From: a virus
Taxonomy: Duplodnaviria > Heunggongvirae > Uroviricota > Caudoviricetes
Reading direction: 5' to 3' (one strand)
IMG/VR virus record: IMGVR_UViG_3300011952_000007
Length of the DNA stretch: 11,564 nt
The notes beneath the pieces are model-generated. The model ran no database searches. It was not told the origin of the DNA and worked only from the letters and a program-made list of their open reading frames with translations. This document shows positions 1 to 11,564 of the stretch, one piece after another (positions within the stretch are counted from its first letter, which is position 1; each line of letters starts with the position of its first letter). A program made the position numbers and the translations under genes.

Positions 1-248
1 ACGATATGCGCCGTACAGCCAGTACATTGTTGCATGAGGCTGGTTATCCTTCAGACTGGATTGAAAAGGCTCTGGCACATGAGCAGAAAGGTGTGCGCGC
101 CGTATATAACAAAGCGGAATACGCCAGACAGCGCGCCTACATGTTGCAGCAGTGGGCCGATATGATTGATTCCTGGATTGACGGGGAGCATACGGATCTG
201 ATTCCGTTCTCCCCGTCGAAGTTTGAGAAGTGGATGGCGGGGGAATAA
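1..248 (+). CDS. int: Tyrosine integrase, P4 family, C-terminal part (5' end lies left of the window)
   Basis: ORF 6-248 is in frame with codon 3-5 (D), giving ...DMRRTASTLLHEAGYPSDWIEKALAHEQKGVRAVYNKAEY..., which matches the conserved HDxRRT...LxH...GV...Y catalytic C-terminus of P4-type integrases as I recall it. Stop at 246-248. Confidence 0.85.
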   Translation, partial: DMRRTASTLLHEAGYPSDWIEKALAHEQKGVRAVYNKAEYARQRAYMLQQWADMIDSWIDGEHTDLIPFSPSKFEKWMAGE

Positions 249-450
249 CGTTTAATTATTCTGCTGATTTTCTTCCATCTCGGCTTCTGCTGCCAGTGAT
301 TCAATTTTATCTGTGAANNNNNNNNNNTTGCTGACAGTGTTGCAAATTCAGCATCAGTGACAGCGGGAATTGGAACAAACCTGATCCCGCTGTGTGCAAG
401 CATGTTTGCAGTTTCAAGGCATTTCCTTAAATCTGCTGGTGATGCCCTGT

Positions 451-1098
451 TCATGCTGCACGCTCCCGCCCCTGGTTGTCTGTTGGTGACAGCGGAGCAT
501 TGCTGAATGCATTTGTTAATCCGGCAATATACAACGCGTATCCAGGGTGTAGTTGCACTGCTGGGTCTTCGCACTGATTACCCCAAACATCGAAGCCATG
601 AGACGTTTGGCGGGCGAACAGTTCAATGCGAGAAACATCGCCTAACAATTGCACAAGTTTTTCACGAACGACATCTGGTTTTCTTGAATGCTCAAGCCGC
701 GGTGCGGTAAATGACTGAACGATACCTGCATTAATGCGCGGAGGTAGTTTTCCCTTTACCGCAAACAGGCAATCTTCACTGTTGGCGCGAGTCATGTGTC
801 CCATCCCCATAACCAGTTTATCTGGTTGTCGACTACCACATTTTATCCACGTGAAGCCCTTCATGGTCATCAGACGAAATCCCCAGGCTTCAACAACTTT
901 TAGTGCTTCGAGTGGTTGTGTTGGCACCCACCACATGGCCAACAGACAGTTTTCATCGGCCAAATCCCACACAGGAAGGCGGCAGATATCCAGCACACTC
1001 ATAACCGGATATTTAAAACCGGCACCGCGATTACCATCTGCGGCTTTGTCCCGGTATACCCAGGGTGGATCTGCATAGATTAGCGTGTATTTTTTCAT
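451..1098 (-). CDS. MT-A70 family N6-adenine DNA methyltransferase
   Basis: The DPPW motif is visible in MKKYTLIYADPPWVY. Start ATG 1098-1096 is preceded by GGGAGCAG as a Shine-Dalgarno. The start overlaps the stop of the upstream DndB-like gene (ATGA, 1095-1098). The longer track ORF (to 1224) is an out-of-frame extension inside the upstream gene. Confidence 0.8.
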   Translation of the reverse strand: MKKYTLIYADPPWVYRDKAADGNRGAGFKYPVMSVLDICRLPVWDLADENCLLAMWWVPTQPLEALKVVEAWGFRLMTMKGFTWIKCGSRQPDKLVMGMGHMTRANSEDCLFAVKGKLPPRINAGIVQSFTAPRLEHSRKPDVVREKLVQLLGDVSRIELFARQTSHGFDVWGNQCEDPAVQLHPGYALYIAGLTNAFSNAPLSPTDNQGRERAA

Positions 1099-2169
1099 TG
1101 TTCTGCTCCCAGACTTCCTTTGGTAAAGGCTTGTATCAGCCTGTTTGCTGCCGCTTTCTGTGCTGCTACATTGGCAATAACTGATAGTTTTTCCTGGCTT
1201 GCTTTCGTGCAGATCCCAACCCAATTATCCATTAGGAAAAAATTCTCTCTTTCTGCGAAGTCAGTATTTGCACATAATGTTTCAATCATTGAAATTATTT
1301 CTTTTATTGAGTGATTAACCATCATTTGCTGAACAGCATAGCCAAAAGCGTTAATCATCACTGCATGAAACTGGATATATTCTCTTTTGTATTCTGATTG
1401 CTTTGTACCATGGCGAATTGCTTCTAGTTGTGTNNNNNNNNNNACATAACCATGATTCCCATACTGACTCGATGTTACCAATTTCTAGTTTTTTCCCATT
1501 ATGAATACAAAATTTTGATGTTGAATCACTTAATGCTTTGAAACTCACCCACATGTTTGACTTTGACGGAACAACGTTGTGCTCGAAGTCAGTGACTTCT
1601 GCAAAAGTGTCATGTTGCGACAGGAAAGACACCATTTCTTGGGCAACATCGTTTCGTCCGTCATACGCCATATTAATTGCTGCAGATGGTTTTGAAACAT
1701 TATTATTAATGTCAGAAAAGAACTGCTGACGCGCCTTCAAAGGAAGGTTATGCGTAAGCATAAGAGGAATCATAATTGTTTCGCCATAATTACGGCAGAA
1801 CTCAGCTAATCCTGCAGCACGATGCTGTCCATCAAATAATTTTATTTCTGCATCCATAGGAAATCTAGCTAAACCGACATTAGTATTTCCAATCTCATGG
1901 AACTCTATTTCTGAGTTACAATTTCCGACCAATGGTGGAACAATAAATGGTTCCTTTTTCTCGTAAGCGTTGACTAAATATTGATAAAACTTTTTTACCC
2001 TGGTTGGATTAATTTCACGTTGAGAACGTTCAAGGGTACTTCCCGTATTGTCGGTTGCCAATACTCTCGATAGTGCTCTTGCTGGTACTGTCATCATAAG
2101 TATTACAGTGCTTCCCTGCGTTCCTCGTGATGCGGGAAATTCAAAGAAATAATCGCCTACCTTGCTCAT
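1095..2169 (-). CDS. DndB-like DGQHR-domain protein (interrupted by N run 1434-1443)
   Basis: DGQHR motif in KLFDGQHRAAGLAEF; N-terminus FEFPASRGTQGSTVILMMTVPARAL resembles DndB/DpdB family proteins. Start chosen at ATG 2169-2167 (MSKVG...) because AAGGT sits 8 nt upstream; ATG 2205 is an alternative. The open frame resumes after the N run (TQLEAIRHGTKQ... to stop at 1095), so I treat 1095-1481 and 1351-2205 as one gene of about 357 aa. Confidence 0.7.
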
Positions 2170-2197
2170 GATATTACCTTTTACATTATTGTTTTGA

Positions 2198-2497
2198 TTA
2201 TTCATAAACCACCCCGCACCATCCTATGCCGCTATAGTCGCCACGGCGAAGGCCGTTACCTTTTGTGATACATTGGTCCCTGCGAACCGCGATCCTTGCA
2301 CGTTCAACATCACCAGAAGCAACATCCATACACTGAAGCCAAAGGTGAGCGGCAATGCGGAATTGCCCTTTTTTCTCTCTTTCAATCGCGCGTTTTTCGA
2401 TCTCTATCGCCGCAGGAGTAACGGCGACAATCTTTGACGGACTGCGCATTGAAACCTTATTCATGTGATATTTTTCAAGTCGGCTTAACTTTCTCAC
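2198..2497 (-). CDS. Hypothetical protein (99 aa), first gene of the accessory cassette
   Basis: Open frame with GTG start at 2497-2495 and GAGAGGG 5-6 nt upstream. Its stop (TAA 2200-2198) lies just inside the 5' end of the DndB-like ORF. No recognisable motif. Confidence 0.4.
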   Translation of the reverse strand: MRKLSRLEKYHMNKVSMRSPSKIVAVTPAAIEIEKRAIEREKKGQFRIAAHLWLQCMDVASGDVERARIAVRRDQCITKGNGLRRGDYSGIGWCGVVYE

Positions 2498-2606
2498 TTA
2501 ATCCAACCCTCTCTGAAAATTAATGCCAGCAGATAAAGCCATGCTGAAACAGAGGCCAGGAATAAGTACCATCCTGACCATTTGCTCCAGTGCCTTAGCA
2601 GCACAC

Positions 2607-2855
2607 TCATGCAGCGTTGCTCACAGGACGATATACACGTTGCTGAACAGGAGGCTTTTTACCCTGGAACTCTGCCGGGCTTGCTGCCTGACGTTCATCA
2701 AGCCAACGCTCAACTTCGTCACGGTTCCATGCGCAGCGTTTGTCAGTGATATACCAGCGTTTAGGAAATTCACCTGCGCGCTCCATACGGTCGATAGTGC
2801 TCCATGACAGTGGCACCACCGCCAGGAGTTCCTTCTTACCTAATGCACCTTTCAT
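2607..2855 (-). CDS. alpA: AlpA-family HTH regulator, putative excisionase or transcriptional activator
   Basis: MKGALGKKELLAVVPLSWSTIDRMERAGEFPKRWYITDKRCAWNRDEVERWLDER fits the Phage_AlpA pattern (HTH followed by conserved W...W). GAGAGG Shine-Dalgarno upstream of ATG 2855-2853. Confidence 0.8.
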   Translation of the reverse strand: MKGALGKKELLAVVPLSWSTIDRMERAGEFPKRWYITDKRCAWNRDEVERWLDERQAASPAEFQGKKPPVQQRVYRPVSNAA

Positions 2856-2877
2856 AAATACCTCTCTTGGTTGCAGT

Positions 2878-2896
2878 GCGGCGCGCGTGGCGCCGC
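2878..2896 (-). other. GC-rich hairpin in the recT-alpA intergenic region
   Basis: On the minus strand GCGGCGC-cacgc-GCGCCGC forms a perfect 7-bp GC stem with a 5-nt loop. No U tract follows. Confidence 0.4.
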
Positions 2897-2904
2897 GGTG
2901 GTGG

Positions 2905-3822
2905 TTACATAGATGTTTCGTTTAATTCTTCCCGACGAACGCTGTAAACGTCGGTGGCTTTTGCCAGCAGTTCGTCATCATCTGAAAGTTTTTGTGCAAT
3001 GTATTTGTAAGCCTTATCCAGTTCGGAGACAGTGCTGTAATTCATCGCTGCGCTGGTAAAGGCCATCAGCATTTCTTCTGGATCACGGCTATCCGCTTTA
3101 CGCGTTTGCTCATCAGGCTTTTTCACTGTTTTAGCGTTGATCAGACTGTTCATGCTGGATGCTGTGCCGTGCTTTGCCTGACTTCTTGGAGTTACGTCAC
3201 GTTCAATAATGTCAGGTGAGTCGATATATTTACCTTCCATTTCCTCAGCTGTGGCTTGTTGACCAATCTCCGGCCATGCTTTACGTAATGCCTGTGCCTC
3301 TGCGCATTTTGCCAACTGCGCATAAGGGCGCTTTTTCCACATGGCATTTGGTGCCGATGTGTCACGCCCCCCAGTTGCATAGTTCTCAATCCAGTATTCT
3401 TTGGCGCTAAACTCTACGATTTCCCCGCTTGCCATTCGCTTGCTGACGGTGTACTTACACCACTGAGGGAAGGTAACCTCCACGCCTGAAAGCGTTTGTG
3501 TTACATCTGGACCGAACTCAGGTTCATTAGCGCCTGCGTAATCGCCGGAACGGTAGGCCTGAATGCGATAAAGTCCAATGCCAGGCATGACCACGTCGCG
3601 CCATTCATTCTTTCCACTCTTCGAGTCTTTAACACTCATTGGTACCAGGTGTACCGGCTTAAGAAGAGGATCGAGTTGACGCGCCCGGCAGTAATCGACT
3701 GCCATCATTACCGATTCATCTTTTGCCCCAGGGTAAATACTGTTTTTCAGAGCGCTCCATGTAACTTCATCGATTCCCCGAATAGCCAACACATCATTGG
3801 TGATTGCAATTTCGTTGCTCAT
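2905..3822 (-). CDS. recT: RecT/Bet-family single-strand annealing protein
   Basis: The region MWKKRPYAQLAKCAEAQALRKAWPEIG aligns by eye to lambda Bet HPKRMLRHKAMIQCARLAFGFAG. Start ATG 3822-3820 has an AGGA Shine-Dalgarno and overlaps the recE stop (ATGA at 3819-3822). Confidence 0.85.
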   Translation of the reverse strand: MSNEIAITNDVLAIRGIDEVTWSALKNSIYPGAKDESVMMAVDYCRARQLDPLLKPVHLVPMSVKDSKSGKNEWRDVVMPGIGLYRIQAYRSGDYAGANEPEFGPDVTQTLSGVEVTFPQWCKYTVSKRMASGEIVEFSAKEYWIENYATGGRDTSAPNAMWKKRPYAQLAKCAEAQALRKAWPEIGQQATAEEMEGKYIDSPDIIERDVTPRSQAKHGTASSMNSLINAKTVKKPDEQTRKADSRDPEEMLMAFTSAAMNYSTVSELDKAYKYIAQKLSDDDELLAKATDVYSVRREELNETSM

Positions 3823-4640
3823 ACGTACATATCCTGTTTGCGTGCCCACTCAGGGCGTTTAATAATTTCCACGCCGCCCCATTCATCGCTGATGCGGCAT
3901 TCGTGATAGGTATTCAGATCCCGGCGGAACAGAGCGTGCCCGGCATCGACATCCGGCGCATCCAGCCCGAACACGCGTACCGGATACCGACCACAATCAA
4001 TGCTTTCGCTCACGGCAAGAAAGAAAAAACCATGCGGCTGACCAGTAATCCTCATTGCGCCTTCGCGGTACATTGCGTCCTGCACGTGGTAGCGGAATTC
4101 CTCGATGTGACGTGCAAAACGGTCCATATCTGCAACCTTTTTCACGTCGACGATCACGTTGTGCTCGTTCAGCCATTTGTCTGGACGAATTCGGCACAAC
4201 TCACCCGTCTCTTCATCGTTCCAGTACATTGATGCTTCGCAGTAACCAGGTGCTTCCAGCATCCAGCGTGCCGCCGGGTGAGCCATTGCGCTATCACGCA
4301 TCAGCTCCAGTTTCCGCCACTGCTCGGCATCAAGTACCGTAATCCCCATATCCGCTACATCACGAAGAAATGCTTCTTCGTCAGCTTTACCTTGTTTCGT
4401 CCGACGATCGAACTTCGGTGAAACAATGAAGCGTTTGTCGAATTCTCCAGGCTCCAGAAGCAGACAGTGCAATGCGGTTCCCATATCCAGTGCAGACTTT
4501 TTCTCTTCGTCTTCTGGTGCTGCCTGAACCCATTTAAGAAGCGCCGGATTCTTGGCAACCATGTCCAGTTGCGACTTACTCACGCCGTCACCGGCGTGGT
4601 AGTCTTCGTTGCTGATGTCGAAATAAATTCCCGGTTTCAT
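3819..4640 (-). CDS. recE: RecE-like PD-(D/E)XK exonuclease (exonuclease VIII C-terminal nuclease domain only)
   Basis: [23 protein letters not shown]...[12 protein letters not shown]...CRIRPDKW...IVDVKKV...RYHVQDAMY matches the RecE C-terminal domain as I recall it ([23 protein letters not shown]...RPDK...DVK...YHVQDAFY). GAGGGAAG Shine-Dalgarno before ATG 4640. Confidence 0.85.
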   Translation of the reverse strand: [273 protein letters not shown]

Positions 4641-5061
4641 GCCGCTTCCCTCTGCCCATCAAGCTGATCCGCCAGATCCCAGCGCGCTATAATTGCCATT
4701 GCCTCGCGCCGGTAGGAATACATCAGTTCTTCGCACTCAGGGCTNNNNNNNNNNNNNNNNNNNNNNNNNNNNNNNNNNNNNNNNNNNNNNNNNNNNNNNN
4801 NNNNNNNNNNNNNNNNNNNNNNNNNNNNNNNNNNNNGTAGGAATCCATCAGTTCTTCGAACTCAGGGCTGTCTTTAGCAGCCTCCAGCACTTCCTGACGA
4901 ACGCCTTTGCCTGTTACAACGTCGAAAGTTGAGGACAGTTGATGAAGTCGGATGCTCTCAATCAGTTCAACTTGTCGGTCATATAGCTGTTCTGACAGGC
5001 GGTAGTCCTTGTCGAATGCCAGCATGATTTTTTGAAGATTTTTCTGCTGATTAACGTTCAT
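4637..5061 (-). CDS. Hypothetical protein immediately upstream of recE (interrupted by 92-nt N run; may be one gene or two tandem paralogs)
   Basis: N-terminal part MNVNQQKNLQKIMLAFDKDYRLSEQ...SPEFEELMDSY starts at ATG 5061-5059 behind GGGAGGG. A separate frame after the gap reads ...SPECEELMYSYRREAMAIIARWDLADQLDGQREAA and ends with TGA 4639-4637 overlapping the recE ATG. The two visible parts are in different frames if the gap is literally 92 nt. Confidence 0.45.
4712..4869. repeat. 33-bp near-identical direct repeat flanking the N run (4712-4744 and 4837-4869)
   Basis: gtaggaatacatcagttcttcgcactcagggct versus gtaggaatccatcagttcttcgaactcagggct: 31/33 identical, offset 125 bp, both within coding sequence (SPECEELMYSY / SPEFEELMDSY). 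Confidence 0.8.
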
Positions 5062-5063
5062 TA

Positions 5064-5216
5064 TCAGCCCTCCCATATCTCGTTATCGTTGGCCACATCG
5101 CGAGCTTCTTTGCTGACGAAAGCCCACTTAATGCCTTCCTGTAAGGTGCGGAACTTCCAGCTCATGAATCCGCATGCAGTAACGCAGTACCAACCGTTGA
5201 TGATTTTCCACTGCAT
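5064..5216 (-). CDS. Small hypothetical protein (50 aa), first gene of the leftward operon
   Basis: ATG 5216-5214 is preceded by GAGGT 8 nt upstream. Translation MQWKIINGWYCVTACGFMSWKFRTLQEGIKWAFVSKEARDVANDNEIWEG. Its stop TGA (5066-5064) lies 2 nt before the next ATG. Below the 60-aa cutoff of the supplied track. Confidence 0.4.
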   Translation of the reverse strand: MQWKIINGWYCVTACGFMSWKFRTLQEGIKWAFVSKEARDVANDNEIWEG

Positions 5217-5235
5217 AACTTGTTACCTCGGTCTG

Positions 5236-5251
5236 TTACCGTTGAGGTAAT
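5236..5251. promoter_or_regulatory. Operator OL-1 (TTACC-gttga-GGTAAT)
   Basis: Inverted repeat overlapping the -10 and start region of the leftward promoter. Confidence 0.65.
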
Positions 5252-5278
5252 AATTATGCGTATTTGGTTTGATGTCAA
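5250..5278 (-). promoter_or_regulatory. Leftward early promoter (pL-like)
   Basis: Minus strand has a perfect -35 TTGACA (5278-5273), a 17-nt spacer and -10 AATTAT (5255-5250), directing transcription toward the 50-aa ORF, recE and recT. Confidence 0.6.
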
Positions 5279-5296
5279 TAGATATGAGTTAAAAAA

Positions 5297-5313
5297 ATTA
5301 CCCATAAGGTAAT
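5297..5313. promoter_or_regulatory. Operator OL-2 (ATTACC-cataa-GGTAAT)
   Basis: Perfect 6-bp arms, centred about 62 bp from OL-1 and about 19 bp upstream of the -35. Confidence 0.65.
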
Positions 5314-5325
5314 CTTGTTGGCAAT

Positions 5326-5349
5326 AAAAAAGCCGCCATGAGGCGGCTT
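5326..5349 (-). terminator. Intrinsic terminator after the repressor gene
   Basis: Minus strand AAGCCGCC-tcat-GGCGGCTT (8-bp stem) followed by TTTTTT (plus-strand A run 5326-5331); 20 nt downstream of the repressor stop. Confidence 0.65.
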
Positions 5350-5369
5350 ACTTACTGAAAACTATAGTT

Positions 5370-5954
5370 TTATTGTTTGCTTCTTTCGTTCTGGCTGATG
5401 ACAAATTCAATGTAACTTTCGATCTTTGCCTTCTCTGTTTCGGGTAACAATGCGTAGCGCGAGCGGTCATAGTTGATAGTCGCAGGGTCGTGCGGGTGAA
5501 TCAGTAATTCATAGCCGTGACGCCCGAATGCGGATGCAACATTCTCCAGGGTGGAAATGGAAACGCTGACTTCATTGTTTAACAGGCGGCTGATTGTCAC
5601 CTGGGCGACGCCGGATGCGCGGTGTAGTTTTCCCTGCGTTGAAAGGTCGCGGCTTTCGCTCATCCAGCGTTCCAGGTTGTGAGCCGCCAGCTGACCAATG
5701 TCGCTTGGGCCGACAGGCTGAAACCCCTCCTGAGAAAGCGAGCGATCGATATCAAGCCAGTTACGGGGTTTATTGGCGGCAGCTTCAATTTTTCGCGCAA
5801 CCTGGTCGCCGATAACCTTCTTGCCAAGAGCCCAGCGGTTTACCAGATTTGCCTGAGTTCCAAGTTTTTCTGCCATCCGCGTCTGAACACCATTGAATTC
5901 ACGGTCGATCAAGTCGTTGAGATTTTGCCTGCGGACGTCCTGGATACTTTTCAT
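5370..5954 (-). CDS. Prophage repressor with two HTH domains, CI-like in position but lacking an S24 peptidase domain
   Basis: Two XRE-type HTH-like segments (QTRMAEKLGTQANLVNRWALGKK and LHRASGVAQVTISRLLNNEVSVSISTLENVA). No S24 signature could be seen. Sits divergent from the Cro-like gene with operators between. Weak Shine-Dalgarno before the start. Confidence 0.7.
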   Translation of the reverse strand: MKSIQDVRRQNLNDLIDREFNGVQTRMAEKLGTQANLVNRWALGKKVIGDQVARKIEAAANKPRNWLDIDRSLSQEGFQPVGPSDIGQLAAHNLERWMSESRDLSTQGKLHRASGVAQVTISRLLNNEVSVSISTLENVASAFGRHGYELLIHPHDPATINYDRSRYALLPETEKAKIESYIEFVISQNERSKQ

Positions 5955-6008
5955 TTTCTGGAAAATCGCCTCATATATGAATCAGTAGATGATTCAATTT
6001 AAAGCAAT

Positions 6009-6025
6009 ATTACCCAACAGGTAAA
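6009..6025. promoter_or_regulatory. Operator OR-a (ATTACC-caaca-GGTAAa)
   Basis: Inverted repeat in the divergent control region. Confidence 0.6.
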
Positions 6026-6026
6026 T

Positions 6027-6042
6027 GCACCTCATAGGTAAC
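6027..6042. promoter_or_regulatory. Operator OR-b, degenerate (gcACC-tcata-GGTAAC)
   Basis: Right arm is consensus, left arm 3/5. Confidence 0.4.
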
Positions 6043-6047
6043 TATCC

Positions 6048-6076
6048 TTGATTTTTGTTACCTTATGGGTGAATAT
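6048..6076 (+). promoter_or_regulatory. Rightward early promoter (pR-like)
   Basis: -35 TTGATT (6048-6053), 17-nt spacer, -10 GAATAT (6071-6076), 33 nt upstream of the Cro-like ATG. Confidence 0.55.
6057..6072. promoter_or_regulatory. Operator OR-c (TTACC-ttatg-GGTga)
   Basis: Overlaps the spacer and -10 of the pR-like promoter. Confidence 0.5.
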
Positions 6077-6108
6077 TTATTATCTGAAATAAATATCAGG
6101 CAATAGCT

Positions 6109-6339
6109 ATGAGCGATAACGGACATTTCGATTTCAAAAAGCACTGGCTTGCACTTACTCCGGATGAGCGTGAAGCCTTCGCACAGGAAGCCGGAACGAC
6201 GAGTCACTATATCCAGACTCACTTAACAGGTAAGCGCAAAATGCCAGGTAAAGTATTGATGAATGGGCTTTTTAAAGCCTGCAAAACAAGACAATGGCTG
6301 CGCTCAAAAGCAGAACTGGCATACTTCTTCTACTCATGA
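6109..6339 (+). CDS. Cro-like HTH DNA-binding regulator (76 aa)
   Basis: Divergent from the repressor and first gene after the pR-like promoter. HTH-like segment EREAFAQEAGTTSHYIQTHLTGKRKMPGKVL. Family assignment is from position and motif only. Confidence 0.55.
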   Translation: MSDNGHFDFKKHWLALTPDEREAFAQEAGTTSHYIQTHLTGKRKMPGKVLMNGLFKACKTRQWLRSKAELAYFFYS

Positions 6340-6360
6340 TATCCAGCTACAACCCTCTGT

Positions 6361-6384
6361 AGACCGCCACCCGGCGGTCTTTTC
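6361..6384 (+). terminator. Intrinsic terminator after the Cro-like gene (tR1-like position)
   Basis: AGACCGCC-accc-GGCGGTCT perfect 8-bp stem followed by TTTT. Confidence 0.6.
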
Positions 6385-6394
6385 ATATCTATTC

Positions 6395-6410
6395 GTACCT
6401 CAAAGGTAAT
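6395..6410. promoter_or_regulatory. Operator-like site (gTACC-tcaaa-GGTAAT) just downstream of the terminator
   Basis: Same half-site and spacing as the other operators; 16 bp upstream of a candidate -35 TTGATC (6427-6432). Confidence 0.4.
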
Positions 6411-6487
6411 AAAAAACCAAATCTGGTTGATCAAATTTTCCAATTGTGCAAAATAGCCAATATCAATAACAAAAAGAGGCGGAAAAA

Positions 6488-6700
6488 TTGAAGATAGTAA
6501 CCAGAATGGAGGCCGCAAAAGCCGGGTTAAATCGCTATTTCACAGGAAAGCGGTGCCGTCACGGCCATCTCTCTGAAAGGTATGTTCTGAACGGAACATG
6601 TGTTGAATGTGCAATGAATAGCGCCAACCGCCATCGTAATGAATTTGCTTGTGCACTAAAGAGTGCAAGAGGGGAAACCTATGGCAAGCAGCTGGATTAA
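6488..6700 (+). CDS. Small zinc-finger-like protein (C-x-H-x-H ... C-x-x-C)
   Basis: KRCRHGHLSERYVLNGTCVECA contains Cys/His ligands. TTG start at 6488 has AAGAGG 8 nt upstream; ATG 6506 is an alternative. The 3' end overlaps the replication gene by 20 nt. Confidence 0.4.
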   Translation: MKIVTRMEAAKAGLNRYFTGKRCRHGHLSERYVLNGTCVECAMNSANRHRNEFACALKSARGETYGKQLD

Positions 6701-7511
6701 GGTTGAAGTTATCACTCCTGATAAACCTGAAATTTTTCAGATAGCAGAAATTCTGGGTATTGATCCAGATGCTGTTCTTGGAAAGCTGGTTCGTATATGG
6801 GCATGGGCTGACCAGCAAACAATAGACGGTAACGCTGGCAGCGTTACAAAAGGAGTACTTGATAGACTCGCTTTTATTACAGGATTTGCTGACGCCCTCA
6901 TTAGCGTCGGATGGCTTGCTTATCATGACGGCAAACTAATTCTTCCAAACTTTGAGCGACACAATGGAGAATCATCGAAAAAACGTGCACTTACGAATAG
7001 AAGAGTGGCAGAGCATCGAAAACGAGTAACGCAAAAAGTAACGCCAACAGCGTTACAAAAGGAGTTACCAGAGGAAGAGGAAGAGGAAGATATATATAAA
7101 ACCCCACACATAGCGCACGTGCGCGAGGGTGCTCCGACCAGTGAAGCGAACGGTATGCCGTTGCAGGTGGCTGAACCTGAATTTCTGGATGGCCTGAGTG
7201 AACCCATCGGGAAATTTCCGATGACCGATGGCTGGCATCCGTCGCCGGATTTTCGACGGCGTGCTGCGCTGTGGGGAACGGCCCTGCCGGAACCGGAATT
7301 TACACCTGCTGAACTTGCTGCATTCCGGGATTACTGGATGGCTGAGGGCAAAGTGTTCACGCAGGTTCAGTGGGAACAAAAATTCGCCAGGCACGTAAAT
7401 CATATCAGGGGAAAATCAAAAAACGCCGGGAAAAGCGATGAGCTTGACTGGAATAACACTGACTGGATAGAAGGGGTGTGGGATGAAATCAACTCCAGAA
7501 CTTCTCAATGA
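6681..7511 (+). CDS. Replication initiator (O-like position) with DnaT-like C-terminal domain
   Basis: C-terminal GKFPMTDGWHPSPDFRRRAALWGTALPEPEFTPAELAAFRDYWMAEGKVFTQVQWEQKFARHV matches E. coli DnaT as recalled ([29 protein letters not shown]...[20 protein letters not shown]). GAGGGG Shine-Dalgarno before ATG 6681. A Glu-rich linker (EEEEEED) separates the two halves. Confidence 0.8.
   Translation: MASSWIKVEVITPDKPEIFQIAEILGIDPDAVLGKLVRIWAWADQQTIDGNAGSVTKGVLDRLAFITGFADALISVGWLAYHDGKLILPNFERHNGESSKKRALTNRRVAEHRKRVTQKVTPTALQKELPEEEEEEDIYKTPHIAHVREGAPTSEANGMPLQVAEPEFLDGLSEPIGKFPMTDGWHPSPDFRRRAALWGTALPEPEFTPAELAAFRDYWMAEGKVFTQVQWEQKFARHVNHIRGKSKNAGKSDELDWNNTDWIEGVWDEINSRTSQ
6829..7065. repeat. 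Two copies of palindrome GTAACGC-N5-GCGTTAC followed by AAAAGGAGT (6829-6856 and 7038-7065), plus an extra AGTAACGC (7025-7032)
   Basis: An exact 18-bp direct repeat cagcgttacaaaaggagt at 6839-6856 and 7048-7065, read in different frames in the two copies. Followed by (GAGGAA)x3 and atatatataaaa (7071-7100). Confidence 0.55.
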
Positions 7512-8321
7512 GTACGATCGCTTACGTGAGCATGGTGTTGCTGTGCATGAAGAGCGGCGTGACAGCAATGGCAAAAAGGAGCAGGTCGCTAGAATTTTCA
7601 ATGAACTATTTGTCCAGTTACAGGCTGCATTTCCCGCAAGCGTTTCGACCATAAGGGAGCAGAACAAACTTAATGAATTCCGTAAGCAATGGATGCTTGC
7701 GTTTCTGGAGAATGGGATCACTACAATGGAACAGGTTAACGCTGGTATGCGCCACGCCCGCGCCAGTGAGTCTCCGTTCTGGCCGTCGCCAGGGCAATTC
7801 ATCAAGTGGTGTAAAGACAGCAAGATGGTTCTTGGCGTCACCATTGACGATGTGATGGCAGAGTTTCACCGGTACAGCAAGGAAAAAAGTTTATATCCTG
7901 GTGGTCCCGAANNNNNNNNNNCGTTTCTGGCCGCCTGCGCCAGCTGCGCGTCGGTGACCTGATCGGCGTAGCTGCCAAACGCCCCTACCGCGTTGCTGTA
8001 GTTAAGCGCCAGCTTAGCGAGATTGAGGTTGAGAAACACGCGCGCAGGCTGCTCGATGATTGGGCGAAAAAGGTGGCTTCCGGACAGCAGATACCCGATC
8101 CGGTGATCAGCATACAGGCAAAGCCAGAACCCATGAGTACGCCTCCGGACACAGGGAGAGACGTTTACCATCCACCAGGGCGAAGTTTCGGGTGCATGCC
8201 TAACGCCGCCACCCTTGGGGGAATAACACCGGCGCAGTGGCTGATGGAGGAATACAGGCGGGGGAAGGCCGGAGGAGTTATTAAGAAAGGCAGGTTTTAT
8301 CAAGTAATACCAGCGCGATAG
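7483..8321 (+). CDS. Lambda P-like replication protein, helicase loader (interrupted by N run 7912-7921)
   Basis: KEQVARIFNELFVQLQAAFPASVSTIREQNKLNEFRKQWMLAFLENGITTMEQVNAGMRHARASESPFWPSPGQFIKWC matches lambda P as recalled (QVAQIINGVFSQLLATFPASLANRDQNEVNEIRRQWVLAFRENGITTMEQVNAGMRVARRQNRPFLPSPGQFVAWC). After the gap an open frame continues to TAG 8319-8321 and contains GQQIPDPV (lambda P GEAIPEPV). Confidence 0.75.
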
Positions 8322-8333
8322 CGCATTTTTTTA
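8313..8333 (+). terminator. Weak terminator-like element after the P-like gene
   Basis: GCGC-gata-GCGC 4-bp stem followed by ATTTTTTT. The stem is short. Confidence 0.3.
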
Positions 8334-8343
8334 CGTCTCGATA

Positions 8344-8360
8344 ATTACCTGTGAGGTAAT
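8344..8360. promoter_or_regulatory. Operator O3-2 (ATTACC-tgtga-GGTAAT)
   Basis: Perfect 6-bp arms, 18 bp upstream of -35 TTGATT. Confidence 0.6.
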
Positions 8361-8378
8361 AAAATATTCTAAACTCTA

Positions 8379-8407
8379 TTGATTTCGTGTCTTATGTGGT
8401 TTTTAAT
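8379..8407 (+). promoter_or_regulatory. Repressor-controlled internal promoter upstream of the ead/nin-like block
   Basis: -35 TTGATT (8379-8384), 17-nt spacer, -10 TTTAAT (8402-8407), flanked by operators O3-2 and O3-1. Confidence 0.5.
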
Positions 8408-8422
8408 TACCTCAGGGGTAAA
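8406..8422. promoter_or_regulatory. Operator O3-1 (ATTACC-tcagg-GGTAAa)
   Basis: Overlaps the -10 and the Shine-Dalgarno of the gene at 8425; centred 62 bp from O3-2, the same spacing as OL-1/OL-2. Confidence 0.6.
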
Positions 8423-8424
8423 TT

Positions 8425-8769
8425 ATGAGAAAACAGATACAGGCTCTTGGTCGACTCAAAACAGGCCAGATGAACAAAACAGAATCTGCGTATTGCCAGC
8501 ACCTTGAGCTGCGTAAACGTGCAGGGGAAATCGCCTGGTATCGATTTGAGGGTATCAAGCTGCGATTAGCTGACAACACGTTCTATACGCCCGATTTTGC
8601 TGTGATGCTCGCCACCGGCGAGATGGAACTGCACGAAGTGAAAGGTTTCTGGACCGACGACGCCAGGGTGAAAACCAAAGTCGCCGCAGATCAGTATCCG
8701 TTCCGAATCATCGGGGTAACGGTTAAACCAAAGAAAGCAGGTGGTGGCTGGAACATCGAAGAGTTCTGA
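8425..8769 (+). CDS. Small phage protein with a PD-(D/E)XK-like motif, putative nuclease fold
   Basis: TPDFAVMLATGEMELHEVKG carries PD ... E-x-K spacing. AGGGG Shine-Dalgarno before the ATG. Family name not assigned with certainty. Confidence 0.55.
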   Translation: MRKQIQALGRLKTGQMNKTESAYCQHLELRKRAGEIAWYRFEGIKLRLADNTFYTPDFAVMLATGEMELHEVKGFWTDDARVKTKVAADQYPFRIIGVTVKPKKAGGGWNIEEF

Positions 8770-8830
8770 ATCGACGATCTTTTTAGTTATCAATGTAATC
8801 AATAAGTTATGTGGATAAGCGAGGGTAAAG

Positions 8831-9379
8831 ATGGAAAGTAATATCAAAGGGTTAGTTGCCGCCGGGCATGAGATGGCTTCGGAACTGAAAGCAGAATGTG
8901 GTGCCGTTGATATGCGTAGTGTGGCAAAACTGATCAGCGATTTGGCAACGCAACTGGAAGTGCAACTGGTGCGTGCTAATGCGCTGGCAGCGGAGAATGC
9001 GGGGCTGAAACACGCAATGGCTGTAACTCTTGATCATGTGTCGGTCACGGATGCAGGGCAGGCTGGTGTTGCTGCAATGATTATCAACGATGCCCTACAC
9101 CACAGCGAAACTCCAGCTACCGATGCTTTTCTGGCTGAAATTCGTGCGGAAGCACGCAACGAGGGGATTAACTATACCGCCAGCCGTCTTGCTGCTGCGT
9201 TCAATCACGGATTTATCAATAAGTCTTTGCGTGAAGTTTTCGACGTTACACGCATGATTTTGTCAGCGAAAGAAGAGTTGGCTAATGAACCGCATCCGAT
9301 TGATGGCCTGTCTGGTGAATATGCGGAGAAATCCCTGGAAGAATGGGCGGAACAGATTCGCAAAGGAGTTCAGTCATGA
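8831..9379 (+). CDS. Hypothetical phage protein with predicted coiled-coil N-terminus (182 aa)
   Basis: GAGGGTAAAG precedes the ATG. The stop overlaps the next start (ATGA, 9376-9379). Confidence 0.55.
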   Translation: MESNIKGLVAAGHEMASELKAECGAVDMRSVAKLISDLATQLEVQLVRANALAAENAGLKHAMAVTLDHVSVTDAGQAGVAAMIINDALHHSETPATDAFLAEIRAEARNEGINYTASRLAAAFNHGFINKSLREVFDVTRMILSAKEELANEPHPIDGLSGEYAEKSLEEWAEQIRKGVQS

Positions 9380-9615
9380 GCATCCGAACTGAACATGGAT
9401 TTGGTCCGTCAACGGTCGAAGTCGAATGGCTTGATGATTGCCCTAAGTGCCAGCACGGCAAAGCCAAGGTAACAGGATGGTCGGTAACCAAAGATTCTTT
9501 GAGGGCGGGTGATGAGGCCGTCTGTTCCAAATGCGGTCACANNNNNNNNNNCGAAATCGATGCTGATGGAGAGAATGCCTGGGTGGAATGGGACGAAATC
9601 GAGGAGGCACAATGA
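9376..9615 (+). CDS. Zinc-ribbon protein (CPKC ... CSKC), interrupted by N run 9542-9551
   Basis: Two CxxC pairs (DCPKCQHG and VCSKCGH). AAGGAG Shine-Dalgarno 7 nt before ATG 9376. ATGA overlap with the next gene at 9612-9615. Confidence 0.55.
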   Translation: MSIRTEHGFGPSTVEVEWLDDCPKCQHGKAKVTGWSVTKDSLRAGDEAVCSKCGHXXXXEIDADGENAWVEWDEIEEAQ

Positions 9616-10409
9616 GCAATATCGACACACTGGCGCTGCGTGAGGCGGCAGAACGTGCAACTCCAGCAATGGAACGCCTGTTAATGTTGCCAGCTGATGA
9701 TGATTTGTTAAGTGAACAGGAACTTAAAGATTACGGTGTGGATATTGATGCGCTCAACGCCTTCAAATTTCTGACCGGACCAGAAACCGTGCTGGCACTA
9801 CTGGATGAACGGGAAAGAAACCAGCAATACATCAAACGCCGCGACCAGGAGAACGAGGATATTGCGCTAACGGTAGGGAAGCTGTTAATCGAAAACGGTC
9901 AGCTTGTTGCCGATACGCTACGCCACTTAGCTGATAACGAAATCGACTCTGATTATTTTGCTATCACCTCAACGAATGAGAACGGTACTGAAATTGATCA
10001 TGAGATGGCTATTACCGATTACGCACTGCAAGCTGCCGGAACTGTAGACGAGTTGATAGCAGCGCTGGAAGCCGCAGAGAAGCGCAACGCAAAATTACAA
10101 AGCGAGAATGCATACATCCGCAACAGGTACAAAGAACTGGACCTATTAATCGGGAAAAACATTCTGGTCATGCAGGCTGCGATTATCGAATGGCAGGCAA
10201 CTGGCGACGCTAAGAGCGGACTGGCATGGATTTATAACACACTGTTTGGCCCTGGCGAATTGCCGGACGAATCTGAGAAAGATGCTCAGGCCTACTTTAA
10301 TCGCAAATATGCACCGATTGACGAAAAGCTCATGGAGCTTCACAAGTGGTTTTGGGAACAAAGTGAAGCCGAGCGCGCCGCTGGTATTCACATAAAAGGA
10401 GGTGAGTAG
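9612..10409 (+). CDS. Ea22-like (ead region) protein
   Basis: N-terminus MSNIDTLALREAAERATP... and PETVLALLDERE resemble ead/Ea22-like prophage proteins as I recall them. GAGGAGG Shine-Dalgarno. Confidence 0.6.
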   Translation: MSNIDTLALREAAERATPAMERLLMLPADDDLLSEQELKDYGVDIDALNAFKFLTGPETVLALLDERERNQQYIKRRDQENEDIALTVGKLLIENGQLVADTLRHLADNEIDSDYFAITSTNENGTEIDHEMAITDYALQAAGTVDELIAALEAAEKRNAKLQSENAYIRNRYKELDLLIGKNILVMQAAIIEWQATGDAKSGLAWIYNTLFGPGELPDESEKDAQAYFNRKYAPIDEKLMELHKWFWEQSEAERAAGIHIKGGE

Positions 10410-10582
10410 TGCGTGTGGCATGTATCGGCTTGTTACCGGACCCGACTCGTTTTTGGGCTTCTGCGCTAATTGCAAAGCCGCATGTCCTGATGGCTGACAT
10501 GATCATTCCGGCACCGAAACGCCGTACAGGCGTTGCAGCGGCGAAACGAGCAGCAAAGAAACGCAGGAGAGCAAAACGATGA
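10409..10582 (+). CDS. Possible small basic protein (57 aa, GTG start)
   Basis: AGGAGG sits 6 nt before GTG 10409. C-terminus KRRTGVAAAKRAAKKRRRAKR. The stop overlaps the next ATG (ATGA). No homology recognised; may be non-coding. Confidence 0.25.
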   Translation: MRVACIGLLPDPTRFWASALIAKPHVLMADMIIPAPKRRTGVAAAKRAAKKRRRAKR

Positions 10583-10767
10583 AAAACCGTAAAGCAAAAA
10601 TCCTATTAGCTCGCAGAAACGGTGTTGGGGTCTGGCGATGGGTGAGGATTAGTAACAGACGGTTGAGGCTTACGGGGTTTTTAGGGGTGATGGGGCACAG
10701 CTGTTGCAAAAAGCCCAGCGCGGCGCAAAACCGATGGAAAAACCACTTGCGCACTAAAGGAGAGTGA
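10579..10767 (+). CDS. Possible small Arg-rich protein (62 aa)
   Basis: ORF in the track; no clear Shine-Dalgarno; composition is basic and Trp-rich. Confidence 0.3.
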   Translation: MKNRKAKILLARRNGVGVWRWVRISNRRLRLTGFLGVMGHSCCKKPSAAQNRWKNHLRTKGE

Positions 10768-10768
10768 G

Positions 10769-10960
10769 ATGAACGGACAAATATCAATTGTTCGACCGGG
10801 AGCATGTGACGATCGCGAGATACGAATGATTATTCGTCTGGCAATGGGGAAAACAATAACTGCTCTCATTACTCCTGAAAATCTCGCATTAGCATTAACA
10901 GGAAAGTCAGACCTGCCAGTAGAGCTAAAGCTGCGAAACGTTGAGATTAAAGTGAAATAG
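10769..10960 (+). CDS. Hypothetical protein (63 aa)
   Basis: AAGGAG Shine-Dalgarno 6 nt before the ATG; compact spacing to neighbours. Confidence 0.5.
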   Translation: MNGQISIVRPGACDDREIRMIIRLAMGKTITALITPENLALALTGKSDLPVELKLRNVEIKVK

Positions 10961-10962
10961 TT

Positions 10963-11532
10963 ATGAATACTCTTACCAAAGAATGGTTACAGAACACGAT
11001 TACCAGCATTGAGTCAGCACGGGATGAAATACCGTTCGGACTCGATGAAGATCAAAACAACATGCTTACCGCATTAAAAATTGCACTGGCATCGCTGGAA
11101 GCCGAACCTGTAAGCCAGACTTACAACTTGCCAGAATTAATCGAAGGGATGGAAGTTTCCATTGATGTAAGCACTTGTGATGCTGATTTAGGTAATCGCT
11201 ATTTCGGCACCGTCACCGAGGCGTTAGAACTTGATACTGCCAAGAATGGTTACATCCTCCTGGTTCAGGACGCAGAGCCAAACTTCGATGTAAATGGCAA
11301 CTCTCCGGTAACTCCGGATGGTTGGATAAGCTGTAGTGAGCGGACGCCTGAGAGCATTCCCGGAAGTTGTAAAGAGTATCTGGTGTTTGATGCGCTTAAT
11401 AATAAAGTTCATCACGATTACTGGGTTGTCCCTGATGGAGACAGTGCGCCAGTTGCGTCGTTCTGGAATCATTACGGGGCACATGTAACTCACTGGATGC
11501 CTCTACCAGAACCGCCGCAGGAGGCGAAGTGA
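10963..11532 (+). CDS. DUF551-like phage protein
   Basis: C-terminal WISCSERTPE...YLVFD...VASFWNHYGAHVTHWMPLPEPP matches the DUF551 C-terminal signature (...THWMPLPEPP) as recalled. Confidence 0.65.
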   Translation: MNTLTKEWLQNTITSIESARDEIPFGLDEDQNNMLTALKIALASLEAEPVSQTYNLPELIEGMEVSIDVSTCDADLGNRYFGTVTEALELDTAKNGYILLVQDAEPNFDVNGNSPVTPDGWISCSERTPESIPGSCKEYLVFDALNNKVHHDYWVVPDGDSAPVASFWNHYGAHVTHWMPLPEPPQEAK

Positions 11533-11564
11533 TGGACTCCTTCGCGAAATATACGATTATTGAC
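11532..11564 (+). CDS. Start of a further gene (MDSFAKYTIID...), truncated by the window end
   Basis: ATG 11532 overlaps the previous TGA (TGATG) with AGGAGG 7 nt upstream. Confidence 0.35.
   Translation, partial: MDSFAKYTIID

What the first reader, a model, noticed from the sequence alone, without database searches (positions are those of the whole stretch)
451..2497. Coupled DndB-like (DGQHR) protein and MT-A70 adenine methyltransferase: candidate two-component DNA-modification cassette
Seen in sequence: a DGQHR-motif protein (KLFDGQHRAAGLAEF) is followed by an MT-A70-type methyltransferase (YADPPW), with stop and start overlapping as ATGA (1095-1098). A 99-aa ORF lies upstream and a further ATGA-coupled small ORF downstream. 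No dndACDE, dpdA, restriction endonuclease or ATPase gene is present anywhere in the window. Established knowledge: DndB-family proteins are DNA-binding partners of DNA-modifying machineries (Dnd phosphorothioation, Dpd 7-deazaguanine), and MT-A70/DPPW enzymes are N6-adenine methyltransferases. The slot downstream of recT holds restriction-alleviation genes in lambda (ral) and Rac (lar/ralR). Inference: a DndB-like protein partnered with a methyltransferase rather than sulfur or deazaguanine enzymes may be a phage module for self-protective or targeted adenine methylation (anti-restriction or epigenetic exclusion). I am not aware of this pairing being characterised.
Basis: partly seen in the sequence, partly recalled or inferred. 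Interest (0 to 1): 0.8.

Follow-up and report, generated by a model that had tools for sequence, protein, structure and literature searches.

The report
Phage methylase beside inserted DndB-like gene
A prophage adenine methyltransferase gene really does sit directly after a DndB-like (DGQHR) gene, but comparison with hundreds of related phages shows the DndB-like gene is a separately inserted single-gene cassette, not an obligate partner of the methyltransferase.

Summary
On the minus strand an intact 355-aa DGQHR/DndB-family gene (window 1095-2169) overlaps by ATGA a 215-aa MT-A70 (DPPW) methyltransferase gene (451-1098). The frame break at 1434-1443 is an artefact: 10 N stand for 3 bases. 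The "two-component cassette" reading is not supported. Near-identical prophages and phage vB_EcoP_ZX5 carry the same methyltransferase (98.6% identity) fused directly to the upstream PerC-like gene. The DGQHR gene is a precise, AT-rich, one-ORF indel at that junction, and the same indel separates Salmonella phages epsilon15 and SPN1S. Of 106 DGQHR loci, 56 have no recognised methyltransferase nearby. Among relatives sharing this RecT, 60 of 65 loci without DGQHR still carry a methyltransferase. Methyltransferases with and without the neighbour show no fixed residue difference, and no DGQHR-methyltransferase fusion was found. The methyltransferase is an ortholog of the Stx-phage enzyme M.EcoPA8orf6770P/M.EcoGV, which is already studied with a different partner, PNB-2, absent here. 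The DGQHR protein has a ParB/sulfiredoxin-fold N-domain. Its relatives lie in early-entry regions of mobile elements: phage early-left operons and conjugative-plasmid blocks with ArdA, Antirestrict, PsiA and SSB. Its function is unknown; I infer an early DNA-binding establishment or counter-defence role. Interest is moderate to low.

The parts
451..1098 (-). Orphan MT-A70 family (beta-class, DPPW) adenine methyltransferase, 215 aa. Its stop overlaps the DUF1382 start, and its ATG overlaps the DGQHR stop (ATGA at 1095-1098).
   Evidence: Pfam MT-A70 5.7e-22. PADLOC MTase_II 2e-76. phrog_359. 100% identical to WP_023145212.1. About 81% identical to Stx-phage copies and 98.6% to phage ZX5. The best solved relatives are the MT-A70 family protein chains 7f4r/7f4l and METTL3.
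1095..2169 (-). DGQHR-domain (DndB-family) protein, 355 aa in the unmasked sequence. The N-terminal domain has a ParB/sulfiredoxin fold with the DGQHR motif at residues 113-117; the C-terminal half is helical. The N run at 1434-1443 inflates its length by 7 nt.
1095..2202 (-). Extent of the single-gene insertion relative to DGQHR-less relatives, within about 5 nt at each end. Both junctions fall at ATGA start/stop overlaps. The ATG at 2203-2205 is the former methyltransferase start codon.
   Evidence: Pairwise alignment of L190 (no DGQHR) with L193 (with DGQHR), flanks near-identical. GC is 33-42% inside against 47-53% in the flanks. The same precise indel separates epsilon15 and SPN1S.
1434..1443 (.). 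Run of 10 N that replaces 3 nt (AAG) and creates an artificial frame shift inside the DGQHR gene.
   Evidence: Alignment to NZ_CP126926.1.
2198..2497 (-). PerC/ANR-like small regulator (83 aa in RefSeq, 99 aa from the GTG start). In relatives without DGQHR its stop overlaps the methyltransferase start.
   Evidence: Pfam PerC 4.4e-07. NF033650 ANR 2.2e-05, below its cut-off. phrog_868 transcriptional activator. ZX5 gene order.
252..454 (-). DUF1382 small protein (64 aa), 4-nt overlap with the methyltransferase stop. Contains the N run at 318-327, which stands for 2 nt.
   Evidence: Pfam DUF1382 1.4e-30. RefSeq WP_001077944.1. Alignment.
6..248 (+). 3' end of the prophage tyrosine integrase gene, convergent with the early-left operon. 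It marks the prophage end next to guaA.
   Evidence: RefSeq annotation of the matching E. coli locus.
2607..4640 (-). Upstream genes of the same leftward operon: AlpA/Xis-like (2607-2855), RecT/Bet (2905-3849) and a PD-(D/E)XK exonuclease (3819-4640).
   Evidence: Pfam Phage_AlpA, RecT and DUF3799. RefSeq annotation.

Best explanation
The window holds two independent accessory genes of the early-left operon of an epsilon15/ZX5-like (Uetakevirus-type) E. coli prophage. It is not a two-protein enzyme.

(1) The methyltransferase is the resident gene of a conserved "methyltransferase slot" between the recombination genes and int. It is an orphan MT-A70 N6-adenine methyltransferase, orthologous to the Stx-phage enzyme M.EcoPA8orf6770P/M.EcoGV. 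I infer that it is made early after induction or infection. It most likely methylates adenine in DNA in a Dam-like (GATC) manner (inferred, about 50%). The alternative is that it needs a nucleic-acid-binding partner, as its Stx-phage ortholog does.

(2) The DGQHR gene is a horizontally acquired, AT-rich, one-ORF cassette. It was inserted exactly at the PerC/methyltransferase start-stop junction, so it inherited translational coupling on both sides. Its product is a DndB-family protein with a ParB/sulfiredoxin-fold N-domain, predicted to bind NTP through the DGQHR arginine, plus a helical and possibly HTH-containing C-terminal half. I infer that it acts on its own as an NTP-gated DNA-binding protein during the first minutes after the element's DNA becomes active. 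Its role would be establishment or counter-defence, in the way leading-region ParB-like proteins act for plasmids.

Shown: gene structure, family membership, fold, the indel, and the separability of the two genes. Inferred: substrate of the methyltransferase, NTP and DNA binding, and the biological role of the DGQHR protein.
For: Indel and composition:
- The DGQHR-less relative L190 reads ...GGTGGTTTATGACT|AAGAAATAC. The window type has about 1.1 kb inserted there, with near-identical flanks.
- The same one-ORF indel separates epsilon15 and SPN1S.
- The cassette is 33-42% GC against 47-53% in its flanks.

The methyltransferase occurs without DGQHR:
- ZX5 copy, 98.6% identical including the C-terminal tail.
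- epsilon15.
- 516 phage records hold a methyltransferase homolog, against 44 with a DGQHR homolog.
- At most 21 of 539 E. coli genomes matching the region cover 80% or more of it.
- No fixed residue difference between 9 methyltransferases with and 13 without the neighbour.

DGQHR occurs without a methyltransferase:
- 56 of 106 loci, with downstream neighbours such as TraR-like Zn-finger, HNH, DUF550 or integrase genes.

Backbone-matched controls:
- RecT-anchored loci: 60 of 65 without DGQHR have a methyltransferase; 3 of 3 with DGQHR do.
- Lambda-exo-anchored loci: 2 of 62 without DGQHR have one; 0 of 4 with DGQHR do.

Other points:
- No methyltransferase fusion in the long DGQHR proteins tested; only one PAPS-reductase fusion. 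All 120 listed close homologs carry only the PF14072 domain.
- 4-nt overlaps are general in this operon.
- Fold.
- Context of more distant DGQHR relatives: ArdA, Antirestrict, HHA, PsiA, SSB-like, RadC, ParA/KorB. 1063 plasmid records hold a homolog, 882 of them conjugative.
- Precedents in the literature: a DndB-like protein binds ATP/GTP (PMC12704722); leading regions concentrate anti-defence genes and orphan methyltransferases (PMC11541004); the ParB-like protein HerB acts alone early after plasmid entry (PMC13370423).
Against: - Wherever a DGQHR locus does have a methyltransferase (50 loci, six methyltransferase families or subfamilies), that gene is always on the same strand, immediately downstream or one HTH gene away. 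This is more regular than random placement would give.
- The loci are phylogenetically non-independent, and my controls cover only two backbones.
- MT-A70 enzymes commonly need partners. The Stx-phage ortholog needs the product of its immediately upstream gene (PMC10810198), and DpdB, a DndB relative, is required by DpdA (PMC10164549). A facultative stimulatory role is therefore not excluded.
- My methyltransferase seeds could miss other methyltransferase families in the 56 "empty" loci.
- The proposed role of the DGQHR protein rests on fold and neighbourhood only.
Confidence: 0.6

Rival explanations
1. Facultative partner. The DGQHR protein is an accessory loader, activator or targeting subunit for whichever methyltransferase lies downstream. 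It would work as an NTP-driven DNA clamp that concentrates methylation on the element's own DNA, much as DpdB enables DpdA or PNB-2 redirects the Stx-phage ortholog.
For: - In all 50 loci with both genes, DGQHR is directly 5' of the methyltransferase or one HTH gene away, on the same strand, with six methyltransferase types: MT-A70 a and b, PF05869 Dam, PF01555, PF02086 and C5.
- L097 differs from the TraR-type loci by a methyltransferase sitting exactly between DGQHR and TraR.
- Vibrio phage Va_PF430-3_p42 pairs a 33%-identical DGQHR protein with a C5 methyltransferase next to int.
- Precedents: PMC10810198, PMC10164549; ParB-methyltransferase fusions are enriched in prophages (PMC12704722).
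Against: - Both genes are common alone.
- Backbone-matched controls show no enrichment.
- There is no co-adaptation in methyltransferase sequence and no fusion.
- A specific protein-protein contact with six unrelated methyltransferase folds is unlikely.
- The closest 50%-identity clusters sit beside ArdA, DnaJ or PAPS-reductase genes, not methyltransferases.
Confidence: 0.2
2. Operon regulator. Like DndB, which represses the dnd operon, the DGQHR protein is a sequence-specific transcriptional regulator. It would tune the distal early-left genes (methyltransferase, DUF1382, int) or host genes.
For: - DndB is a promoter-binding repressor (PMC4507180).
- In one lineage the gene travels with an HTH gene (cl11/cl48) found only with DGQHR.
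Against: - No sigma-70-like promoter is detected on the minus strand inside 1-5000 for it to act on.
- The downstream gene varies widely between loci.
- No operator-like repeat was looked for or found.
- TIGR03233 DndB equivalog score is far below its cut-off.
Confidence: 0.12
3. Minimal restriction-modification-like or toxin-antidote pair. The ParB/DGQHR protein is a nuclease, or an Abi-type effector with a HEPN-like C-terminus, and its damage is prevented by methylation from the adjacent enzyme.
For: - DGQHR/DUF262 domains occur in GmrSD, BrxU and SspE type restriction proteins (PMC4619093).
- Makarova et al. describe DndB as ParB-like plus HEPN (PMC3632139).
- An R-x5-H string (R260...H266) lies in a conserved helix.
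Against: - The DGQHR gene is stably carried without any methyltransferase in 56 of 106 loci and in hundreds of plasmids.
- No second nuclease domain is present.
- The gene sits in a repressed early operon rather than being expressed in the lysogen (inferred from position; no own promoter).
Confidence: 0.04

Closest known systems
M.EcoPA8orf6770P-PNB-2 holoenzyme of Stx phage phiPA8, and M.EcoGV of E. coli O104:H4 (PMC10810198)
   Same: The window's methyltransferase is about 81% identical over residues 2-191 to the Stx-phage copies (TL-2011c, PA28, phiON-2011). It has the same DPPW motif and the same position near int, in front of a DUF1382 gene. In both cases the upstream gene overlaps the methyltransferase start.
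   Different: The upstream gene here is a 355-aa DGQHR protein with no similarity to PNB-2. No PNB-2 homolog exists in the window. The methyltransferase C-terminal tail, proposed there to be important for PNB-2 binding, is unrelated. In the closest relatives the upstream gene is PerC-like.
DndB of the Dnd phosphorothioation system (TIGR03233; PMC4507180)
   Same: Pfam DndB domain over residues 11-316, an invariant DGQHR motif, and a ParB/sulfiredoxin-fold N-domain.
   Different: It scores 110 bits against the equivalog cut-off of 328. No dndA/C/D/E or dndFGH genes are nearby. It is encoded by a phage early operon.
DpdB of the Dpd 7-deazaguanine system (PMC10164549)
   Same: It is a DndB/ParB-like protein encoded beside a DNA-modifying enzyme. 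DpdB's ATPase activity is needed for DpdA to modify DNA, which is the precedent for a helper role.
   Different: No dpdA (TGT-like) or other dpd gene is present. Here the neighbouring enzyme also exists and spreads without the DGQHR gene.
GATC-specific MT-A70 methyltransferase of Serratia phage BZS1 / coliphage HK639 (PMC7556043)
   Same: Same family, same genome position near int, and an orphan enzyme. The HK639 enzyme is 45% identical to the window's. The HK639-type enzyme (my MTA70b) also occurs downstream of DGQHR genes in other prophages.
   Different: It belongs to a different subfamily, and specificity has been tested only for BZS1 p32. In HK639 the gene is preceded by a PNB-2-like gene plus a small ORF.
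Leading-region ParB-like proteins of conjugative plasmids (HerB/YfjB, PMC13370423) and leading-region anti-defence islands (PMC11541004)
   Same: These are ParB-fold, NTP-binding proteins encoded among ssb, psiA, ardA, antirestriction and orphan methyltransferase genes and expressed first on entry. DGQHR homologs at 35-43% identity lie in exactly such blocks.
   Different: HerB is a canonical ParB_N/HTH CTP-binding protein, not a DGQHR/DndB-family member. No sequence comparison with HerB was made here. The role of the DGQHR proteins is untested.

Membership tests
MT-A70 methyltransferase family (PF05063) | Profile match above the curated cut-off | tested here: met
   78.9 bits against a cut-off of 23.9, covering profile positions 1-172 of 172. 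PDB sequence matches to MT-A70 family protein chains 7f4r/7f4l and to METTL3.
MT-A70 methyltransferase family (PF05063) | Catalytic DPPW motif (motif IV) near the N-terminus, as in beta-class enzymes | tested here: met
   YADPPW at residues 8-13, conserved in all six aligned relatives.
MT-A70 methyltransferase family (PF05063) | SAM-dependent N6-adenine methylation, and the target (GATC DNA versus rRNA) | not testable with these tools
   Literature on homologs only: GATC for BZS1 p32 (PMC7556043) and for M.EcoGV in vivo; 16S rRNA for the phiPA8 enzyme with PNB-2 (PMC10810198).
M.EcoPA8orf6770P-PNB-2 type holoenzyme | PNB-2 homolog encoded immediately upstream of the methyltransferase | tested here: not met
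   tblastn with PNB-2 and with its 53%-identical homolog cl14 finds nothing in the window. The upstream gene is DGQHR, which has no similarity to PNB-2.
M.EcoPA8orf6770P-PNB-2 type holoenzyme | Stx-type C-terminal tail of the methyltransferase, proposed to be important for holoenzyme formation | tested here: not met
   The alignment diverges completely after about residue 191.
DGQHR domain superfamily (TIGR03187 / Pfam DndB PF14072) | Profile match above the cut-off and the DGQHR motif | tested here: met
   TIGR03187 192.6 bits against 58.85. PF14072 158.4 bits against 29.1. D113, G114, Q115 and R117 are invariant and H116 is at least 90% conserved in 49 homologs.
DGQHR domain superfamily (TIGR03187 / Pfam DndB PF14072) | ParB/sulfiredoxin fold of the N-terminal domain | tested here: met
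DndB proper (TIGR03233 equivalog, Dnd phosphorothioation) | Score above the equivalog cut-off | tested here: not met
   110.1 bits against a cut-off of 328.
DndB proper (TIGR03233 equivalog, Dnd phosphorothioation) | Linkage to dndCDE (and dndA/iscS) | tested here: not met
   None in the window or in 26 kb of the matching chromosome. None in the 106 related loci by neighbour clustering.
DpdB (Dpd 7-deazaguanine system) | Linkage to dpdA (TGT-like) and dpdC | tested here: not met
   No such gene is annotated in the locus.
ParB-type NTP-binding switch | NTP binding through the box II / P-motif arginine (here R117), and DNA binding | not testable with these tools
   Inferred only, from the fold and from ATP/GTP binding by a bacterial DndB-like protein (PMC12704722).
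   Only 50 of 106 DGQHR loci have a methyltransferase. In backbone-matched sets, 60 of 65 and 2 of 62 loci without DGQHR have one, against 3 of 3 and 0 of 4 with it. Precise one-ORF indels.

The most novel reading that the evidence does not exclude
Orphan DGQHR/DndB-family proteins of phages and conjugative plasmids are a so far uncharacterised class of early-entry factors. They would be NTP-gated ParB-fold DNA clamps that protect or mark the incoming element's DNA. This could work by countering modification-based defences or by boosting whichever orphan methyltransferase is encoded next to them. In that case the window's DGQHR-MT-A70 junction would be one working example of a modular "loader + any methyltransferase" arrangement.
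Probability: 0.2. Interest if true: 0.7.

Novelty: new member of a known kind. Interest (0 to 1): 0.35.

Why it matters
As it stands, the locus is an ordinary piece of lambdoid mosaicism: a known type of orphan phage methyltransferase with a moron-like DndB-family gene inserted in front of it.

Two things give it some value. First, it offers natural isogenic pairs: prophages with and without the DGQHR gene in E. coli, and SPN1S versus epsilon15 or ZX5 among cultured phages. These pairs make the function of orphan DndB-like proteins directly testable. Second, the same family is carried by more than a thousand sequenced plasmids, including plasmids typed IncL/M, inside blocks of anti-restriction genes. 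A role in establishment or counter-defence would therefore bear on plasmid and phage spread.

The locus is also a caution for the Stx-phage model. PNB-2-like genes precede methyltransferases of three unrelated families, and the upstream "partner" position is evolutionarily fluid.

Tried and rejected
- The afdb50 library was not available.
- The ATGA overlap as evidence of coupling was rejected, because 4-nt overlaps are the norm in this operon and the insertion simply reused them.
- An MT-A70-only neighbour count understated the methyltransferases. I re-ran it with seeds for six methyltransferase types.
- A raw 47% methyltransferase adjacency, compared with 3% in the lambda-exo control, first looked like enrichment. 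The RecT-anchored control (92% without DGQHR) showed it tracks the backbone.
- Promoter and terminator scan: nothing on the minus strand inside 1-5000, so there is no evidence for an autonomous moron transcription unit.
- GATC count in the window (32 observed, 44.5 expected) is uninformative.
- Context look-ups for the nearest 50%-identity clusters mostly hit short contigs.
- A co-fold of the two proteins could not be run with the single-chain predictor.
Full report

Yes. All genes in window 250-4640 lie on the minus strand.

The methyltransferase ORF ends at 451 and starts at the ATG at 1096-1098. It is 215 aa, with YADPPW at residues 8-13.

The DGQHR ORF appears as two pieces in different frames (1351-2205 and 1095-1481) on either side of the N run at 1434-1443. 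A megablast search found the region at 99.1% identity in complete E. coli chromosomes, where RefSeq annotates, in order: integrase, DUF1382, MT-A70 family methyltransferase, DGQHR domain-containing protein (355 aa), PerC family regulator, AlpA-like, Bet/RecT and a PD-(D/E)XK nuclease. This is a prophage next to guaA. The pairwise alignment shows that the ten N at 1434-1443 stand for 3 nt (AAG), and those at 318-327 for 2 nt. The frame break is therefore an artefact. On both sides of the N run the window encodes residues 1-242 and 244-355 of the RefSeq protein without a single change.

The real start is the ATG at 2169. The N-terminus MSKxGDYFF is conserved in 49 homologs.

The TGA/ATG overlap at 1095-1098 is real, and so is the 4-nt overlap of the methyltransferase stop with the DUF1382 start.

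**2. Family assignments**

- The methyltransferase matches Pfam MT-A70 (78.9 bits, cut-off 23.9), a PADLOC type II methyltransferase model (2e-76) and phrog_359.
- The second protein matches Pfam DndB (158 bits), TIGR03187 "DGQHR domain" (192.6 bits, cut-off 58.85) and phrog_7901 ("unknown function").
- It reaches only 110 bits on the DndB equivalog model TIGR03233, whose cut-off is 328.
- No dnd or dpd gene and no restriction endonuclease is annotated within 26 kb.

It is therefore a DGQHR-superfamily protein, but not DndB or DpdB in the strict sense.

An AlphaFold model built from 49 homologs is confident (pLDDT 86.6).
- Viral structure matches are DndB-like, GmrSD-N and AIPR proteins.
- The C-terminal half is helical, with only weak winged-helix-like matches.

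**3. Are the two genes a unit?**

There are five lines of evidence.

*(a) Precise indels.* Viral contigs whose RecT is 99-100% identical to the window's mostly lack the DGQHR gene. In those, the PerC stop overlaps the methyltransferase start (...GGTGGTTTATGACTAAGAAATAC...). In the window type, about 1.1 kb holding exactly the DGQHR ORF is inserted at that point, with near-identical flanks. The former methyltransferase ATG survives at 2203-2205. The cassette is 33-42% GC in a 47-53% GC background. The same one-ORF difference separates Salmonella phage epsilon15 (no DGQHR) from SPN1S (with DGQHR), with the right-hand junction again at the methyltransferase ATG.

*(b) The methyltransferase is common without DGQHR.*
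- Phage vB_EcoP_ZX5 has a 98.6%-identical enzyme, including the C-terminal tail, directly after PerC.
- 516 phage records hold a homolog of the methyltransferase, but only 44 hold a DGQHR homolog.
- Of 539 E. coli genomes matching the region, at most 21 cover enough of it to include the DGQHR gene.
- Nine methyltransferases with the neighbour and thirteen without share all polymorphisms and show no fixed difference.

*(c) DGQHR is common without a methyltransferase.* Of 106 loci fetched with a DGQHR profile from genomes, viral contigs and phage records, 50 have a methyltransferase within 1.5 kb downstream and 56 have none of the six seeded types. Their downstream genes include a TraR-like Zn-finger protein (25 loci), an HNH gene, a DUF550 gene and an integrase.

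*(d) Backbone-matched controls.*

| Anchor used to fetch loci | Without DGQHR: loci with a methyltransferase | With DGQHR: loci with a methyltransferase |
|---|---|---|
| RecT of the window | 60 of 65 | 3 of 3 |
| Lambda-type exo | 2 of 62 | 0 of 4 |

Methyltransferase presence therefore follows the phage backbone, not the DGQHR gene.

*(e) No fusions.* None of the ten long DGQHR proteins tested from a search of 1.84 billion representatives carries a methyltransferase domain; one is fused to a PAPS-reductase (DndC-like) domain. All 120 listed close homologs carry only PF14072.

The ATGA coupling is not special either. Four gene junctions in this operon overlap by 4 nt, and the cassette simply reused them.

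**4. What keeps the partner idea alive?**

- Where both genes occur, the DGQHR gene is always directly 5' of the methyltransferase, or separated from it by one HTH gene. The methyltransferases belong to six types: two MT-A70 subfamilies, PF05869 Dam, PF01555 N6_N4, PF02086 Dam and C5.
- One locus (L097) differs from the TraR-type loci by a methyltransferase placed exactly between DGQHR and TraR.
- A 33%-identical DGQHR protein of a Vibrio phage sits in front of a C5 methyltransferase next to int.
- MT-A70 enzymes typically work with partners, and DpdB, a DndB relative, is needed by DpdA (PMC10164549).

Much of this regularity can be explained by a few insertion events followed by swapping within the methyltransferase slot, which the control loci show is frequent. 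I cannot exclude a facultative stimulatory role, and I give it about 0.2.

**5. What the methyltransferase probably does**

Its closest studied relatives are the Stx-phage enzymes, about 81% identical over residues 2-191. According to Gong, Chakraborty and Koudelka (PMC10810198):
- M.EcoPA8orf6770P alone has weak, unspecific activity.
- It forms a 1:1 complex with PNB-2, the product of the gene immediately upstream, and then prefers 16S rRNA in 30S subunits.
- The similar M.EcoGV methylates GATC in vivo when over-produced.
- The enzyme's C-terminal tail is proposed to matter for PNB-2 binding.

Here the tail is unrelated and no PNB-2 homolog is present. In the nearest relatives the upstream gene is PerC-like.

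The more distant HK639/BZS1 subfamily is 45% identical to the window's enzyme and 94% identical to my "MTA70b". It includes an enzyme shown to be GATC-specific (PMC7556043).

I therefore infer an orphan Dam-like DNA adenine methyltransferase. The substrate remains open.

**6. What the DGQHR protein probably does**

By fold and motif it should bind a nucleotide through the DGQHR arginine. A bacterial DndB-like protein binds ATP and GTP (PMC12704722), and DndB itself binds promoter DNA (PMC4507180).

Its relatives point to a setting rather than a partner.
- Homologs at 35-43% identity occur in 1063 plasmid records, 882 of them conjugative. These include IncL/M plasmids, where the gene lies among RadC/JAB, HTH, DUF4942, Hha, antirestriction and ssb genes.
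- In other contigs the neighbours are PsiA, Antirestrict (PF03230), DUF1281, an SSB-like protein and ParA/KorB.
- The nearest 50%-identity cluster is flanked by DnaJ on one side and by ArdA, HHA and Antirestrict on the other.

Leading regions of plasmids are known to concentrate anti-defence genes and orphan methyltransferases (PMC11541004). A leading-region ParB-like protein, HerB, acts alone on the host chromosome right after entry (PMC13370423). Phage early-left operons are the functional counterpart of these regions.

My best inference, at roughly 0.6 for independence of the two genes and much lower for the specific role, is an NTP-gated DNA-binding establishment or counter-defence factor that happens to have been inserted in front of the methyltransferase.

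**7. Novelty and verdict**

I found no paper describing a DGQHR-MT-A70 pair. However, the pair is annotated in RefSeq and is present in cultured phages (SPN1S, SPN9TCW, SPC32H/N). The methyltransferase lineage is already studied, and the evidence here argues that the pairing is mosaic adjacency.

Each gene is a new member of a known family. The orphan DGQHR clade of mobile elements is uncharacterised and worth a targeted experiment, because natural with/without pairs exist. Interest: 0.35.

Noticed in passing
window 318-327, 1434-1443, 4745-4836, 7912-7921, 9542-9551: Runs of N do not preserve length. The first two (10 N each) replace 2 and 3 nt of the near-identical E. coli record, so they create false frame shifts in the DUF1382 and DGQHR genes. 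The other three probably do the same to the ORFs they interrupt.
   Followed up: partly
L211-L269 (RecT-anchored viral contigs); L272:2903-3331 (HK639 gp37); L109:3567-3998 (TL-2011c gp12 = PNB-2): A PNB-2-like gene (53% identical to the Stx-phage PNB-2) lies directly upstream of methyltransferases of three unrelated families: MT-A70, PF05869 Dam and PF01555 N6_N4. PNB-2-like proteins are therefore not specific partners of the MT-A70 enzyme, which bears on the published holoenzyme model.
   Followed up: partly
e.g. L247:8526-8987, L255, L059:6065-6529 (cl11); L049:6046-6585 (cl48): Two related HTH genes (154 aa with no Pfam hit; 179 aa with Sigma70_r4_2 and a weak GcrA match) occur only together with the DGQHR gene, between it and the methyltransferase. 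They are absent from 65 DGQHR-less control loci. This looks like a two-gene DGQHR + HTH cassette in that lineage.
   Followed up: partly
L270 (NZ_CP126060.1, IncL/M plasmid) 6989-8272; plasmid hits H123-H135: A 427-aa DGQHR homolog is a standard gene of IncL/M plasmids. In the roughly 63.6-kb plasmids (pOXA-48 size) it is usually split by an IS1 element. It sits among RadC/JAB, HTH, DUF4942, Hha, antirestriction and ssb genes.
   Followed up: partly
L271 (NZ_CP149824.1) 5959-11332; L278; L005 (Pseudoalteromonas phage KB12-38) 935-5553; protein P0263: DndB-like genes are linked to a large PAPS-reductase-family (DndC-like) protein, without dndD/E, on a MOBF plasmid, on a genome contig (L278) and on a marine phage; on the plasmid and the phage an N6 or C5 methyltransferase is also nearby. 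One 697-aa protein fuses PAPS_reduct to DndB. This may be a reduced or different DNA-modification module.
   Followed up: no
L020-L024 (Buttiauxella, Dryocola, Pseudescherichia contigs), DGQHR at about 5000-6300: A 438-460-aa DGQHR homolog lies directly upstream of psiA, with Antirestrict (PF03230) and DUF1281 genes nearby. From memory, this is the position occupied by the ParB-like yfjB/herB gene in F-like leading regions. That positional equivalence was not checked.
   Followed up: no
L003 (Klebsiella phage ST101-KPC2phi6.3) 3088-5077; L065, L068, L069, L011: In several prophages a canonical ParB-like protein (HTH_ParB hit) is encoded just upstream of the DGQHR gene, so two different ParB-fold proteins lie side by side.
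   Followed up: no
window 2203-2205: The ATG that serves as the methyltransferase start in DGQHR-less relatives is retained in frame 12 codons upstream of the conserved DGQHR start. Translation could begin there and add MNNQNNNVKGNI to the protein.
   Followed up: no
window 2905-3849 versus L207-L269: The RecT/Bet gene is itself mosaic. Many relatives match residues 1-214 at 85-87% identity and then diverge completely in the C-terminal third.
   Followed up: no

Follow-up and report, generated by a model that had tools for sequence, protein, structure and literature searches.

The established model of a lysogeny switch is that of phage lambda, in which three palindromic operators (OR) separate the divergent CI and Cro genes and a second cluster, of three adjacent sites (OL), lies at pL, the repressor and Cro sharing their operators. 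In mycobacteriophage L5, the repressor gp71 has many sites throughout the genome, termed stoperators, which are asymmetric and orientation-dependent. Classical repressor loops span 92–113 bp. In the Salmonella phage SPC32H, the small antirepressor Ant reportedly breaks up the tetramer of the repressor Rep and thereby inactivates it.

Structures are available for the SPC32H Rep/Ant switch (PDB 5D50, 5D4Z). According to secondary sources, the SPC32H Rep tetramer binds to DNA at palindromic sites (PMC9638917), its DNA-binding domains are paired across dimers (PMC9638917; PMC9986798), and it carries a p53-like tetramerisation/looping domain (PMC9986798). For phage ZX5, overexpression of ORF21 abolished free phage and cut lysis-gene transcripts by more than 99.9%, which showed that it functions as a repressor (PMC9782041).

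The DNA analysed here, a stretch of 11,564 nucleotides referred to as the window (IMG/VR record IMGVR_UViG_3300011952_000007), is 97–98% identical to phiV10, ZX5, TL-2011b and HEMP4, and represents the early/immunity part of an E. coli prophage of the phiV10/epsilon15 type (Uetakevirus).

Results and discussion

Repressor and cro-like genes

The 194-aa repressor shows the three-part layout of SPC32H Rep, with an N-terminal HTH DNA-binding domain, a middle HTH-fold dimerisation domain and a C-terminal tetramerisation/Ant-binding domain, and matches PDB 5D50 over its full length (residues 1–190, E 4.5e-42). Pfam matches were to HTH_3 and YdaS, and the Pfam search of the repressor found no peptidase S24 domain. 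The protein is 98% identical to ZX5 ORF21 and a full-length homologue of SPC32H Rep, though at only 42% identity, and is therefore a different allele. Across 20 Rep homologues, with identities as low as 41%, the N-terminal recognition region (NLVNRW) shows little or no variation. The 76-aa cro-like protein matches the 'transcriptional repressor' family phrog_35 (E 5.6e-13) and is 76% identical to SPC32H_042. The gene order, with leftward genes, rep, cro-like gene, small ORF, replication genes and DUF1064, is also that of SPC32H, whereas the window does not include the ant gene; close complete relatives encode an Ant 88% identical to that of SPC32H behind a perfect LexA box.

A selected palindrome between the genes

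A motif scan of the window revealed eight palindromes with the 15-bp core TTACC-N5-GGTAA, five of them perfect, two with one mismatch (GGTGA in OR-c, GTACC in OC) and one with two (GCACC in OR-b), and all eight intergenic (Table 1). These are the eight sites listed in the first-pass annotation, whose coordinates add a flanking base at one or both sides. The 17-bp form given there, ATTACC-N5-GGTAAT, is found in full at 5297 and 8344 but not at the other six of the eight sites, and its outer A/T is scarcely informative (0.21 bit); the robust form is the 15-bp core. With up to one mismatch allowed, the window contains seven matches against 0.35 expected (maximum of 3 in 500 shuffles), all seven between genes. 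With up to two mismatches there are 15 against 3.1 expected, and none of 200 shuffles reached that number, so the motif is not found at similar density in shuffled sequence. The seven further two-mismatch matches are scattered, six inside listed ORFs and one between two ORFs, and fit chance, so that the earlier statement that coding sequence holds no additional sites is correct for the window.

Table 1. Positions of operators, promoters, promoter-like elements, terminators and genes in the window
Feature	Position	Strand	Basis
Operator OL-proximal, TTACCGTTGAGGTAA	5236–5250		perfect core match
pL: -35 TTGACA 5278–5273, 17-bp spacer, -10 AATTAT 5255–5250	5250–5278	-	promoter scan 10/12
Operator OL-distal, TTACCCATAAGGTAA	5298–5312		perfect core match
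Intrinsic terminator, repressor transcript	5330–5349	-	8-bp stem, 6 GC pairs and T-run
Repressor gene, 194 aa	5370–5954	-	SPC32H Rep type; 5D50 match, Pfam
Operator OR-a, TTACCCAACAGGTAA	6010–6024		perfect core; half-sites 1.00 conserved
Operator OR-b, GCACCTCATAGGTAA	6027–6041		two mismatches, weak left half
pR region: -35 TTGATT 6048–6053 or TTGTTA 6055–6060; -10 within 6071–6083	6048–6083	+	promoter scan, conservation
Operator OR-c, TTACCTTATGGGTGA	6058–6072		one mismatch; inside pR spacer
Cro-like gene, 76 aa	6109–6339	+	phrog_35 match, SPC32H_042 homology
Intrinsic terminator after cro-like gene	6361–6380	+	8-bp stem; annotated in phiV10
Single operator OC, GTACCTCAAAGGTAA	6395–6409		one mismatch
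pC, promoter-like TTGATC-16 bp-CAAAAT	6427–6454	+	conservation in 9 lineages
Weak terminator after P-like gene, GCGC-gata-GCGC then T7	8313–8332	+	annotated as terminator in phiV10
Operator OD-distal, TTACCTGTGAGGTAA	8345–8359		perfect; 19 nt upstream of TTGATT
Proposed pD: -35 TTGATT 8379–8384, 17 bp, -10 TTTAAT 8402–8407	8379–8407	+	layout conservation
Operator OD-proximal, TTACCTCAGGGGTAA	8407–8421		perfect core match
First gene of downstream block, Holliday-junction-resolvase-like	8425–8769	+	Pfam DUF1064; phrog_190

Conservation was concentrated in the half-sites, whose columns scored 0.97 compared to 0.65 for the spacers and 0.70–0.80 for other intergenic columns. Among 80 near-identical loci, heterozygosity was 0.000–0.008 in the half-sites and 0.08–0.48 in the spacers. 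The same half-sites stand at the same eight positions in phages of Enterobacter, Salmonella, Pseudescherichia, Pseudocitrobacter, Raoultella and Serratia and in an unassigned metagenome contig, with the 5-bp spacers free to vary. Matching places carry the motif in the diverged phages SPC32H, Tyrion and phiV10, in prophages of Pseudescherichia, Pseudocitrobacter, Serratia and Raoultella, and in the unassigned metagenome contig L011. It ranked first among recurrent palindromes in every locus examined, and no other recurred more than three times. The data support TTACC-N5-GGTAA as a real, selected cis-element.

The total of eight given in the first-pass annotation applies to the window but not to the regulon, as complete relatives have more sites, located additionally ahead of the terS, head-gene, ant/tail-fibre and int regions. 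The complete ZX5 genome contains 14, all of them intergenic in a genome with 8.6% intergenic DNA (P about 1e-15), and the predicted repressor regulon is genome-wide.

A promoter and a proposed promoter of one layout

At pL, predicted to serve the leftward early genes from 5216 downwards, OL-proximal adjoins the -10 and spans the predicted start, and OL-distal is found 19 nt upstream of the -35, just downstream of the repressor-gene terminator (-18.7 kcal/mol, z -5.3). In the cross-lineage alignment A3, CTATTGAC and ATAATTATTACC of pL were invariant. The half-sites of OL-proximal were invariant in six lineages (heterozygosity 0.005 in 76 close relatives), those of OL-distal had a heterozygosity of 0.000 compared to 0.26 in its spacer, and the two operators were exactly 62 bp apart in 76 of 80 close-relative loci.

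The layout of the proposed pD is a paralogue of that of pL, with a TATTGA -35 invariant at equal distance in both; in alignment A2, TATTGA and TTTnAATTACC were invariant, and heterozygosity was zero over most of 8375–8407 (73 loci). OD-distal showed a half-site heterozygosity of 0.000 in 73 loci, though with 28 different spacers, and is conserved in Tyrion, SPC32H, Pseudocitrobacter and Raoultella. OD-proximal is fused to the pD -10 and spans the predicted start, and its right half also serves as ribosome-binding site for the gene at 8425, with the ATG 3 nt beyond the operator; the ead/Ea22-like genes come after this DUF1064 gene. Exact 62-bp spacing was found in 73 of 75 close-relative loci; at pL and pD it also recurs in four other genera. 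Upstream of the pair, the terminator has a 4-bp stem (-8.4 kcal/mol, z -2.3) and a T7 run that is invariant in seven sequences.

The 62 bp between centres noted earlier (5243/5305 and 8352/8414) and the 19-nt gap from distal site to -35 were found correct at both pairs, and this rigid phasing would fit cooperative binding. Both promoters had also been called near-consensus; the hexamers are present at both, but the quality applies to pL and not to pD, which the promoter scan of the window did not list because TTTAAT has a T for the near-invariant A at -10 position 2. The promoter may therefore be weak or need an activator. In three more distant relatives, two adjacent operators enclose a promoter of consensus quality at the pD locus (TTGCAA or TTGACA, 17 bp, AATTAT), so that repressor control of a start here is, as far as comparison of the loci indicates, a family trait.

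The divergent region and a putative further start

Within the divergent region, OR-a is on the side of the repressor gene, whose own promoter it probably overlaps, and the site was identical in 79 of 80 close relatives. OR-b is centred 17 bp from OR-a; eight lineages retain ACC-N5-GGTAA, and SPC32H has a perfect orthologue, TTACCATAATGGTAA. Directly upstream of OR-c is a conserved -35, TTG(A/C)(T/C)T. For pR, predicted to serve the cro-like gene, the scan lists TTGTTA-17-TATTAT (9/12), and TTGATT is the hexamer conserved in alignment A5.

Past the terminator of the cro-like gene (-15 kcal/mol, z -5.4), OC precedes a conserved -35 by 17 nt and has its centre at about -59. It was found in 78 of 80 close relatives and, across nine lineages, its right half was invariant and its left half degenerate. 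The promoter-like element pC stands ahead of a small ORF (6488–6700) and the DnaT-like and P-like replication genes; its TGGTTGATC and AAAAT were invariant or near-invariant in the nine lineages, with a variable intervening spacer, and its score of 8/12 explains why the scan did not list it. The conserved element agrees with the earlier suggestion that the 6395 site marks a further regulated start before the replication genes, and it makes the downstream pair, previously counted as the third repressor-controlled promoter, at least the fourth early start. A lone operator centred near -59 cannot by itself occlude RNA polymerase.

Which protein binds, and to what effect

The eight palindromes are probably operators of a master repressor that guards every early transcription unit, with the paired sites bridged. 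Homology to SPC32H Rep, together with position, points to Rep and not the cro-like protein as the binder; that pD and pC fire is likewise predicted, as is the bridging. The earlier proposal that the repressor controls a separate promoter for the ead/nin-like block as well as pL and pR is thus upheld as to the selected motif at all three and the conserved pair, but not as to a near-consensus pD -10, and its binder is assigned by homology and position.

The operators could also be real while the 8345/8407 pair and the post-terminator sites act as roadblocks without a local promoter, where bound repressor would back leaky terminators and stop pR read-through into the downstream block and late genes in lysogeny. 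An operator does follow 10–15 bp past the terminator T-run at the 6395 site, the 8345/8407 pair and the repressor terminator, the terminator before the 8345/8407 pair is weak, pD, whose -10 has no A at -11, is absent from the scan list, and the ZX5 operator pair directly ahead of terS had no convincing promoter. A pure roadblock would however not be expected to keep TATTGA invariant, across genera and in 73 loci, at precisely its pL-like spacing from the two operators, and where relatives have the tandem layout, the pD locus holds a promoter of consensus quality, which makes the absence of a local promoter unlikely; the two roles are compatible with each other. It is quite improbable that the motif is bound mainly by the cro-like protein, or another early regulator, with the repressor using a different site. 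The cro-like protein belongs to a repressor PHROG and is better conserved towards SPC32H than Rep (76% vs 42%), in line with the unchanged motif, but the Rep N-terminal DNA-binding region is highly conserved too, SPC32H Rep reportedly binds at palindromic sites (PMC9638917), and the motif covers pL and pR and, in the loci examined, outranks every other recurrent palindrome. Conservation of the cro-like protein alongside the motif cannot tell the binder, and both may bind. As repressor and Cro share operators in lambda-type switches, shared use is likelier than exclusive use. A single higher-order complex like lambda OL-OR, with the sites at 6395, 8345 and 8407 mainly anchoring long-range loops to OR/OL instead of governing local starts, would suit a tetrameric repressor family with a domain proposed for DNA looping (PMC9986798) and the 6395 site, which has no local partner and lies 337–385 bp from the OR sites. 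It is nevertheless highly improbable, given the internal 62-bp phasing of the 8345/8407 pair around a promoter-like core laid out as pL; moreover, the distance from this pair to OR differs by tens of bp among relatives, which argues against a phased long loop.

Comparison with described switches and proposed mechanism

In SPC32H the motif stands at equivalent intergenic places, as identified by sequence scan, though with three operators in the pL region compared to two here. The locus resembles lambda in its divergent repressor and cro-like genes with three palindromic operators between them, a second cluster at pL, and multiple sites that suggest cooperative binding. In contrast to lambda, the repressor lacks the autocleavage domain and an antirepressor inactivates its characterised relative, the two sites at pL stand 62 bp apart around the promoter in place of three adjacent ones, and later blocks have their own operator-guarded putative promoters behind terminators; an N-like antiterminator was not identified in the window. 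As in L5, one motif recurs at many genome places, including ahead of late genes in ZX5, and some sites directly follow terminators, but the sites here are palindromic, far fewer and mostly coincide with promoter-like elements. Phased operator pairs flanking a promoter are also known from LacI O1-O3, GalR and pLS20 Rco (p53-like TetDloop), and an Rco/p53-type tetramerisation domain is present in the SPC32H relative (PMC9986798). The 62-bp separation is shorter than that of classical LacI/GalR-type loops, and looping by the Rep family is a proposal.

With Rep as the master repressor, the 10 bp between half-site centres would bring two recognition helices into consecutive major grooves, the arrangement expected of an HTH dimer, and every early transcription unit would start at a guarded promoter. 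pL and pD share one design, the proximal operator fused to the -10 over the start and the distal one with its centre 62 bp further upstream, some six helical turns away on the same face and 19 nt beyond the -35. Of the three operators in the divergent region, one lies in the pR spacer and two on the repressor side, probably autoregulating the repressor promoter. A lone operator precedes the fourth, conserved putative promoter before the replication genes. In the lysogen, repressor on the proximal sites would block RNA polymerase, and occupancy is most likely increased through cooperative bridging from the phased distal sites, in which one tetramer may hold two palindromes and bend or loop the 62-bp promoter segment. 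Such a loop is tight, and the conserved 19-nt interval could reflect a UP-like A/T element instead. Induction would proceed through the LexA-controlled Ant encoded outside the window in complete relatives. The eight repeats, at the head of each early gene block, would represent ordinary phage lysogeny-switch logic, in a phage group with a repressor protein already known from a Salmonella relative.

Predicted operator sites in the early region

The eight inverted repeats of the window are the predicted operators of a phiV10-type phage that belongs to the repressor/antirepressor (Rep/Ant) switch family of Salmonella phage SPC32H. All eight sites listed in the first-pass annotation carry the 15-bp core TTACC-N5-GGTAA, perfectly or with one or two mismatches (table); the outer A/T of the 17-bp form in which the motif had been written proved weakly informative. 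At ≤ 1 mismatch, the window contains 7 matches compared to 0.35 expected, and shuffles rule out chance or low-complexity sequence as the source of the motif. All seven are intergenic, in agreement with the earlier statement that coding sequence was free of such sites, and the further two-mismatch matches elsewhere in the window are consistent with chance (about 3 expected). The cores are two-fold symmetric, and operators overlap the -10 and start of pL and the spacer of pR. This arrangement differs from L5-type stoperators, which are asymmetric, orientation-dependent and located within transcribed regions, whereas the present sites are symmetric and intergenic. The paper on phage ZX5 (PMC9782041) gives no operator definitions, and a full-text literature search, which did not reach the primary SPC32H and epsilon15 papers, found no description of the motif or of operators in Uetakevirus.

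The 1.3 kb around the operators shares 97–98% identity with the Escherichia phages HEMP4, vB_EcoP_ZX5 (ZX5), TL-2011b and phiV10, and 77% with Enterobacter phage Tyrion, all recorded in the genus Uetakevirus (epsilon15-like podoviruses), and the whole window matches, in patches, the early region of these records. Prophages of the phiV10 type are widespread in E. coli, O157 strains among them, and carry O-antigen-modifying genes. The gene map was compiled from the phiV10 annotation, ORFs and domain scans, and an Rfam scan of 5000–8700 returned no structured RNA.

Coordinates of genes, operator cores and related motifs in the window and its relatives
Feature	Sequence	Position	Remark
Leftward early genes	window	end at 5216	leftward
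Repressor gene, 194 aa	window	5370–5954	minus strand
cro-like gene	window	6109–6339	
Small ORF	window	6488–6700	
DnaT-like replication initiator	window	6663–7511	
Lambda-P-like gene	window	7483 to about 8321	broken by N run
DUF1064 gene	window	8425–8769	ead/Ea22-like genes next
Perfect cores	window	5236, 5298, 6010, 8345, 8407	pL pair, rep/cro-like gap, region D pair
One-mismatch cores	window	6058, 6395	
Two-mismatch core	window	6027	OR-b
Alternative layout at region D	Pseudescherichia locus (L006)	3343/3361	operators 18 bp apart
Alternative layout at region D	Serratia locus (L008)	3285/3303	operators 18 bp apart
Alternative layout at region D	metagenome contig L011	7642/7660	operators 18 bp apart
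ATGTGGTT copies	ZX5	2470, 16158, 22815	
ATGTGGTT copies	SPC32H	3234, 20060, 24832	
Motif outside the region	ZX5	978, 2043, 2423, 8026, 19625/19643, 22756	
Motif outside the region	SPC32H	12, 3175, 20013, 24782	all intergenic
Extra site	ZX5	978	22 bp upstream of small hypothetical gene beside annotated anti-repressor
Extra site	ZX5	2043	downstream of ant stop codon, about 150 bp upstream of ash-family gene
Extra sites	ZX5		tandem pair 18 bp apart, directly ahead of terS
Extra site	ZX5		ahead of head-gene operon
Extra site	ZX5		between small ant gene and tail-fibre gene
Weaker site	ZX5		57 bp ahead of int

Two features of the replication genes were recorded alongside the operators. The lambda-P-like gene contains 10 N at 7912–7921, followed by 83 nt (7922–8004) that do not align to phiV10 or ZX5; the interval measures 64 nt in these phages, and colinearity returns from 8005. 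The N run and the unaligned stretch probably reflect masking, or a join made during assembly or scaffolding. Another short extra segment is present near 8286–8295, shortly 5' of the stop codon of this gene. The DnaT-like gene holds two copies of a 28-nt element, GTAACGC-N5-GCGTTAC-AAAAGGAGT, at 6829–6856 and 7038–7065 (209 bp apart), each including a 19-bp palindrome, with an extra GTAACGC half-copy at about 7025. Since lambda ori sits within gene O, these elements are by analogy candidate origin iterons.

Conservation of the sites in relatives

Functional sites would be expected to outlast the divergence of nearby DNA, and their persistence in relatives bears this out. All eight positions are occupied in phiV10 and Tyrion, with different spacers. 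In SPC32H the half-sites are unchanged and occupy matching intergenic positions: three in the pL region, three separating rep from the cro-like gene, one behind the cro-like terminator and two ahead of the DUF1064 gene. The comparison was extended to diverged prophages of Pseudescherichia, Pseudocitrobacter, Serratia and Raoultella, with Rep homologues of 53–61% identity, and to the unassigned metagenome contig L011, and in all of these the top recurrent palindrome was TTACC with a 5-bp spacer, found at the same places. A scan of genome contigs yielded two loci only, while an IMG/VR scan found 483 related stretches, of which 80 loci were returned; Rep is 98–100% identical in all 80, which makes them informative on polymorphism and not on divergence.

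Column conservation over four aligned regions was 0.97 for the half-sites, compared to 0.65 for the N5 spacers and 0.70–0.80 for other intergenic positions. Similarly, heterozygosity among the close relatives (73–76 of the 80 loci) was 0.000–0.008 in the half-sites and 0.08–0.48 in the spacers, and at the distal operator of region D, the pair ahead of the DUF1064 gene, 73 loci carry 28 distinct spacers between unchanged half-sites. These values point to purifying selection on the half-sites relative to spacers and flanks. Among the 80 loci, the operator spacers at 8350–8354 and 5303–5307 are the most polymorphic positions in the intergenic regions concerned, and per-column heterozygosity in the distal D spacer reaches 0.66 beside invariant flanking promoter bases. 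A lack of constraint together with recombination could account for this polymorphism.

Predicted promoters at pL and region D

The pL region has the same order in every lineage, with the repressor terminator followed after about 10 nt by the distal operator, a T-run, TCATAnCTA-TTGAC(A/T), 17 bp, AATTAT fused with the proximal operator, a leader and the ATG. Alignment of the relatives revealed region D as a repeat of this design. In order, it shows a weak terminator (4-bp GC stem and T7, -8.4 kcal/mol), the distal operator, yAAAAT, CTA-TTGA(T/A)(T/A)T, 17 bp, TTT(T/A)AAT fused with the proximal operator, the right half of which (GGGGTAA or GAGGTAA) serves as ribosome-binding site, and the ATG. 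The 62-bp centre distances and the hexamers described earlier are both present in the sequence, and the spacing within a pair is exactly 62 bp in 73 of 75 loci at region D and 76 of 80 at pL, as well as in the other genera sharing this layout. The description of both promoters as near-consensus holds for pL, where the scan tool listed TTGACA-17-AATTAT at 10/12, but not for the region D candidate at 8379–8407 (TTGATT 4/6, 17 bp, TTTAAT 5/6), which was left unlisted because of the T at the second position of the -10, that is, at -11.

Three relatives show an alternative layout at the same locus (table), in which TTGCAA or TTGACA and 4 nt precede TTACC-N5-GGT-AATTAT-TACC-N5-GGTAA, giving a promoter of consensus quality (-35, 17 bp, AATTAT); the start codon lies 2 nt further on in L006 and L011, compared to about 17 nt in the Serratia locus. 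Because of this tandem-operator promoter, a repressor-guarded start at region D is, judging from the comparison of sequences, a family feature, though the -10 of the window lacks the -11 A. Repression would involve a steric block of polymerase at the proximal operators, and one tetramer may bridge each phased operator pair cooperatively; support for such bridging, short of proof, comes from the tetrameric relative and from the 62-bp spacing, which amounts to some 5.9 turns.

Two other promoter candidates in region D were rejected. The -35 of TCGATA-16-TAAAAT (8338–8365, the spacer of which contains the distal operator) is unconserved in relatives, the yAAAAT 3' of the distal operator being conserved, and the minus-strand AAGACA-16-TAGAAT (8393–8366) is unconserved in phiV10 or Tyrion. 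GGTAA half-sites also serve as ribosome-binding sites at two places, an arrangement kept in relatives: a lone GAGGTAAC at 5222–5229 lies 6 nt ahead of the ATG of the first leftward gene (5216), and the GGGGTAA of the proximal D operator (within 8414–8421) lies 3 nt ahead of the ATG at 8425.

One further block, ATGTGGTT (variants ATATGGWT), is frequently embedded in CCATATRTGG. It recurs between the -35 and the proximal D operator (8394–8401 in the window) and ahead of genes for lysis, head and tail fibre, and some relatives carry it in their pL spacer. In ZX5, 3 exact copies were counted compared to about 1.2 expected, all intergenic and on one strand, while matches with one mismatch were not enriched (44 compared to 36 expected). 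It is retained as a conserved spacer block and not as a separate second motif.

The site at 6395

The terminator ahead of the operator at 6395 is solid (-15 kcal/mol), and 17 nt downstream of the operator stands TTGATC-16-CAAAAT, whose hexamers are conserved in nine lineages around a 16-bp spacer that varies. Of the two half-sites of the operator, the right one is invariant and the left one degenerate. The proposal of a further regulated start here is plausible given the terminator and the conserved hexamers downstream, but a lone site with its centre near -59 is unable to occlude polymerase. The site may instead obstruct an upstream element, serve as a post-terminator roadblock or engage the OR sites as distant partners.

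The motif across the prophage

A scan of the complete ZX5 genome at ≤ 1 mismatch located 14 sites, compared to 1.3 in shuffles; all 14 fall in the intergenic DNA that makes up 8.6% of the genome (binomial P about 1e-15). These include seven of the eight window equivalents, and the two-mismatch OR-b was picked up by a weight-matrix scan. SPC32H has equivalents of the extra ZX5 sites, and also carries the motif at its divergent lysis/conversion region. The promoter described earlier as a third repressor-controlled one is therefore a single case of a pattern that spans the genome, most transcription units being headed by the same motif.

The repressor, and a probable antirepressor in ZX5

The 194-aa repressor aligned over residues 1–190 with residues 2–197 of PDB 5D50 chain A, the full-length repressor of SPC32H (phmmer, E 4.5e-42), and BLASTP against SPC32H Rep gave 42% identity (E 2e-53), with homology over the full length including the C-terminal domain. 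Its Pfam matches were all of HTH type (HTH_3, HTH_26, LacI, YdaS and HTH_31), and the Pfam scan found no Peptidase_S24. In this respect it differs from lambda CI/LexA-like repressors, which carry a C-terminal peptidase S24 (Ser-Lys) autocleavage domain. In secondary descriptions of the work of Kim et al. 2016 (PMC9638917; PMC9986798), SPC32H Rep has an N-terminal DNA-binding, a middle dimerisation and a C-terminal tetramerisation/Ant-binding domain, sits as a tetramer on palindromic sites with DNA-binding domains paired across dimers, and is disassembled by the antirepressor Ant; the latter of the two describes the structural mechanism of repression as one that "has not been extensively characterized" (PMC9986798). 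The window repressor is 98% identical to ZX5 ORF21, overexpression of which eliminated free phage and lowered endolysin and holin transcripts by > 99.9% (PMC9782041).

The window contains no LexA box, and in complete relatives ant lies beyond the region that the window covers. In ZX5, a minus-strand gene at 2089–2346, unannotated as to function, is preceded by a perfect LexA box, CTGTATATTTATACAG, at 2368–2383, and its 85-aa product shares 88% identity with SPC32H Ant. The ZX5 study tried the larger ORF4 (1078–1773) as 'anti-repressor' (PMC9782041); on sequence grounds, the 85-aa gene is more likely to be the SPC32H-type antirepressor than ORF4.

Discussion

The observation made in the first-pass annotation stands, and its interpretation is supported in part. 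As to what binds the motif, NLVNRW in the N-terminal recognition region shows little or no variation across 20 Rep homologues, which agrees with the unchanged motif in diverged phages; down to 41% identity neither the recognition region nor the motif changes, so the set offers no variation for covariation. That the cro-like protein binds the motif instead of Rep is unlikely, and Rep and the cro-like protein likely share the operators. The sites that follow terminators could possibly be pure roadblocks, a role compatible with that of a promoter, but for region D this is disfavoured by the pL-like -35, where TATTGA is invariant across genera. Use of the outlying sites as anchors of long-range loops is likewise disfavoured at region D, where the internal phasing and the variable distance to OR count against it.

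A bolder possibility, which we regard as tentative and somewhat doubtful, is that in these podoviruses one tetrameric repressor, acting on about 14 operators, directly silences essentially every transcription unit, with the 62-bp pairs clamped as micro-loops at pL and the region D promoter. The silenced units would be early left and right, replication, nin-like, terS, head genes, ant/tail fibre and int, and each micro-loop would enclose its promoter between two palindromes exactly 62 bp apart. If true, such a genome-wide repressor design would replace the lambdoid antitermination cascade, and drift of the operator spacers would be unconstrained; one site has 28 spacer variants among 73 near-identical prophages.

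The system is of modest interest, for its rigid 62-bp operator pairs and for how widely the motif is spread over the genome; in concept it is an ordinary repressor-operator arrangement, and the repressor of the family has already been characterised. The rigid pairs offer a simple natural system for the unusual SPC32H-type cross-dimer DNA binding on two operators, and the site-level map of the switch provides targets for induction studies and for the engineering of phiV10-based reporter phages.

Follow-up and report, generated by a model that had tools for sequence, protein, structure and literature searches.

The gene at positions 5370–5954 on the minus strand of the analyzed window (the whole stretch of DNA considered here, 11,564 nucleotides long) very probably encodes a three-module, non-cleaving lysogeny repressor, Rep, that is switched off by the product of a distant, LexA-gated antirepressor gene, ant. 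Judged by its sequence, rep is the lysogeny-maintenance repressor gene of an E. coli prophage of the Uetakevirus group (epsilon15/phiV10/SPC32H-like) and a member of the SPC32H-type Rep family. The homology and domain content of the protein, the absence of an S24 peptidase, the operators, the synteny, and the position of ant with its LexA box in genomes that carry an identical Rep were established directly; repressor activity, antirepression, and stoichiometry are taken from the literature on phages SPC32H (through citing papers and PDB titles) and ZX5. By analogy with that literature, we infer that the SPC32H-type induction steps operate in the window prophage as well.

Several independent searches converge on the identity of the protein. 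A phmmer search of the PDB aligned Rep residues 1–190 with chain A of entry 5D50, named “Repressor” (E = 4.5e-42), in a structure titled “Rep-Ant complex from Salmonella-temperate phage”; the Rep C-terminal fragment in entry 5D4Z was also matched. Entry 5D50 is the SPC32H Rep–Ant complex, and 5D4Z is the tetramer formed by residues 92–198 of SPC32H Rep. BLASTP gave 42% identity to SPC32H Rep (E = 2e-53), distributed unevenly over the modules described below (DNA-binding domain, 55%; middle module, 32%; C-terminal module, 43%), and the repressor of epsilon15 is likewise 42% identical by tblastn. Much closer relatives are found in E. coli phages: tblastn against phage genomes recovered repressors with 98.5–99% identity in phiV10, TL-2011b, vB_EcoP_ZX5, and others. 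The window Rep itself is identical to WP_000836296.1, encoded by strains M21816 and APEC E19035, and the rep DNA of the latter is 100% identical to that of the window. Among 5426 complete E. coli genomes, 537 carry rep at a nucleotide identity of at least 95%. The assigned start codon is supported by an alignment of 29 homologs (52–87% identical), in which M1-K2-S3-I4 is invariant. ORF21 of ZX5 differs from the window Rep at three residues, all of them C-terminal, and when it was overexpressed no free phage remained and the transcripts for holin and endolysin fell by over 99.9% (PMC9782041).

The window as a whole covers the early genes of a Uetakevirus prophage. They encode, in order, an integrase C-terminus, an MT-A70 methylase, a DndB-like/DGQHR protein, PerC, AlpA/Xis, RecT, and a PD-(D/E)XK exonuclease; these are followed by two small ORFs, rep, the cro-like gene, a gp40 homolog, DnaT-like and lambda-P-like genes, DUF1064, and Eae/Ead-like genes. 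Gene order from the integrase to the replication genes agrees with that of phiV10, epsilon15, and SPC32H, and the best overall match of the window is E. coli strain M21816 (99.2% identity over 85%). Transcribed divergently from the cro-like gene, rep has the RecE/RecT module on one side and the DnaT/P replication module on the other. Weak, sub-threshold matches of the protein to the YdaS_toxin, HigA, and RstR models could be read to mean that the gene encodes some other XRE-type regulator, or an antitoxin, rather than an immunity repressor. All of these matches, however, fall far below the curated cut-offs, and no toxin gene was found adjoining rep; the gene occupies the canonical place of a repressor, divergent from the cro-like gene and between recombination and replication modules; the flanking promoters carry palindromic operator motifs; and a protein 98.5% identical to it, with three differing residues, has experimental repressor activity. 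We consider such an assignment very improbable, and treat rep below as the immunity repressor gene. The window also contains runs of N at 318–327, 1434–1443, 7912–7921, and 9542–9551 (10 nt each) and at 4745–4836 (92 nt), which truncate or blur the ORFs for the DndB-like/DGQHR, gp36-like, and lambda-P-like replication proteins, a 90-aa ORF, and a DUF1382-like ORF near int.

The original prediction described two XRE-like HTH segments in the protein, a feature already recorded for this repressor in the GenBank note of phiV10. Both segments are real by Pfam, but the second serves as a dimerization module, and a third, C-terminal module follows it. Pfam HTH_3 matches Rep in two stretches (E = 1.2e-9), the better of which, residues 106–147, also attracts the HTH_26 and LacI-type HTH matches. 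HTH-type matches in the N-terminal part are weaker (YdaS at 21–61, E = 3e-4 by Pfam; HigA at 24–71, E = 1.2e-3), and a scan against NCBIfam returned only sub-threshold matches to RstR, HigA, and TreR. The AlphaFold2 model, for which the family alignment served as input, contains only helices, in blocks at residues 4–60 and 83–193 joined by a disordered linker at 62–83 (mean pLDDT 71.6); this monomer model does not form the beta strands of the last module, and its pLDDT falls below 50 at residues 157–166. Foldseek placed 5D50 and 5D4Z at the top of its PDB matches for the model, followed by XRE-type HTH proteins. Pfam, the model, and Foldseek together give an N-terminal HTH DNA-binding domain, a flexible linker, an HTH-like dimerization domain, and a C-terminal module. 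The predicted recognition helix spans residues 35–43 (motif NLVNRW), and within the 29-homolog alignment N36, R40, and W41 are invariant in this helix, as are Y162, L170, and F184 in the C-terminal module. The two HTH-like modules are not recent duplicates, because the N- and C-terminal halves of Rep give no BLASTP alignment with each other. In SPC32H Rep, DNA binding is assigned to the N-terminal domain, dimerization to the middle domain, and tetramerization and Ant binding to the C-terminal domain (CAD/TetDloop; PMC9986798). By analogy with that protein, the second “HTH” of the window Rep is the middle dimerization module, and its last approximately 40 residues constitute the third.

The original prediction also held that the repressor has no visible autocleavage domain, and here every approach concurred. 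S24 peptidases have an all-beta fold. Peptidase_S24 gave no match to Rep in Pfam even at E ≤ 1, and no S24 family appeared among the precomputed Pfam domains of 86 Rep homologs (0/86). Profile–profile comparison of the Rep family with lambda CI (hhalign) gave an alignment of 22 HTH columns, with a probability of 7%, that left the C-terminal domain of CI entirely unmatched; no beta structure is present in the AlphaFold2 model; and no S24 peptidase fold was found among the Foldseek PDB matches. The Rep sequence also contains no Ala-Gly or Cys-Gly dipeptide. Lacking the peptidase domain, Rep is therefore not expected to cleave itself upon RecA activation, and its sequence supports a non-cleavable repressor, presumably inactivated by an antirepressor encoded outside the window. 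The contrary proposal, of a LexA/CI-type autocleavable repressor with an S24 domain diverged too far for detection, found no support, the similarity to lambda CI being limited to the 22 HTH columns. Against it stand not only the empty Pfam searches of Rep (E ≤ 1) and of its 86 homologs, but also the all-alpha model, fold matches consisting only of Rep and XRE HTH proteins, a crystallized homolog that spans the whole length of the protein, and the missing Ala-Gly/Cys-Gly site; it is effectively refuted, and we assign it next to no probability. Membership of the ImmR/ImmA or DdrO/IrrE class was also considered and rejected for want of an adjacent COG2856/M78 metalloprotease gene: the neighbors of rep encode 50-aa and 117-aa proteins and the cro-like protein, none of the ImmA/IrrE type, and no M78 protease was found in the scanned window ORFs or the annotated sister prophages.

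That a non-cleavable Rep would be inactivated by a factor encoded outside the window is well supported, in agreement with the original prediction. Within the window there is no Ant homolog (best tblastn E = 0.2), no antirepressor or Bro-N domain among the other ORFs in PHROGs and Pfam scans, and no exact LexA box; a search for CTGT-N8-ACAG gave two matches with one mismatch, fewer than expected by chance. The window ends approximately 22 kb short of the ant locus, and the evidence for ant comes from the sister genomes M21816 and APEC E19035 and from phage records. Both of these sister genomes, which carry an identical Rep, have ant with a LexA box. The ant gene of APEC E19035 (L007:35710-35967) lies 27.4 kb from rep, behind the near-consensus LexA box TACTGTATAAATATACAGTT; that of M21816 (locus L003) stands beside the tailspike gene with its own LexA box, in the same arrangement. 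In phiV10, gp24 (phiV10p24, 85 aa, annotated as hypothetical) matches chain E of 5D50, “Anti-repressor protein” (E = 2.9e-46); its gene is located just upstream of the tailspike gene and is preceded by CTGTATAAATACACAG. LexA boxes precede ant in phiV10, M21816, APEC E19035, and SPC32H alike. The Ant proteins of APEC E19035 and SPC32H are 88% identical, and their promoters share one layout: a Rep-type palindrome, the LexA box, the Shine–Dalgarno sequence, and the ATG.

Of the 37 phage records with a Rep homolog, 35 also have an Ant homolog; among the 5426 E. coli genomes, 529 contain ant together with its promoter, versus 537 for rep. These small discrepancies—eight more genomes with rep than with ant, two phage records with a Rep homolog and no Ant match—together with the location of the ant locus beyond the window would accommodate the loss of ant or of its LexA box from the window prophage, which would then be either non-inducible or induced only in trans by the antirepressor of another prophage. 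Yet both complete genomes inspected with an identical Rep carry an intact ant and LexA box, and we consider such a loss very unlikely. For SPC32H itself, one paper, citing Kim & Ryu 2013, states that Ant is made when LexA is cleaved during the SOS response (PMC7380047), and three papers describe the inactivation of Rep by LexA-controlled Ant through protein–protein interaction (PMC7380047, PMC9638917, PMC9986798). SPC32H Rep is described as binding DNA as a tetramer, with Ant acting on the C-terminal modules and dismantling the tetramer instead of competing for the DNA-binding surface (PMC9638917). Although only 42% identical to the crystallized protein (43% in the C-terminal module), the window Rep would by analogy bind Ant in the same manner.

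Predicted operators of Rep are clear in the window. Five exact copies of TTACC-N5-GGTAA occur in the window, versus none in 200 shuffles, and with up to two mismatches allowed the count is 15, where 3.1 are expected; five exact and three near matches make up the operator set (Table 1). The OR sites at 6010, 6027, and 6058 lie in the intergenic region between rep and the cro-like gene, and two further pairs (5236/5298 and 8345/8407) are spaced exactly 62 bp apart, start to start. This spacing is conserved in phiV10, epsilon15, and SPC32H, although neither the flanks nor the central 5 bp are; the TTACC/GGTAA half-sites and spacings recur in all three phages, and the epsilon15 record annotates TTACC-N5-GGTAA sites as repressor sites. 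The Rep tetramer most likely binds the 15-bp palindromes, and the separation of paired sites by about six helical turns would suit a tetramer that spans both of them along the same face of the DNA.

Table 1. Features of the immunity region and associated promoters, terminators, and predicted operators (window coordinates)
Feature	Position	Strand	Basis or remarks
Predicted operator OL-1, TTACCGTTGAGGTAA	5236–5250		Exact motif; abuts −10 of leftward early promoter
Promoter-like TTGACA-17-AATTAT, leftward early	5278–5250	−	Downstream of rep terminator
Predicted operator OL-2, TTACCCATAAGGTAA	5298–5312		62 bp from OL-1, upstream of −35
Intrinsic terminator downstream of rep	5330–5349	−	AAGCCGCC-TCAT-GGCGGCTT followed by TTTTATT
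rep, immunity repressor, 194 aa	5370–5954	−	ORF, ATG to TAA; full-length match to PDB 5D50_A; RefSeq WP_000836296.1
Rep residues ~153–194, C-terminal tetramerization/Ant-docking module (CAD/TetDloop)	5373–5498	−	Alignment with 5D50/5D4Z to residue 190; boundaries inferred
Rep residues ~84–152, HTH_3-like middle dimerization domain (MDD)	5499–5705	−	Pfam HTH_3; 5D4Z match; role according to PMC9986798
Rep residues 1–62, N-terminal HTH DNA-binding domain	5769–5954	−	Model helices 24–31 and 35–43; 55% identical to SPC32H DNA-binding domain
Predicted operator OR-a, TTACCCAACAGGTAA	6010–6024		Equal position in epsilon15 and SPC32H
Predicted operator OR-b, GCACCTCATAGGTAA	6027–6041		Two mismatches; equivalent in epsilon15/SPC32H perfect, 17 bp from OR-a
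Promoter-like TTGTTA-17-TATTAT, rightward	6055–6083	+	
Predicted operator OR-c, TTACCTTATGGGTGA	6058–6072		Overlaps −35 and spacer of rightward promoter
cro-like gene, 76 aa, epsilon15 gp39 homolog	6109–6339	+	phrog_35, transcription regulation, E = 5.6e-13; synteny with phiV10p41 and SPC32H_042
Terminator after cro-like gene	6361–6380		
Operator-like site GTACCTCAAAGGTAA	6395–6409		After cro-like terminator, ahead of replication genes; conserved in phiV10, M21816 (L003), and APEC E19035 (L007)
Predicted operator	8345–8359		In spacer of promoter-like TCGATA-16-TAAAAT (8338–8365)
Predicted operator	8407–8421		62 bp downstream of the 8345 site, just before DUF1064 gene start (8425)

Taken together with the SPC32H literature, these features point to the following probable switch. 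In the lysogen, a Rep tetramer would occupy three operators at the rightward promoter and two at the leftward early promoter, the latter separated by 62 bp, and would also act at two or more further promoters in the window. The antirepressor gene, encoding an 85-aa Ant, would lie beside the tailspike gene, approximately 27 kb from rep in the integrated prophage. DNA damage would lead to the cleavage of LexA and thereby to Ant synthesis from a promoter with a near-consensus LexA box; an Ant tetramer would bind the C-terminal parts of two Rep dimers and cause the Rep tetramer to disassemble; and the release of Rep from its operators would permit lytic transcription.

The essentials of this scheme are already known from related phages. 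The Rep–Ant lytic switch of SPC32H was reportedly described by Kim and Ryu in 2013 (J Virol) and by Kim and colleagues in 2016 (PNAS); the repressor family, its structure, and LexA-gated antirepression of the SPC32H type have thus been in print since those years, and experiments on a near-identical E. coli allele followed in 2022. The window prophage resembles SPC32H in the full-length homology of Rep (42%), in the Ant of its sister genomes (88% identical), in the gene order from int to the replication genes, and in its operators, which share the TTACC/GGTAA half-sites and spacings of 17 and approximately 30 bp at OR and 62 bp at OL. It differs in its host, E. coli instead of Salmonella, and in the divergence of Rep, most of all in the dimerization module (32%); further, SPC32H has no counterpart of the Bro-N protein, Ant-like at its C-terminus, that the E. 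coli relatives encode. With phiV10, TL-2011b, and ZX5, the likeness is closer still (Rep 98.5–99% identical, and integration on the guaA side in relatives). With respect to rep there is essentially no difference from phiV10 and ZX5, but the DndB-like/DGQHR gene found in the window and in SPC32H is missing from both.

The earlier suggestion of Gifsy-type or 186-type control captured the logic; the family is that of SPC32H Rep–Ant. Repressor–antirepressor pairs of Gifsy-1/3 and Fels-2 were reportedly described by Lemire and colleagues in 2011. With Gifsy and 186 CI–Tum control, the present system would share a repressor without a peptidase, a distant LexA-repressed antirepressor gene, and inactivation by protein–protein binding. 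However, the Rep searches returned only Uetakevirus and XRE-type matches, with no significant match to a family or record bearing the name of the Gifsy or 186 repressors. Rep and Ant are therefore best described as analogous in logic to the Gifsy and 186 proteins, with homology not demonstrated, a separation that is drawn by the names of the search matches. With lambda CI and LexA, Rep shares an N-terminal HTH domain and, in the case of its gene, a position divergent from a cro-like gene; multiple OL and OR operators and cooperative higher-order binding are further points of likeness. It differs from them in having no S24 domain, cleavage site, or Ser/Lys dyad, and in receiving its SOS input via a separate, LexA-controlled protein.

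The value of these observations as discovery is small, and their practical value lies in annotation. Prophages of this type are present in approximately 10% of complete E. coli genomes, and RefSeq labels their Rep a “helix-turn-helix domain-containing protein” and their Ant a “hypothetical protein,” despite the existence of crystal structures (5D50). Ant has no Pfam or NCBIfam family. With these labels, and without a model for Ant, automated pipelines therefore miss the antirepressor-based SOS inducibility of these prophages.

The translation start of rep had been described as having a weak Shine–Dalgarno sequence reminiscent of a leaderless cI transcript from PRM, two points that fared differently. 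The weakness is borne out: a single GAGG precedes rep, its end separated from the ATG by 14 nt and thus too distant for the optimum, and the computed anti-Shine–Dalgarno pairing of −5.6 kcal/mol is modest and badly placed. It is not, however, distinctive of rep, because the neighboring cro-like gene fares no better. In this phage, the comparison with leaderless cI is unsupported, since no −10-like hexamer was seen within 4–8 nt of the rep ATG; a promoter scan likewise gave no promoter on the minus strand in the intergenic region that separates rep from the cro-like gene. Epsilon15 and SPC32H differ in this respect, with a TACAAT hexamer 4 nt upstream of the rep ATG that is absent from the window phage, and the position of this hexamer is compatible with a leaderless or near-leaderless rep mRNA in those two phages. 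A leftward promoter-like site, TCTACA-16-TATCAT, is located at 6336–6363 on the minus strand, at the 3′ end of the cro-like gene, and is identified by consensus match only; it could give rise to an antisense or establishment transcript towards rep, as does PRE in lambda.

The loci around ant in the sister genomes contain a further candidate regulator, outside the window. A Bro-N domain protein is encoded near ant in E. coli relatives (L003:8903-9613 in M21816; L007:33873-34559 in APEC E19035; and L006:1078-1773, which is ORF4 of ZX5). The C-terminal approximately 75 aa of this protein are 42% identical to the small Ant (E ~1e-15), and its gene is flanked by Rep-operator motifs; no LexA box was found at the gene. 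The phiV10 Bro-N gene has its Ant-like part divided between two reading frames. The “anti-repressor” tested in the ZX5 study was this Bro-N protein (ORF4), not the small Ant (PMC9782041). A perfect TTACC-N5-GGTAA also lies approximately 40 bp upstream of the ant LexA box (L007:36045-36059, L003:8239-8253, L004:1014-1028, and L002:2897-2911); L002 and L004 are the epsilon15 and SPC32H loci, such that E. coli and Salmonella relatives together carry the palindrome upstream of ant. Its position suggests dual control of ant by LexA and Rep, or control of a divergent tailspike promoter.

It is possible, though we think it unlikely, that the Bro-N protein is the sole or an additional inactivator of Rep in E. 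coli Uetakeviruses—a self-amplifying second antirepressor, perhaps controlled by Rep and not by LexA. The resemblance of its C-terminus to Ant (42% identity) and the presence of Rep-operator motifs without a LexA box would agree with such a role, as would the finding that overexpression of ZX5 ORF4 cut the prophage titre approximately 1000-fold and rep mRNA by 75% (PMC9782041). SPC32H and epsilon15, however, have no Bro-N gene and still use the small Ant; the Ant-like part is interrupted by the frame split in phiV10; and the small ant gene and its LexA box are conserved in approximately 529 E. coli genomes. The small, LexA-gated Ant remains our preferred inactivator. The two proteins could also be combined in a two-stage circuit, in which LexA-gated Ant would derepress the Bro-N::Ant-like fusion through its Rep operators to form a self-amplifying switch, with the Rep operator at ant adding positive feedback; we regard this arrangement, too, as speculative and improbable on balance. 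The Ant-like domain of the Bro-N protein, its flanking operators, and the operator upstream of ant may nonetheless hint at a feed-forward layer in the switch, and these observations, all outside the window, are the only mildly new ones.

Two additional features bear on the wider biology of these prophages. An MT-A70 adenine methyltransferase gene adjoins the gene for the DndB-like/DGQHR protein (PF14072, E = 7.8e-39) at 451–2205 on the minus strand of the window; the pair is shared with SPC32H and missing from phiV10 and ZX5, and may constitute a variable accessory module with a possible function in defense or anti-defense. The sister prophages with an identical Rep encode an endosialidase-type tailspike (L003:5015-8134 in M21816; L007:36164-39283 in APEC E19035) and occur in K1 or APEC strains, where the insertion site is flanked by guaA and yfgI. 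The combination of this tailspike with K1/APEC hosts suggests a Uetakevirus lineage specific to the K1 capsule.

Follow-up and report, generated by a model that had tools for sequence, protein, structure and literature searches.

A probable replication origin inside the initiator gene of a phage related to Escherichia phage TL-2011b

The segment at ca. 6829-7101 of the window (the whole stretch of phage DNA analysed, 11,564 nucleotides) is probably the replication origin of the phage, located inside the gene of its own initiator protein. It comprises two palindromic sites built of the half-site GTAACGC and, just past the second one, a purine-rich tract passing into an AT-only run. Comparison with related loci demonstrates selection at the level of DNA, phasing of the half-sites, their change together with the type of the initiator N-terminal domain (N-domain), the low-stability tract adjoining them, and the modular pairing of the initiator C-terminal domain (C-domain) with the helicase-loader gene. 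An origin at this place had been proposed in the first-pass annotation, made from the letters of the sequence, and the comparative evidence supports that proposal. From it we infer that the initiator is the protein binding the sites, that the DNA is unwound at 7070-7101, and that replication starts, i.e., the origin fires, within the segment.

The initiator gene and its surroundings

The initiator gene (6681-7511, plus strand) codes for a protein of 276 amino acids, matching phrog_2509, "replication initiation protein" (1.5e-129). Its end is overlapped by a gene for a lambda-P-like helicase loader (7483-7962, plus strand; PF06992, 2.1e-38; phrog_109), and both the match and this neighbour bear out the earlier naming of the gene as one of a replication initiator. 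The 3' part of the loader gene is broken by a run of Ns (7912-7921); its homologues in TL-2011b and ZX5 are 258 amino acids long. The neighbours of the initiator gene on the 5' side are a divergently oriented HTH repressor gene and one that is cro-like. Identity of the region to the Escherichia phages TL-2011b, vB_EcoP_ZX5, and HEMP4 is 98-99%, and of 5,426 complete E. coli genomes 113 contain the gene with a coverage of at least 80%, relatives of TL-2011b being among the carriers of the module. The source of TL-2011b is an EHEC O103:H25 outbreak strain.

The initiator consists of an N-terminal putative origin-binding domain (amino acids 1 to ~120), an acidic linker, and a DnaT-like C-terminal domain. 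The latter is recognised by the Pfam family DnaT (PF17948, 6.5e-19; amino acids 179-249, nucleotides 7215-7427), and residues 171-252 align with the DnaT chains 6AEP, 4OU6, and 2RU8 of the PDB (1e-17 to 1e-21). The PGAP name of the protein is accordingly "DnaT-like ssDNA-binding domain-containing protein". In the public annotations examined the gene is described only as "DnaT-like" or "hypothetical", and none of the phage and prophage records examined carries an origin annotation at this gene.

The N-domain belongs to a large family: after clustering at 50% identity, 7,184 representatives match it at E up to 1e-3. Its first ~130 residues are not covered by any family of Pfam or NCBIfam, and 13 members searched against Pfam had no match even at E up to 1; at the sequence level, the Pfam search did not place it in the phage replisome-organiser family. 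An AlphaFold model of the domain (pLDDT 72) comprises helices followed by a beta-hairpin. Fold searches with this model gave weak winged-helix matches in the PDB, while the matches in BFVD were phage replisome organisers, DnaD-like proteins, and DUF1376 proteins, the similarity to the N-domains of the replisome organisers being weak as well (E ~0.01-0.04). Judging by the model, a winged-helix binding domain in the initiator is plausible.

Repeated sites within the initiator gene

Site 1 is a perfect 19-bp palindrome, GTAACGC-TGGCA-GCGTTAC, at 6829-6847 (gene offset +148), and site 2 is a 19-bp palindrome with the same arms, GTAACGC-CAACA-GCGTTAC, at 7038-7056 (gene offset +357); neither is assigned to a strand. 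They lie 209 bp apart and both continue into AAAAGGAGT, up to positions 6856 and 7065, respectively, the exact 18-bp repeat CAGCGTTACAAAAGGAGT occupying 6839-6856 and 7048-7065. Site 2 is accompanied by two further half-sites. An extra left half-site, GTAACGC (7026-7032, plus strand; AGTAACGC at 7025-7032), is located in the same orientation 12 bp on its 5' side, and a right half-site with one mismatch, GAGTTAC (7062-7068, minus strand), 12 bp past its right arm. Since the latter adds a fourth element, the region of site 2 constitutes a > > < < array with exact 12-bp steps (7026, 7038, 7050, and 7062). The array is separated by 2 bp from an all-purine tract of 21 nucleotides, AGAGGAAGAGGAAGAGGAAGA (7070-7090, plus strand), which contains (GAGGAA)x3 at 7071-7088 and is a candidate part of a DNA-unwinding element. 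This is followed by the AT-only tract ATATATATAAAA of 12 nucleotides (7090-7101, no strand), which is also a mosaic recombination joint.

A string check placed the palindromes, the extra half-site, and (GAGGAA)x3 exactly where they had been reported in the first-pass annotation. The AT tract was also found from 7090 on, but it ends at 7101, one base past the 7100 given there.

The repeat analysis proposed at that stage as a check put the repeats far above the shuffle expectation and added the fourth half-site. The 18-bp repeat CAGCGTTACAAAAGGAGT occurred in two copies in none of 200 shuffles, even with two mismatches permitted, and perfect 19-bp palindromes numbered two versus 0.00 expected from shuffles. 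The exact 7-mer GTAACGC/GCGTTAC is found six times in the window versus 1.15 expected (no shuffle out of 200 reached six), and five of these six copies fall inside 6829-7056 (within 230 bp). In a complete phage genome of 39.6 kb, 99% identical, the two palindromes and the only purine run of at least 20 nucleotides are confined to the initiator gene, and no second repeat cluster or similar tract was found elsewhere in it.

Conservation of the sites in related loci

The DNA of relatives was collected around homologues of the N-domain from phage records, IMG/VR contigs, and one genome per species, and after near-duplicates had been dropped, 66 non-redundant loci were left. They come from Enterobacteria, Pseudomonas, Xanthomonas, Ralstonia, Planctomycetes, Verrucomicrobia, and others. 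From -60 to +470 of the gene, these loci carry the exact 7-mer at a density of 8.36 per kb, versus 0.138 per kb in the flanks, with peaks at +148/+160 (site 1) and from +340 to +426 (site 2). The palindrome of site 1 is present at offset +148 in most of the 66 relatives, and that of site 2 at +337 to +403. The final right half-site in the relatives is an exact GCGTTAC, read as A-L-P. In the Rac-like relatives there is a third palindrome, immediately 5' of the Shine-Dalgarno sequence of the initiator gene.

Adjacent 7-mers are spaced by 12 bp (inverted, ><, 69 times; direct, >>, 26 times), by 11-12 bp (<<, 15 times), or by 23-24 bp. The steps of 11-12 bp are close to one helical turn, as expected for protein subunits arranged on one face of the DNA. 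For site 1 in relation to site 2, the resultant length of helical phasing was ~0.5 at every period from 10 to 12 bp, a value that is uninformative.

The direct repeats among these spacings bear on a possible function of the palindromes as hairpins in RNA, be it in the mRNA or in terminating antisense transcription. Each palindrome can indeed form a stem of 7-9 bp, and on the minus strand palindrome 2, with TTTTTGCGTT following it, scores as terminator-like. However, half-sites in direct orientation (the >> and << pairs) are unable to pair with each other, and the arm sequence itself is kept across copies and phyla, beyond what complementarity demands. In CBW1004C both copies have another inner base in the right arm, which breaks the pair; moreover, neither the T-run nor the terminator-like signal is kept in the relatives, and Rfam gave no match. 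A role as RNA structures is therefore very improbable. The number of promoters found in a scan was at the chance level.

Selection on the DNA of the sites

In the open reading frame 6681-7511 the first palindrome begins at codon position 2 and the second at codon position 1, and they are translated into GNAGSVT and VTPTALQ, respectively. Most relatives have both palindromes in one frame, coding for GNAxSVT-like peptides; in the lineage of the window the frame of palindrome 2 was shifted and the DNA was kept. The use of two frames is also common: 39 of 59 loci have GCGTTAC both as x-V-T and as A-L-x within one gene.

The choice of codons at the sites was compared with a rough codon background derived from the same loci as the sites. 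At site 1, glycine is encoded by GGT in 54 of 55 cases (background 21%), asparagine by AAC in all 55 (60%), serine by AGC in all 33 (26%), and valine by GTT in 44 of 47 (25%). In the A-L-P of the last right half-site, alanine is encoded by GCG in 40 of 40 cases (background 30%) and leucine by TTA in 39 of 40 (5.5%), while the arginine in the tract following this half-site is encoded by AGA in 54 of 54 (6.7%). Among 45 colinear sequences, third-position information amounts to 1.48-1.50 bits at G50 and V55 versus 0.02-0.33 at other conserved four-fold codons. Given the frozen synonymous positions, the enforced rare codons, and the use of two reading frames, the conservation is one of DNA: in the sequences compared, selection acts on the DNA of the sites and not through the protein. 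The claim made earlier, that the 18-bp repeat is read in different frames and is thus preserved as DNA, holds.

The frozen codons together with the frame shift contradict a duplicated peptide GNAxSVT, or chance, as the explanation of a repeat whose DNA would have no role. Such an explanation has in its favour that both copies are in frame and GNAxSVT-like in most relatives, but it deserves hardly any credence. The codons are nearly invariant despite their four- or six-fold freedom and are rare in high-G+C hosts, other conserved four-fold codons lack third-position conservation, and copy 2 of the window, as well as the general A-L-P copy, stand in another frame. Moreover, genes of the epsilon15 type place site 1 elsewhere in the protein.

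In the model of the N-domain, the residues encoded by site 1 form a loop joining two helices. Those encoded by site 2 and the tract (amino acids 115-140, at the passage from the N-domain to the DnaT-like domain) form the end of the last helix and the linker, with pLDDT <50 at residues 124-129. The DNA signals therefore sit where the protein tolerates the constraint best.

The candidate unwinding tract and the operator alternative

In the loci compared, the GA/AT tract coding for the acidic linker is a conserved element of low stability located 2-3 bp past the last half-site. The least stable 30-mer of the gene in the window is found at 7071-7101 (z=2.2), although it is outside the 15 least stable ones of the window (11.5 kb), and the intergenic region 6380-6500 is comparably unstable. 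As the AT run is only 12 nucleotides long and not an extreme of the window, the AT tract taken alone is modest. In the relatives, the least stable 30-mer falls at +360 to +470 in 91% of the 66 loci, with z up to 4.3 in high-G+C hosts. Their longest purine run has a median length of 20 nucleotides and starts 9-10 nucleotides past the start of the last right half-site (43 loci).

The Glu-rich linker that had been predicted to be encoded over the GA-rich tract is confirmed, as (GAGGAA)x3 codes for an acidic linker and the tract is a conserved one of low stability. The AT-rich component of the predicted origin fared less uniformly: the low-stability element is retained in the relatives, but the 12-nucleotide AT run by itself is weak. 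Homology to other phages and E. coli prophages starts or stops at 7092-7105, i.e., at the AT tract. In a complete relative genome, the extremes of the cumulative GC skew fall close to the record ends and away from the gene; for a mosaic phage of 40 kb this measure is uninformative.

The position of the tract matters for another role that the sites might have, in which the initiator would bind them as autoregulatory operators or transcriptional roadblocks, or control the copy number by handcuffing, and the origin would lie elsewhere. Inverted half-iterons act as operators in iteron plasmids, the third palindrome of the Rac-like relatives lies just before the Shine-Dalgarno sequence, and site 1 is ~200 bp distant from the low-stability tract, all of which would suit an operator. 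An operator has no need, however, for the tight coupling of the last half-site to a low-stability purine tract seen in 91% of the loci. The complete phage genome has neither another repeat cluster nor a similar tract that could serve as the origin, and an equal layout is the origin in both lambda and SPP1. A location of the origin outside the segment is thus unlikely. The operator and origin roles may coexist, and for some of the sites a purely regulatory role is possible.

Change of the sites with the type of the N-domain

In more distant relatives the palindromes have other sequences. In the Ralstonia phage Raharianne, whose N-domain shows 39% identity, GTAGACG-N6-CGTCTAC is located at amino acids 51 and 123, and an overlapping palindrome with identical arms and a 4-nucleotide spacer at amino acid 55. 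A Vibrio phage has TGTCACA-N7-TGTGACA at amino acid 119, and its site 1 has arms of the GTCAC/GTGAC type. Epsilon15 (33% identity) carries GTCCGC-N7-GCGGAC at +65 and +344, and in a separate epsilon15-type set of 22 non-redundant loci, 16 carry the palindrome both at +65 and in the range from +341 to +364.

The neighbouring genes vary widely across the loci and the N-domain is the sole constant partner of the sites. Since the sites co-vary with the N-domain and the neighbours vary, the simplest reading is that the N-domain binds the palindromes. Recognition by another protein, a host factor or a different phage protein, might be suspected from the identity of the half-site across very distant hosts. 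Against it stands not only the inconstancy of the neighbour genes, but also the fact that at 33-39% identity of the N-domain the palindrome sequence changes with the layout being kept; furthermore, the sites do not match the DnaA-box consensus known from the literature, as judged by eye. It is accordingly quite unlikely that the initiator N-domain is not the binder.

The C-terminal domains vary among the relatives, too, the DnaT type being found in 18 of 62. Of 58 loci, 19 have a P-like gene downstream of the initiator gene, 13 a DnaC/IstB-like one, and 10 a DnaB-like one. Next to a DnaT-type C-domain, the neighbour is P-like in 14 of 18 cases (Fisher 7e-6, with no correction for phylogeny).

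Proposed course of initiation and its significance

According to the mechanism proposed, dimers of the N-domain, presumably with a winged-helix-like fold, would bind the 19-bp palindromes. The flanking half-sites, one helical turn (12 bp) apart, would admit further subunits, giving rise to the occupied > > < < array at 7026-7068, while the distal palindrome, 209 bp upstream, would serve as a second anchor, which a looping or wrapping of the DNA might join to the main array. The nucleoprotein complex would then destabilise the adjoining purine-rich/AT tract at 7070-7101, and the DnaT-like C-domain would hold the single-stranded DNA and/or dock the P-like loader with the host DnaB, upon which theta replication would start. 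In the plasmid collection two records were matched, both resembling circular phage genomes, and they give no independent proof of an autonomous replicon.

A wider proposal may be put forward tentatively. The sites could mark a large family of replicons, in phages as well as prophages, with an origin so far undescribed, in which a near-universal half-site GTAACGC is used in two frames by members from Proteobacteria, Planctomycetes, and Verrucomicrobia; a distal and a proximal cluster, ~200 bp apart, might cooperate by looping or wrapping to open the polypurine tract, with the DnaT-like domain capturing a strand. If this were true, initiation would be built differently here than in lambda with its contiguous-iteron O-some. 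No description of such an origin was found in the openly searchable literature on ydaU, oriJ, DnaT-like initiators, the motif, or the typing of replication regions of Stx phages.

The segment offers a concrete, testable origin for a module that is present in E. coli genomes and, among phages and prophages, in protein clusters numbering thousands. It also provides a remarkably clean natural case of overlapping codes, where a DNA motif for protein binding (putative with respect to the binding itself) sets the codons, including the very rare TTA and AGA in high-G+C genomes, and shapes the conserved peptide GNAxSVT ... ALPxEE. This has to be taken into account when the initiator gene is recoded or selection on it is analysed. 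Finally, the pairs of N-domain and site, of the GTAACGC, GTCCGC, GTAGACG, and GTCAC types, form a ready set in which the joint change of initiator specificity and origin specificity can be examined.

Comparison with known systems

E. coli DnaT (primosomal protein I) has only its C-terminal ssDNA-binding domain in common with the initiator. DnaT acts in PriA-dependent restart and not at a sequence-specific origin. The initiator was rejected as a full-length DnaT, scoring 93.4 bits with the equivalog model NF002770 versus a cut-off of 201, with only amino acids 172-252 aligned. The oriJ of Rac was likewise rejected as an experimental anchor: the N-domain of YdaU of the K-12 Rac prophage (DUF1376) is not homologous (BLASTP E 0.89), and the "ydaU" belonging to this N-domain family is that of a Rac-like prophage of strain 442/2, not of K-12.

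Iteron plasmids, whose Rep proteins (RepA, pi, RepE) are of the winged-helix type, carry direct repeats of 17-22 bp in non-coding DNA. They resemble the present system in having initiator-specific repeats about one helical turn apart beside an unwinding element (the specificity and the element being putative here), and inverted versions of the repeats exist. Assignment to the iteron-plasmid Rep systems was nevertheless dismissed, no Rep family having been matched and the sites here being mostly inverted and inside a coding sequence.

The lambda ori, with its iterons and AT-rich region, lies inside the O gene. In the lambda record four 18-bp iterons, each an inverted repeat, occupy O offsets 348-432, a purine/A-rich tract follows, and P comes next; recombination joints are found just past iteron 4. 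The present segment shares with it, and with the 933W/P27 origins of Stx phages, the location in the initiator gene at the junction of the N-domain and the loader-binding C-domain, at nearly the same offsets (345-388 for site 2 here), the inverted-repeat sites of 18-19 bp, a purine/A-rich, putatively easily melted tract next to them, a P-like gene downstream, and mosaic joints at the AT tract. Two features of a lambda-type origin, repeated dyad-symmetric sites and a position between the coding parts of two domains with the loader gene next, are found here. The likeness to the lambda ori drawn in the first-pass annotation stands as far as the offsets and the tract past the sites are concerned, but not in the spacing. 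Lambda has four contiguous iterons (the Stx phages six), whereas here there are two clusters, ~209 bp apart, of 7-bp half-sites in 11-12-bp steps. Moreover, the C-domain here is DnaT-like and the candidate unwinding tract is composed of a GA-rich purine run and 12 AT bp. Homology of the initiator to lambda O (Phage_rep_O) was rejected, its N-domain having no detectable sequence relation to that of O: there was no Pfam match for 13 members at E up to 1, and the hhalign probability was 0.2%.

In SPP1, oriL lies inside gene 38, the origin-binding protein's own gene, beside an AT-rich unwinding element. The SPP1 system (G38P with the loader G39P and the helicase G40P) is alike in that the repeats of the binding protein (here the presumed one) are inside its own gene with an unwinding element (here a candidate) beside them. 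It differs in that its repeats are direct and a second origin, oriR, is located elsewhere, whereas the complete relative genome has no second cluster. On this comparison, the segment is best read as an origin of lambda/SPP1-style arrangement, built on an initiator domain outside Pfam.

Modular structure of the initiator gene

Matches of the Enterobacter and Klebsiella phages to the window stop at about position 7105, while those of the Actinobacillus phage and of many E. coli prophages start at 7092–7099. Judged by these boundaries, the mosaic joint is at window 7092–7105, from which it follows that recombination at the AT tract (7090–7101) exchanges two separate modules, one comprising the N-domain together with the sites and the other the C-domain. 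The GAGGAA unit of the adjacent purine tract is present in three copies in the window (7071–7088, peptide EEEEEE) and in two in phage TL-2011b (L001 5670–5681, EEEE), and the purine run of the Klebsiella phage ST11-OXA245phi3.2 is longer (29 nt); the length of the tract is therefore polymorphic.

Related and unrelated initiators

The epsilon15-type subfamily (loci L179–L258) has a palindrome of its own, GTCCGC-N7-GCGGAC, found at gene offsets +65 and +341 to +364 in 16 of the 22 non-redundant loci of this type; in epsilon15 itself (L015) the copies lie at 1566–1584 and 1845–1863. The curated epsilon15 record has no annotated origin, and repressor and IHF sites are annotated nearby.

YdaU of a Rac-like prophage (L004) is a member of the window initiator family. 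The N-domain of YdaU from the Rac prophage of E. coli K-12 MG1655 (b1359, a DUF1376 protein) shows no homology to the window protein. K-12 ydaU contains five internal direct repeats, roughly GCAGATGTTCAA (3761–4063 of the K-12 record L259, gene offsets 141–443), the last four of which are spaced in steps of 33, 33, and 12 bp. They are another candidate in-gene iteron origin, and possibly correspond to oriJ. A gene coding for DnaC-like YdaV lies downstream of ydaU in K-12, likewise in L004.

Genomes of Planctomycetes and Verrucomicrobia (including Akkermansia), as well as an Ignavibacteria MAG, contain N-domain homologues of 50–60% identity with an identical GTAACGC half-site (loci L096–L175, e.g., L107–L115 and L127–L143), a single initiator/site specificity spanning an unusually wide host range. 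The initiator is also carried by two 'plasmid' records, CP088505.1 (L177, 52 kb) and NC_015459.1 (L178, 41 kb), in which it is accompanied by phage genes (cII, NinB, Rha, and a Mu-like transposase); each is probably the circular genome of a phage or phage-plasmid.

Regions flanking the initiator gene

The window contains N-runs at 318–327, 1434–1443, 4745–4836, 7912–7921, and 9542–9551, and is therefore a gapped or joined assembly. The fourth run interrupts the P-like gene, and similarity to TL-2011b ends at 7911. Intact P-like homologues have 258 aa; ORF 7483–7962 of the window codes for 159 aa and is probably a gap artefact.

In Rac-like members, a third perfect palindrome (1195–1213 in L004, 1469–1487 in L005, another such member) is situated 32–33 bp 5' of the start codon, immediately ahead of the Shine-Dalgarno sequence. 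This palindrome may serve in autoregulation, and no copy of it is present in the window. A small ORF of 70 aa (6488–6700, phrog_1081) is situated immediately 5' of the window initiator gene, with an overlap at the start of that gene. At this position a small hypothetical ORF is also present in the Enterobacter and Klebsiella phages, but not in most other relatives. Just 3' of the cro-like gene (6109–6339) is a strong terminator-like hairpin, AGACCGCC-ACCC-GGCGGTCT, with a T-rich tail (6361–6380), followed by a stretch of 25–33% GC (6380–6500), an arrangement resembling a tR1/nutR-type region.
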